DNA of 63,470 nt, the filler included, from Intoshia linei (Eukaryota > Animalia > Orthonectida): assembly GCA_001642005.1 (NCBI GenBank). It is 8 parts of 8 records of this genome, joined end to end, with 100 filler letters (N's around TTAATTAATTAA, not from the genome) between each part and the next. Parts side by side here need not be neighbours in the genome. Positions count along the whole stretch, not along the records: positions 6,677 to 27,595 come from LWCA01000664.1; 7 more parts are not named here. One strand, given 5' to 3'. A program made the position numbers and the translations under genes. Under the pieces are notes generated by a model that saw only the letters and a list, made by a program, of their open reading frames with translations, was not told the DNA's origin and ran no database searches. Of this stretch, positions 1-63,470 are shown piece after piece (the first letter of the stretch is position 1; every line of letters starts with the position of its first letter).

Positions 1-193
1 TATTACTATGAAATTTACTATACAAAATAAATTAAATTTTGCTCATTATTCATAATTTGAAGTGCTTTGCTCCAGAGTTTTTTTTAATCCTTTTTATATA
101 ATTTTTTGATAATTGTGTATTATTCAACCTCATCTTCCACGTATGGGGTGGCACTTTTGTATTTTCGCAAAAAAGTGAAAAAATTCACACCCT
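1..193 (-). mobile_element. Partial copy of the hAT-type MITE at 29300-29839 (inverted)
   Basis: Near-identical reverse complement of 29301-29494. Confidence 0.85.
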
Positions 194-357
194 TAATATA
201 TATACAAAAGTTAAATTTACAATTTTGATGTGGGTATAATCGCATGTATATAGGATAGAGATTACACTGTAATTGTTGAAAAAAAATTTATAAAATATGA
301 TCAATAATTACAAACGGCGATAAAATATATACTACATAACAAAATGATATTTAAAAA

Positions 358-1826
358 TCATGTTATAACTTCTTCATGGATAGTGAGAATGGGAGGAATA
401 GAAGCAGTTGGAAGCTTTCCAACTTCTGTAACAATTAAACTAAACATTTCATTATCGAGGATATCATAATAACAATTTTTGTTTTTATAGGAATTGCAAA
501 AATTTTCAGCCATTTTATGATTAGACTGAGTCTTGTTCAAGCCCCCCTTTGATGAATTTTCAATACTTTGAGTTTTCACAAAATCATTGTACGCAGACAA
601 TTTACCTGGGTTGGTACAATGAAGAGGATTCACATAAACATTTTGATTATTTTCACTACAATGAATAATATTTTGAATTTTGTTGATGACACCAACATCT
701 TTATTGCATCGATAGGTTGGAGCATAAATAATAACTGGCACTTTTTTGATTTCATTTTTAGCCGACAAGGCAATTAGAGCAGAACCTGACTTGACATAAA
801 CCGTTCCAATAGCTAAATAAAGATGAAAAAGATGAAAAAATGAAAATTACACATCATGGCTTCCGCTTCAAGCAAAACAAAAGAAACATTACACATGTAA
901 TATGAAGCTTGAGATAACATTGCGAAATGAAGACTTTCAGATGGATACCCGATAGTCTCCAATTTCGACATAAACCGAAAAGCTTCATTATGAGATTTTT
1001 GGCACGTATCCTTACAAACAATGATAATGTCGACATTGTGACTGTTGTAATTGGAATCAGAAGAAAACGTACTATCGTTATCGGATAATTTACTATAAGT
1101 ATGATTTCCTGTACCACGGCTATATCTATCCACAGAGTCATCAACGTTGTATCCATTTATTTCAGCCAATATGTCAAGTAGTGTTATAGAAAAATTTTCA
1201 TAAATCATAATGGTTAATTTTTTGGAGAAATTATTTGACAAAGAACGTGAAATATCACCATTTAAATATTGTGATATTGATTTTGATGCCAACTCTATAT
1301 TTTCATGTAGGAATGTCAATAACCAATCTTTCAGGTGGTTACAAATGTCCGGAATTTCAAATTTAGCCAAATCAAAAGATAGTCGCATTTTCAATGAATC
1401 AATTTCTTTGATAAATAAATTTGATACAAATTCAATCACTAAAGAGGGTTTTACGACTGGTTTTTTAACATTGTACAAAAAGTATACTGTAGGTTTGATT
1501 AATATCGCGTCCAGGTTTGTCAAAAACTTTGCGCTTTCTTCAACGCTATTTTTTTCAATATTTGGAGTAACGTTATTTATATTTAGAGAACCGTTGGCAC
1601 TGTGAGATATCACTTTGAAATAAACATTTTTATCGACGTAATTTGATAATTTGTAGTATGTATTTAAAAATTCTTCTAAATCAAAATTTTCAAATGATTT
1701 TACTTGGCTAATTCTCTTCAAATTAAATATCAATTTAAAAACAAAATGATCTACTAGACAATCCTGATCAACCAAGTGGTAATTGCTATCAATTTTTATC
1801 GAACAAGTTCTTTTATCAATAGACAT
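358..1826 (-). CDS. Highly divergent translation initiation factor eIF2B delta-like subunit (two ORFs joined by a short intron near 813-850)
   Basis: SYYMCNVSFVLLEAEAMM...GTVYVKSGSALIALSAK...VPVIIYAPTYR and YYDILDNEMFSLIVTEVGKLPTASIPPIL resemble the eIF2B delta C-terminal motifs (SKVLLGAHALL..G.V.SRVGTAQIALVAK..VPV; YDVTP..LVITELGMIP.SSVP). The N-terminal half is not recognisable. Confidence 0.7.
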
Positions 1827-2512
1827 GCTGCTTTGATGTAAATGAATTTGTAACTATGACTTGTTTATCTCAAGTTTATTAAATTTTGAAACTATAGTAA
1901 TTTCAAAAAGTTAAAATTTCAAAAAGTTTTTCACTTTTTAGTGATATCTCTATAATAAAGAGTCTATACAAACTATACTGTATAATTTATATTATCAGAA
2001 TCACATAAAATTTTCAATGGACCACCTTGCGAATTACTGATTTCATCATTTTAATTTAAAATTTAAATTTATCATCCTAACTTAGGATTCGGTTACGGAT
2101 ACGGTAAATTAACATTTTAAGTTAAAAAAAATTCAATAAATACACAGTTGTTTTACAGTTTGGTTTTCTGGTTCCAAAAATCAAGGTTACCACAACTGAA
2201 ATGAATGTTCGCCGTTTTATGCTCTTAAAAACATCATTTATTTTTTGTTTAAAATCAAAAATAACTGTTGTCGATTTTTAAATTTAAATTATTAAAATTT
2301 TTTGTAAATATAGTATAAATAGAAATATTTGACTGAAATTTTAAGATTAAACATTTTTTTGATAGTTCAAACAAAAATTGAAATGTCCTAATTATTTTGC
2401 ATACTTCTATTTATTACAAATAGGTTTCCATGTATAGTAAATAAGGCAATTAGTTTAACATGTTAATGTATCATTAATTTACCCTTTATAAATATTAATC
2501 CATAATTTTAAT

Positions 2513-4094
2513 ATGCTGAAATATCAATTTAAAACAATATTAAAAATTACTGGAGTTGTTACAACTGTTGGAGTTAGTACATCACTAATTTACAAATACA
2601 AGGTATTTTTATACGATGATTTGTGTAATATAATAATCGACAGTTACTCTAGTAAGTAATTGTACATGTAATACATGTATTTTCAATTTTTACAATAAAA
2701 AAAATATTAGAAAAATTTTACTAGAGCAGTTGAAAAATTGGCCTACAAACGAAATTATTTACCTACACGTGAACAATTATTACACAATCTAAAAAGTGGA
2801 AAGGAATATGACATTTTAATTGTTGGAGGAGGTGCCACTGGAGCTGGCATAGCTCTCGATGCTATTTCGCGTGGTTTATCAACAGCTCTCGTCGAAAAAA
2901 ACGACTATTCGTCTGGAACGTCCAGTAGAAGTACAAAGTTGATTCATGGAGGTGTACGATATTTGCAAAAGGCCATCATGTCGTTAGACTATAAGCAGGT
3001 ACATTGTACCTGGTTCATTCATTATTAATATTGATGTAGTTTTTAATGGTTCGCGAAGCACTCTCTGAACGTGCAAATTTATTGGAAATTGCTCCTCATT
3101 TAGCTCAACCCATTCCAATCATTTTACCTCTTTATAAACTTTGGCATATTCCTTATTATTGGGCTGGAATTAAAATGTATGACATTGTTTCTTTGACCCA
3201 AGTATTAAAGTCAAGCTATTTTATGAATAAGAAAAGAGCACTCGAAAAATTTCCAGTTCTCAATAAAGATAAACTAGTTGGTGCAATAGTTTATTATGAT
3301 GGTAATTTCAATTTATTCATTAAATTTTTTTGTAATATTAATTAGCTTATCAGGTACTATGTAATTAGCTCTAATAAATAGATACTGAGTATAATTACTT
3401 TACTAAAAATTTATGTGTGTCGCTAAGCAGTAACATTTTGAGAGTTTAATTGATTTAATATGTAAGCTTTAATTTAATCATATATCGTATGATTTTAGGA
3501 CAACATGATGATTCACGCATGTGTTTATCTATTTTATTGACTTCCATAAAGTATGGAGCGGATATGCTCAATTATTGCAACGTTGAAAGTTTATTAAAGG
3601 ACAAGAATTCTAAAGTGGTTGGTGCATCTGTAGTGAATTCCATCAGTGGTATTATTATTATTTTAATTTTAAAACTTTAATCATCGCCTTACCTTATAGA
3701 TAAGATTTTTGAATTATAAATCATGTTAGACGAATAATTGATAAACGTAGAGTTTCATAAAATTACTGTTTTGATTTAATCATGTTTTTATTATTTAAAA
3801 TTTGATACCTTGTACAACTTCACTTATACAGTATTTCTATTCCCTAATAGTCCAAAATGTAGTAAGGGAATTCAAAATTATATATTATGGCGTAGGTTTC
3901 AAAGTATCGAGCCTCTCACTAGTCAAATTTTCGTGAAATTAGTTTTTAGGTGAAAAATTTGATATAAAAGCGAAAGTTGTTATCAATGCTACCGGAGCAT
4001 ATACGGACAGTTTGCGGAAAATGGATAATAAAGATAATGCAAATATATGCAGACCTAGTTCAGGAATACATATCGTTTTACCTAATTACTATAG
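2513..4094 (+). CDS. GPD2: Mitochondrial FAD-dependent glycerol-3-phosphate dehydrogenase, 5' exons only
   Basis: [55 protein letters not shown] and [13 protein letters not shown] across GT-AG-separated exons. Later exons are not visible before the gap at 6577. Confidence 0.95.
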
Positions 4095-4372
4095 GTACAG
4101 TGTATTTTAGGGTGTCAATTTTTTTAAAATTGAAACGTGTAGCAAAAATATCAATTAAAATTATTTCATTTAAAGAATGCTGTTAAAATTTTATAAAAAT
4201 AATTAATATTGAATTCGCAGTGAGCATTTAAAGTTTCACTAATAATGAAGCTATATGTAATAATAAATATTTTTACAGTTAAGTTAATAATTTTACCTTT
4301 TATCAATATTATTAAAATATTATCTTTATCTATATGCACTTATTTAGTTATGATATTTCATATAATTATATT

Positions 4373-4940
4373 ATCCTTATTTATATAATATGCTACGCGA
4401 TTTTTGTTTATGTAATATAATTTTGTTTATTTATAACTACCCGTCTTAGAATTCAAACTCACATCTTACGGGTCAAAAACCCCAATTGTCCTTTTTTTTG
4501 AAAATCAAACAAGTTGCAGAATTTAAAAAAATATATACGCTGATACGGATTTTAAAATCATAAACATTATCATAAATTTAAATATAAAAAAATTATATCT
4601 TCAGGGCCAAACCCCAAAGTANTATCATAAATTTAAATATAAAAAAATTATATCTTCAGGGCCAAACCCCAAAGTACCCTTCTTTTTTTAATGAAAACAG
4701 TCCTAGAAATTCAAAAAATTTACAGATGGTACAGTTATATCCTGTTAACACCCACAAAGAAATTCAGAATAAGTGACGACTTCACGGTCAAAAAAGCATT
4801 TTAGTATTCATATATTTTTTTCTGAAATATTTTATGAAAACAAAAAATGTGAAATAATTAACGGTCCGAAAATTAAAAAAAAGATTATTCCTGATTAGCT
4901 TATTAAGTTGATATAAATATTTTATACGATTTTTTTGTAA
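4373..4940 (+). repeat. Dispersed repeat family, DINE-1/Helentron-like
   Basis: Starts ATCCTTA(C/T)TTATATAATATGCTACGC and contains the core CAAACTCACATCTTACGGGTCAAAAACCCCAATTGTCC. Other copies at ~6677-7225(-), 15988-16046, 36780-36944, 41520-41940, 46985-47640, 48710-49030(-) and 52270-52523(-). Confidence 0.8.
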
Positions 4941-6676
4941 ATAAAATGTTTAAAATACTGCAACATCGTTAACCAGAACTTTCAATTTCAATAATTTGAG
5001 TCAGCTTATATTTCAAAAATTATGTTATTTTTGGCCATAATCATCATTTCGATAAAATTTTTAGTTTAACTTTATTTAAGGTACGAGGTTTCACAGTATG
5101 ATATTTTTATATTTGATAAACTAACAACATTCTAAATTTCAGCTTTCGTTTTTTAATATTATTCATTCTTTTTGAAATTCAAATAATGTTCTTTCAGCGG
5201 TATCATTTACAGCGGAACCCTGTTGAACCTCGTCCATATTGCTTCAAGATATTGTTGGTGTAGCATAAATTTTTCCAAAGAAAATTCAATAATTCGAGAC
5301 ATTGTTAAATTTATTGTTTTCAGAATATTCCATTTTTTATCATTTGACCATCATTTTCAGGTACTCTAACTGTAGAAGAATAGTCTATCCAAAATGTGAA
5401 ATAGCCATAAATTATGAATAAAATTAAGGACTTGATATCATTCGACATATCTATTTGGAGAATATATACTTTAAAATAGTAAATAATTTTGTTCATCCAT
5501 CTTGCACCACAAACAGAACCTGGCTTTAAAAGTTTAATATTTATTTTGATCTATTTAGAATCAATATAAACCACAACATTTGAAACATCATTTACATTGT
5601 TTTAAATATTTTATAATCTTCATTTCTTTAGAAATTTCTTTATTTTCTGATTGTTTCGTGAGATATACCAACAAATCTGCAGCTCCACGGAGTAAAGATT
5701 TTTTTATCATATGACCGCCATGAAGATTTTTGTTTTAGGTTAGACGAATCAAAATAAGTCGTATTATCATATGTAGAATAAATTGAGTCTTTGTTAGAAT
5801 GGATATGAGTGTAACGTATTTTATTATTTCCATTTTTTCATTCGATTTGTTTTTATTTTTTTTGATATCAATGGATTTTCTAATTGATTCCAAGTATGGA
5901 TGATCTGTAGTAGTGGATGCCATTGAAATAATTACACGATTGTGACCATTAAAGAATTCAATATGCTCAAAATGTGTCTTAGATTAATCATCTTTTGCGA
6001 CTGAAAAAATATTATCTAATTTATTACGTTATAGTTAAGCTCTAGATAATGTTGGACTCGGTAGAATAATTCGATATTCACCAAACACTTTTTTGATTTT
6101 ACATTCAATTGTAATTAATTATGTTATATTTAAGCCAGTTTTAATATAAATGGAATGAACCTCTTTCGATGCTTGTCGAAATGGACGTACCTTCATTGTT
6201 TCTTTTAACCAAAATAACCTTTGTAAATACATTTCTTACTGTAGGTATTTTCCTATGATTGAAACTAAATGAAAAATAATTTCCAATGATAATGTTTCCA
6301 TTTCTTTGAGACATTTTAAAATACAGTGCTATCGCGCTAAGTCAAAATCGCGCTTATCACAAGCAATCACGCTTTTAGAAATGTATAACAATTTTCATAG
6401 CAATTCAAAATTTTCAATTTTCAAAGTCCAATTTTCACCAAGTTAGTTATATTCAATAACATTATACTATGAAACGTGTCCCGCTAAGTTAAATTGATTT
6501 ATCAGATTAAATTTATCCGTCCATTTCAAATAAATTAGTAAGTAATATTTATTTATTAATTTTTTAACAATTAGAANNNNNNNNNNNNNNNNNNNNNNNN
6601 NNNNNNNNNNNNNNNNNNNNTTAATTAATTAANNNNNNNNNNNNNNNNNNNNNNNNNNNNNNNNNNNNNNNNNNNN

Positions 6677-7225
6677 CAGCGTATATATTTTTTTAAATTC
6701 TCAAACTCGTTTGATTTTCAAAAAGAGGGACAACTGCGGTTTTTGACCCGTAAAATGTGAGTTTGGGAGGTTGAAATTTAGTTTGCGAACACCCCGGAAA
6801 CACTGTAATTGAAATGTGAACTTTATAAAATTATAAGACGGGTAGTTATTTAAATAAAGCTGAACACACACACACAAATAAAAATATTAGGTCGTTTCAT
6901 AAGTAATGTTTTTTCAACAAAATTACAAAGTTTATTTGATTACATTAAAAATAAAGTTATATTATAAAATATTCACCATATTAATCCATAGAATATATAT
7001 TTTTAAATTCTCCAACTCGTTTGATTTTCAAAAAAAAGGACAATTATGCTTTTTGACCCTTAAGATGTGAGTTTGGGAGGTTGAAATTTGTTTTGCTAAC
7101 ACCCCGAAAAAAACTGTAATTGAAATGTGGACTTTATAAAATTCTAAGAGTGGCAGTTATTGAAATAAACGGGAACACACTCACATGCAAACAAACAAAA
7201 ATTTCGTAGCATAATATGTAAGGAT
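6677..7225 (-). repeat. Two tandem partial copies of the DINE/Helentron-like repeat
   Basis: Two cores TTTGACCC(G/T)TAA(A/G)ATGTGAGTTTGGGAGGTTGAAATTT, CA microsatellites and a terminal GTAAGGAT. Confidence 0.8.
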
Positions 7226-7331
7226 TTTTAGTTTCATCAATTCAAAAATTTAAATTTACACAAGCAAAAATAAAAATTGTGACGTGATGTCGCGTGTGAC
7301 AAAATTTGTTATGAAAAAAAGAATAAACATT

Positions 7332-7920
7332 ACTTTGACAAAATTGCACTGGCTTTATCTCCAATACACACAATTTTTACATTCATATTCTTATCCAACC
7401 TTTCATTAACGGCTTTAACAATAGGTTTTACAATGCTAGAATGGACAGATCCACAAAGTCCTCGATCGGAGGTAACTGCGATAATTAATTGGTTAGGATC
7501 CTCTGATTTTGATTTTACTTCACATTTATCATAAAATTCTAAATTGGATTAAAATGTAGTTTATTTTTATACCCTAATATAAATACCGTGACTCATACAT
7601 TTGGAATTTTTTTTAATTTTTTAACTAAATTTTAATTCTTAAAACATCAATTCCGATAACTAGGATTGGAAAATGTTTCATTATTGAAACATCTAACTAA
7701 CATCTCACAGGAAATTTTGAAAATAAAAATAAAATGTATTTTGTATTAAATGTATTATATAATATAATATATATTGTATAGTTGTACCTAAAGCTCCTAT
7801 CCCATAAGGTCTGACATGCTTCAATTTTCGCTCAGCTTGGGTATATTTTGCAGCTGAAACCATTTTCATAGATTTGGTAATTTTTTCAATGTTTCTGATA
7901 GCCTTCAAACGCATTGAAAC
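7332..7920 (-). CDS. ATP5F1C: Mitochondrial ATP synthase gamma subunit, two internal exons; start exon probably near 8123 but unresolved, 3' part lost in gap
   Basis: [25 protein letters not shown] and [19 protein letters not shown]...IVCIGDK. Confidence 0.93.
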
Positions 7921-8993
7921 TAATTTAATTAAATACAATTAGATGCAGTAAATCAAATTACATAAAACTTCAACATAAAAAGTGTGCTAAAATACAAAAT
8001 ATCTTTCAGTTACTGGAAATATTAAAAACAATAATAAATAATTTTTCTTAATGTCCCAAATTGGGACTTTCAATCAACGATTTTACATAATTTTAGCAAA
8101 AAACAAACATTTCGGCATAACATCCTACATGAATTTACAGAATCTTACAATATTTCATACTAGCTATTAATATTTAGTAAATATTGTATACGTTTCAAGA
8201 AATTCACTTAGATTAAATTTCCACAATGCATGGTGTTTAGTGATTCCTGATCTATGTAGTAGAATAAAGATAAACTTGTATTGTTGTGTTGGTCTTAAGT
8301 TTATACGGTAAGTCCTACAATTTTTAAAAGTTGACAAGCCCAAATTAATGATATAAGGTCATTTCATAAAATATAAAAAGATTAAGAGCAAAAATTTACT
8401 ATGTTTGAGAGTGGCCATGGATCGGCTTTGAACTAAAATGCATCTAAATTGCAATTAAATAAATACAATTGGATAGATTATACGGTACAATATTCAACAT
8501 TATATAAATTAAAGAATTTTATTTCTATATTTGATTCTTTAGTAACAAAATATTTGTACGTTTTTTATTCATTTTATTTTATTTTTATTCTAATCCTCAA
8601 TCTTAACAAACTACCAATTATTGTAACATTGAAACTTTTTGGAAACTAATACTGATACGTATTTTTGATAGGTGTCATTAAATAGTTTTTGTTTAACCCA
8701 CGTGTTTATGGAACAAGGCGTATATTATATGTAATCTGGTGGTAAATTTACTTAATTTAAAATATAAATGTCTAAGAAGAGGGATATCAAGGCAAGCACC
8801 GTATGTTTGCTTGTGATACGGCTGTAGTCTGAATGTGATCAAAGTATATATGAAAGTAAAACTAATTAGTAATTATATTAATTAGTATGTATTATGTTAA
8901 ACGTATCAACGAGCGATATTGAAATATTCAAATTAGAATAAAAATATTGCATAGATACAAAATTGTCGAAATTGTTGATCAAATATAAATACA

Positions 8994-11738
8994 ATGATGG
9001 AGAAAAAAATTAAAGACGGTGATATTGTAGTTATATTTTTTGATTACAAAAATATATACAGAAAAAATTTGGATCCTATAAGAATTGACACAAAATATGG
9101 AGCTATATTAAAAAGTGATTTAATTGGTAAAATGTACGGTTCAATAGGAAAAACAAACACCAACATAAAATATTATATACTGGAAATCACACCAGAAATT
9201 TATACACGTATTGGGCCAAATATGACACGTTATTTGTATACAAATGATATTTCGCAAATTGTGTATAATTTATCCTTGAAGCCAGGGTCCAGTGTAATTG
9301 AAACTGGAACAGGTAGTGCAAAATTATCTTTTTCAATTTTAAAGAGTATCTTGCCAACCGGAAAATTGTTTTCTTTTGATATTGACGATATGCGAATTTT
9401 ACAAGCCAAAAAAGATATGAATTTATTGATTAATGACTGCATTGATGAAAATTTTATCTGTGAAACTAAAGATTTTACTAAAGATGAATTTGAAAATTAT
9501 TCTTGTGTTGATGCACTTTTTCTTGATTTACCTTCTCCTTGGCTTGCTATGAAGAATGTTGTAAAGTTACTCAATATTGGTAATATTAAAATCTTATATT
9601 CTGGTTCTAGGTTTTTTAAGTTTAATGTATTAGTTTTGGTTAGGTTTTTGTAAGTTAGTTTGGACGGAAAGATCGAGATTCTACTACCACAAAACCTTGT
9701 GAATTATTTTATTTGGTCATTTGTTTCATGTTTTCTAGGGATTGTAATTTTAAAAATTTAACAAATTAAAAAATGTACATTTAGATGGTAGATTTGCATC
9801 TTTCTCTCCATGTATAGAACAAATTCAGAAAACTGTTTTGACAATGAAGCGAAATTTTGACCAAGTAGAGGTAATATTTATTTTTGTTGATTTATATTTT
9901 ATATTTTGACTTTGTGAAACTTGTATAACTCAAAAAGAATACTGATTTCTGTTTTTGTCTTTATTAATTATAAAAACATATCTAAAATGGTCGGTCCGAA
10001 AGACAATGGATTACTAACTTCGGGCGTGCCAAACCGTTGTTTGGACCGTGCTTCACAACTATAATAAATACACTGATGGACCAGTAGGTCGTAATCATAA
10101 CCGAACCTATACAGCACTAGGCTATCTGAAAAATAAACTCTTATAATAAAATTTTCACAAAAGAAGTGTATTGTCATTCATAATTTATAACCGCTAGCCA
10201 CTTCTCTAATGCGCTCGAGTTGACATTTTAAATTTAACACAAAAAATAGTTATGATATTCTAGAACAGGGGTGCACAACCTGCGGTCGTGAAAGCATTTA
10301 TGTGTGGCCGTGGGCAATCCATGTCATCAAAATACAATATATCATTTTACTTCAAATTCAAGCAAAATATTTTTATCAAAATGTTACATTTTTGACTTTG
10401 GCCATTTTCTCAAAATGGATTTAAACTTTCACAATGTCAAATTAAATTTTGTACGGACATAGTATCAATGAGTAAAGTAGCTTTGCTGGTGAATTGATAT
10501 AAGGTTGTGCACCCCTATTCTAGAATATAATTTGGAAAATAAGGCCCTCATTTTACAACACTTTCGTCTAGACCAGTGTTTCCCACCCTTTTAAGTTTTA
10601 TGCTCCACTTTTATCATTACAAAATTTCTACGCCCCATCATAATTTGTAACAAATATTTCCATAGTAGTGTCATAACAGATTTTTTTATGCATATATATT
10701 ACGGCGCAACAAAATGGGGTAAAACGTTAAATTAAAATTTAATTGATTAATTAATGTGATTTTTGAGTTTAGTGTTTTTTGCAAAGATTTTCTATTTGAA
10801 CCACCATTTTTGTAATCTTTAAACGCAGGACTCCTCTTTTGATTATGTCCAACTTTTTTCTTTTCTTTATCAATAGATCACTAACTGCACTGAAGCCACA
10901 TTCTTCTAAGTATGAAGAAGGAAAAGGTAACATAACTCATGTTTCTAATAAGGATAATTCTAATCATAACAAGGAATGTTTCTATCTCATCACAAAGCCA
11001 TGAAATAACTCCTTTTATGTTGAACATTGATTTCATTGACTCATCGTTTTGCATTTTTGAGATTTTTTCTTGATATTGCGTCGAGATATCACATAGATTC
11101 ACTAGCATTGGATGCATCGTTCATACTGGAAATTTAATGTTTTTTAAATCAGAAGCTAATAATTTTAAATTATCAACTATTATAAGTACATCAGCATCAG
11201 TTACCTCACACCTCTTTAACCAATAAAACAAATAAACCAGTTTTCTATGGGAAGCCGAATGAATTTGTTCGCAAAAAATATGAGAATTTATTAATGATTA
11301 GATTATCTTGATTTCTTGACAAATTTTGACAAGCCCCACTGGTGGGGCATACCCCACGTTGGAAATAACTGGTCTAGACCGTCTATACCCCACAGAAAGG
11401 ATCTCGGTACGGTAGGTTCGGGACTGGTTCTAATCACCAAAAATTTTGATTATTTTTTTTCCGTATAACTACAAAATATGCAGAGTAAAATTAAATTATT
11501 AGTAAACGTGGTAAAATATTTAATTATGATATAATTTTTTCAATAGGTCTACGAGTTTGTTAAAAACCATTATGGTTTTAGAAAATTTGATTATTCTGAA
11601 ATAATAAATAAGGACGAATATACAAATGGAAATTTGATAAAAACCGAAAAACAAAATACAATTATTAATTTCGGAGCACCTATAGGCCATACTGGATATT
11701 TGCTATTTGCTTCACTCACAAACAAATTAAATTTATAA
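8994..11738 (+). CDS. TRMT61A: tRNA (adenine58-N1)-methyltransferase catalytic subunit; exons approx. 8994-9579, 9785-9870, 11547-11738
   Basis: LKPGSSVIETGTGSA, DALFLDLPSPW, GRFASFSPCIEQIQK and C-terminal GHTGYLLFA. Confidence 0.92.
10266..10517. mobile_element. hAT MITE in TRMT61A intron
   Basis: TIR CAGGGGTGCACAACC / GGTTGTGCACCCCTA with 8-bp TSD TTCTAGAA. Confidence 0.9.
10574..11371. mobile_element. Non-autonomous hAT element, possibly with decayed transposase sequence
   Basis: TIR CAGTGTTTCCCAC / GTTGGAAATAACTG with 8-bp TSD GTCTAGAC. Confidence 0.85.
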
Positions 11739-12978
11739 CATTGTAATTGTAAATTTTGTAAATTGTAATTAAAATGTAACGTTTTCCCTTATCTGGTGTA
11801 TTAAGATCATAATATGCATGTACAAATGCTAAAATAATGGACCAAAAGTAATCGCATTCTATTTCTCTACTTCAATGTCCACCTGTTTTGATACTGTCAT
11901 TTTTGTCCACCCAATTTTTTGTATAACTTTTTGATGTGAGTAGTCTTCTCACATCTGATCTCAAAAATTAAGATGAAATAATTCACTTTAAAGTAAAAAG
12001 TAATGTGATATGATGGTTCCACCTGAAACAAAATTTGGGACCACTCTTTTAAATGATTGATAATAGTGAATGGTAGGATTTTGTAAGTTAGATTTTCAAC
12101 GTGAATTTATTTTTTTGGTAGAATGAAAATGTCCCTCAGCAGAGCTAGGCCCTGTTTGTACGTAGTACATAACAGTCAACCTAGTAATTATATATTCTGT
12201 TTTGCAAAATTGTTGAGACTTTCATATTTTCTAAAATATGAAAAAATGAAGCATCTACGAATAAATTCGATTAATTTTTCTAAATTTTTTTTCAATGACG
12301 GGTCTTGCGAATCTCATATATATTTTATTTTATCATATAAAAAATTCAGAAATTTAAATGTTGATTTAGACAACATAATAGCAATTGCAAAATTGCTGGG
12401 AGGAGGTATATAATAAATGTAAATTTGAAAATCGATAGTTACACAAATTATTAATGTGTTATATATGAACAATGTTTATTAAACATGTCATGATTTCAGA
12501 ACTGAAATAATATTGATATTCAAGAATAAAAATTTTTTAATACTCAATTTGGAAAATGATCATACCATTTAAAAAAAATTTATCAAAGCATTATCTCCTC
12601 AAAAATGAGTCTTAGCTAGTGTAGGTTTAACACTGCTTTCAGTCATCTCACTAAATGGTTACACAAAGTGTCAAACACATTTTTAGCAACTTTTAGTTTT
12701 TAACAATGCGTATGGTAACATTTGAAATTTGTTACAATGTCTATATTTTGCAACTATTGCATATTATGAAGTATATTAATTAGAAACATAACATTGCTCG
12801 GTCCCAAAGTGATCACTATAAACGGCTTCTACTGAATATACTACTTAGATTTATTTTTTGTATTTTTAACATTTTCGTAACATTTATGATTTTGAATTGT
12901 TGATTTTCGTATATAGAAACGTATGTGTAAACAAATATTTCGGCTTTCATTATAAAATTATTTAAACTTCATTTTAAT

Positions 12979-15136
12979 ATGCGGCTAATGAGGAGTGGGT
13001 CAATTTGCTTCTTCTCATTAATATCTTTATGGATATTTGGATTTGTTATTATCAATAGAATCTTTTCCATCAAATATATTAACCAAATTCAATTTTCCTT
13101 TATTGGTAAATTTTAATATATTTTTTAATAAATATGTAAATACACAAATCGCACCTCATTTTATCTACCTATAAAATTAATTTATTTTTAATATATAATA
13201 TAAAATAAGTTTGTTTCCATCATTATTTCATTAATGATATACATTAATTTACAGGAACCATCCAAATATTCATAATAATTATGTTAAACCTGGATAAAAT
13301 TTTTAATTTATACGGTTGATATATGACCGGAAACACTAAATATATATTTATGTTAATATAAAATTTGAAACATTAAGATTGGTAAAAACAATATTAAAAT
13401 ATTAAATTTACACATAAATACATTTGTGCACATAGAGGTACCCTCACTTACGAAGCCCATGAAATATCCGCTCAAACTGAAGTAATTCTGTATTTTCATA
13501 AATACTACAGAATAGGGATGGAGCCAATTTTGTATATATAAAAATATTTTAAATGTAACTAAAAATCGCGAAAATTTCTTTACACTCAGTTACATTAGCA
13601 TCTAATCATTAGATTGTTAATTTAAAAGGAATAAATCAAAAAATTCTTAAAACCACTAAAGGAGGGTTACAGATATAATTTTTTATTTATTACATTTTAA
13701 ATTTACATTTAGGTTTCAATGTTTTCTACATACTAATGATTATTAGCTATCTTAGAGTGTCGTTTTCCTCTCCTGGATATTTCTACAGTATTTCATTTTT
13801 TGTTTTATTTCTTTACATTGTATATACAGATTTTACTCCATTTGAAAGAGAAAACCAACAAGCCATAGCAATACGTACATTCTGTAAGAAATGTAAACAT
13901 CTTAGACCAGCCAGGTCTCATCATTGTGCAGTTTGCAATAAATGCGTAAGGAAAATGGATCATCATTGTCCTTTGTAACATTTTTACATGCATTCTTACT
14001 TATTTTTAAAATAATTACAGTAATTGTAAGTGAATAAATATATTTTAGCATCAACAATTGTGTTGGAGAAGAAAACTTTAAATTTTTTGTTTTGTTGCTG
14101 TTATATTGCTTTTTATCTGCTCTTTTTTCAATGTACATTCATATTTCCTATTATACAGGATACTATCCTGAAGTTGAGGTATATTTTTACGTATAAATTG
14201 TGTATTTTTATTTTTAGGAGAATCCAATTTATAACCAATCAATCATAATCAAATTTACATTTTTTGTCACCATTATTTTCTTCCTTTTTGATACATGCAT
14301 ATTACTGGTTGCACATTTAAATATCCTATTAGTAAGTATTTTATACATATTATAAATTTTCTCAAATTGTGTAAAATATAAGATACAATTGTTTTGTTTT
14401 TAAATATGATCTTTTTAACTCTACAATTTCATCTGAAAAAAATATTTCTTGCAATTTTTTTAATAGTCATAAATAAAACGTACAAAATAGAATAATTTTA
14501 TTCCCTTACACTTTTAGAATATTTTAAAGGCATAGTGAAATCGTTGAGGAAAACTGTGTTTTCTAATTTTAGACCCAGATACATGCATTATAATGATAAT
14601 TATAATGGAAATACATAACATTTTTTTATATTATTATTCTATAACTTCTTCATTTATATAGAATAGAACAACTTTAGAATGGTATGATATTAGAAAAGAA
14701 GAGCAAAGTGGAAAGATATTTATCAATTACCTTAGGTTAGCCGTCTTATCAAACATTAAAATTAATTTTTATTTTACGTTAACGTTAAATAATTTGAAGT
14801 TTCCATATACCGTATCTAATCATATTTTCATCACTTTTGAATGTAATTTGAACCATATTTAAAACAAATAATTGGATATTAGTACGAAATTTTTTTTCAT
14901 GATAAAATGTAATTTTCTACACTGTACTAAATAACCGTATGATGGAAAACCCTATTTACATTGTATCGAAAATGATAATTATTATAAAATTACAATTAAT
15001 ATTTAGAAATGCAAGATCACAAGATTATCCAAACAATTTACGTGTTATATGTGAATCAGATAACTTGTGTTTATCACTGTGGCCTCTGAGACAACAAATT
15101 TTGTTTAGGGAAACTGAAAATTTGTTACCTTTGTAA
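12979..15136 (+). CDS. DHHC-type palmitoyltransferase (multi-exon, boundaries approximate)
   Basis: [31 protein letters not shown] / INNCVGEEN, hydrophobic TM exons and an NRTTLE motif exon near 14662. Confidence 0.9.
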
Positions 15137-15663
15137 AAAAATATAAATAAACTTTTCCAAGTCTACAATAGAATTGAATTACAATATACATTATACAGTA
15201 CAATTTTTCCTTAAAAAATTTTTTAAAATAATGCATCAAATAATATGGTATGAATTAGAATTTACATTTTGATACATTGATGATATTGGTGTATTTTAAA
15301 AAAATGGTTGTATTGGTGTTTGGATATTTTTCGAGACCATTCATTCTAAAACCTCAATGTTTCTCCAGAAATGTAAAAATTTACAATTTTAATTGATGAG
15401 ACTAATATACAATTATATCAATAACTTACATTGACGATGAAGGTGATTCACACTTGGTGATACATAATCTTAATTTTTGCGAAACTTTTTATTTTGATGA
15501 CCACTAATATGCAGGCCATGGTATTGGAAGACTGGTATCATCCTACATTACATTTACGTTGTTGGTATTGGTAATTCAAATATTTGAATAGATAAATAAA
15601 AAAGGTCGCTCTCATACATCATAAATACATTTCTCAACTTTTAAATTTACAATTAGAATCAAA

Positions 15664-18600
15664 ATGAAATCAGTTACATTTTTCAGTGGATTATTATTTG
15701 TTTTTATACAATTGATATCATACAATTACATTGAAGCTAAAAGTAAAACATTTCATACATTTTTTTTTATAAATTTTATTTTAGCTGGTAAATTTAAAAT
15801 TAACTAATTATGAAATATATTTATTTAAATTGTTTACAGATATATTCATTTTTTTACTCAAATTACTCTATTCCATTAATTTAAAATTTTACCATGATCA
15901 ATGATCGTACGTGAAACTATTTGTTGTGTAAATGAGGATTTTGCAAAATTTTTCGTGATGGGTCAAACTAACATTATTCAAACTCTCATCCTTACTTATA
16001 TAATATGCTACGCAATATTTTTGTGTGTGTGTGTGTTCCACTTTAGTAATTTATAAATGTTTCATTTTAATATTCAGTAATTGTTTATAGTCTAAATCAG
16101 TGGTTCCCAAAGTGGGCAATTAATTCAGTTAGGGGGCGTTTTGAAAAATAATGCATTAATGAGAAACAAATTTTTGGATTAATTTTTTTTATTAAATCCT
16201 CAAATCCCCATTCATTATAGATCAATTTCAAAAGTCAGGGTCTTACAAATTTAATGAATCGCGTATAAACTTTAAAATTTAAAAAAAAAAATTTTAATTT
16301 TTTATAAAATTGATTAATCTTATTTTCACTGCTAATTAGTTCTATTAACTAAATTCACAACAGTAGCCAAATACAAATATAATAAAAATTCTTGTGAACA
16401 AGATATTGTATTTAAAATATCATAATTGTTAGAAAAACCACCAAGAAACCCTCTATTTTATAAATTCTGTTTTTTATGAATTTTTGGGTAAAATAGGGTT
16501 ATATTGAGAAGGATTTCTGATAAACTGTTATAACCATGGCATTATATATACTCAAAAATTTTACATATACTATTTATACGCATGAATTCACAACGTTACC
16601 ACACCAATATTGTTTTATAAAGTTCATGTTAGTTTTTGCAAAATTGTATTAAAAATTAGTTAAAAATGCAAAAAGTCAATATTTTTTTTGAGAGTTAGAC
16701 AATTTCAAGCACCTCATCTTGTTCACAATAACAAGTTTCATTTTTCCCCGTTGGATACTTTTGCATTGTATAAAAAAAGTGTTTTAGGACACACCTTAAT
16801 ATATATAGAACATGTAACATGTATTAAATTTATATTAGTTAATTATCATTATTAATTATTATAGTGTGTAATTAATATTTATTCATCACAATATGGTGTT
16901 ACAGTGTCCAGTTTCATTATCACGAATTAAAAATTTATGAAAAGTTTCTAAAAACCTTATTATTCACCTTAATACACCATTTTCAAAAGTGAAACTATTT
17001 TAATTTAAAGTATATGCTATATAACAGTGATGGCAAATATATGACACGCCCAGGGATTCTGCTTAACACGTTGGTAAAAAGATAATTTGAAATTTTTAAT
17101 ATGATGTGGAAAAATTAACTCAAAAGTGTGCAATAATAGAAAAGTGTACATACCTAAAATTATTTATTATTTAAAAGTGACACCCAACAAAAAAGAAAAT
17201 AACAAAAAAAATTTTTTTGACTCAACAACTGAAAAGTCTTGTCATCACTGCTATATAACATCAAATTTCAATCGATTTTGAAATTGATGCAATTTTTTAT
17301 GCATTTATAACAGGGTCAGCAACCAGTGGCTCACAGAATAATTTTGGTAACCCTTTGATTAAGCATTTAAATTATTTATTTTTAAATTTTTCAACGTTTA
17401 AACACCGATTTAAACATTTTTATAATATAATTATAATTGGCTCATTATACATTGTATAAATATTTTGTTAAATATACTAGAACAATTTCTCTTCTGTTAA
17501 AATTGAATTGTATAATGTGTAAATTTTCTAAAGCGGGGCTCGTAGAATTTTTTGATATATAAAAGTGGCACACGAAATGCAAAACGTTGCCGACCCCTAA
17601 TGTATAATATATTTATTTTGAACCATATTAATATAAAGCTTGTAAATTTTAATTTTTTAAGAATGTACAAATTTTTTTTTAAATGTATTTGAATATCTAT
17701 TATTTAAAATATTATTTTAGTGAGTATAATTATAATTATTTTATATACCGTGTTAAAATTTTAATTAATTTTATTTTAATTATACTTATATATTTAATTT
17801 ATAATTAGTTCCCCGTAATAATCATACCATTATATAATAAATATAATGTATTAATATTATTGATGATATACATTAAAATACATGTCTATAAGAATAATTT
17901 TATAGTTGTTCTTATGGATAGAGTCGAACATTAGTTTAGTGCATAATGAAAATGTAAGTAACATTAAAAAATTTAGTAAACTATGGAAACATTGAAAAGT
18001 GTTTTTATAGAAAGTGTTCTCATAGACAGAGTTTACTGTATTACATTTAAGTGTAAGCATTACTTTGTTAAAAATAATATATTATTTTAGCTGGTAAGTA
18101 TTATTGGTATAATTAATTTTGAAAATTGTACTTTAATTCAATAAAAATTATTTACTTTTTTTATGTTTTGTGAATAATATCATATTCCTTTGATAGCAAG
18201 TAAAAATATAATATATAAATCGTTATAAACTTAAAATTAAAATATATACAACATATACAGTCAAATCTCTCAATAGCGCCATTTCGGTTTTTTGATATGT
18301 GTTTATTAATGGGGGTATTCGGTGTAACGAATAGATCACGAATACGGTTACTATGTATTAATAAGCATATATATAATAAAATAATGATAAAATGAAGTTC
18401 ATTCATCCAACACGCGTTTTTTAATGTATTTGTTTGTAAATTTAATTAAAATTTGATAAAATATAATTAAAATTAGATTAATAATTTCTATATTAACTGT
18501 TTATATTAATATATTTATGATTTTAAATTAAAAATTTACTCATTTTAATTAAATTTTTTTTAAACTATTTTAAAATTGAAGCGATATTGAGAAATTTTCT

Positions 18601-21600
18601 TATATGTTTATTATAAAATTTAAATATAGTGGCGGTATTGAGAGGTCTGACTGTAATTAAAAATAATGTATATATTAATTTTTTCTAAATAATATATTTC
18701 AATGTAACCCTTAAACTCTATATCAGTGGTAGCGAAAATAGTATTTGCGTGTTGAAACATTATTTGATTAAACTGTTTTTAACTCACATCAAATAAAAAA
18801 TGATTTTATTTTAAACTATGAAATTAGAATTTAAGTAAACATACATAATCATTTGAATATATTCAGATTAAAATTTTATTTAACTTTAAAAAATAATAGA
18901 TTTTTTAATAATGCTACGTTTCGTAAAAAGTTCGACAGAGGTTATTACTAATACATTATTTAGGTAATTATATATAATGTAATATATGTAGTATAATGTT
19001 TTGATTGATAAAACATTAAATATTTTATAATATTAATACACTATATCACAGCATTATGTAAATATTATATTTATTAAATAATTAAGCCTAAAAATGTGGC
19101 AGATCGATCCTATGGTGTATATCTTAAAAAAATTCAACTCTACATACATAATCTAATAAATTAATGATAATTATCATTATTAATATAAAAATGATATTAT
19201 ATTATATAAAAACTTACAAAACTTTATTTTTTTATTTTGCATTGATATTTATTTATCATATTATTTACATGTTAGTTATATATTTTTTATAATAAATAAA
19301 TTGCAAATTTATTACAATTATTTTTTTTATTTGTGTTTAGTCGGTAATTTTAAAATTTTTATTAACAACGTTTAAAAATCATACCTGTGAACTGTGTTCA
19401 CCGAACACGAATCTTGCCAAATTTTAATTCAAAAAAATATAATATATTTTATAATTACAAAATTCAGAATCATAATAAATAATTTAATTATTTTTAGATA
19501 GTAATTAGTTTTTTTTAATTCTTTCAAAAATGTTTTCAAAAATTTAATTCACTTTCATAGAATGTAATGAAAATAGTCAAATTTAACTTTATATTACAGA
19601 GTGTTCAATGAACTTCAGTGTTCAGTGTTCATTTTATGACTATACCTTTGATAAAATTAGTAAACTTAAGTAATAATCATTACCAATAACTACTTAATAA
19701 ATTTTAAAATAAAAATAAATAAAAATTATCGAATTTACGGACTAAATTAAGAACCGCACATTTAGTAGGAAGCCTATCAATTCCAAATTTATTTATAAAA
19801 TTTTCGCGTACAATTATATTAAATTTTCCATATTTAATCATCTCTTGAACTAGGAATAATCTTTCATCTATCAAAATTATAATATCAATCAAATTTAGTT
19901 TCAGAAAGTTTACATACAGATTGTTTTGAACTTTATTATGACTATAATTTTTCTATATGAATATGCACTGAAAGTATAGCTTTAAAATAAATACCCTGTA
20001 GTAATAACATTGTACTACAAATGTATACATTCAAATTAATATCTATAAAACGGTAGTACGTAAATCAAAAAAAATAAAATATCAATTATTTTATTATATA
20101 AATTTAAATTTATTAATGTATAAATCATTTTTAATTAGCTCGTAAAACATTAAAAACGTGCATTATAAAGAAATATAATTATTAATTAATGAAACAGAAT
20201 ACTTTATCAATTTTTTATATTTTATTAACTAATTATTTTATCAGAAATATACCATTAATTAAGTATTACCAAATATGCTGCAAGTTAGAAATTTTATGAT
20301 AAAATTTTAAATAAAATTAAAAAAATATTACCTGTATATTAAATTAGAAATATTGCGCCAAAAATTTGTTGAGTTAATAACATGAATTGATAATTACAAT
20401 TCAATAATACAAAGTGCAACAAAAAGTTCCAAATGTTTTAATTGATATCTAATTAATAGACAAGATCCATATAAATATTTGAAATGTAAATTAAATTCAC
20501 TTTACAAATCCATATTAATAAAAAAAATTTATTAAAAAAGTGAATAAAGAATATAATGATAAATTTTGATTTTGATTTGACATTTATGGCGCAAATTTAC
20601 AACAGGCAATATGTTATCTTTTTTAATGTGACAAATTTTTATTTTCAATCAATTTTTTACATCAACAATTAATTGTACGGATTATGGTAATTATTTTTTT
20701 CTGAGTGATTTTAATAATTATATCAATAAATTAAACAAATTAATTTGATTAAATAGTCATTAATTGTGTCTTGAATTTCTAATATTACTTAATTTTTCTT
20801 AAATTGACTTTTACAAAATTGTAATAATATAGTGTTTAGATCCAATTATATAATTATACACATTATATTCAGTTTGTAATTTATTATTACTTTATCATTA
20901 TCAATCAGAGGTAGCAATCCATTCATCTTTTTTAATAGTCTTAGAAAATATACAGGGGATAAGAAAATGATATATTTTTATGTGGTTGGCTAAAATCTGA
21001 GGAAATTTTAATTTATTTATATATTTACAATTGATTAATAAATTTATATTAAAATAAAAACAGATCGTTAGTTTTATATTTATCATTTATATTTATCAAT
21101 TATATATTTTTCTCAATAATGATTAAATTCATTAGCCGATAAAAATTATTTCATTATATTTATAGAGTGTAATATTTTTATGATTCTTGAAATCCAAATT
21201 TTTTAAATTTAAATAATATGCGTTGATTTTAATTAATATAAAAATTTTGTTAATAAAAATAATTATTAAATTCAGTCGGTAATTATAGTTTATATACAAT
21301 TTATATCTGTAACATGTACTTAGTTTCAATTTTTATATAATTATACACTATTAAATTAATAGCACGTAAATAATAATTATTGTAATAAAAAACATTTAAA
21401 AAAAAATGTATTAATATATTTATATCATTGTTATTACCTTTATAATTAACATCATTAGGAGGTAAATTATAGAAACAAGCAATGATCTCTAAAAATGAAA
21501 TATATTTAAATATTTAAATCATAATATCTATACTTTCATTAGCATGTAAATTATATATAAAAATTAAATTAAATCGATTAAATTTAATTTCAATGTTTTA

Positions 21601-24600
21601 TATTACAGCTTGTATATTTATTATTTATTAATGAGACTATTTATAATAATTTTTTTTTGATTTCATAAATATTTTATTATGCTGCATAGATTGTAAATTT
21701 ACAATACATTTAATTGACTAATTGATACTATTAATTTATTGTTTTTAGATGGTTTGGAAAATTTTATATGATAAAGTGAAAAATTTTTGAATTTTTATTA
21801 TTTTCAGTTTGTAATTTTTTAAGTAGTTACAAATCACTAAATTATATTCGAAATTGTTAATTTTATAAAAAATCTATACTTATTATATACTTGATATATT
21901 TTCATAGATAGTAATTATAAAATAACGTGATAAGTGTATTTAAATTATATATATATATTTTTGATTATAGACGGCAATTTTGCTAAACTTTTTAGAATTT
22001 TGTTAAAATAACTTTGAAGTTATAATTTTTATTAAATTTTAAATTAAAATAACATTTAGATGGTAATAGAAAATTAATTTATTATAAACCCATTTTAACA
22101 TACGACAATTTATTTTTCGATTAATTTAAACTTATATGTTTTCAGTAAAAATTTCAAATTTATTCATATAATATTCAAACTAATTTTATAGAATGTAAGA
22201 TTTATAATTTTATTAATTTTTGTTCATATAAAAAAATGCTTATTATTTTTTTTAATTTCAGCAAAAAGTAAATTTTTAAGAATTTAAATATCTTTTTGAA
22301 TGATGGTATCATCCCATCAATTGCATTAATTCGGTTTGAACACTTTTCTATGCATGGGCACATCACAAATTTTTAATTTAAGATACAAAATGATTTAATT
22401 AAGTGTAAATCAGGAGTAAAAGAAAATTATGGATAAAATAAATATAAATTAATCATAGGATGTAAATGTTTTTATCAATACATTATCATGTATGTCGATT
22501 TGATGGGTTGTAAAAATGATATTTATTTTCAACTAATTATGTTAGATTGTAAATTTTATATTACATTTGTATTGTTTTTAGTATTATTAAAATCAATATA
22601 TATTTTAAATGGGATTTTGTTCACCATTCTTAAAAATAATAATAACAAAGAAAAGATTTAAAATGTTCGGAAAGAGGGATCTAGAATAAAAAATATATGT
22701 TGTAAATGTGCATGTTTTTTTTGGCTAAAATATTATTGTTTATTTTAATTTTCTAACATGTTTAGTAAGTAATACTATAATGCCAAAAACAAAAAGTTTA
22801 TTATACATTTATATATAATATTTATTATTACAAATATTTAACAATTATTATTATGCATTATATGTATATTTGGTTTAATATTAATTATATTAATCTAAAT
22901 ATTAATTTTTTGAATTCTGATTTTATTAATCAAATATTCTCAAAAATTAAGTATTCCAATAATTTTAGTGAGTAAAATATTATAATAATAATAATATGTA
23001 TATTAGGCTGTGCAATTAAAATTATTTTGATAATTTTCGAGGACGATTAGTTCACAATCTGTTCATTTATGTAATATTTAGATTAGTTCGAAATAAAAAT
23101 ATTTAAAAATAGTCTACCCACTCGAATCGGCATTTTTGTTAAGATCCCATTGTAGATTATGTTATTTTACAGAAAAATACACCAGATGTGCACTAATCGA
23201 CCTTGATTCTTGAATAAGTGTGAACCCTAATGATTTGAGCCTAATGTACAATGTACATATAAATATTTGAAAAAATTTTGTAATTTTATTGAATTTTTAA
23301 TACAATTGTAAATGTGAAAATGTATAGCAAGTAATTTTTTTCTAATATGAACAATACCATTTTGATATTTGTGTATGTATAATATACATTCTATATTTAT
23401 GACGACAACGGTATTGCTGATGCTATTATATGATTATTACCAATCCATATTATTTCGAATGTCTGAATTGCTTCAGCTATACTTGGTGTGTCTTAATTAG
23501 TTTATACAGGGGTCCCAAATTCACCTTATCAACTGCTATATATAGATTTTATAAAAATTACTAAGTGATTACTGAGTTCTCGGTTTTAGTATTTTTGACT
23601 TTATTTATTTTATTTTGACCGAGTTCTTATATTTTTTTATTGATTTTAAAATTCATCTCTTCCTTTCATAAATAATTTTGATAATCATTAATATAGCATT
23701 TTTTATGGGCGTTGAACTTCAAAGTTTGAATTATGATATTTTTGATACATTATTACCTAACAGGTTCTTATTTTGGGCCATCCCCAATCGTAGTACATAC
23801 TTTTTACTGAAGCTATAATAGGTGTGAAATTGTGTGTTCAATTTTTGTAAAAAGTAATGAGTTTTAAAACTCAATACTTTTTAGAATAAACATATTTTAA
23901 AAATTATTAATTTTGTTAATCAGATTGGTTTTTCAATCAAAGCATTAAAAAATTGCATTAAATAAATAATTAAATTATCAATACTTTCAACTAGTACATC
24001 AGATGAAATATTATTTTCTGCGACGGGGTTATCCACGTCTATTGGTAAAACTAGGATTACGCCAGAAATAATTGAAACTGATTTTTAAAATACAATAAAA
24101 ACTTGATGTCCACAAAAACTAATTTATAAACAATTTTTTGTTAATAACAAATTTAACTATCTACTACTTTATACTAGTTTATATATGATACTACTTTCTT
24201 ATAAATTTCGGATATTATTATCCTCTAAATATCAGTTATTTATTTATTGTATATAATTTATTTTTTATTGCCATCGAAAATCAGCAAGATTAATTGTATG
24301 TTTTGAATTTTTTACGTTTTGTGAACCAAAATTGAAAACTCATCAAATTGTTTTTAAGTATTTTTATTAAATTTTGAAAAAACGTACTTACTGAGTTTTT
24401 AAAAAAAAAATTGTTTTACTGAGTTTTACTATACTGGATTTTTATTTTGTAAAAAAAAGTACTTAGTGCTTACTGATTTCCTAAAAAACTAAGTTGAACA
24501 CACTAGTACAAAATATCAATAAATGATGATAGCTAATGTACTCGTCAATGGTGTAAATAAATATATAATTAATAATTATGTATTTATTTAATTATAATTA

Positions 24601-27586
24601 AATCACAAATATTAAATATTAAAAATGAATAAATACTTTTAAAGAATGTAAATTAATTGATATATCATCTATTTTATATATATTATATACATTACATACA
24701 TCTGGATAGGGCTGAATCTACACTTTCTCAATCATTTACCCATTACTAATTCAGGTATTTTCAATATTGATTTTGGGAAAATTGTTTAAAATTATTAAAA
24801 TTATTAAAAAGTAATTAATCGTAAAACCTTACATTAAATTTCACATTATGTACATGTTTTTTGCCAAAATAATGTAATCATAAAATAAAATCGTAAAATC
24901 GATTCATACGGTAAATTAAATTTTTCATTTTAATAATTTAAGATAAATCACATTTTTTTATTTTATGTGTTAGACTAGTGACCGCCAAAATATATGATCG
25001 GCAGAAACCAGTTACGATTCTTTGTTAAAAGTACCTTTATCTGATTAATTTTGATTAAACGTTAAAAATACGAATGTTGTGACATTTCAAAAATATTTTT
25101 TATTAATACTGATTCAATAATCATATTTGGAACAATAGAAAATTGTTATTACGCAATTAATTCTGACATAATACAAAGAAATTTTTAATTTTTAAATGGT
25201 GACATAGCACTAAAAAAAAACATATATATAATTTCATGAGACTATGAAAATCGCAGAACAACGACTATATGTACTATATACATTATATATTTGTATACAA
25301 GGACATGTCATGATAGTATGCTCGAAATTTTTTTATTACATACCCATACATTTATTACACCGCTAGTAAATACTTTGGTGAAACACTGACCACTTCTGTA
25401 TCATGCACTTCTCATTAATTTGTATATAACTTGTATACGTAACTTGTGTTTTATTAATTTTGATGTTATCACAAAATTTTCAATATTCTGAATGGTAAAA
25501 TTAATATTAGATGGTAATTTAAATTTAATGTTATTTTTACTTTTTTATATGTGAAATTTCTGTATAGTTGGTATGTTCATTGACATTGTTTTAATAATAA
25601 TTGTTAAAACTCATAACGTATAAGATTATATTCTTTCAATAAGAAAATACATATGGCCCATTCTCTACACTAAATATCAAAATAGCAAAAATTAAAATGA
25701 TAAATTAGATTTATTTTTTTGGTTTAATGTTGAGCATAAATCTTATATTTTACAATAATTATAAAATATCTGCCAAAAAAATTATATTTAAACACTATTT
25801 ATAGACGCTTACATATATGTTAGATAAAAATTTGTTTTTACAAAATATTAAGTATAAATATCAATCGACATATCTAGTTTTGTATAGAATAAAAATAAAC
25901 CAATTTCGATTTGTTACGTTGATAAAATCAAAAAAATTTTGGTAGCGCCAAAACTTTCAATTATAGTTATTTTAAAATAAATATTTACACATTCTCAATA
26001 AAACTCTAAAGTTTTAATGTGATGTCAGATAGTTACATATGCATCTTATTTGAAAAGAAATTTAAAAATAAGCATCATTAAGATGTCATTCTAAGACTTT
26101 TAAATACTGTAACGCCAATAAGTTTAAATTAAATTAATTAAATGAATCAATCAATTGATATAGATATGACCAATACAACTGAACATTGTTCCAATTGCGC
26201 GAAAAAGACAAAGAATAACGATGAATTCAAGAAAAATAATAGAGAAAGTAGCGTTATCGGGTGTATAACTCATAAAAATGAAGTTATAAATACATTTGGT
26301 AACGAGATAATGATATTAAGTACTAGCAGTAACTTCAATAGTGTACTACTAGAAACTTATATATCAAACATTATATTTCATGTAAAAAATGAATTAACAT
26401 AATATATTTATTCCAGAGTGAAGTGAGTTTAACATTAGTTACTCTAAAGTTACTATATCGTTACTGAGAAAGGAAAAAAAATTATAGAAGGAGGTATATA
26501 AAACACAATATACAAAAACACATCTTTTTGCTTTGTGTACCGACAATGGAGATAAAGGGGAAAATGCTGTTAGAACATATTTAAATCAAATTTTTGATAT
26601 GTATAAAATAAAAAACAAAACTGTAATCGTATGGTCTGATGGACCATACGGTGAATTTAAAAATAAATATCTTGTACAGACATTAAAAATTTTGGAAATT
26701 AAATATTTGTGCAAGATTCATTGGAGATTTTTTGCAACAAGCCATGGAAAAAGTGTTGTTGATGGGATTGGGGGGCGAGTGAAGCATATGGTGCAAAAAT
26801 CAGTAATGTCCAAAAGACATGATGCCCCTATTGTCAATAATGCAATAACATTTGTTAGTACGGCTCAGAGGTTATGTCAAAACACCTTCATTAAAAAATG
26901 TCGTGGAGTTAAAAAGTACAAATGGAACAAAACAAAATTTGCTGGCATTGGAAAATGCCATAATATTGAAATAGATAAAAATCTTCTAATACTAAGAGAA
27001 CACACTAGAGACCATCCTTTTATTACATATCTAATATTATAAATTATAAATAAATGTTTAATTTAAAATGTATTGAAATTCTATATTCATTTTAAAAAGT
27101 TTATATATGTAAAGCCAAAGTTTATAATTTAATTTTAATTTTTACACTATTATAACCAATACCCATGGTTTAATTATTGGTAGTATCTGTCGACTTTATT
27201 CCTACTAAACTATTAAATGAATTAATGGTCTTCATTTATTTATAGATTCACAAGAATCTTCGATAAACTAAAAATGAACATTAAAAAGTGTTTTTTGTGA
27301 ATTTCGAATGAATCACATTCTATGTTAAAATTTAAATATTGTAATTCGTTTCTCTCCAAACTAATGCTAATTAAAATATTTTTAATTTTTTTGTGGTCAA
27401 TTTAAAGCTATTTCTAAACAATATATTATATTATTTTGTCATCTATATCTATTTATCTGTAAATTTAACCATTTTGGCGTTACAAGCATGGGCCATATAT
27501 ATACATATATGTATGTATTTATAAATGTAATCAATTCAGTGGGTATATTTATTTATAATTAACTGTACTATCAATATTAGGCAAAA
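15664..27586 (+). CDS. Putative secreted protein encoded by a micro-exon gene: signal-peptide exon 15664-15742 plus about 40 micro-exons of 3 nt (four of 6 nt); 3' end runs into the gap
   Basis: Exon 1 is MKSVTFFSGLLFVFIQLISYNYIEAK+A|gtaa. It is followed by repeated AT-rich tract + YAG|NNN|GT(A) units, and phase-1 joining is stop-free. See findings. Confidence 0.78.
17025..17250. mobile_element. hAT MITE
   Basis: TIR CAGTGATGGCAA / TTGTCATCACTG with TSD CTATATAA. Confidence 0.9.
17311..17599. mobile_element. hAT MITE, same family as 34192-34427 and 59172-59469
   Basis: Ends CAGGGTCAGCAAC / GTTGCCGACCCCT and internal similarity (AAAAGTGGC.CAC) to the other copies. Confidence 0.8.
18258..18653. 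mobile_element. Tc1/mariner-type MITE
   Basis: TIR CAGTCAAATCTCTCAATAGCGCCA / TGGCGGTATTGAGAGGTCTGACTG with TA flanks. Confidence 0.88.
19597..19998 (-). mobile_element. Mariner-like remnant with N-terminal HTH fragment
   Basis: TA-CAGAGTGT...ACCCTG-TA ends. ORF 19704-19892 (ERLFLVQEMIK...FINKFGIDRLPTKCAVLNLVRKF) resembles mariner-type transposase N-termini. Confidence 0.65.
25655..27494 (+). mobile_element. Decayed DNA transposon with transposase fragment 26533-27042 (possibly Sola-type)
   Basis: GGCCCAT...ATGGGCC termini flanked by ATAT on both sides. Motifs WSDGPYGEFKNK and WRFFATSHGKSVVDGIGG. Confidence 0.8.
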
Positions 27587-28567
27587 GTTTAGTCTNNNNN
27601 NNNNNNNNNNNNNNNNNNNNNNNNNNNNNNNNNNNNNNNTTAATTAATTAANNNNNNNNNNNNNNNNNNNNNNNNNNNNNNNNNNNNNNNNNNNNACAAA
27701 GATCACCTTTGTAATTAATAATTAGTTTATTTATTTCTTTGTGGCATGCATTTAAACTACATGCTTGTTTTTGAATGGACGACCTAGGAAATGTCCTGTA
27801 TCCCATTATTTTCATTACTTCGTTAACAATAGAAACAGTACAATTAATGGAATATCCAAGGATTTCAGATATTTTTACATTCGACTGAGACATATTGTGA
27901 GGATAAAGCAAATTTGAATCATTTTCCATTGAATCTGATGTTAAGTTTGATTCTTCAGCAGTATTATATTCACTAAGATCTTCAATTTCATAAGATGCAT
28001 CATAATAAACTTCAGGTAGATTATAAATATTTTCTTCATTTAAGTTACGACAATCTACATACCCCATTATTTAATAAGCATTGTTTTAATCATATCACTG
28101 ATCTAGTTTAGGTCTGATAATGCTAAACTGTTCAATTTGGTATATTTAATAATATAAATATTATATCATATATTAATATATTATTAATACTAATAATATA
28201 ATATATACATATACGAAGTCATGGCGAGCAGCACTTAAATTTTAAAGCGGCTGCTAAATTAACACGGGTGATGTATATATTATATATATCATAATACAAT
28301 ATATTTTATCTATTAAATGAAATGATATAAAAAATCACCAATTCTACAGCTCAATCGTTATTATTAATATTATAATGGTTATCAAAAATTATTACAGTAT
28401 ATAAAATTTTAATTATTATTTTTTAATAATTTTATTAAATTTAATGTCACTTGTAGATTGGGATCGTAGCTATTTTTAAATCGTCAGCACATTAAATATG
28501 TTTTGATATTAATGTACATATTAAATTTTAAAATTTAGCGACCATTTATAAGTTATCATAAAATACC

Positions 28568-31500
28568 ATTGTATGGACACTTTGTTCCATCAAACCCACA
28601 TTTGGGTGTATCTGGCGGTTTGCTTAGTCCGGGCCAGTATAATTTTTCTCCTTTCACTGGTTGATATCTCTTTTCATCAGCATAAAAATCAATAACTTTC
28701 TAATAAGTAAATAGTTATATTTTATATTATTATATATAAACATTTTTTACATGTACAATTTTTATACTACGTATATACATAATTTATTTTATTTTAATAT
28801 TAATGCATGTATATTTTATGTGTAAATAATGGTTATTAATAATATCTTATTATATGTATAGATTTGAATGTTTACTCGAAATTTTCCGGTAATAGGTTCC
28901 ATGTTTAATAATGAGTAATCAGAATTTCTGTCTCCATTCTCATTGATAGTTACTTTTCCAGTAATTCCTGTATAGTTATTAAAAGTAAATTTAATACAAT
29001 TATACCATCAAACGATTTATTCCACAATTTATTATTTACATAGGTTCCATTTGAATAAATTTTTCCCTCGCTTATTGTTTCATTGATAGTTATAGCATAT
29101 AAAAGAACTGCGTCATAAAAACCACTAGTTATACTGTTGATTTGCTAAATTATCTATATATAGTATAAATATATATTATATACATATGTAAATTGTTACA
29201 GAAATTAGGAATCCTAACTTTGGATTATATGGTGACTATTTGTTACTCTTAAAAGGTTAATATAATGTTGTATAAAACGAAAAAATAAACTATGTGTATT
29301 AGGGGTGTGCATTTTTTCACTTTTTTGCGAAAATACAAAAATGCCACCCCATACGTGGAAGATGGGGTTGAATGATACATAATTATCAAAAAATTATATA
29401 AAAAAAATTAAAAAAAAACCCTGGGGAAAGCACTTCAAAATATAAATAATGAACAAAATTTCATTTATTTTGTATAGTAAATTTCATAGTAATAATTATT
29501 TCCATAACAATTAATTTTCAATTTATATTTTTTTATATTTATTCAGTTTTCTCATTGGAATCGGTTTTTTTATTAATTTGGCGTTCATCATTCGCAAGAC
29601 GATAATTTTGTGCATCTTTATAGCTATTTGTATAAAAATTTTTATATTGAAAATAATATTTTTAAGAAAATTGTCATATATTAGTTACTGTGAGCGATAT
29701 ATTGTTCAAAAGTTTAAAGGCGATGCCTTAGGGTTTTTTTAACATTTGAGAGGTAAGATTGGGTGCAAATTGAATATTTTCAAAATTTTCATATGGTGGA
29801 AGGGTGCACTTTTGATATAAAAATTAGTTCACACCCCTAATGTGTATAGTGTAGCTTTTCAATTTTTTTAATATACTTTTCAGAAAATTAAGACCGATGA
29901 TATTAGAGCTCACATGGGTCATTATTATTCGTCATTTACCACCGCGTTAGCCAACAGTTTTCATCAACCGCCGGTAGATAGCCCCATCTAAATGTTTTTC
30001 TAATTCACCCACACCCGCCATAAATATTCTATCTGGTCCCTACATCGTCACTAGTGTAGTCTCCAATTTTTCGATATCATATTTACAAAAAATAAGTTAA
30101 GTAAATCGTAAATTGAAAATTTTTAACTCTGCTTGCCCATGCCATGATAAATATTTGAAAAATAATTTGTTTGTCACTATATACTTACAATATATAGTAT
30201 AGAATAGTACACTATATAGTCACAAATAAAAAACAATTGAAGAGGTTAAAAGGTAGTGGACCATATCTAGAAAAAGTTTAAAATGTGTACATCTGCATTT
30301 CCTTCACTTTCATACAATCTGGATAATTCTGCATATTCTTTTGTATCTGGTGTTTTGAGACGTATTTCAAATAATGCTTTATACGCATTTTTAGCTAAAT
30401 CATTTCGATATTGTGAGTCTCCTTTTTTAAACCATGAAATATCTGATGAATTTTTTCTAAGAAATTTTAAATTATAATAAAATTTACTTTCTAAATGTAT
30501 TTTTATAATAATAGATAAATGTAACAATAATAAATGAAATACATGAGTAAAAACAAATGAAATTGATAAATTGGGTAATCAATACAATAATTAATGAGAA
30601 ACTCAATAATAGTTCATTTTTATCTGGTAATACATAATTTCTTATTATTTCGTTTGACCAATGATGCGCGTAGATAATAATAAATAAATTTTAATGGTAC
30701 ATTTATACAAAACATAATTTTGTATCGTATCGAGAAATCAATACAATATATTAATCATGAAAATCATCAATTCTCCATCTCTCATTAATCTTGGAACAGT
30801 CAAAATTTTCCTTTCCTAAAACGTGATTGATAGAATTGTGTAAGTTGCACATCCACATAGAAAAGTTTTTTTGAGAACTTGTATCAGGTTTACTTGATTT
30901 TAATTTATTTTTTAGTTCATCAGCACAGTCGGGACAAGGGTATAAATTTGATATAGATTCCATTAGTTGATTTGCATATTTTTCATCTTTTAGAGTAGGT
31001 TTAATTGGATAATAAGCTGCAACTGTATGTAGAAATGACCATGTTGATCTACCCAAAGATTGAATATCCAAGGGCAAGTCTTTTGATTTGTCCAATTTTA
31101 ACTCAGTTGATATATTTTTTTTGTTTATTGGTTTTGTTTTTTCATTTTCATTCACTCTTTTAAAATAATCTTCAAATTTCTTACAAATTCCGCACTGCTT
31201 CATACTCAAATTCAAAGCAACTTTATTGTATTTACTTTTCTTTTAGTTCTTTTTTACTATCAATAAATAATTTTCCCAGGGTTCCCACACTTTTTTTAAA
31301 TTATAAAATTTACCGCGGACCATTAAATCGAAATTACTAGGCAACCTTAAAAAATTTGATAAAAACGTATTAAATTGGCTTTTAATTAGTAAAATTTTTT
31401 TCAACATTATTTCGTGGGTCAGTAAAAATTTTTCACGGACCAGTATTGGTTCTTGAATATGCTTTTGAATTTGAACGATTTTAAAGCCTCTACTGGTTGG

Positions 31501-34030
31501 TTAAATTCGTTTTTAACCTGAAATTCCATTAAATAAAAAAAATGTAGGAGAATCAAAATTAGTAAGCGAGTAAGCTGTAGAAAAATATATAAATGATGAC
31601 ATACATGTCTAAAACTGATGAAACCGGAACTTTCCAGAACTTACATCTGATCCACAAAAAGATGGAGCGAGTGGAAAATTAAAGCCAGTAGTAATAGGAA
31701 AATCTAAGTCTCTGTGCTGTTTTAAAAATATGAACATGGAAAAATTACCAGTCACTTATGCAAATAACAAAAGTTGGATGAAAACAGATCTGTTTTTAAA
31801 ATGGTTAAAAAACGTAAATAATAAAGTGAAGTTTGAAGATAAAAATATACTTTCAATATTAGATAATGTTCCGGTTCACCCTAAAGATGTGGACTTAAGT
31901 AATATTGAATTATTATATATTCCTCCTAACACTTCTTCACTGATACACCTTTAGACCAAGAAATGTTAAAATACTTTAAAAACCATTATAGGAGATGTCT
32001 AATGTTTTCTGTAAATTTTGAAATTTCTCACACACGAAATGTAACCCAAGAAAAGTGGTGCAAGAAAATATCTTACTACAATGCCATAATTTGGATATCA
32101 AGGGCTTGGGAATCAATATCAATTGATTGTATTAAAAATTGTTTTTTATTCATACAAAAATGCAAATTTAAAATTGTTTGATACAACCAATGGTGTAATT
32201 CAAAATCAATTATTGAAATAATGTATTGTATATGATGTGAAGTTTAAAACAAACAGTGAATTTTTTAATGGTTTAATTTTAAATGCAATGAAGAAGTTGT
32301 GAATGATGAAACTTATGAAAATTTTTCCTGTTAATTCAAATATGTACATGCGAACCTTTTACAAATTACGATGCATAAAACGCTGCTAAAACACTCCAAA
32401 AGTATTTTTGTGCCAATATTTCCCATGAACTTGCAAAAGTGTTGTAATTTATTGATCTTATAAAAAAAGAAAAAATTGAAAATAGCAACAAAATTACAAA
32501 CTATTTTCCATTGCAAAAATAAATACTTATATATTTGTGTTAATATTCACTTCATTCTTAATTCATATTGTACAACCAACTCTATTATAAATATTCTCAA
32601 TATCCGGTCCCTTGACATCCATATTGTACAGAAACCACTGTATTAATTTTACCATAGATATTAATATTAAAAAAATGGCCAAAATGCCATTTTTAAAGGT
32701 GAACTGTATGAAATCTACGTTATCAATTTTTATAATATTTAATTTTTCTATGTAAAATTATAGGCTCTATCGTTTAGTTACAATTAAAATTATAAATAAT
32801 TTTGACTTTCGACCAGTATTATTAGTAATAAAAAATATATAAAATTTCTTTCATATCGATGTTTTGGTTCTCTATCATTAAATTAAAATTTTAAAAAATA
32901 AGAAATTAATTAACCGTGCTATGCCTCCAAATTTACGGTTGCAAGAGTTGCAACCAGAGATATATTAACCATATTATTCAACATAAAAGAATCTTGCTAG
33001 CATAACAATTTGCCACAAAAATCATACAAAATATAAAAATCATTGGATTAAAATATAATTCAAAGTTTTGTCACTTCAGTTAAACTTTTTTATACCTGTA
33101 TGTGATTTTATTTAATTGTATCGTTAGTTAAGTATATGAATAAACGCTTAAATATTACCCATCGAATAAATTTGCATTAAAAAATACATATTCTCCATTA
33201 TTAAAATTCAATTTTGCTGCTTCAATCATAATGTCTCTCAGAGAACCATTATTAACGCACAATAATATAACTAAATAGTAAAATTATAAAATATATATAA
33301 AATTGTATATTATATATTAACTCGACCCCTCAGAACATTATGTATTTCAATACAAAAATACAGATATGTAGTCCAGACGGGAAATATGAATGTTTTTATT
33401 TTAACAATTTCCATAATCAGGTGAGTAACTTGATACATTGTATTTTTTAACTCTTAAAAAAATTTCATCACATAATAAAAAATTTTGTTATAAAAATAAA
33501 AATGTATATTATAACTCCGCATATTCCATAATTAGAGGACTATTGACGCATAATTGACACGTCTGGTATATCATACGCTCTACAAATAAAACAAAATTAC
33601 TGGCAAAATTTCCCAATTCATGTGGCATTTGATCATAAAACTGATCCATTTCCATAATTTTATAATAATCATGTATGATATCGTTTTCATTAAAATGATT
33701 GTGTAAAGCTTCAGTAATTAAATGACAAAATTTGTCCACAATGTAATGTTGACCTTTAGGTTGATACACCAACTTTACTTTTCTCCAATGAAAATGATTA
33801 ACTATTAAATCCAATAAAAATGTACTGAAAGAATTTAAATTTGGTCCAACTCGCGTTAAATACGAATAAATATCTTTCTTATGGGTTCCAAATTCAGCCG
33901 CCATAGCGCCTGTTGTTAATACTGGTAATTTCCAATAATTGGCTTGTCGGGCAATTGGAGCCATTGCAAAATCACAAACTGGACCAAAAAGTGCTGAAAC
34001 ATTGGTATACATGTACAACTGGATTGCCTA
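28568..34030 (-). CDS. Receptor guanylate cyclase / natriuretic peptide receptor family, extracellular-domain exons (approx. 33600-34030, 33159-33270, 30290-30458, 29006-29125, 28877-28967, 28568-28698); TM, kinase-like and cyclase parts not in this contig
   Basis: ALFGPVCDFAMAPIARQANYWKLPVLTTGA, LRDIMIEAAKLNFNNGEYVFF, RNDLAKNAYKALF, GFYDAVLLYA, ITGKVTINENGDRNSDYSLL and PPDTPKCGFDGTKCP. Confidence 0.9.
29300..29839. mobile_element. hAT MITE in guanylate cyclase intron
   Basis: TIR TAGGGGTGTG / CACACCCCTA with TSD ATGTGTAT. Confidence 0.9.
30751..31203 (-). CDS. GFER: FAD-linked sulfhydryl oxidase ALR/Erv1, single exon
   Basis: N-terminal CGIC, LGRSTWSFLHTVAAYYP, YPCPDCA and WMCNLHN..N..LGK..FDCS...ERWR. 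First ATG at 31203. Confidence 0.93.
   Translation of the reverse strand: MKQCGICKKFEDYFKRVNENEKTKPINKKNISTELKLDKSKDLPLDIQSLGRSTWSFLHTVAAYYPIKPTLKDEKYANQLMESISNLYPCPDCADELKNKLKSSKPDTSSQKNFSMWMCNLHNSINHVLGKENFDCSKINERWRIDDFHD
31480..32640 (+). mobile_element. Degenerate Tigger/pogo (CENP-B-like DDE) transposon
   Basis: FKASTGWL, DETG, PVVIGKSK, Y.NNKSWM, ILDNVPVHP and IPPNTSSLI with stops. Right end GAAACCACTG-TA. Confidence 0.88.
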
Positions 34031-34191
34031 AATGCGATATTAATCATATTATTATTATTAATAATTATAGTTATGAATACATATGTAGTTTATATGAGTC
34101 ATTTTCTAGCAAATAAAAAACATTATATTTCAATTTAAGTGATACAAATTATATACACAAAACGTTGGTCTACATCTATGTTGTCATAAAT

Positions 34192-34427
34192 CAGGGGTCA
34201 CATAATAATTTTGGTGGCCCTTGAGTAAATATGTAAATTATTTATTATTTAACTTTTAAACACCGTTTTAAACATGTTCTACTAAAATTGACTCATTTTA
34301 ATACAGAATTTTCTAATCGCCCTGGATTTTATTTTTTTAATATACTAGAACCGTTTTTCTAAATTAATAAAAACTTTTTTTGAGATAAAAAAGTGGCCCA
34401 CGAGATGCAAAAGGTTGTCGACCCCTG
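34192..34427. mobile_element. hAT MITE
   Basis: CAGGGGTC / GACCCCTG termini with TSD TCATAAAT. Confidence 0.88.
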
Positions 34428-37400
34428 TCATAAATTAACACTTTATTTAATTTAGTTAAGTTAAGTTAATTATACATTATAATATTTAACTCATTTATTT
34501 AAATTCTAACAATATTATTTTTACGCACATCAGATATCGTTTAATTTTCTCAACATTACCATGCAGTGTTATTATTTTTTAGTCAACATTGACGTAGTTG
34601 TGATGCATTCCTTTTCAAAATGTATTTTAAAATATAGTATAGTTTATTTTTTGATATTATAATTTCTCAATAAAGCCTTATTATTAAATATATTATGAAA
34701 ATATACGATTCAAACTAGCAAACGACGTAAAAACAAATATGGTAGCATATTATCTAAACTCATCGTTTTTTCAATTTGTGACGAAGAATGGCTCATATTA
34801 TGTTTTATTTATACATTACTTTCCATTTATTTTAGATATTTACATAATTGAACTTTCAAATTTGATTTTCCTGAATCTCGAATTAATTATAGATTTATAA
34901 TTATAATTAACTTATAAATGCATCATATTGTTTTCGACATATTTTTAATAATATTACTTATTGTCACTAATCAATTAAAAACGTGGGACACAGAATATTG
35001 TTAAAATTGGATTTAAATTTAAAAAATATAAAAAAGGTTCTACAAAATATATATATATATATAAATATGGGGTTTCCCAAGTTTTGAATATTACTGTGAT
35101 AAAAGTGTTATATTTGTGGATTACAAGTTCAATTTCTATTAAAGATAAGAAACATATTGTAAATACGCTAAAGACATACTGCGAACGCTATAATTTATTA
35201 AAAAAGATAAAAATTGGAGATGTAAGTCCCAAATATTACGTGAGGATAATTTCATTAATACAATTAATAAATTGTTCTATATATCGACCATAAATGCCGA
35301 GTTGATATATACACATCCTGAAGACTTGTGTTTTTTACATGATCAGAGAAATGAAAGAAAGATGATGTTTGGTATGCTTGATAATGCGTTTGGNNNNNNN
35401 NNNNNNNNNNNNNNNNNNNNNNNNNNNNNNNNNNNNNTTAATTAATTAANNNNNNNNNNNNNNNNNNNNNNNNNNNNNNNNNNNNNNNNNNNNTAACAAC
35501 TTTTCATTATTCTATGCAATTTTAGAAAAATAGAAACGCGTTTGTCATCAGAAAAATGATGTATTTAACCTACTAGCTTGACTTTTATGTAATTCGAACA
35601 AACAGCATCCTAGTATTCATTATAACCACCTGACAGTTTTTTAAAAATGATTATGATGTTATCAATCTTCAATTAATTCCAATCTTTGGTTTAACTTACT
35701 TTGAAATTTATACTATCTATTTTGTGTAATATGAACAATGTTCATTGATCATTATGGTGTTTTACGAGAAATTTTATATTAAACTAGCTTGACTGTTGTG
35801 TACTTGGTATAAACAGCATCCTAGTTCTGCCGAGGGCAAACTTTTTTAATTCTTGAATAAAATATTACTTAAAAATGCTACACTCACCATTATTAATTTT
35901 TTAAAGGAATGTTTCACCATGTACCCGTCATTTCACATTACTTTTTAATATATTTTGTTAGCATTTGTGTAAAGAATTTTGTGATCCAATTGTTTGAATT
36001 TATTAGAGGAGAATGATATTATAATCTTAAAAATAAAATAAAACAGTACAATACTAAAAATTGTTATAAATGACAAATTCCGGAAAAAATTTTAAGGTTC
36101 ATTAACGGATAAAATGCGTCTGGACGTTTTATGGTTACACTAAAAAAAAATTTTTTTTTTTAGAATTTTTAGCGGAGTCGCTAGCCATTTTAAAAATTGC
36201 GTGCAGAAATGTACAAAAACGAAAACATAATTGTATTAACTTGAATTGTATGATGAGATGATGTATCTATGTTTTGAATGGTCTTGTGTTGACTTTGTAT
36301 TATGTCTGTTTTTTTCTTCATTTTGTGTCTTTAAAGTCAATTCTACCTCATTTATTATAGTTTTTAGAGATAATTTTTAAATTAAATTTTAAAAATAATT
36401 TATAATCTATTATTAAATTATTTATTTATAATATTTATTTACATATTTTTTATAATCTTATAAGAACTTTAACACATCGATAAAATAAAAAGTAAACGAG
36501 CTAGAATTGAATATAAAATTACAAAGTGAAAAACCAAACATGGCGATCAACACAAGGCCATATCTACTGTATCCATGGTAAAGTACCAATAAATAAAATT
36601 GTTTATTAATGTTTGTAAGACATTTTTGAATCATCATTTTTAAAATGACAAGCGACTCTACAAATTTTTATTTAATTTAATTTTTTGTTTAATTACTCAA
36701 TTTTTTCCGAAAAGATATCCAAAAGAATAGATGATATTATTATTGGTGTATTACTTTCCATCTGATGAACTATCTGAGTCTTTTGTTTGTGTGTGTGTGT
36801 CCTACTTTATTGAAATAACTAGCACTTGTAGAATTTTTTAAAGACCATATTTTTAGTTACAGTTTTTTCCGGGGCGTATAATAAGATAATTTTCAACCTC
36901 TCAATTTCACATCTTAAGGGTCAAAAACCCCTGTTGTCCCTCTTNNNNNNNNNNNNNNNNNNNNNNNNNNNNNNNNNNNNNNNNNNNNTTAATTAATTAA
37001 NNNNNNNNNNNNNNNNNNNNNNNNNNNNNNNNNNNNNNNNNNNNTGGTGAAATTAGACGCTGTAACTATTAAATTATATGTTGCAATAATAATAACTCAA
37101 ATTTTAGTACTTTTTTTAAATATTTTCCTAAGAATGTTACTGTATAGTGAAATTGATATTTGGCCAAAAAAACTGGCTGTCAATCCCATAATATACATAG
37201 AATATAATGATAAAGACTGTACACTAAACATTGCTACCATCAAGCAGTCAATATTTGTGAAGTCAATATCTTATATGGTATTTAAATACACAGCACTACC
37301 AAAGCACACTAGGAATCTTATTGTTACTAGGTAACAACACTAAAGTTAAAATTTTGTTATTTTATAAAATTAGAGATTAATTTCTTAGATTTTTAACCTA

Positions 37401-38012
37401 AAATTTATCCTAAAAATAATTTTTTCATTGAATAATCATCAAATCACCGTAAAACAATCTCATCAATATTAAATTTGATAAAAAAAAAATTTAAGATGCA
37501 AAATTTCCAATAAATTCAATTAAATTAATTTTCCACGAATTATAATTAAAATACACATTCCTTCCAACTGTTGAATTAAATTATTGACTTTTTTTTTTAG
37601 TCCGTAAGTACCGTATTTTCCATCCCAAAATATTTTGATTTACTTCCCCATTTGAAGGTTTAAAAATTTTTACGGTAGTTGACTAAGTGCTACATTGCTC
37701 ATGTCATCAGCATTAAGATAAATACTATTAATATATTATATATATTAAAGTGTTAAGATTTTTCTAAAACAAAAAATCCAGAGTCGTACGGCCTAAGAAA
37801 TGAGTTAAAACTAATTTCTATGATTTTAGTTTTTTATATTATTGCAAAAACATCAGACTACTCGCGATTTAAAATTACCCGTTTTAATTTGAAATTAACT
37901 TTTTTTTCTTTACATTTATTTTGGCAAAAATAACGTAATTTATCGTAACTTACGGAATGAATTATATAATTGATATTGACTTTATTTATGTAGATACTTA
38001 AACTAATTAATC

Positions 38013-38131
38013 CAATACGGCCATACTAAGATGGAAACACCTGTTCTCGTCTGATCACAGAAGTTAAGCATCTTCGGGCTTGGTTAGTACTTGGATGGGT
38101 GACCGCCTGGGAAGACCAAGTGTTGTACTAT
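38013..38131 (+). rRNA. 5S rRNA (single dispersed copy)
   Basis: TACGGCCATAC...CTCGTCTGATC..AGAAGTTAAGC...TTAGTACTTGGATGGGTGACCGCCTGGGAA.ACC..GTGTTGTA, followed by a TTTTTT pol III terminator. Confidence 0.95.
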
Positions 38132-38761
38132 TTTTTAATGTTATTATATTTGTACCTTTACAAAAATTTTTCAAGTTGTTTTGTCACCGTGAATAAGGCG
38201 CAGGACGACTTGATTGAAATTAATTAATTTTTGAAAGAATGTAATTGTTAACTTTATTGAAAAACAGCGTAAATTACATTTAATTTTAAAGAAAATAAAT
38301 ACGGACTGTTTCTGAAAACAACTGATCATTTGATTGCCCTAATGATGACTTAATCAGTTTTTCTGAATAAATATTTGTTTAATTCAAAGTTTTCCAATAC
38401 ATAAACATTCCTAGTTAAATTGAAATAAATACTAGATAATCTGTTACAAACATTGAAAGAAATGATTTAACTTCAATAGTAATTAAGTAATGGTTTTTAA
38501 ATTTTTAATTTTTGATCAAAATCAACTGTACTTTACTATACGAACCCTGGTTAATCCAATCTCTGAAAATAATTGGTGAACATAATGTGAGTCACATCAC
38601 ATTACATATTTAAACGTAAATTTTAATTACAATAGAAATATTGTATCAATAACAACAAAAATCTCCATCACATTTCAACAATTCTACGTTTCCAAGCAAA
38701 ATCTCATAGTTTCTAGAAGATAAACAGAGTTTATTACAGACAGTTTATATTTTTAATAAAA

Positions 38762-40330
38762 ATGGGACTAGAAGATTGGGTTTTAAACGAATATGACAAA
38801 CAAAGAAGTCCATTAACTTTGAATGTAAAATTGGAAAATAGGAATGTAATTAACAACCCAAAAAATTTATCCGAAATTACTTGTCCTATATGCCTCGGTA
38901 TACTAAGAGATACAATGACAACAAAAGAATGTTTACACAGATTCTGCAACGGTTGCATTATAGCTGCTTTAAGAAACGGTAACAAGGAATGTCCCACCTG
39001 TAGAAAAAAATTAATATCTAAACGTTCTCTTCGACCGGATCCAAATTTTGACGCAATAATATCAATTGTAATTTATTCATAAATTAAATTAGATTAAATT
39101 TTATTTATATTATAGATTCACCAACAAAGCGATAATTCCGAATGTAATGATGACATTTACAAGGAAAATTATGCTGAAGCTAATAGAAAATCCCATTCAA
39201 AGTTATTTCGAAAACAGCTTATGAATAAAAAAAGAAATTCCAATAAAAACCTACAAAAATATCTTGATACTGCATCCGACAACAGTAATTCCAATGTGTC
39301 TCAAAATTACACTTCAGATGATCCCGATTACGCCAGTAATGGGTAACATTATAATATTTTAACTGTAATACTTTTTACAGTTTTTTGTTCTGATTTAAAA
39401 AGAATTATACATAATCGTTTTTTACCGTATATAATACTTTTAAAAATCAACATTGATATATTTTTTAATAAAAATTTAGTGATATAAATCCTAATGTTAC
39501 TAGTAATGACAGCACTAATGAATCAGCAACTTCTGTTGCGGATACAAAAATATACCAAAACGTTTACACTGAGGTAGAATTTAAAGAAGCAGAAATTGTA
39601 TTTTATCCATTTTACAATAATAACTACTATACCCATGAGAACGAAGAAGACTTAACTTTGAATGAAGAAGAGTTAAAAATTAAAAATTTCTTTAATAATA
39701 AAATTGCACATGTTCGAATGGTGCGCACTGACATTGCAGCAACAGGTTAGCTTACATTCAATTTATTTTATTCTACCTCAATTAGTGTCTTTACTAATTA
39801 ACGTGTCAATTAAATTCATATCTAAATGTATATTTCAATGCCGACTGAAAGAAAACATACCAATTTAGAAAATGAAATTGGAAATAGTAATAAAATTTTA
39901 ACATACTGTCGGTGGTACGGCTTTATGGTGTATTAGTCTCTAACTTTACTGAGCTAAAAAATTTCACTAATTGAGGCCTGCATGTATTATAGTTTTATTA
40001 TTAATTATTATTTTTTATGTTTATTATAATAGTTGGCCACATGAAAAATTTTTTATTAATTCGTCAATCTGTTGAAGCCAAAAACTTTAATGGTAATTTT
40101 AGATTATAATAATTTTGACTTTAAAATTAGAAAACTTGAAGGTTGAAATTTTCACTTCTATTTCAAGACGAGATTTATTGAAAATTACAGATTATACAAA
40201 AATACCTGGACTAGATTGTAAAACAGATTTAACCAATATTATAAAAAGTTTACCAACAAATGAAACTAAAAATTTCAATTCAAATTATCAGTGTATCAAC
40301 TTATTTTATCGATATGTAAATACAAATTAA
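38762..40330 (+). CDS. RNF2: Polycomb PRC1 E3 ligase RING1/RNF2 (Sce) homolog, multi-exon
   Basis: [60 protein letters not shown]. Later exons [24 protein letters not shown] and LFYRY are consistent with a RAWUL domain. Confidence 0.92.
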
Positions 40331-40529
40331 ATTAAATATTTGATTTTTCCAGTAGCCTCGTTATCATTATTTATGCGAAACCGTCTTTATGAGCAAACTA
40401 TAATTCTTTAGTAAAGAATCTTTACGTATATAAAAATGATAATAACAAAGTTGTATTTTGTTGTTGTAGTTTTGTACAAACTGATTTTTTGATAATGAAA
40501 AAAAACTGACTTCCACCCATAATGTAGAC

Positions 40530-41261
40530 CAGTGCTTCTCAAACTTTTTTGAGTATTCACCCCTGTGACACATATTTTTGTTATATTGACCCCCAATAAA
40601 ACAATTATTATAACGTTATAATTGTGTAGGAATACACAATTTGCACTTATAGAATGTACTGAATTAATTAAATTTGAGTACACATGACGTCTTCACGTGA
40701 TCACATCATTTTAAATTTTCATTGTTTGTTTCAGCAATCAGAAATAATGCATGGTATTTTCATAAGAGTAATCATGTTTAAATCTACGTTGTAAACCACT
40801 ATCATTCAAAAATAAAAAAATATAGTAATTGTGATTTGCATAATTTATTTATTGATAAAAATATCAATTAGATGAGGAACTTTAAAAAAAATTTGGTTAA
40901 ACTGAATGTATGGAAGTTAAAGTTACTTCAATTTTGTACACGAAACATCTAAATTTGATCTTTTCTTTTGAAATCAGATAGAGATTTCTATATAAAATTT
41001 TAATAAAATTGGATTTTTCACAAAAATATTGGTAAAAGGTGATTATTTCCTTAGTGGTTGGTAAAATTGGATTTTTCAAAAACTTATTGATAAAAAGGAA
41101 TTTTTTCTTTAAAGGTTGGTAAAATTTTGGTTTTTTCACATATTTGACTAAATTGAATAAAATATGTTAAAAATTTATTATTCACTACTATTCACCCACA
41201 ATCATATAAAATTTTAGTATTCACCCGTTGGGGTGCACAGTCACCCCCATGAGAAGCACTG
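40530..41261. mobile_element. hAT non-autonomous element
   Basis: TIR CAGTGCTTCTCA / TGAGAAGCACTG with TSD ATGTAGAC. Confidence 0.9.
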
Positions 41262-42679
41262 ATGTAGACGCTCAATGCACTTTTTTTTTGAAATTTAAAA
41301 TGAATTTTTAATGAATGAATTTCATTTTTAATTTTAATCGAACATTTGAAAAATATTGTTGATAATATATTAAAAAATATTTTCACCGGAAATGTAGATT
41401 TCTGGGTTAACATTTTGTATTGATATCAACTGGAGTTTTACAAATTGCATATTCTTACAACAAATTTTTCAGAGTGATATTTTATCGCAAATTTCCATTT
41501 CAGAAATTGAGTGCTTCAAGGTTAAAAACCCGAATTGTCTTTTGTTTTTAAATTAAAACCAGTCCTAGAATTATAAAACATAAACATTCTAATAAAAAAT
41601 TTTAAATTCATCAATATAATAATTTTAAAATCTTATATCTTCACTGCCAAAACCACAAATTACCCGTTTTTGAATAAATTAAGAAAGGCTTAGTTTTTTA
41701 TACATCATAAATTCTGGGATGGTTTTTAAATTCATAAGCATTATCATAAATGATAACCTCAACAAAAACAATTTTCACGGTTAAAAATCCCAGATCACCT
41801 TTTTTTAAAAACAGTCTTCAAATTTAAATAAATTTACAGATGATACAGTTAGATCCAGTTAATACACACAAAAAATTTCAATCTGATAAAGTGACGCCTT
41901 CATGGTCAAAAAGCACATTTTACTTTACTTAAGTAAGGATTTGAATTTTATGGATCCTAACCTTATAGTTTTGGACTCATGGGTTCAGGGGACCAATCGT
42001 CAACCACTGCATTAATCCTTTGGCGTAATTTACATGTATACAAACAAAAATAAGACCATTAAAAATTTGAAATGTTTGTATGCAAACATAAAATGTATCT
42101 AAATTTGAAATCTTTCTATACGTGTAAAAAATTGAACTATCTAAATTTTATTTTTGTGAATGCGTATAAATAAGAGGCGGTACAAACATTGTATAGTAGG
42201 GTGTCACATTTTTCAAAAAATGTTAGAATTTGAAAGACGAAGTAGCTAGGTGGGGTGTATTTTTGAAAAAAAAAAATCCGATGACTAACTCAGAGATTGG
42301 TCTAGTAACGATGTTGCATTGCTTAATTAGCTAATTAACAATAAATAGCTAAATTCAACTTTATTTTCATGTTTTTCTTAATTTTTTCATCCAAAAACTT
42401 AAATTCCTGCTTCGTTTGCGGATAAAAATTAAAAAAAATTGTATATTTCAATATATCGTGTTTAGCTACATAATTTACAATTGACTTTATTCTATAATAT
42501 CAAAAAAAAATTTTAAAAATTAGTTATTATTTTGTTTTGGTGTTTAAACTATATTTTATGGTGTAAATAAATTTAGCCACTTTTTTGAGATTTTGACTGT
42601 ACTATGGTTTTCAATGGAATTCAAAAGTCTTAAAACCCAAAATAATCTAGAAATATATTTTAAAAAACAAAATGTACAT

Positions 42680-43042
42680 TAGGGGTGTTCCAAAATTTTA
42701 TAAATTAGGTCCAAATACTCATAAAGTTGCGTGTAATAATTTTATGATAATCGTAATAAAAAGAAATTTTTGAAAATTTTTAGTGGAAGAGCTTGCGATT
42801 TTAAAAATTTCATACAAAAATGTTCTACAAAAACTAAAACATAACAGGATCCCATCGTAACATTCCAGTAAATAAAGTTATATTTTAGTTTTTGTAGAAC
42901 ATTTGTGTATGTTATTTTTAAAATGGCAAGCTCTTCTACTAAAAATTTTCAAAAATTTCTTTTTTTTACGATTATCATAAAACTATTACACGCAACTTTA
43001 TGAATATTTGGACTTAATTTATAAAATTTTGGAACAGCCTTA
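42680..43042. mobile_element. Fold-back (hairpin) MITE
   Basis: Imperfect inverted arms of ~165 bp around a ~30-nt loop. Partial copy at ~60415-60480. Confidence 0.88.
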
Positions 43043-43221
43043 TTGTACAGTGTACCAAATAAAATAAATCTATAGAAATGAGAATAAAAAATATTCAGTT
43101 AAATCAAGTTTATTTATTTTCCTATAACAATTTCATAACAAATAATTAAAATGATTTGCCCGCTCGACTCGAGTGGCTCGTGTAGTGTCTTTTGATATCT
43201 ATACATGTAAATTAAGTTATA

Positions 43222-43735
43222 CAGTAGAATCTCTTTAATTTAAAGTCAATTTCATTGAATAATTTTTAGTTGTGAACCTCATAATTTCTTTCCATATAGT
43301 TACTATATAAAAAAGTACATTTTTGTTGAAGTCAATTTCATTTAAATACTCTTCATTTTAAATATTCACATGTTCATTTTTATATGAATTTTGTAATTGA
43401 TTTTGAAAAATTCTGAATTATTTTATTTAAATTTTATATTGTTTGTTAATTTTATTATTACGAAATTTTTTCATTTATAATTTAGTGTTTCATAGAATAA
43501 ATATTACCTATGATTTATTTAGTTAATCTTATATATAGAGAATTAAATCGTATCGGTGTTCGATATTCCATATATAATGATTTAGCTGCTGTTAAAAGTT
43601 ATTTGGACTAAATTTATATTAATTTATTTTTATTAGTCATAGAAACGTCAAATTAAAAATTGTAAATAATCATTGTAGTTGAAGAATTCCTTGTATTGAA
43701 TCAAAATGGCACTTTAGATTAAGGAGATTCTACTG
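43222..43735. mobile_element. Tc1/mariner (Tigger-like) MITE
   Basis: TIR CAGTAGAATCTCTTTAATTTAAAGT / ACTTTAGATTAAGGAGATTCTACTG with TA flanks. Confidence 0.88.
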
Positions 43736-44346
43736 TATATGAATACACCAAACGTACACTGGACGCATTGTATTCTTGAATGCGTGTGACACTATAATGC
43801 ATATGAAACTAAACTATTTACTCTAAAAATAAAACCTTTATCGAGTTTTGGAATAAACGAAAAATAAAAGTAAAATGTTACGTACATTCTGTCATGTACG
43901 AGTAATTAACATATCGATTAAACCAATTAACAGTGAATTGATATGCCTAATTGCCGCAATAATCCTATATAAACCCATAATTAGTTGCACTTGTATTGAT
44001 TAATATAAAACAAGACTTTGATTCAGTAATAAGAAAACTTTAAGAAATTCATCACAATATAATAAAATTTTTATCATATTCGTTTTAAGTATAACAGAGT
44101 ATGGAGTAAAAATTGTGTCAGAAGTAACTTTGTGATTAATTAATTATCGATATTCTTAGTTTTTTGGTTTATTATATAAAGATAATATAAACAAACATTA
44201 AGAATTTTTTCATTGCGAATATTAATTAATCAAATTTATTATCCACTATATCATGTATTGATTATATTTGTAAATCAATAGATGACAGTTAAATGTGTTG
44301 ATGTATATATTAATTAAAAACAACTGATATTTTAAAAAAAAATTTT

Positions 44347-45552
44347 ATGTTTACGATGAATACCTCTATATTAATTAAAAACTCTGTCAGTTTAAATGTG
44401 AGCCAAGCGGAAATTTTGAATTACTTGCACGAATTAAAATACAATGTATCGTCTACCACCGCAATCTGCTTTTTTATGATATTCGGATTTTTTATATTTA
44501 TTGGTTCATTGGTAAATTTTATAGTTTTGGTAATGTGTGTATAATATCATTTTAAACTTTTTTAGTTTTTAATAATCACCCATAAATCTTTGCGAACATA
44601 CAATAACGGATACATTGCTAATTTAGCATTTTGTGATTTTTTTCTATGTGCATTAGTTGAACCATTCAATGCTTATCGTATTATCATGAACAAATGGACA
44701 CTCAATGAATTTATATGCAATGTATCAAATTATTTACAAATTTTATAATTTTGTAGACAATTTCTGTTGTATCCGTTATGACGGTGTTTAGTTCATCCTT
44801 CAGCATATCTGCCATTTGCTATGATAGATACAAATGCATTGTACATCCACTCAATAGAGATGGGGATCGAAATAGACTAATTATATCAATATGTTCCGTT
44901 TGGATAATTTCTATATTCGGAGCTCTGCCCACTTACTTTCTGACCGAAGTTTTGTGTAAGAAACAAATTAATAATACATTTAATCTTTTTAGCTTTCAAA
45001 TTGGCCCAAAAAATTATCATACGGACTTGTTCCCAAAAAGTTAATACACACTATTTACGTATCTATTCAACACTTGCTCTTATTGTTCAATTTTTACTTC
45101 CTCTCATCATCATAACAATATTCAACATTACAATAATTATCCAACTAAAATCTCATCTTAAACACAAAATCAAATGTGGCACCATTAAAAGCACGATAGA
45201 ATTGAAAATCCTATGTACCAAAAATTCCTCACGTTTATCTAGTAAAAAAAAAACTAAAAATTCCACCAATTTCAACAAATATAAACTAGAAAACGACAAA
45301 ACCAAAAAAAATATTTTAATACTGTCCCTCATTGCCATTATTTTTGCAGTTTGTTGGCTTCCACTCAATATTTTAAATTTCATTATTGATTACAACTATT
45401 ACACAATTCCATATGTAGAAATAATAATACCCTGCTGTCATATTTTTGGGTTACTATCCGCGTGTATTAATCCAATAATATATGGATGGCTAAACAAAAA
45501 TTTACGTCAACAATGCATCACTTGTTTTAAAATTAAAATATTATCAAATTAA
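44347..45552 (+). CDS. Rhodopsin-class neuropeptide GPCR, NPY/NPF-receptor-like (about four exons)
   Basis: IANLAFCD (TM2), AICYDRYKCIVHP (TM3), QFLLPL (TM5), FAVCWLPLNILN (TM6) and SACINPIIYGWLNKN (TM7). Confidence 0.9.
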
Positions 45553-45668
45553 AATTTTTTTTAATAATACAATGTAACTGATAAATGTAATCAGTGAAAA
45601 GTATTATAATTTATTCAAATACATTGTGTTTTATTTTGGAAATTTAGTTTAAAGATTCAAGATTTAAT

Positions 45669-48600
45669 TTATCGATCAAATTGTACCAATGCTGGAAATG
45701 TCCGCATTCTGAGTCTTTCTACTTCTGCACGTAGTATTGATATTTCTTGAGCTTGCGATTTTGCAATTTCAATCAAGTGTCTACGTCTGATAATCTTTTT
45801 GTAATTTTTAAGCGCTCTTTCCTTTGCATTCTTATCTAATTAACACAAACAAATATATTTATTTATTATTATTTGAGACATAAACAAATAACTACACCAT
45901 TTACAATCCAATTTCACTAAACTGAAATCTGATTTCGCAAAACTGAAATTTATTTTCGCAACTTTAAAAACTTCAAATTTAATTATAAATAAATGTTTAT
46001 TGTGTATTATACACAATAAGTATATTATAATGTTATAAAATTATTCATGAAGATCTTCACCGCGGCTTACAGCACCATATTATCGCTCCACATGATTGGA
46101 GAAGTGAAGTAATTTTAGTAAATAAATATAATTATATATTTAGTTGTGTTATATAAGTAAAGGATATGCGAGTTGGAGTTGAAATTATTTGGTATATTAT
46201 TGATTAGCTTATATACATTTTTCTAATCTTAATTTTGGTAAAACATTTAATAGTATAAATAGAGTTTTCCAGAAATGACTTGTTTCATTTTAAGACCGAT
46301 TTTTTAACTGATTAAAGACAATGAGTGTATCATCTTAAAAATAAAGTAACAAATATAAAACATTTCAGTGTTCCATCGGTTTTGAATGTTTTTAAGGTGA
46401 CAAAACTGAAATATTAAAAAATACCAATCATGTCATCAATATAATGTCTGTCCAATACAGATACGTTAATATCTTCAATTTGTAACTTTATGGCATAGTT
46501 TTGCTCTTGTTTTGTAAGAATTTGTTTTTTCAAAATAGAATTTGATTTTTCAAATTCTTTCAATCTTTTATCGTGAAACTAGAAGTGTTAAATAAATCAA
46601 AATATAATACCAATGAAATGGAGGTACGCTTCGTAAATTTTATAATTTATGATTGTTCAGTTGAATATTTAAAAAAATGAACAAACAAAAAAAATTAATA
46701 TACAATAGTAAACTCTCTAAAAGTGATTACATTTTATAGGCAATGGGTCACTTTCTATACCACAAAAATAAGATGAAATATACAAATCTATAAACAGTGT
46801 TTATTAAACACTTTAATGTCATGTATATAAGTTTCGGTACGGTAATTGAAAAAATGATGCGTACTAATCTATAATGTATATACAGTGGTTTATCGATTAT
46901 ACGTACAGCAAAACTAAAAATGTAACTTTATAAATTAATTTAATATCAAAACAAAACTTAATAAAAGGAGTAAAATTATCTCCACCCTTACTTACATAAT
47001 TTGCTATGCAATATTTGTTTGTGTGTGTGTTACCGTTTATTGAAATAACTACCACTCTTAGAATTTTTTAAAGACCACGTTTCAATTACACCCTGTTGTC
47101 TCTCTTTTTGAAGAGCAAACGAGTTGGAGAATTTAAAAAAATATATCAATTGTCCTTCTTTTTGAAATCAAACGAGTTGGAGAATTTAAAAAAAGTATAG
47201 TTTTTCCGGGACGTATAATAAGATAAATGTCAACCTCCCAAACTCACATCTTACGGGTCAAAAACCCCAATTGTCCCTCTTTTTAAAAATCAAACGAGTT
47301 GGAGAATTTAAAAAAATATATATGCCGATACGGATTTTAAAATCATAAACATTATCATACATTTAAATTTAAAAAATTATATATCTTCAGGCCAAAACCC
47401 TAAATTACCCTTCTTTTTTTAATGAAAACTGCCCTATAATTTCAAAAAATTTCAATCGGAATAAGTGACGACTTCACGGTCAAAAAAGCATTTTAATATT
47501 CATATTTTTTTTTCGAAATATTATATTAAAACAAAAAATTTGAAATAATTAACGCTCCGAATATTAAAAAAAGAAGATTATTCTGATAGAGATTATTCCA
47601 GTTGATATAAATACAAAATTTCAACCCCAGAAATCTTCGAATTCCCTGTGAAAAATAATTTTTAATATATTATCAACCAATATTTTTCAAAATTTCGGTT
47701 AAAATAAAAATTGAAAATGTAAATATTGACTCTTTCAAAAAAAATGTGCATTGAACCTATATACATTTCCAATAAAGAAATATGGATAAACCACTGTATT
47801 TACTTGTTTCTGGTTGATTAATGTTTTTTCATAAGTTGAAATTTCGTTTGCAATTAAGCCATCATAATTATTCGATTCTAAATACTAAAAACATATTAAA
47901 TGAAAGTAAAATGCATTTTACTTTTTGAATTTCTCTAGTTACTTTTAATCTACTCAACTCTTTCATTTTTTCCAAATAATCAGTTAATTTCATAATCATT
48001 CGTTCTCTTTCCCTAAAAGATTTTAAAAATTTGAAATAATATTTAAGATTACCATTCTAGTTGATATATTCCTCGTTTAAAATCTTTATTTTCAATCATA
48101 ATTTCAATTTTTTCATCACTCATCGTCTATAATTTTATAATATTTATTTATTATTATAGATTAACGTTCGTAAAACAATGTTCATTCATAACGTATGCAT
48201 TAATATTTTTTACCTTAATTTTTACATTTAAATCCTCAATATTAATTCTATGTAATAAAATGCTATCTGAAAATTCGTAAATATTGTTTTTTAATTTAGA
48301 TTCAATTTGTCCTTGTTTGAGTACAATTTGTATCTGTAAATTGACGCAGTTTAATTGTTTAGCTTTTTTCAATCTAAATTTAAGTTAAGCTAGGTGTATA
48401 AATAATTACAGACATATACAGAATGGGTTTTACTTCTAAGAACTAAGCCTCAGAACTTAATCATTAAGTAAACATTATCTAATTATAGAATAATTTCCAA
48501 AATTTTTATAAAGTAAATTACGTTGACTATTATGTACATTGTACAAACAGCAGTTAGCTCTGCTGAGGGATGACTTTTTTTCTACCAAAAAAATAAATTC

Positions 48601-51600
48601 AATAATACAATCCAACCTAAAAATTCTACTATCATTAAGGAAATAATAATTTTTTGTTGGTGTTAACAGGATACAACTGTACCACCTGTAAATTTGTTTA
48701 AATTCTAGGGCTGTTTTCATAAAAAAAAGGGTAATTTGTGGTTTTGGCCCTGAAGATATAATTTTTTTAATTTAAATTTATTATAATGTTTATGCTTTTA
48801 AAATACGTATCAGCGTATATATTTTTTTAAATTCTCCAACTCATTTGATTTTCAAAAAAAAGGACAATTGTGGTTTTTGACCCGTAAGATATGAGTTTGG
48901 GAGGTTGAAATTTATTTTGCTAACACCTCTGGAAAAAACTGTTATTGAAATAAAGTGGAACACACACACACACAAACAAATATTGCGTAGCATATATTAT
49001 AATTAATGATATGTAGTCAGTGTAAGGATTAATCTAATACAATTTTGTTTTGTAAATTACAGTGTTATTAAATCAGATTGATCTTCAATTTTTCGTCTAA
49101 TCGTATTTTCTTTATTTCCATACTTTTGTATAAAGGTTTGGATTTCAGCTTTTATATAAGAAAGACGCTTCAACTAAATAATTAGATTAGCGGCTAGATA
49201 CATATACATTTAAAATTCAAAAATGAATGAATTAACTGTCTGCTCTGTTAAAATTTTTTTTTGTCTATACGGGATAAATTTTCCATGCCAATAGTTGAGA
49301 TCTAAAAACTCTGGTGCATGTGATTCTTTATTTAATTCTCGAATAACTGCATCCAAACCGCGTTGATATTTTTTTGAAATAATTTCACTATTGGTTTTAT
49401 CTATATTGTATAAATTTAAATTGTCATTTTCTCTGTCATTAAAAAAATTAATATAATGCTAAAGTAGACGGAGAAGGTAGAAGACAAAAACGGAATTAAT
49501 TTTAGTACAAAATAAAATCCATCGCATTCTGTGTCGGTATGCGACAATACTAATTAAATTTATTATAATTTTACCATTAAAAGGATTATCTGTTTTATTT
49601 TCAACAAATCCAAAACTATGATCCAATGTTGATTTCAATGATAAAATTCTAACAAAATTTGATAAAATTTAAATGTTATTATATTAATACCCGGGTCTCT
49701 TCTTAAATAATTTATATAATTGATCCATTAATGTACTGGAAACATCGTTAAATTCTTTCTTAAACTGTTTGTCCATAACTTTATCTTCGGCAAATAAAAT
49801 TTCATATTGTTCTCTTACAACATCCAAAACTTTTTTAAATTCCTTATTTTTATTTGACGCCTCAATCTAATGAGAATATTAAAATAATTAAAATAAACTT
49901 CATTTAACATTAAAACCTTTTCTAATTTCAACACTTCAATTTTTTCTTTAAAGTCATTTTCTGATATTTCATGTGTCTCTTGACAAGCCAATGTTAAATT
50001 TATTCGGCAAATTTTTAATTCTTCCTACAAAGAATGTAAATGAAAATTTAACATTTAAAAGTAACGTAAATATACCTGCTTGATGGCTATATCTGATTCA
50101 ATTTTTATGTTTGATAATTTAGCAACCATTGAATCAAAATTCTTAACAACGTCTTGTATTAAACCTTTCAATTTTATGTATTCTAGTTCCAGTTGCTAAA
50201 TTTTTTATGTACATGTAGTATTGAAATTTGGAGTGAACCTTTCTAAACCTCTCTCTTTCTTCATTCAAATTGTAAACTTTTTTTTCATAATCAGCTGCCA
50301 TTTTTGACTGTTCTTCGGTCCATTCAGATTCATCAAAATGTTTCATAAATTCAGGTTTTATAATATCCTAATTTTTAAATTATTTTTAAAGCATTGATAA
50401 TTGAAAAAATTATTAAAATTAAAATTCATTCACTTTTTTTAATTCATCTTCTTTTCGAATTTCCAAAACACCGTCCATCATTAATAATAATCCTCTTTCT
50501 CTCCAATTGTCGGATTTTTCTTGAATCAATTTTTCTTGTTCTAATGCTTTTTCGTGTGACATTCTTTTTTCTTCCTCTTCTGAGTAATATTTTTCGACTT
50601 TAATTTCTTCGTCTTTAATTGATAAAACCATTTCTGGTTTTTCTAATACACTTATTTGATATTTTGGTAAAACATCACACAATGATAGTTCATTTTGAAT
50701 GTACAACATGCGATTATTCCATTTCTCCATTTTTTTTAATTCATCATTTTTTATATCCATTAACTTATCAAATTCTTTGTTTACCGACAGTTTAACATTT
50801 TTTATACACATCTATATATTATAAAAATTAGTACTATTATTACGTGTATGGTAATTACATTTGATAGATTCAATTTATTTATTTATTGGTATATCATTAG
50901 ATATTACTTATTTATATTATATATTATATATGTTGGTATTTCATAAAATGCATGAACCATCATGAGTGTCCCTGAATTTAAGAAAATGAAAAATTTTATA
51001 TAATATAAAATTTGGTTTGGAAATTGTTATTATTCGGAACAGATAAGAAATATACATAACCGAATTATAAATCATTATAAATTATAATTATAAGTTCAAC
51101 AAATGATAGGTTGTATGTAATTAAGTAACGAGAATATATATCAGGTTTGTGGTTATGTCGTGTAACAATGTACATGAAAAAAATTTTCATTTTTGATCAG
51201 TCAAAACTCGGTCGGCTTAAAAACATCTGCAATACAACTCTGATATGATATAATATTGTATAATTATTAATTAATGAAATTTTGGAAAAGTTAAAAAAAT
51301 GAGAAAATTGTGTTTAAAAAGTGAAAATTTAGGTTGGAAAATAAAATATTATTGATGTAATAAAAATTGCAGACTTTTTACTAACAATTCAAAAATCTGA
51401 GTGTCAAAATTTAAAATTAAATTTGATTTTTAAAAATAAACATTTTTGATATTGATTTAAAAAATTTGTAACTATCGATTTTTAAGTTTAATTTAAATTC
51501 TAATTTATAGTATTTCAATTTCCAAATCACATTTTATTGAATTTAGTCGTTTATTATGAATTTATAATTAATTATGATTATTATAGTTTATTAATTAATG

Positions 51601-53630
51601 ACTTAATTAATTCAATACTGACTTTAAAATAAAGAAATTCACATTACGAGAAAACAGGGTAATTATACAGTACATTTTATTTTTGTTACTTCTTACTACT
51701 ATTTTTAGTTCATCTTATTTACTTTAAATTTAATTAAAATTTAATATATATATAGAAACATTCGGTTGTATTCAGAGTTAGTTAATATTTTTACGCTGTA
51801 CAATTCATACAGATTAGTGTATAAAATAAACCTTGATGAAAGAAATTTGTCTTATCATTTTTTCTCGTGTATTTAACTCAAATTGACTGTACACAAATTT
51901 GTTCAATCCATCAAATTTTGGAGCTAGATAAATGTATTTAGATGAATAGATCAGTTGTTTTAATCAAATAAAAGAAAATCAATTAGTAAAAATAAAAATA
52001 AGGGGTAATCTCTCATTTTACGAATGTATATTGAAGATTTTTCACATTCTCTATGTACCTAGAAAAATGTCTGACGTGACAAGTTTGACTGTAGAGTGGT
52101 GACCAGAGATTGGAAATAATTGATTGCAATCAATTATTTTGTATAAACTATTAATTGATTTTTTTTCAATTATTTTGAATAATTAATTGCAATTAAATTG
52201 GTTGGAATTAATTGATTCTAATCCCTGGTTGCGACTCGCCACTGGCGAGTTATGGCTTATAATATATTATATTTGATTTTTAAAAAAAAGGACAATTGGG
52301 GTTTTTGACCCGTAAGATGTGAGTTTGGGAGGTTGAAATTTATTTTGCTAACACCCCGGAAAAAACTGTAATTGAAATGTGAACTTTATAAAATTCTAAG
52401 ACTGGTAGTTATTTCAATAAACGATAACACAAACAAATATTGCATAGTATATTATAATATGCTATGATTATATAAGTACGCACACACAAAATATATTGCA
52501 TAGTATATTATATAAGTAAGGATGAGTTATAAATACGTTATCAATTTAGCGGTTATATTACCTACTGATCCATAACATGTTTTACTACCAATTAGCGTTT
52601 TGACTTTATCATCCGGATCGCCCAAATTATCAGTAAATAATTCAATTGCTCTAATATTTGAATGTTCTTCCATAATACATTTGTCTTCCATAGTTTCAAT
52701 CTCCATTGTATAAGATTCAACAGTTGAATTATCTTCAAAAGCCTACAAAATCATTAAATATTGAGTAAAAGAAGTGTTTTTATTTATTATTATTGTAATT
52801 TTGGTTTTAATATACACTTTTAATTTGTATATGAATTACACTAATAACACGCCCTTTAAGTTCCATTGAATCCCAGCATTCTTCTTTTATAACTTTGGCC
52901 ATATTTAAATAATTTTTATTGATATTTAATTGCTCTTCGTTTTTCTATGATATTAAAGTAAATTAAACACTTTACCGTTCAACGAAGTTGATTATATTAA
53001 CTAAAAGAATAGCTAATATTAATATATCTGAAAATTTACTATTTACTTGGAAAAACATTATAAGACACATTTTGATCCTAAGACTAACTATTAATAGTAT
53101 CTGAGGAGTAAACGTAAAAATTAACTTAATAATCTTTCCAAAAATCCTCATATTTTTTAGATGAGAGACTCATCATACCCAATTAAAATGTTACATACTC
53201 TTTAGTTTGCATTTACCGTAATAAGTAAATTATGCTTAGATTAAATTAAAAAATGACTTGATTCAAAGTTTTATCAAATGTAGTTTGAAGTCTTTTTTGT
53301 TCAGCAACATCTAGATCAAACATTGTTCTATTTAATTTTTCTATATCTGACTTATTTTCATTTTCATCCAGCATTCTTTTCGTCTATGATAGCAAAAATT
53401 AAAAAAATATCAATTAAAATATTAAATAATTCATCAAATAAAATTATATAAACCCAATTCCTTAATTTCCCAATTTCTCGTTTAAGTTTCGATGTGGTTG
53501 GCTTCAGAACAATAGATTCTTGATCAAATTTCTAACGTACATTAAATTTGAAATTTAAAAATATATATTCAATGCTAACTTTTTTATTTTGCAAATCACA
53601 CCAAGTTTCTTCCGGTATAGCAAAATCTTC
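45669..53630 (-). CDS. CFAP43: Cilia- and flagella-associated protein 43, C-terminal coiled-coil half, many exons; 5' part beyond gap
   Basis: [28 protein letters not shown]...LYKLFKKRP and C-terminal [28 protein letters not shown], which matches the CFAP43 C-terminus as recalled. Confidence 0.85.
46883..47796. mobile_element. Tigger-like MITE containing a nested DINE/Helentron-like repeat, within a CFAP43 intron
   Basis: TA-CAGTGGTTTATC...GATAAACCACTG-TA, with an internal repeat copy at 46985-47640. Confidence 0.8.
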
Positions 53631-53730
53631 NNNNNNNNNNNNNNNNNNNNNNNNNNNNNNNNNNNNNNNNNNNNTTAATTAATTAANNNNNNNNNNNNNN
53701 NNNNNNNNNNNNNNNNNNNNNNNNNNNNNN

Positions 53731-54762
53731 TAATCCAGGAAAAAGTCACAAATATGGAATAAAAATGTTCAAATTATGTGACATTGACATGTCACAGTTA
53801 TTGATCTAGGTAAACAATTACTGAATTCGGTAGAGTATTTGTGGCTAATAACTAATACAGCAGTATTTCCCTTGCAAAATATTTACCAAAAAATTAAACG
53901 AAGTATTATGGAACTCTCCGGAAATATCTGCCATATGAAGTAACGAAAGCAGTCATTATCACATCTCAGATTTGTGGAGCTGTCAACACAGATGGTATAC
54001 GGATCATGAAATATTATGATAAAAGAGAAGTATTGATGATATCTACATTTCATGGAATGAATTATGATTTGATTAAAAGGAAGTGGAGGAATGGTAAAGA
54101 AATATCGAAACCTTGTGTAATCCCTGGATTATAACAGAGTGAAAGAGGGAATTGATTTATCTGACCAATTAATAGAATACTATAATCCTGCTAAAAAATC
54201 TATAAAATGGTACAGAAAAATTGTTTTTCAATTGATCAGTATATCCGTGTTGAATAGCTCTATAATTTATAATAACTATTATAATCTTATCTCAAAAATG
54301 ACACTAGCCGAATTCTCTAAGTCAATTATTAAGGAATTAATTAAACCAAAAACGGCTTGTACCAATTCTAAGCCAAAATCCCATCCATTAACAATAATTG
54401 GATCGCGAAATGGAAAATTTATTCAGAGGCGATGTAAGAGCTGCTATCAAGTTTTATCCAACAATAATAACCGGGAAAATTCTCAACTCAGAACAAAAAA
54501 AACGACCACGGAATGTTAACTTTGCAACGAAGCTCTTTCTCTACTTTGCTACAATCCAAAACATGAAAATCTATAGCCTTATTATCATATATACTTTAAT
54601 TAAATTATTATAATTTTTTGAAGATTATTTAGTTTATTTGATATCATTAATAAATTTAATTAAAAAAATTCCTAAAAACACGCTATAAAGTTTTAAGAGC
54701 ATAAATAAAGTTTGACAAGATATTTACTGAGTACCACTGGTGGTTCTCAAACAGTGAAAGGG
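53731..54762 (+). mobile_element. Degenerate piggyBac transposon, 3' part
   Basis: PGKSHKYGIK, DKREVLMISTFH, GIDLSDQ, KWYRKIVF and Cys-rich RRCKSC with frameshifts. Right end ...AAAGGG followed by TTAA. Confidence 0.9.
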
Positions 54763-54837
54763 TTAAAATTTAATAATTTATAGAAAATGTAATATTATTT
54801 ATAACAAAAATTAAATTATCTTTAGCTAAATAAAATA

Positions 54838-55496
54838 TTGAAATTACAAAAAGGTACACCGATTTTTGCATTAAATAGTTATCTTTTTACAATCAAAAGA
54901 GAGAAAAATGACTGTATTCATTGGAGGTGTAAAGTTCGAAGTTGTAGATCTCATGCATTAACAAATATAAATTTGGATTGCTTAAATGATAGTTTTTTGA
55001 AAGAAATTACTGATCCTTTGGAAATAAGTAAATTGAAAAATAAGAATGATATGAAAAGGAAATCCATTAAAGCAGTTACAGAGAGTCCGTTATCTATTGT
55101 TACTGATATTATGTCTGGTGATCCAAGTAATATTATTATATGTACAGGAACGGAGAATGCATTAACTAAAATAATACGGAGGTATAGGGTCCGCGGGTGA
55201 ATTTAGAATCTATTGCACATCCTGATTTCGCAATTTATGAAAAATTAAAAATATCAAAAAGAAAAGAACAGTTTTATAGATATGGCCCAGGAAATTATTG
55301 TTCTCTTCCAATTTATGAAAATATTGCAATGTTTTTTACAAATTCTATGATATCGATCTTACATAACGAAAAAGTATGTTCAATAGATGGAACATTCTAT
55401 GTTATACATAAACCACATTATCAACTATACAATATATCAATAATTAAGAATCATCATGTTGTACCAGTCATGTATTGTTTATTAAAAAATAAGTGA
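54838..55496 (+). mobile_element. Degenerate Mutator (MULE) transposase
   Basis: FLYWCH-like HWRCKVRSC, then SIDGTF...YQLYNI...VPVMYCLL; frameshifted. Confidence 0.85.
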
Positions 55497-56339
55497 AAAA
55501 CTACATATATTCAACCCATTGTTTAATTATAATCGTCCCCACTACATGGTTGTTTTAATGTATATATTTTATATTCATTTATTTTATAAATGAAGCACGG
55601 TATGGGACATTTTGTACATAGACATAGATAGATGGATTTTTCCGTTAAAGGTTGGTAAAACTAGAATTTTTCTTTTTAGGGTTGTTAAAACTGAATTTTT
55701 CATATTATTGTTGGTAAATTTTGATTACTAAAAATTTTAGTAAAAATGGTTGGATTTAAGTAGACACCCTTATAAAATTATCAGTAGTATAAAAATTCAT
55801 TTATTTTATAAATCAAGCACAGTCTGGGACATTTCGTACGCGTACCGAAGTTTCCATAAGTAAGTGACTTTATATCTCTTGATACCGATTCGTCAAGTTT
55901 TCTCGACACTACTCCTTTTAAAGAATCTTTGGGTCAGAAATATACTATGGATAATTTTAACACTAAATTCATTTGTCTTTTAAATAAATGTTTTTTCTTT
56001 TTAATTAATTTCTTGTTCAATAACTGCTATTTGGATCCCACTCATCCATCTCGTATACCGTTAATTTAATCATTTTCCTTCAAAGTTGTTTTATTGATCT
56101 TTTCAAATCTTTTATTTGATAAAGATAAAAGTGCATGAAGTAAAAATCTACGTAATCTAAGTAATCTACGAAAAATCAACCTGGTGGATTGTTTTGATAT
56201 CCTTAACACAGTGTGAATTAAACATGTTAAGATAAAAAAATTAAAAATTGCTTCACTGAAGCTGGATTTAATTTTAATGATAATTGTAATAATAATTTTA
56301 CTCAATTTGTACATAAAGCACTATAAATAATTAAAGTTG

Positions 56340-56578
56340 GTAACTTTGAGCTGTTAGAACACAGGTGAGCCTTGACAATTGTATGCGATATGTTAACACA
56401 CAGTGCTAAATAAACATCAAATCATATTGAAAACGTTTATTTGCTTGTATGCTTGTAAGCACCAGTTTTACCATGCGCAGATCGAATATAAAATTGAATA
56501 ACCAAATTATCGCTGCTCATAAAAAGCATCCACAGAGAAGTCAAAAAACAATTGCATGGTTATGTGGGGTATCACAAC
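56340..56578 (+). mobile_element. Possible Tc1/mariner 5' fragment (HTH), truncated by gap
   Basis: QIIAAHKKHPQRSQKTIAWLCGVSQ resembles a transposase HTH. Confidence 0.45.
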
Positions 56579-56753
56579 NNNNNNNNNNNNNNNNNNNNNN
56601 NNNNNNNNNNNNNNNNNNNNNNTTAATTAATTAANNNNNNNNNNNNNNNNNNNNNNNNNNNNNNNNNNNNNNNNNNNNAAATAACTTAGGTACTAAGGTG
56701 TAAAAAAACAAGTATACAATTCAAAATAAAATTTTAATAAACACATAACCAAA

Positions 56754-59700
56754 TTATTTTCCAAAACAGCATTTTATATTACAACATTTAATTAAACAGC
56801 AAATACTGATTATAATTGCAATAATCACCAGACATGAAAATACAATTATAATAATTTTATTATTAGATAAATCCCCCTGTTTATAATTTTCACATCTGTC
56901 ACCTACATAATATATAGGACAATTACATCCGTCAGAATTTTTGTTACATTCTCCACCATTCAAGCAATAATGGATTGTGCAAGTTACTAAAATACATTTT
57001 TAAAATAGTAGCGATTAATTTCAAGTACAAGTTCAAGTAAAAAAATAATTAATGCATGAAATTTATAAATATATTTTTTTAAGAATAATTAATTTAATTT
57101 TATAGATTTCTATGTTATAAAAATGAACAAATTGAGAATGACGTAATTATCATAATTCAAATAAAAAACTTTAATCTAACATGCAATCAAAAGGTCGATA
57201 CACTGAAAAAAATTGTGAAATAACTATACATATTTAAGATGTTTACTAAAAACATCTTATAATGTTTTAGAAAGTAGTAACAATTTTGGAATTATGCCAA
57301 TTTTTTTGGACAATCTGTTCTAATTATACTCTAAAATTTTTTAATTTTTGCTACTATTTAGTATCCAAAGAATGTCATATTAAAGAGATTAATGTAATTG
57401 AACAAATTGGCGTTTCAATATATTTACCTTTTTTTATACAATTTTCTTTTTCATCAATAATGACACCATTGCAAAAACAAACTGTTTTTGAGTCTCCATC
57501 GCTGTCTACACAATATTCGTTTTTTCCGCATTTTTTGTACAAGCAAGCTAAATTAAAAAATCAATTAATAAAAATATCAACTATAAATAATTAGCATATC
57601 AATGCATCAATTATTGTATTTGTCTTTATAAATTTTATGCACCACAAATAATTTTAAGATTTAAATTTTTAGAGTTCTAATTTTGCTATCGAGGTTTGAC
57701 TCTGATCGTAAATATTTAATACAATTTATTATTAAATTTATTACAATTTATGGATTCACAATTATCTCCTCCGTATCCATCCTGACAGATGCACATCGTT
57801 GTATTGTGTTGTTGTATGCAGTATTTATTGGATTCACATTTTATTATATTACACAGACTTTCATCTAATTTTATTCTTTTATCGAATATAAATAATTAAC
57901 CGAATTGATTCTGGAAATCATCACTGCTAATGAAACAAATAATTGGTCAACAGAAAAAATTTAAAAAATAAATACATATTGAACTAAAAACGTAAAAACA
58001 TTAATTTGAAATATTCGGTCTATAATAAAAATTATTTAAAATTTCTGTATTAGAGTAATCAAGTTTTCATATATGCTATATCCAAATTAATATTACATTT
58101 TAAAATATGAAAAAAATGTGCTTAATCACTTTCAACTTAAATTCTCCCAATAAAAGTAATAATTACCGTATTTTATACAGTCAGGTGAAATATATCCTTT
58201 TTTACATTTACAACTTTTAGAAACAGTATCACATACTTCATTTTCTCTGCAGGTGATATGATTGCATAATAAATAATCTGGAAATATAAAATTTATAAAA
58301 ATTTGGTACATTTTTTATCTTTTAATTTACATTTAATAAAGTGTTAAACGATAAACTATTATAATAGTTTGATTTTATAAATTAATAACATTACACCAAT
58401 AAAAACTTAAAATATTTTATCCTTCGTATATACATATTAAAACTAACATCATATCAAATTTTAACAATCATCAAAATGTTAACTAATAAAATATATAATT
58501 AAAAAACCTGTTATATTCATATACATGTAAATTTTTTTAAATTCAAAAAAATCGTCTTTATAGCAAGATATTCTATTGCTCGATTCTTGATACAATTCAA
58601 TTCGATGATTTGTTTCATTTTTATATAAATTCTAAAATAAATCTTTATAACGGTTAAATTTAAAATATGTAGTGTATAGTAATATTAATGTAAAAATAAT
58701 ACCGCACAATAATAATTCATGCTTGTAAATTTTGTATAATTATTCGTTTTTAATTCTTCTAATATTATATATGTCCAATCGGTATTGTCTTGAAAAGTAT
58801 ACACACACTTAAAAGCTAAATAATATAATTTATGTAATCAAGTAGTTAAAATATTTTTCCGTAAATCTTTTACTAATAGATTTTCAACTATACCAATAAA
58901 TATTAAAATATTTTTTATTAACAGCCCAACCACCATACCTCCCTTTCTCTTAAAATCATAAATAGGTTTCTAAATGCATTTTTGCAAACGATGCGTAATC
59001 AAGTTGCTAACAAACATAGTCACTAGTTGTATCTTCACGGATCAGGACTGGATAGTTTACATTTGAAACACAAAATAGTTATGATATTGAAAAATTATTC
59101 CCTGTTATACTTGGTTAATGATTCCATATCTATTTTATTTTGTGTAGTTGTAAAAAAACCATGCCATAGATCAGGGATCGGCAACCAGTGGCCCCCAGAA
59201 TAATTCTGGTGGCAGTTTACGTAAATGTGTAAATTATTTTTTTTTAAATTTTTCTACGTTTAATCACGTTTCTAGCATAATTGACTTATTTTAATCATTT
59301 TAACTGTGCATTTTCAGATAGCCCTGGATATTATGTTGTTGTATATTAGAACCGTTTCTCTTTAGTTAAAATTGCAATTTATCATGTATAAATTGTCAAA
59401 AACGGGGTTCCGAAGAATTTTTTGATATAAAAAAGTGGCCCACAAGACGATAAATATTGCTGATCATTGCCATAGATGATACAATAACCTTTTCAAAAAA
59501 ATATGATTAGCCACTGAAACTGTGGAAACCTCTATTACTAAAGGGGAAATTTAAATAAGCGTTGTTTCAAATGTATGTGTAATATTAGAAATTTGTTAAA
59601 ATAACATTATTATTAGTATTAGTTATAATAAAAATGTTGATAAATGTCAAATAATTGCCGTATTGTAATTAATTATCATTTACTTAAGTATTTGTCTTAA

Positions 59701-59902
59701 GTATAATTAATAAAAAATGGGAATGTAACGTAAAGTTTTGTATATTGATTATATTAATTATTAAATTAATTACTTTTATTTATGCAATTTGTTATTTTTA
59801 TACTTGTTTCAGTAATTTCAATTTTACATGATTGGGCTTGGTTGCTAGAAGTATGACCTCTGAATATTCCTTTAGGTAGTAAACATGGACTGTATGTGTT
59901 TT
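56754..59902 (-). CDS. Type I membrane protein with at least four EGF-like repeats, one per exon; 5' exons uncertain
   Basis: Phase-1 exons CNHITCRENEVCDTVSKSCKCKKGYISPDC (~58167-58277), CNIIKCESNKYC...CICQDGYGGDNC (~57745-57864), CLYKKCGKNEYC...CFC (~57428-57547), and CTIHYCLNGGEC...CNCPIYYVGDRC followed by the TM helix IIIIVFSCLVIIAIIISI. Confidence 0.8.
59172..59469. mobile_element. hAT MITE
   Basis: CAGGGATCGGCAA / TTGCTGATCATTG termini with TSD CCATAGAT. Confidence 0.85.
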
Positions 59903-60837
59903 CTATAACATTAAAAAAATTATATATTTTTATTATTATATATATTATATATTATTATTATTGTACTATATATTATTATTATTATATTATATATTATTAT
60001 TATATATTATAATTATATATATTTTAATTCAAATTTTTAAATATTTTTATACTTTATAAATATTTTAAAATATTCACTGACAAAACGAAACAAAAGCTTT
60101 AAACATGATTTCAGCATATACGTTGAGATCAATATATATGTTTAATGTAAATATATAAAATTTAAATTATATTACCTGCTAACATGATATCGAAAGATTC
60201 TAAAATATAAATAAATGATATAAAAGTAATCCAAGATTAAAGTTTTGCTAAGTGCAGTGATGCAGTGAATCCACCAGTGGTCAACAGAAAAATTTTGGTG
60301 GTCCTCATAAAGCTACAATATATTATTTTAAATATATCCATTAAAAATTTTTATTATCGCTATTAAACTGTTATACATCCTAACTTATATAATTAATTAA
60401 TATATAAAACTGTCACACGCAACTTTATCAGTATTTGAACCTAATTTATAAAATTTTTGAACACCTCTATTGTACAGTGTATCCTGTTAACACACATATT
60501 TTTTTTTCAAAATATTTTATNNNNNNNNNNNNNNNNNNNNNNNNNNNNNNNNNNNNNNNNNNNNTTAATTAATTAANNNNNNNNNNNNNNNNNNNNNNNN
60601 NNNNNNNNNNNNNNNNNNNNTAATCAAATAAACTTTTTAATTTTGTTAAAAAAACGACATTACTTATGAAACGATAATTGTAAACTCGTGAATGTCAGAT
60701 ACAACACCATCGTTCTTACAATTTTTTTCTCATCCTGTATAACCCTGTATTTTTATTCTTAGAAAAAAGTTAACACCCTATTGCACACTTCTAACTAAAC
60801 TATACAGTAAACATTTTAATTTAGTAAAAATACAAAA

Positions 60838-62886
60838 TTATTTTGTTTTGGGATCATTATTTAATTTGATAATATCATCGACTCTTAAAATTGTAATGGC
60901 AGCCTCCGTTGATAATTTAAGCATTTTGTTTTTTGACATGTACGGTTCAAGTATTCCGGCCTTGTGGTTGTCGGATATATCCCCGTCATTGAGATCTAAT
61001 CCATAATATTTGTACAACTCCCACCTATCTCCATTAATTTGTGCATAAAAATGAAAAGCTCGTAATTGACAAACTAAATCCAATGAATCAATTCCTGCGT
61101 TCAAACTTAATTGTTTGGGTATAACTAACAAAGATTTTGAAAAAGCAATAATAGCCAATTGTTCTTTAGTTTTCTAAAATATATTTTCAAAAGTTGTATT
61201 ATTCATATTCGCATGATCGGTCGACGCGACCACTTTTTGAAAAAAGTGGTTCGCTTAATTAATGGATATTGTAAACAATATAATTTACAATAGATTTAGC
61301 AAAATTTTCCAAGTGAATGGAGCACGCAACTTCAACAGAACCTCCACCACACACCAATTTTTTAGATTCCAATGCACGCTTAACAACATACATTCCATCT
61401 TCAATAGCTCTTTGAATTTCGTCCAAAGCCATATAATTCGGACCTCTCAAAATAATTGATGCAGCTGATTTAAATTTTGGGCTAAATTTGGAGGATTTAA
61501 AGTTTTAAATATACTTGTTGAAAATAATAATTTCTTCATCGCACATTTGTTCTAAGACCACAGACTCAGCATAACCCAAATATGAGCTATCAAAAGAATC
61601 GCTACCTTCCAACGTGGTTATAGATGTTACCAGTGTTGCTAAAATAGTTAGATCATGGTTAGATAAAATGATATAACACTCGAAATAACAAATATGAACC
61701 TCCAGTTGTTTTTGATAAACGCTTAAGGTCTGATTTATTTACGCGACGGAGAACCATAATATTTGATTCTGTAAAATATTTCATATATTCGTCTCCCACG
61801 CCTCTTCCACACGCAATTACGTTAACAGATGACGAAATAATTTTAGTAACTTTTTCCAAAGTAATATCAAATTCTCTAAATCAAAAATGTCAAATTAAAA
61901 GACTGACTAACATTAAGCATGTAAAATTAAGCGTACTTGAGATTACTAATTATATAAGTAAAAGTTACCTTTTTCGAATAGCTTCCAATTTTTTGGGGTC
62001 ATTTACAACGATAGAAACATTAATTTTCATCTTGTGTCTAGCAATAGAAAAATCAAAAAGCGCAATTTTGGCATTATTGACGGATTTTATGCAAGCTAAA
62101 ATAAAAAGTAAAAAATACCTAATAAATTTACTCTGAGCAGCGGTTCCAGAATAAATCGCCACGCCATTAATGAACTTAGAATCAATCATAGACTTTCCGG
62201 GACATTTCACGATTTTTACAGATTTAATAGGGTAGGTATCAATTTTTCCGTCAGTTTTTTTTATGGTTTTAAGAACATCAATAATTATTTTAGAAAAATA
62301 TTCAGATTCAGATCTTATAATCTTACTAGATATACTGGTTTTAATGGCATTAATAACAACATCTTGGCTAATATTATTTGATGCAATAACCAAATTGGAA
62401 TTTATAAAACGAATAGATTCTTTGCAAGATATTTTATAACCATTATTTACAATGGTGGGATGCATATTTTCAGTGACAATCAATTCTTGAGCTTGTTTCA
62501 TTAATTCAGCAGCAAATAAAACTACACTGGTAGTACCATCACCCACCTCCTTTTCTTGTAATTTTGCTAGTTCTACCATTACTTTTGCAGCGGGATGCTC
62601 TATGTTTAACAATTTTAAAATTGTAGCACCATCGTTTGTTATTGTAACATCCTTAATTTTATTTTATATCAATTTTTTTTAAAATAAAATTACTCCAACT
62701 TCGTCTACCAAAATTTTATCCAATCCTAAAGGTCCAAAACTGGATTTAATGGTATTTGCTATTGTTAGGCATGCATTTACTAAAAATTTGTCATTTTACA
62801 AGCGATTATGTTGTAATAATACTATTCTGAGATCTTGCACTATGGCCAGTTTGGCGTGATCCGTCTAATGATAACATTGATCTCAT
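60838..62886 (-). CDS. TCP1: T-complex protein 1 subunit alpha (CCT1), multi-exon, complete
   Basis: [63 protein letters not shown] and [16 protein letters not shown]. Confidence 0.93.
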
Positions 62887-63470
62887 CAAAAATTTGTAGC
62901 AATAAACTCTATTTAATGCGTTTAGTATCTGAATTGTACCTTGGAAATTTCAATTAAATTTTTCAGTTTACAAAGTTGTACTATGTTTTGCAGTCAAATT
63001 ATTTATTTTGCTACAATTTTCATTATTCGTTAAATTAATCAATTCTTTGGATTTTTTCTTGGCCGATGCGCTGGAGCAAAAGATAATAGTGATGCTGCGC
63101 GAGAATGATCTATAGATCTTTATATTCTAATTTCGCATATCGGTGTAAAAGATAAATATATTTTTTCATACAATATATAAATGTGGTCGCCATGCTTTCA
63201 AAACCCTAAAAGTGTCAGGTTTTTTTGGTGATTCTTAAACTATTCAATTTTCTTATTTCTTAATGTACATGTATTTGTATATATCGTCAAAATCAAAAAG
63301 GTTACTAATTTTATAAAATTTGTCGTTTTCATATGGAATTGCTCCTATATAAGCATTGCGTATACTACACTAGACAACACTGAAAAATACATCTGCATAA
63401 AAATAATACCATCTTTTGGATAATCTAGCGCTGATTTTAATGATATAATATATTTATAAGTTTTAGTTCA

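Follow-up and report, generated by a model that had tools for sequence, protein, structure and literature searches.

In a window of 63,470 nt from the orthonectid Intoshia linei (the whole stretch of joined DNA that was analysed, and along which all positions are counted), we identified what is, with a probability of roughly 0.87, a real, expressed and unannotated micro-exon gene, in which a signal-peptide-like exon is followed on the plus strand by a chain of minute exons, some 35–40 of them 3 nt long, reaching at least position 23330, with a proposed ordered-splicing mechanism and membership of a wider class of loci. The central claim of the sequence-only reading, that a signal-peptide exon precedes 3-nt exons following one another by the dozen, all sharing a phase, within seemingly empty DNA, is confirmed by RNA for the first eight micro-exons and supported, for about 23–27 further ones, by splice-site scores from a matrix whose training set consisted solely of other loci (leave-out scoring; PWM hereafter), by lengths in multiples of three and by a stop depletion specific to one phase. 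Gene finders cannot see such an architecture.

The RNA came from the single public run holding exon 1 (run X1) and was seen as an assembled contig, not as raw reads. This contig (record 1; 449 nt, depth 184.5) matches the genome at 15583–15742, placing the transcript start at or before 15583, and exon 1 is composed of an 81-nt 5' UTR, as a minimum (15583–15663), and of 79 coding nt (15664–15742; 26 codons plus one base, donor GTAAAA). The match between RNA and genome stops exactly at 15742, the exon end that had been proposed. By eye and by hydropathy, the coding part resembles a signal peptide, with MK, a hydrophobic core and IEA/K (best 10-residue Kyte-Doolittle mean 2.63). It is present in one copy in the assembly and, used as the only query, it had no match among 1.84 billion representatives, nor in a 5.8-billion collection.

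The 30 letters that follow 15742 in the RNA are the concatenation, in order, of eight micro-exons (CTG 15785–15787, PWM 14.1; TGT 16865–16867, 13.6; CTT 17639–17641, with an AAG acceptor, 13.1; TGA 17721–17723, 11.5; TTCCCC 17809–17814, 11.9; CTG 18091–18093, 13.4; CAA 18197–18199, 10.1; and CATTAT 19052–19057, 13.0), with lengths of 3, 3, 3, 3, 6, 3, 3 and 6 nt, so that the order in which these units had been listed from the genome was recovered in the transcript. The introns removed in this confirmed part are canonical (GT-AG) and measure 42 to 1077 nt, the first one having 42 nt, and depth was zero in the intron bins of run X1, for which reason the signal is not genomic DNA of the locus. 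One further unit, AAA at 18011, listed as weak, is absent from the transcript, and the peptide predicted from the sequence fails at that stretch, where the RNA reads ...TVSLIPPATL... and not ...IPQTATL.... Within the RNA-tested stretch all 3- and 6-nt sites with PWM ≥11 are used, and sites at 7.6 and 9.9, as well as a 12-nt one at 10.8, are unused. The unbroken 449-nt contig hints at a single dominant isoform.

The transcript continues for 289 nt beyond exon 1, of which 30 were compared with micro-exons; past 19057 the exons are predicted from sequence statistics. The pattern YAG-N3-GTR occurs 38 times on the plus strand, against 5–15 times for the other spacers (0–12) and 10 times on the minus strand, an excess specific to N3 and to the plus strand. 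A total of 26 three-nucleotide sites reach PWM ≥11 in 15743–23400; the 9 kb upstream contain no such site, and the whole minus strand has two. Between 19341 and 23328 we identified 23 candidate exons scoring 10.8–14.9, where about 0.5 would be expected, with density and quality unchanged up to 23330. These predicted micro-exons, given with their PWM scores, are TCG 19341–19343 (13.0), ATA 19498–19500 (13.0), AAT 19561–19563 (11.0), TAC 20057–20059 (10.8), CTC 20139–20141 (12.2), TTT 20873–20875 (12.1), AGT 21166–21168 (12.8), TCG 21276–21278 (13.7), CAC 21363–21365 (12.8), GAG 21459–21461 (12.2), CAT 21543–21545 (11.5), CTT 21609–21611 (12.4), ATT 21690–21692 (12.6), TTT 21808–21810 (14.6), ATA 21908–21910 (13.4), ATG 22060–22062 (11.7), AAT 22192–22194 (11.9), the 6-nt CAAAAA 22262–22267 (14.9), GAT 22459–22461 (12.7), ATT 22546–22548 (12.3), TAA 22766–22768 (11.6), TGA 22969–22971 (12.5) and CAA 23328–23330 (12.7).

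The 41 units originally listed are thus divided between the eight found in RNA, the one refuted (AAA 18011), these 23, and nine others. Four of the latter are weak candidates interspersed with the 23: ATC 21064–21066 (donor GTTAGT, PWM 9.0), which must be used for the frame to stay open, because TTT joined to AGT without it creates an in-frame TAG, and three uncertain ones, ATG 21749–21751 (donor GTTTGG, 6.8), ACG 21971–21973 (a GC donor, 5.8) and GCT 23007–23009 (donor GTGCAA, 8.2). Four late units are plausible: ATG 25511–25513 (12.8) and TTG 25568–25570 (10.2), spaced as a pair 57 nt apart, are probable exons, and AAT 24645–24647 (AAG acceptor, 11.3, against a background of about two such sites per 21 kb) and TGG 27540–27542 (10.8), close to the contig end, are possible ones. 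The last unit, GCAAAA 27581–27586 (6.9), at the contig edge, is weak and uncertain.

From these scores we infer that the chain runs through at least 23 further high-scoring 3- or 6-nt exons to 23330, and it probably extends past this point to the contig end. The array lies on one complete contig of 20919 nt; since this piece is the whole contig, the gene is probably cut short by the contig end, and the terminal exon, the stop codon and the poly(A) site are probably located beyond it.

It could be argued that the gene has only the eight RNA-verified micro-exons, and that after 19057 it continues in exons of the ordinary kind, on this contig or elsewhere, the later AG-N3-GT units being unused or belonging to something else. 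The comparison with RNA covers 30 letters of the spliced part, and the predicted chain accounts for 114–126 of the 289 nt past exon 1, about 165–175 nt remaining, as such a structure would allow. Nevertheless, we consider it quite unlikely, given the abundance of high-scoring sites up to 23330, the fact that the later sites and exon 1 share a single open frame, and the presence, in fourteen other stretches, of arrays with 11–45 AG-N3-GTA(A/T) units on one strand against 0–8 on the opposite one.

The long chain also carries a coding signal. The only enriched exon lengths are 3, 6 and 9 nt (285 against 9, 28 against 10 and 16 against 3, respectively), and exons of precisely 3 nt, which form runs of dozens, make up about 85–90% of the internal ones. 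In 32 runs from 15 loci, stop codons amount to 2/187 in the phase that exon 1 imposes, against 17/187 and 10/219 in the other two phases, and the chain in the window is open solely in the exon-1 frame. Exon 1 has a length of 3n+1 and the subsequent exons are all multiples of three; all introns would then be in phase 1 and exons would start at codon position 2, each 3-nt exon specifying one residue. The product seems to be a pre-protein of about 70–120 amino acid residues that would enter the secretory pathway; the roughly 40 residues that can be read behind the signal peptide include no cysteine.

The transcript might instead be a non-coding host RNA, whose introns (as sources of small RNAs or lariats) or whose splicing itself would carry the function, the 3-nt exons being minimal spacers. 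A gene that is more than 98% intron, and a peptide without homologues (exon 1 having been searched), would fit such a role, but a host RNA does not explain why exon lengths are confined to multiples of three, nor why stops are depleted solely in the phase of an ATG-initiated, signal-peptide-like exon. Moreover, the introns fold no better than shuffled sequences (mean z 0.09), match no Rfam family and are not conserved among themselves, and we regard this possibility as improbable.

The protein-coding micro-exon gene is also not the only locus of its kind. Paired-motif searches of the genome gave matches on 39 contigs and none with the N4 control; two motif pairs gave 18 and 33 matches, against one each in their control and zero in the N4 version, and reversed patterns gave 0–2. 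The gene belongs to a class that numbers at least about 40 loci with similar 3-nt exon arrays in the 41.6-Mb assembly, a signal-peptide first exon having been seen at the 15664 locus only. A chance product of very AT-rich DNA (GC content 16–25%, a low complexity that yields many AG and GT beside T/A runs), or a diverged satellite whose unit contains AG-NNN-GTAA, is refuted by the other-spacer and opposite-strand counts, the N4 and reversed-pattern controls, the length enrichment, the spliced RNA and the lack of any tandem repeat of the AG-N3-GT unit.

At ratchet points, described in Drosophila and vertebrates, a 3' splice site abuts a strong 5' splice site, and an intron is removed stepwise, with regeneration of the donor. 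The I. linei arrays likewise juxtapose an acceptor and a strong donor (TAG/NNN/GTAAWT), a likeness of motif only: classical ratchet points are zero-length exons that leave nothing in the mRNA, whereas three coding bases would be left behind at each step here, where ordered splicing is our proposal. We suggest that splice sites are paired across short AT-rich introns (intron definition), since an exon of three nucleotides leaves no room for the U1 snRNP and the 3' splice-site factors to bind both sides simultaneously. The introns would be excised in succession, in the manner of recursive splicing, and after each ligation the 3-nt exon would become joined to the long upstream exon and offer the next GTAA(A/T)T donor. 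Introns of I. linei have a median length of 57 bp (PMC6543705). If this is correct, the splicing regime routinely and accurately handles exons below any spliceosomal footprint.

Isolated 3-nt exons spliced by the major spliceosome are known from Drosophila homothorax (micro-Ex8) and from human MAP4K5 and RPS24 (PMC7392893; PMC8632122; PMC12207440). Those are single exons in ordinary genes, whereas in I. linei they are consecutive and constitute the majority of the readable internal exons. A close resemblance is to the micro-exon genes (MEGs) of schistosomes, which comprise many unrelated families with a signal-peptide first exon followed by small symmetrical exons and much longer introns, the exons having 3–81 bp, with those of 3 bp at the extreme (PMC4350168; PMC10526429). 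The I. linei gene shares with them a first exon that, judged by hydropathy, encodes a signal peptide, exons in multiples of three, longer introns, an occurrence in many unrelated families, a parasitic bearer and the lack of homologues of known function, and its tiny symmetrical internal exons form most of the coding region, a share that is inexact, with the last exon not located. It differs in its predominance of exactly 3-nt exons in long runs, and in its lineage, as MEGs were reported to be restricted to platyhelminths (PMC4350168). No sequence homology to described MEG families was detected with exon 1 as query. Alternative skipping of symmetrical exons is a hallmark of MEG function. So much for the known families; as regards the I. 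linei gene itself: Among micro-exon genes it represents a new and extreme variant, and a literature search retrieved no published description of such 3-nt exon arrays.

Almost every internal exon of the aphid bicycle genes begins at codon position 2 (PMC9168663). These bicycle/megacycle effector genes have in common with the I. linei gene a signal peptide, many micro-exons, apparent codon-position-2 starts and a parasitic habit on a host. However, they belong to Hemiptera, average about 17 exons and encode paired CYC cysteine motifs, whereas the I. linei exons are one codon long and the readable part of its peptide is free of cysteine. If our reading holds, this orthonectid provides a third example, among parasites, of secreted-protein genes made of micro-exons.

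We consider it likely that I. linei harbours a class of tens of loci, perhaps 50–100, whose coding region after the first exon consists almost wholly of consecutive 3-nt exons, which would probably be spliced by strict intron definition with stepwise, ratchet-like ligation, would grow by unit duplication and would have an origin separate from that of flatworm MEGs and of the bicycle genes of aphids. At one other locus (L016), a 218-nt unit composed of an intron and the exon CGA is duplicated in tandem with a single mismatch, which suggests that the arrays grow residue by residue.

The sequence of exon 1 (15664–15742, + strand), the signal-peptide-like coding exon from which the sequence-only reading had extended a chain of micro-exons, is present in only one public run, X1 (2024, 49 million letters, assembled contigs), which we compared with window 15560–21559. 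An X1 contig of 449 nt (depth 184.5) matches 15583–15742, with the genomic match stopping exactly at the proposed donor, and the 30 letters past 15742, CTGTGTCTTTGATTCCCCCTGCAACATTAT, are composed of CTG (15785), TGT (16865), CTT (17639), TGA (17721), TTCCCC (17809), CTG (18091), CAA (18197) and CATTAT (19052). This one assembled contig from one run directly confirms eight micro-exons in succession, each of 3 or 6 nt; the first eight used micro-exons had been proposed in the same genomic order, and AAA (18011), already marked as weak in that proposal, is absent from the RNA string. The introns before the eight micro-exons have 42, 1077, 771, 79, 85, 276, 103 and 852 nt, respectively, and we noticed that the first (15743–15784), RNA-confirmed and followed by two long ones, is below the species median of 57 bp (PMC6543705). 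The X1 contig contains 289 nt of transcript beyond exon 1, 30 of them read, and ~165–175 nt, stop codon and 3' end among them, have no assigned genomic position.

Many intron bins have zero depth in X1, and those with depth are covered by contigs just 90–95% alike, which are copies of dispersed repeats, so that X1 behaves as a transcriptome rather than as genomic DNA from the locus. A paralogue of exon 1 in the genome was also considered and rejected, since a search of the assembly with the exon-1 peptide returned a single occurrence, its own locus; no second, intron-less copy is therefore at hand as the source of the transcript. A short dispersed repeat was observed in intron 2 (window ~15988–16045; at least 35 copies across the assembly, 86–96% identity), and related repeat fragments in 16000–17760 are present in X1 at 90–95% identity. 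At window 15682 the RNA contig has C and the genome T (TTC to CTC), a Phe7Leu change within the signal peptide that may reflect polymorphism between strains or alleles, or RNA editing.

The excess of AG-N3-GT units is real and specific to one strand and one spacer: YAG-N3-GTR was counted 38 times on the + strand, versus 5–15 times for each of the other spacers from 0 to 12, and the N3 count on the − strand is 10. Downstream of exon 1 are located 32 of the 38 units, nearly all of the form (t)tag|NNN|gtaa(a/t)t, and within 20873–22546 they are spaced by 59–191 nt. A genome-wide scan for strand-specific N3 clusters, which the sequence-only reading had proposed, gave the same picture. The assembly contains 19 instances of three linked units (TAG-N3-GTAA, then AG-N3-GTAA twice at 50–80 nt), compared with 2 for the reversed-pattern control, and TAG-N3-GTAAWT pairs occur 18 times at gaps of 40–70 and 33 times at gaps of 70–100 (control, 1 each); the N4 version of the strict-motif pair search had 0 occurrences across the assembly. 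The union of the linked-unit and pair searches comprises 39 contigs, that of the window gene (C1017) included, and, since the overlap among searches is small, a rough capture-recapture estimate suggests a total nearer 50–100 array loci. In 14 stretches from the 13 contigs with linked units we counted 11–45 AG-N3-GTA[AT] units on one strand, 0–8 on the opposite strand and 0–8 for other spacers. By contig strand, array matches are 54 forward versus 16 reverse, though contig orientation should be arbitrary, and the contigs with matches cluster in the number range C2190–C2698; both may come from the search tool or from assembly ordering.

Exon 1 has 26 codons plus one base, and consequently every later exon starts at codon position 2. 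The window chain is open in this frame and has three stops in each of the other two offsets; its openness requires the weak ATC (21064), without which TTT and AGT join to give TAG. In 15 loci taken together, 32 runs of units at close spacing have 2/187 stops in the exon-1 phase, versus 17/187 and 10/219 in the other phases. With leave-one-locus-out scoring of 141 kb, sites of 3 nt number 285 on the array strand versus 9 on the opposite strand, those of 6 nt 28 versus 10 and those of 9 nt 16 versus 3, and lengths of 1, 2, 4, 5, 7, 8 and 10–15 nt show no comparable excess in the same DNA (4–16 versus 5–15). Restriction of exon lengths to multiples of three and freedom from stops in one phase only are expected under a coding constraint, but not if the exons were spacers of a non-coding host RNA. 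The N-terminus (a lysine, a hydrophobic core and IEA|K) is as expected for a signal peptide, and the product is putatively secreted, as a possible host-directed effector or endogenous peptide precursor; downstream of the signal peptide the RNA confirms the residues TVSLIPPATL, and the readable part of the protein has a KR pair and no cysteine. Signal-peptide-like first exons in phase 1 at the other loci show no enrichment relative to the remaining phases or the opposite strand (9 versus 3–6) in this AT-rich DNA, and so we propose secretion for the window gene alone.

Exons past 19057 are predictions, for which we used a matrix (acceptor −14 to −1 plus donor +1 to +8) built from other loci only and calibrated on the used and unused sites of the RNA-tested stretch. 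In that stretch all 3- and 6-nt sites scoring at least 11 are used; AAA 18011 (7.6), AAT 17662 (9.9) and a 12-nt candidate at 16809 (10.8) are not. On the + strand, 15743–23400 contains 26 three-nt sites at or above 11, the 9 kb upstream 0 and the entire − strand 2. The later exons of the sequence-only reading are supported in part by this score: between 19341 and 23328, 23 of its further units score 10.8–14.9, and four (21064, 21749, 21971 and 23007) score weakly. The late units 24645, 25511, 25568 and 27540 score 10.2–12.8, the pair 25511/25568 being separated by a typical 54-nt intron. Within window 26142–27042 (+ strand) there are ORFs of 86 and 169 aa, neither with a Pfam match. The latter (26533–27042) has at least 10 dispersed copies elsewhere in the genome (55–90% identity, mostly stop-ridden) and is, judging from these copies, a transposon-like repeat, intact in the window; if the late units are exons, it would lie in a putative late intron, and the gene would run past the contig end. 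That contig (window 6677–27595, G000:C1017, 20,919 nt) is present whole, in an assembly (G000) of 41.6 Mb and 3,520 contigs, and the GC content of the DNA is 16–31%. Upstream of the micro-exon gene are ordinary genes with ordinary exons, coding for ATP synthase gamma (− strand), the tRNA methyltransferase TRM61 (matched segments of 585, 114 and 189 nt) and a DHHC palmitoyltransferase. An ORF of TRM61 (8994–9650) matches the NCBI entry "hypothetical protein A3Q56_04852 [Intoshia linei]" at 100% identity, so the source is the orthonectid parasite I. linei rather than a schistosome.

An intronic small-RNA host was considered and rejected: no Rfam family reached threshold, and 20 short introns fold no better than their dinucleotide shuffles (mean z 0.09), leaving a snoRNA or mirtron host unsupported. 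A tandem-repeat or satellite origin was likewise dismissed, as no tandem repeat of the unit period was found in the window; the introns have only splice sites in common. A phmmer search with the exon-1 reference (39 aa, upstream open codons included) against 1.84 billion representatives gave 0 matches, and the 60-aa open frame around exon 1 had no candidate in a 5.8-billion collection, and thus the gene appears unannotated and its full protein is not recoverable by that route. When exon and intron conservation was sought among paralogous arrays, the between-locus similarities were dispersed repeats inside long introns.

A signal-peptide exon followed by small symmetrical exons is common to this gene and schistosome MEGs, whose exons span 3–81 bp and which are reported to be confined to platyhelminths (PMC10526429, PMC4350168). 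Signal peptide, many micro-exons and exon phase are also shared with aphid bicycle genes, which have ~17 exons on average and code for CYC motifs (PMC9168663), whereas the readable I. linei peptide has no cysteine. Ordinary genes can contain a single 3-nt exon (PMC7392893, PMC8632122), and genes built from runs of such exons were not described in our full-text literature search, most subscription journals being outside its coverage. We place the I. linei gene in neither the MEG nor the bicycle family and regard it as an extreme form of micro-exon gene, in a phylum new for such genes. Signal-peptide genes with single-phase micro-exons now appear in flatworms, aphids and orthonectids, three parasitic lineages that are unrelated, and this convergence sharpens the question of what the architecture is for; candidate roles are combinatorial variation, fast evolution of length and control of expression. 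Such genes escape ORF finders, spliced aligners and homology searches alike, and exon 1 has no match among annotated proteins; the repertoire of secreted proteins or peptides in orthonectids may therefore be underestimated, as possibly also in other AT-rich, short-intron genomes.

The introns are canonical GT-AG, with T at acceptor −3 in 71% of units and GTAA(A/T)T donors. With only 3 nt between acceptor and donor, 3' splice-site factors and U1 would be unable to bind jointly, which points to recognition across introns. Introns would be removed sequentially: once the upstream intron is gone, the 3-nt exon would have joined the long 5' exon and the next donor would be exposed. This stepwise removal would resemble the ratchet of recursive splicing, except that each step would leave three bases. 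Adjacent 3-nt exons (eight micro-exons read in RNA, dozens predicted), some with introns of ~1 kb, would be joined accurately in vivo; they are a limit case of splicing and a natural system for studying how, and in which order, splice sites separated by 3 nt are recognised.

At L016, another array locus (L016:2913–3359; G000:C1593:7912–8358), a 218-nt unit, made up of an intron body and tttag|CGA|gtaa, is present as two tandem copies that differ by one mismatch, and the identical CGA micro-exons of the two copies lie at a distance of 218 nt. The near-identity of the copies suggests that arrays grow via unit duplication, each copy adding one residue with the frame unchanged, although the tandem unit could also be an assembly artefact. 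Growth by unit duplication would offer a simple route for proteins to lengthen residue by residue. On the array strands of the window and of L007–L020, the other loci drawn from the assembly, zero-length AG|GT sites with good scores are somewhat enriched (19 versus 7) and may be true recursive splice sites within longer introns.

Follow-up and report, generated by a model that had tools for sequence, protein, structure and literature searches.

Genomic context and layout of the array

We analyzed a 63,470-nt stretch of DNA (hereafter, the window) from the orthonectid Intoshia linei (GCA_001642005.1), made of parts of eight genome records joined end to end with filler. The contig that carries the array is assigned to I. 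linei by 100% identity to A3Q56_04852. The plus strand of this window carries an array of putative micro-exons, nearly all of 3 nt, that extends from approximately 17.7 to 23.3 kb. A DHHC palmitoyltransferase gene, with a PF01529 match at 13736-13975, lies upstream of the array, and open reading frames (ORFs) at 26142-27042 lie downstream, all on the same strand as the array. The densest part of the array, at 21061-22270, holds 15 units, fourteen of 3 nt and one of 6 nt, separated by spacers of 56-129 nt; our recount and remeasurement of this core agree with the original prediction.

In order along the plus strand, core micro-exons 1 to 15 are ATC (21064-21066, donor gttagt), AGT (21166-21168), TCG (21276-21278), CAC (21363-21365), GAG (21459-21461), CAT (21543-21545), CTT (21609-21611), ATT (21690-21692), ATG (21749-21751, with the weak donor gtttgg), TTT (21808-21810), ATA (21908-21910), ACG (21971-21973, with the GC donor gcaatt), ATG (22060-22062), AAT (22192-22194), and the 6-nt unit CAAAAA (22262-22267). 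Omission of micro-exon 1 would give a TAG stop in the coding frame. Each of the 15 units is preceded by YAG and followed by GT or GC, and the match to YAG-NNN-GTA is exact in 11 of the fourteen 3-nt units, as had been claimed; the donors that depart from this pattern are GTT in two 3-nt units and GC in one. Furthermore, 37 of the 97 G residues in the core fall within splice dinucleotides or units, in keeping with the earlier remark that many of the G residues sit in these motifs.

Upstream of the core, on the same strand, we identified the 3-nt micro-exon TGA (17721-17723; tag-TGA-gtataa), which would be a stop only if the unit were one codon, the 6-nt micro-exon TTCCCC (17809-17814), CTG (18091-18093, donor gtaagt), CAA (18197-18199), the 6-nt CATTAT (19052-19057), TCG (19341-19343), ATA (19498-19500), AAT (19561-19563), a probable 9-nt micro-exon TAAACTTAA (19661-19669), TAC (20057-20059), CTC (20139-20141), and TTT (20873-20875). 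The 9-nt unit was placed from the reading frame, and it is preferred because with it the frame stays open, whereas weak candidates at 19600 and 19905 would bring stops. The TTT unit contributes its last T to the core peptide as the first base of a TAT (Y) codon. Downstream of the core, the plus-strand array continues with GAT (22459-22461), ATT (22546-22548), TAA (22766-22768), which leaves the coding frame open (T/TA A/TG), TGA (22969-22971), and CAA (23328-23330), the final unit of the dense array, beyond which gene modelling identified no terminal exon. Two further plus-strand units, ATG (25511-25513) and TTG (25568-25570), lie 54 nt apart and could be part either of this gene or of its downstream neighbour. 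Several automatic gene models break at ambiguous units. A dispersed repeat of about 300 bp (17300-17600, unstranded; ends AACAGG...GTTGCCGACCCCT) is embedded in a long spacer of the array, and contig L029 has a second copy of this repeat at 3660-3965, inside one of its own array introns.

Strand-specific excess of 3-nt units

Counts of YAG-N(k)-GT for k = 0-12 in the core yielded 13 occurrences on the plus strand at k = 3 and none on the minus strand, against a mean of 0.65 and a maximum of 4 in dinucleotide-preserving shuffles. The longer motif YAG-N3-GTA occurs 11 times, compared with 0.31 in the same kind of shuffles; the hand estimate given with the original prediction was about 0.4 chance hits per 1.2 kb. 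As had been anticipated, the peak at k = 3 is sharp and confined to the plus strand; no other k between 0 and 12 rose above the shuffles in the core. The earlier statement that the core is not satellite DNA also holds: there are no tandem repeats with the period of the unit and no direct repeats beyond the junction motif itself. A tandem-repeat origin of the spacers was rejected, adjacent spacers being no more similar to each other than random pairs.

The consensus of the array units is T/C-A-G, NNN, G-T-A-A, with A at 89% and 76% in the last two positions, and TRMT61A, a gene on the same contig, has two ordinary introns of the form GTAATA...TAG. The spacer lengths have their mode at 60-90 nt and do not fall below about 41-45 nt; the published median intron of I. 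linei is 57 bp (PMC6543705). Thus, in comparison with ordinary introns of this genome, both the splice signals and the intron sizes agree. In addition, YTRAY motifs peak 15-20 nt ahead of the acceptor in the spacers.

A family of arrays in the Intoshia linei genome

Strand-specific arrays of the same type are present on dozens of other contigs of I. linei, of which we sampled about 178 kb of sequence; the putative gene in the window is a member of a family of some dozens of arrays in this genome. Over 108 kb of array loci, the 324 occurrences at k = 3 compare with 33 on the opposite strand. Mild enrichment is seen for k = 6 (59) and k = 9 (42), and k = 4, 5, 7, and 8 give 25-28 each, which is the background level, so that multiples of three are the only enriched unit lengths in these loci. 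Units of 3 nt make up about 85% of the total, and a single array has 35 or more units; contig C1697 carries about 85 units within 15 kb. Array units of 6-15 nt hold few internal codons. A BLASTN comparison among the loci detected no paralogy between arrays other than dispersed repeats and two very recent tandem duplications inside arrays, one in L031 (period 218 nt, 99.6%) and the other in L024 (period 155 nt, 94.8%).

Stop codons are avoided in one reading frame

We examined the junction codons, each formed by the last base of unit i and the first two bases of unit i+1. In adjacent pairs, 6 of 290 junction codons are stops, versus 19.4 expected (Fisher p = 8.6e-6), and no such avoidance was found for pairs that are 2, 3, or 4 units apart (11 vs 11.3, 4 vs 6.4, and 3 vs 3.4 stops, respectively). 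In 26 clean runs comprising 176 units, the frame of the original prediction contains one stop in 175 codons against a shuffled expectation of 8.3, and none of 2000 shuffles was as low as one stop; the other two frames contain 15 stops in 201 codons and 16 in 175. A small held-out set of arrays agrees with this frame-specific pattern. That stops are avoided in one frame and between adjacent units only implies a message in which the units follow one another as in the genome and are read in the predicted frame, with every intron in phase 1.

Two frames are open within the window, and the choice of frame therefore rests on the family-wide statistics, which cover about 20 I. linei arrays; across these, stops are avoided solely in the frame that had been proposed to give YQFARASYYVYNDESK. 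We recovered this predicted core peptide by reading the core units behind the final T of the TTT unit (20873-20875). Furthermore, the base composition at the three unit positions matches that of codon positions 2, 3, and 1 of real I. linei coding sequence, and junction codon usage surpasses that of shuffles solely where the units are adjacent and read in this frame (z = 2.2). The notion that each unit is one whole codon was rejected, stops occurring at the chance rate in that frame. Combined with the peak at k = 3, the lack of repeats, and the ordinary splice signals, the stop avoidance supports the initial claim that short introns divide an uninterrupted series of 3-nt micro-exons.

A candidate first exon with a signal-peptide-like sequence

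A candidate first coding exon, which starts with ATG, encodes the signal-peptide-like MKSVTFFSGLLFVFIQLISYNYIEAK and ends one base into the next codon, is located on the plus strand at 15664-15742 and has a phase-1 GTAAAA donor. It is followed 42 nt downstream by the 3-nt micro-exon CTG (15785-15787, plus strand; tag-CTG-gtaaat). We infer that this exon is joined to the array 2 kb downstream; alternatively, it may be part of the neighbouring DHHC gene or a separate small gene. The 47-aa ORF at 15664-15804 had no relative among the 1.84 billion proteins searched. A plain automatic search for first exons was swamped by noise in the AT-rich sequence. Under a strict heuristic for calling signal-peptide-like first exons, those followed by a micro-exon in phase 1 on the array strand numbered seven, compared with one or two per control class, a modest excess. 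Besides the exon at 15664-15742, there are candidates at L028, L029, and L035.

A model for the array and its alternatives

The stretch is probably the core of an orthonectid protein-coding micro-exon gene, the units of which, judging from the sequence patterns described above, would be spliced in genomic order and translated. According to this model, nearly all internal exons would be single 3-nt units, with a few of 6 or 9 nt, divided by spliceosomal introns of the ordinary short type (GTAA...TAG), mostly 55-130 nt long. Every intron would split a codon behind its first base, so that the units begin at codon position 2, and the resulting message would be read in the frame that gives YQFARASYYVYNDESK in the core. 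The introns of I. linei, with their median of 57 nt, would be recognized across the intron, that is, by intron definition. A 3-nt exon being too small for two spliceosomes together, the introns would therefore be removed one by one. In the simplest case this would proceed 5' to 3' on the nascent transcript, the upstream exon growing at every splice and only then being joined through the following donor. The signal-peptide-like phase-1 first exon found here and in a few other arrays suggests that the products are small secreted proteins, like those of the micro-exon genes of other parasites. For the family as a whole, we lean towards the view that I. linei constitutively splices runs of dozens of consecutive 3-nt exons, each codon being split by a single phase-1 intron, and that the spliced message is translated.

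Several other explanations have to be weighed against this model. The array could be spliced as proposed and yet be an internal or terminal part, a coding linker or tail, of a larger conventional gene. The DHHC gene and the downstream ORFs, the candidates for such a gene, share the strand of the array, gene modelling settled on neither a start nor a stop exon of the array gene, and on contig C2340 a 742-codon ORF follows the arrays on the same strand. However, the 15 kb of contig C1697 with its many units has no linkable conventional ORF of at least 60 codons on the array strand, the flanking ORFs of different arrays show neither mutual similarity nor a Pfam domain, and in the window a signal-peptide-like phase-1 exon stands directly ahead of a micro-exon (15664-15787); we consider this alternative unlikely. 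Less probable still is that the splice sites are real and the product remains untranslated, as a long non-coding or UTR transcript or as a long intron excised in recursive-type steps that leave 3-nt remnants. The very AT-rich region lacks a long ORF, and its juxtaposed acceptors and donors resemble recursive splice sites. In Drosophila, such ratchet points, likewise consisting of an acceptor adjacent to a donor and repeated on one strand, mediate the stepwise removal of a long intron; they have a zero-length exon (AG/GT), contribute nothing to the mRNA, and operate in very long introns. The I. linei units differ in their spacing of exactly 3 nt and in that the remnants are under coding constraint. 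The enrichment is confined to multiples of three, the true ratchet geometry (k = 0, acceptor abutting donor) was not enriched either in the core (0) or across the array loci (33 vs 30), and a non-coding RNA has no reason to avoid stops in one frame and between adjacent units only.

It is very improbable that nothing is spliced and that YAG-NNN-GTA reflects chance composition, the decay of a tandem repeat, a binding site, or transposon termini and their 3-bp target duplications. Such an origin might be entertained for an extremely AT-rich sequence of low complexity, in a family in which two arrays contain very recent tandem duplications, but the motif exceeds the dinucleotide shuffles twentyfold on one strand only and consists of the ordinary splice signals of I. 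linei. No repeat has the period of the unit, the direct repeats are the junction motifs alone, and adjacent spacers are as dissimilar as random pairs; moreover, only the joining of the units accounts for the correlation between them across spacers of 60-100 nt. The introns themselves could conceivably be the product, in the form of a cluster of mirtron-like or structured intronic RNAs for which the 3-nt exons are mere spacers, and the spacer lengths of 56-130 nt do fall in the mirtron size range. However, 213 spacers fold no better than their shuffles (mean z = +0.10), with an average energy of -7 kcal/mol at 82 nt, a search of the spacers against Rfam matched no family, and the stop avoidance would be left unexplained, so that we give this possibility hardly any weight.

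Comparison with known micro-exon genes

A spliced and translated array of this kind would have partial counterparts elsewhere. The micro-exon genes (MEGs) of Schistosoma are gene families of parasitic spiralians in which most of the coding region consists of many very short exons with lengths in multiples of three; the signal peptide comes from a conventional first exon, the small secreted products lack known domains, and the genes have been overlooked by automatic annotation (PMC10526429). Their exons are 6-81 bp long, mostly 15 bp, with 10-20 per gene, and the introns are 100-5000 bp long (PMC10526429). The I. linei arrays are alike in architecture, being a gene family with exon lengths that are also multiples of three. 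They differ in that 3-nt units predominate (about 85%), a single array reaching 35 or more units, in that the predicted introns are mostly 55-130 nt whereas MEG introns are long, and in that alternative skipping is central to MEGs, whereas the junctions that would arise from skipping in I. linei show no selection against stops.

The bicycle genes of aphids contain many micro-exons, nearly all of which start from codon position 2 (phase-1 introns) (PMC9168663), they encode effectors of a parasite-like organism with an N-terminal signal peptide and form paralogue clusters, and one aphid gene, megacycle, contains more than 100 micro-exons (PMC9168663; bioRxiv 10.1101/2020.10.28.359562). Bicycle genes have about 17 exons on average, long introns, and paired CYC motifs, and the family is known only from aphids, phylloxerids, and scale insects. 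The I. linei units likewise start at codon position 2, but as exons they measure 3 nt, the introns between them are short, and they come from an orthonectid. No CYC motif occurs in any run translation of the arrays, and cysteine accounts for 0.4% of the junction codons. The resemblance is one of convergent architecture and not of membership in the family.

That the spliceosome can include a 3-nt exon is known from isolated micro-exons, both animal and plant, such as those in cytohesin-1, RPS24, and MAP4K5 (PMC6314551, PMC12207440, PMC8632122). Those exons differ from the I. linei units in being single, usually alternative, and placed between normal exons and long introns, and none sits in a run of dozens. 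In the literature searched, we found no description of runs of 3-nt exons, nor of Intoshia together with micro-exons; the Intoshia genome papers (Current Biology) might mention either. This lack of precedent speaks against the model, as does the steric difficulty that the spliceosome would have with so many 3-nt exons in a row.

Implications

Micro-exons are normally rare, isolated, and dependent on special help for splicing, and the deposition of the exon-junction complex requires about 20 nt of exon. If the model proposed here is correct, the I. linei arrays would represent the densest intron packing known in any gene, an intron-definition spliceosome would have no practical minimum exon size, and genes could grow codon by codon. 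Such a family would probe how far splice-site recognition, the order in which introns are removed, and the deposition of the exon-junction complex can be pushed. Genes of this kind probably escape standard gene finders and RNA-seq aligners, and similar genes may hide in other AT-rich genomes with short introns.

The products of the arrays may be small secreted proteins that are used by the parasite inside its nemertean host. Under the model, I. linei would provide a third independent case of a parasite with small orphan proteins encoded by phase-1 micro-exons, after the schistosome MEGs and the aphid bicycle genes, and this recurrence would hint at a general evolutionary reason for such an architecture.

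The putative micro-exon array in the window

The 15 units described in the original prediction for positions 21061–22270, fourteen of 3 nt and one of 6 nt, are present exactly as listed; TAG or CAG stands immediately before each unit, and GT, or in one case GC, immediately after it. As had also been claimed, 11 of the 3-nt units carry the motif YAG-NNN-GTA and the spacers are 56–129 nt long, and the many G residues said to lie in the motifs amount to 37 of the 97 in this core. In the core, the + strand carries 13 copies of YAG-N3-GT and the − strand none, compared with a mean of 0.65 and a maximum of 4 in dinucleotide-preserving shuffles, and YAG-N3-GTA occurs 11 times compared with 0.31. No other number of nucleotides (k) between YAG and GT from 0 to 12 is enriched over such shuffles in the core; the expected +-strand peak was borne out there for k = 3 and not for k = 6.

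The array is larger than originally found: units with strong sites, about 35 in total, span 17721–23330, with four long spacers of 0.7–0.85 kb, one of which holds a dispersed repeat of ~300 bp, and at 17.5–23.5 kb the k = 3 counts are 32 on the + strand and 3 on the − strand, compared with 3.7 in shuffles. The region is very AT-rich, with a G+C content of 15–19% across 17.5–23 kb. The claim that this is not satellite DNA held: Tandem Repeats Finder detected short AT-rich microsatellites only, and the direct repeats inside the core are the junction motifs and nothing else. Across arrays, neighboring spacers were no more similar than random pairs. The k = 3 peak survives shuffling, and the spacers contain no copies of a motif-carrying repeat.

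A limited family of arrays in the Intoshia linei genome

Pattern searches covered the 41.6-Mb assembly of 3,520 contigs, in which the array-bearing part of the window corresponds to contig C1017. Two three-unit patterns matched 52 and 64 places, spread over some 40–50 contigs, compared with 21 and 14 for reversed-pattern controls, and the same one-strand bias was found in 16 of 16 further fetched stretches; in 20 kb of contig C1697, for instance, one strand carries 85 matches and the opposite strand 6. Across 108 kb of array loci, YAG-Nk-GTA was counted 324 times for k = 3 (33 on the opposite strand), 59 times for k = 6 and 42 times for k = 9, with a background of 25–28 for k = 4, 5, 7 and 8, so that the enrichment is limited to multiples of three, with 3 dominant. 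Genome-wide, TAG-N3-GTAA (5,982 matches) lies just above TAG-N4-GTAA (5,784), and in 178 kb of fetched loci the former occurs 273 times on the array strand and 10 times on the other. Arrays of this kind therefore form a restricted family, numbering some dozens, and are not a general property of the I. linei genome.

Two in-array tandem duplications are very recent: one in fetched stretch L031 (7912–8358; G000:C1593), with a period of 218 nt and 99.6% identity, and one in L024 (2829–3137; G000:C2340:12829-13137), with a period of 155 nt and 94.8% identity. Both have copied micro-exons together with their introns, a possible route by which arrays grow; older spacers compared across arrays gave no trace of origin by unit duplication. 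In L029, a short tandem repeat with a period of ~35–40 nt (GGTTGGTAAAAGTGGATTTTTC...) lies immediately upstream of the array (2520–2700; G000:C970). Dispersed repeats of ~200–700 bp are found on many contigs, in both orientations and with 80–90% identity (e.g. window 6683–6874 and 6993–7185, and stretches L021, L022, L024–L026 and L033). A dispersed family of ~300 bp, with the end AACAGG...GTTGCCGACCCCT (window 17300–17600; L029 3660–3965), occurs inside long array spacers, and the frame across those spacers is intact.

Avoidance of stop codons at unit junctions

Splicing of the units into one translated message would require the codons straddling their junctions to avoid stops; the halves of such a codon are separated by 60–100 nt of DNA and so cannot be coupled by a local sequence constraint. 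In the frame of the original prediction, which joins the last base of one unit to the first two of the next, 290 adjacent pairs form 6 stops, compared with 19.4 expected from marginal frequencies (Fisher p = 8.6e-6). For pairs two, three and four units apart, the observed and expected numbers are 11 and 11.3, 4 and 6.4, and 3 and 3.4, respectively; the depletion is confined to adjacent units and so cannot be caused by differences in composition between arrays. The other straddling frame contains 12 stops compared with 17.2 expected, with no significant depletion, and the reading of each unit as one codon was rejected, stops then occurring near the chance rate (6–8%).

In 26 clean runs (176 units), the frame of the original prediction contains 1 stop in 175 codons, compared with 8.3 expected and with none of 2,000 shuffles as low, and the lone stop traces to a doubtful 6/9-nt call; the other frames contain 15 and 16 stops. 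Four small held-out loci behave in the same way. Furthermore, the base composition of unit positions 1–3 agrees with that of codon positions 2, 3 and 1, respectively, in real coding sequence of I. linei, and junction codon usage beats shuffled usage only when the units are adjacent and read in this frame (z = 2.2). From these sequence patterns, we infer splicing of the units in their genomic order and translation in a single frame common to all arrays, with all introns in phase 1 and all units beginning at codon position 2. Junctions that skipping would create show no protection against stops, which favors constitutive inclusion of the units over skipping of the kind seen in schistosome MEGs.

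Splice signals and a possible mechanism

Across 327 units, the consensus reads T(82%)/C-A-G, NNN, G-T-A(89%)-A(76%), with little else conserved; both ordinary introns of the TRMT61A gene on the same contig have the form GTAATA...TAG. Spacer lengths peak at 60–90 nt, with a floor near 41–45 nt, and the published median intron length of I. linei is 57 bp (PMC6543705). The spacers have a G+C content of 15.5%, and YTRAY motifs are commonest 15–20 nt upstream of the acceptor. Spacer folding was no better than that of shuffles, and no Rfam family matched the spacers.

Because the introns are short, they could be recognized across the intron, in which case exon length would matter little. An exon of 3 nt has no room for the complexes of two neighboring introns simultaneously, so that removal would have to be sequential, in the simplest order 5′ to 3′ during emergence of the RNA, with the upstream exon extended by each splice before the following donor comes into use.

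Predicted gene model and neighboring genes

In the supported frame, the strong units at 17721–23330 read IPPATLFDK(LNL)IPLYQFARASYYVYNDESKRYLMT, a predicted product whose reading stays open because the 9-nt unit at 19661 is used and the weak candidate units at 19600 and 19905, which would introduce stops, are omitted. Among the predicted residues, A, V, I, L, F and Y are abundant, whereas C, N, S and D are scarce. Several automatic gene models break at ambiguous units.

Two kilobases upstream of the array, a candidate first exon (15664–15742, + strand) comprises the codons for MKSVTFFSGLLFVFIQLISYNYIEAK and one further base, up to a phase-1 GTAAAA donor; it resembles a signal peptide exon with the usual phase-1 intron after it, and a strong micro-exon, CTG (15785–15787, + strand), follows after 42 nt. 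Comparable candidates lie ahead of micro-exons at three further loci, such signal-peptide-like exons being mostly in phase 1 and on the array strand. The candidate exon had no match among 1.84 billion proteins, and a terminal exon of the array gene was looked for and not found. Stop avoidance across the arrays, restricted to adjacent units and to one frame, supports the original interpretation, and the array is probably a stand-alone small gene of spliced, translated 3-nt micro-exons; that the same spliced units form part of a larger gene seems improbable.

A compact example of a first exon with micro-exons is found in L035 (reverse complement of G000:C261:20001-30000; oriented positions 4657–5100), where a candidate exon, ATG..MANVCFFLWLIFLIYSKA plus one base with a gtaata donor, is followed by units TAG, AAT, TAG, GAA and TAA. 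Taken as single codons, three of the five units would be stops; the supported frame reads LELGI.

Upstream of the array and on the same strand lies a DHHC palmitoyltransferase gene (PF01529; window 13736–13975 and downstream to ~15575), and an exon-like piece at 15515–15573 (cag, GCCATGG...TATTG, gtaatt) immediately precedes the candidate signal peptide exon. An ORF at 8994–9650 is 100% identical to I. linei protein A3Q56_04852, a TRMT61A homolog with three exons (8994–11735) and introns of ~205 and 1,673 nt, the first in phase 1 with donor GTAATA. At 7705–7938 (− strand) lies an exon for the N-terminal region of an ATP synthase gamma subunit, recognized by eye from a protein motif. Long ORFs are present at window 26142–27042 (+, 86+184 codons), L024 6264–8489 (+, 742 codons) and L022 8885–9997 (−, 371 codons); none matched a Pfam family, and two of these three loci have arrays upstream of them on the same strand.

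Comparison with known micro-exon genes

Intoshia linei is a tiny orthonectid that parasitizes nemerteans. We found no report of runs of 3-nt exons in the literature, and nothing outside the two Intoshia genome papers that links Intoshia to micro-exons; single 3-nt exons are known from several genes (PMC6314551, PMC12207440, PMC8632122). The closest systems are schistosome MEGs, in which symmetric micro-exons of 6–81 bp (mostly 15 bp) are combined with long introns, alternative skipping and a signal peptide (PMC10526429), and aphid bicycle genes, which have long introns, CYC motifs and ~17 micro-exons, nearly all of them starting from codon position 2 (PMC9168663; bioRxiv 10.1101/2020.10.28.359562). 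The I. linei arrays resemble these in belonging to a parasite, in their orphan products and phase-1 symmetric micro-exons, and perhaps in a signal peptide, but differ in the defining exon and intron sizes, CYC motifs and taxon. The arrays would be best regarded as an extreme variant of micro-exon gene architecture that belongs to neither the MEGs nor the bicycle genes.
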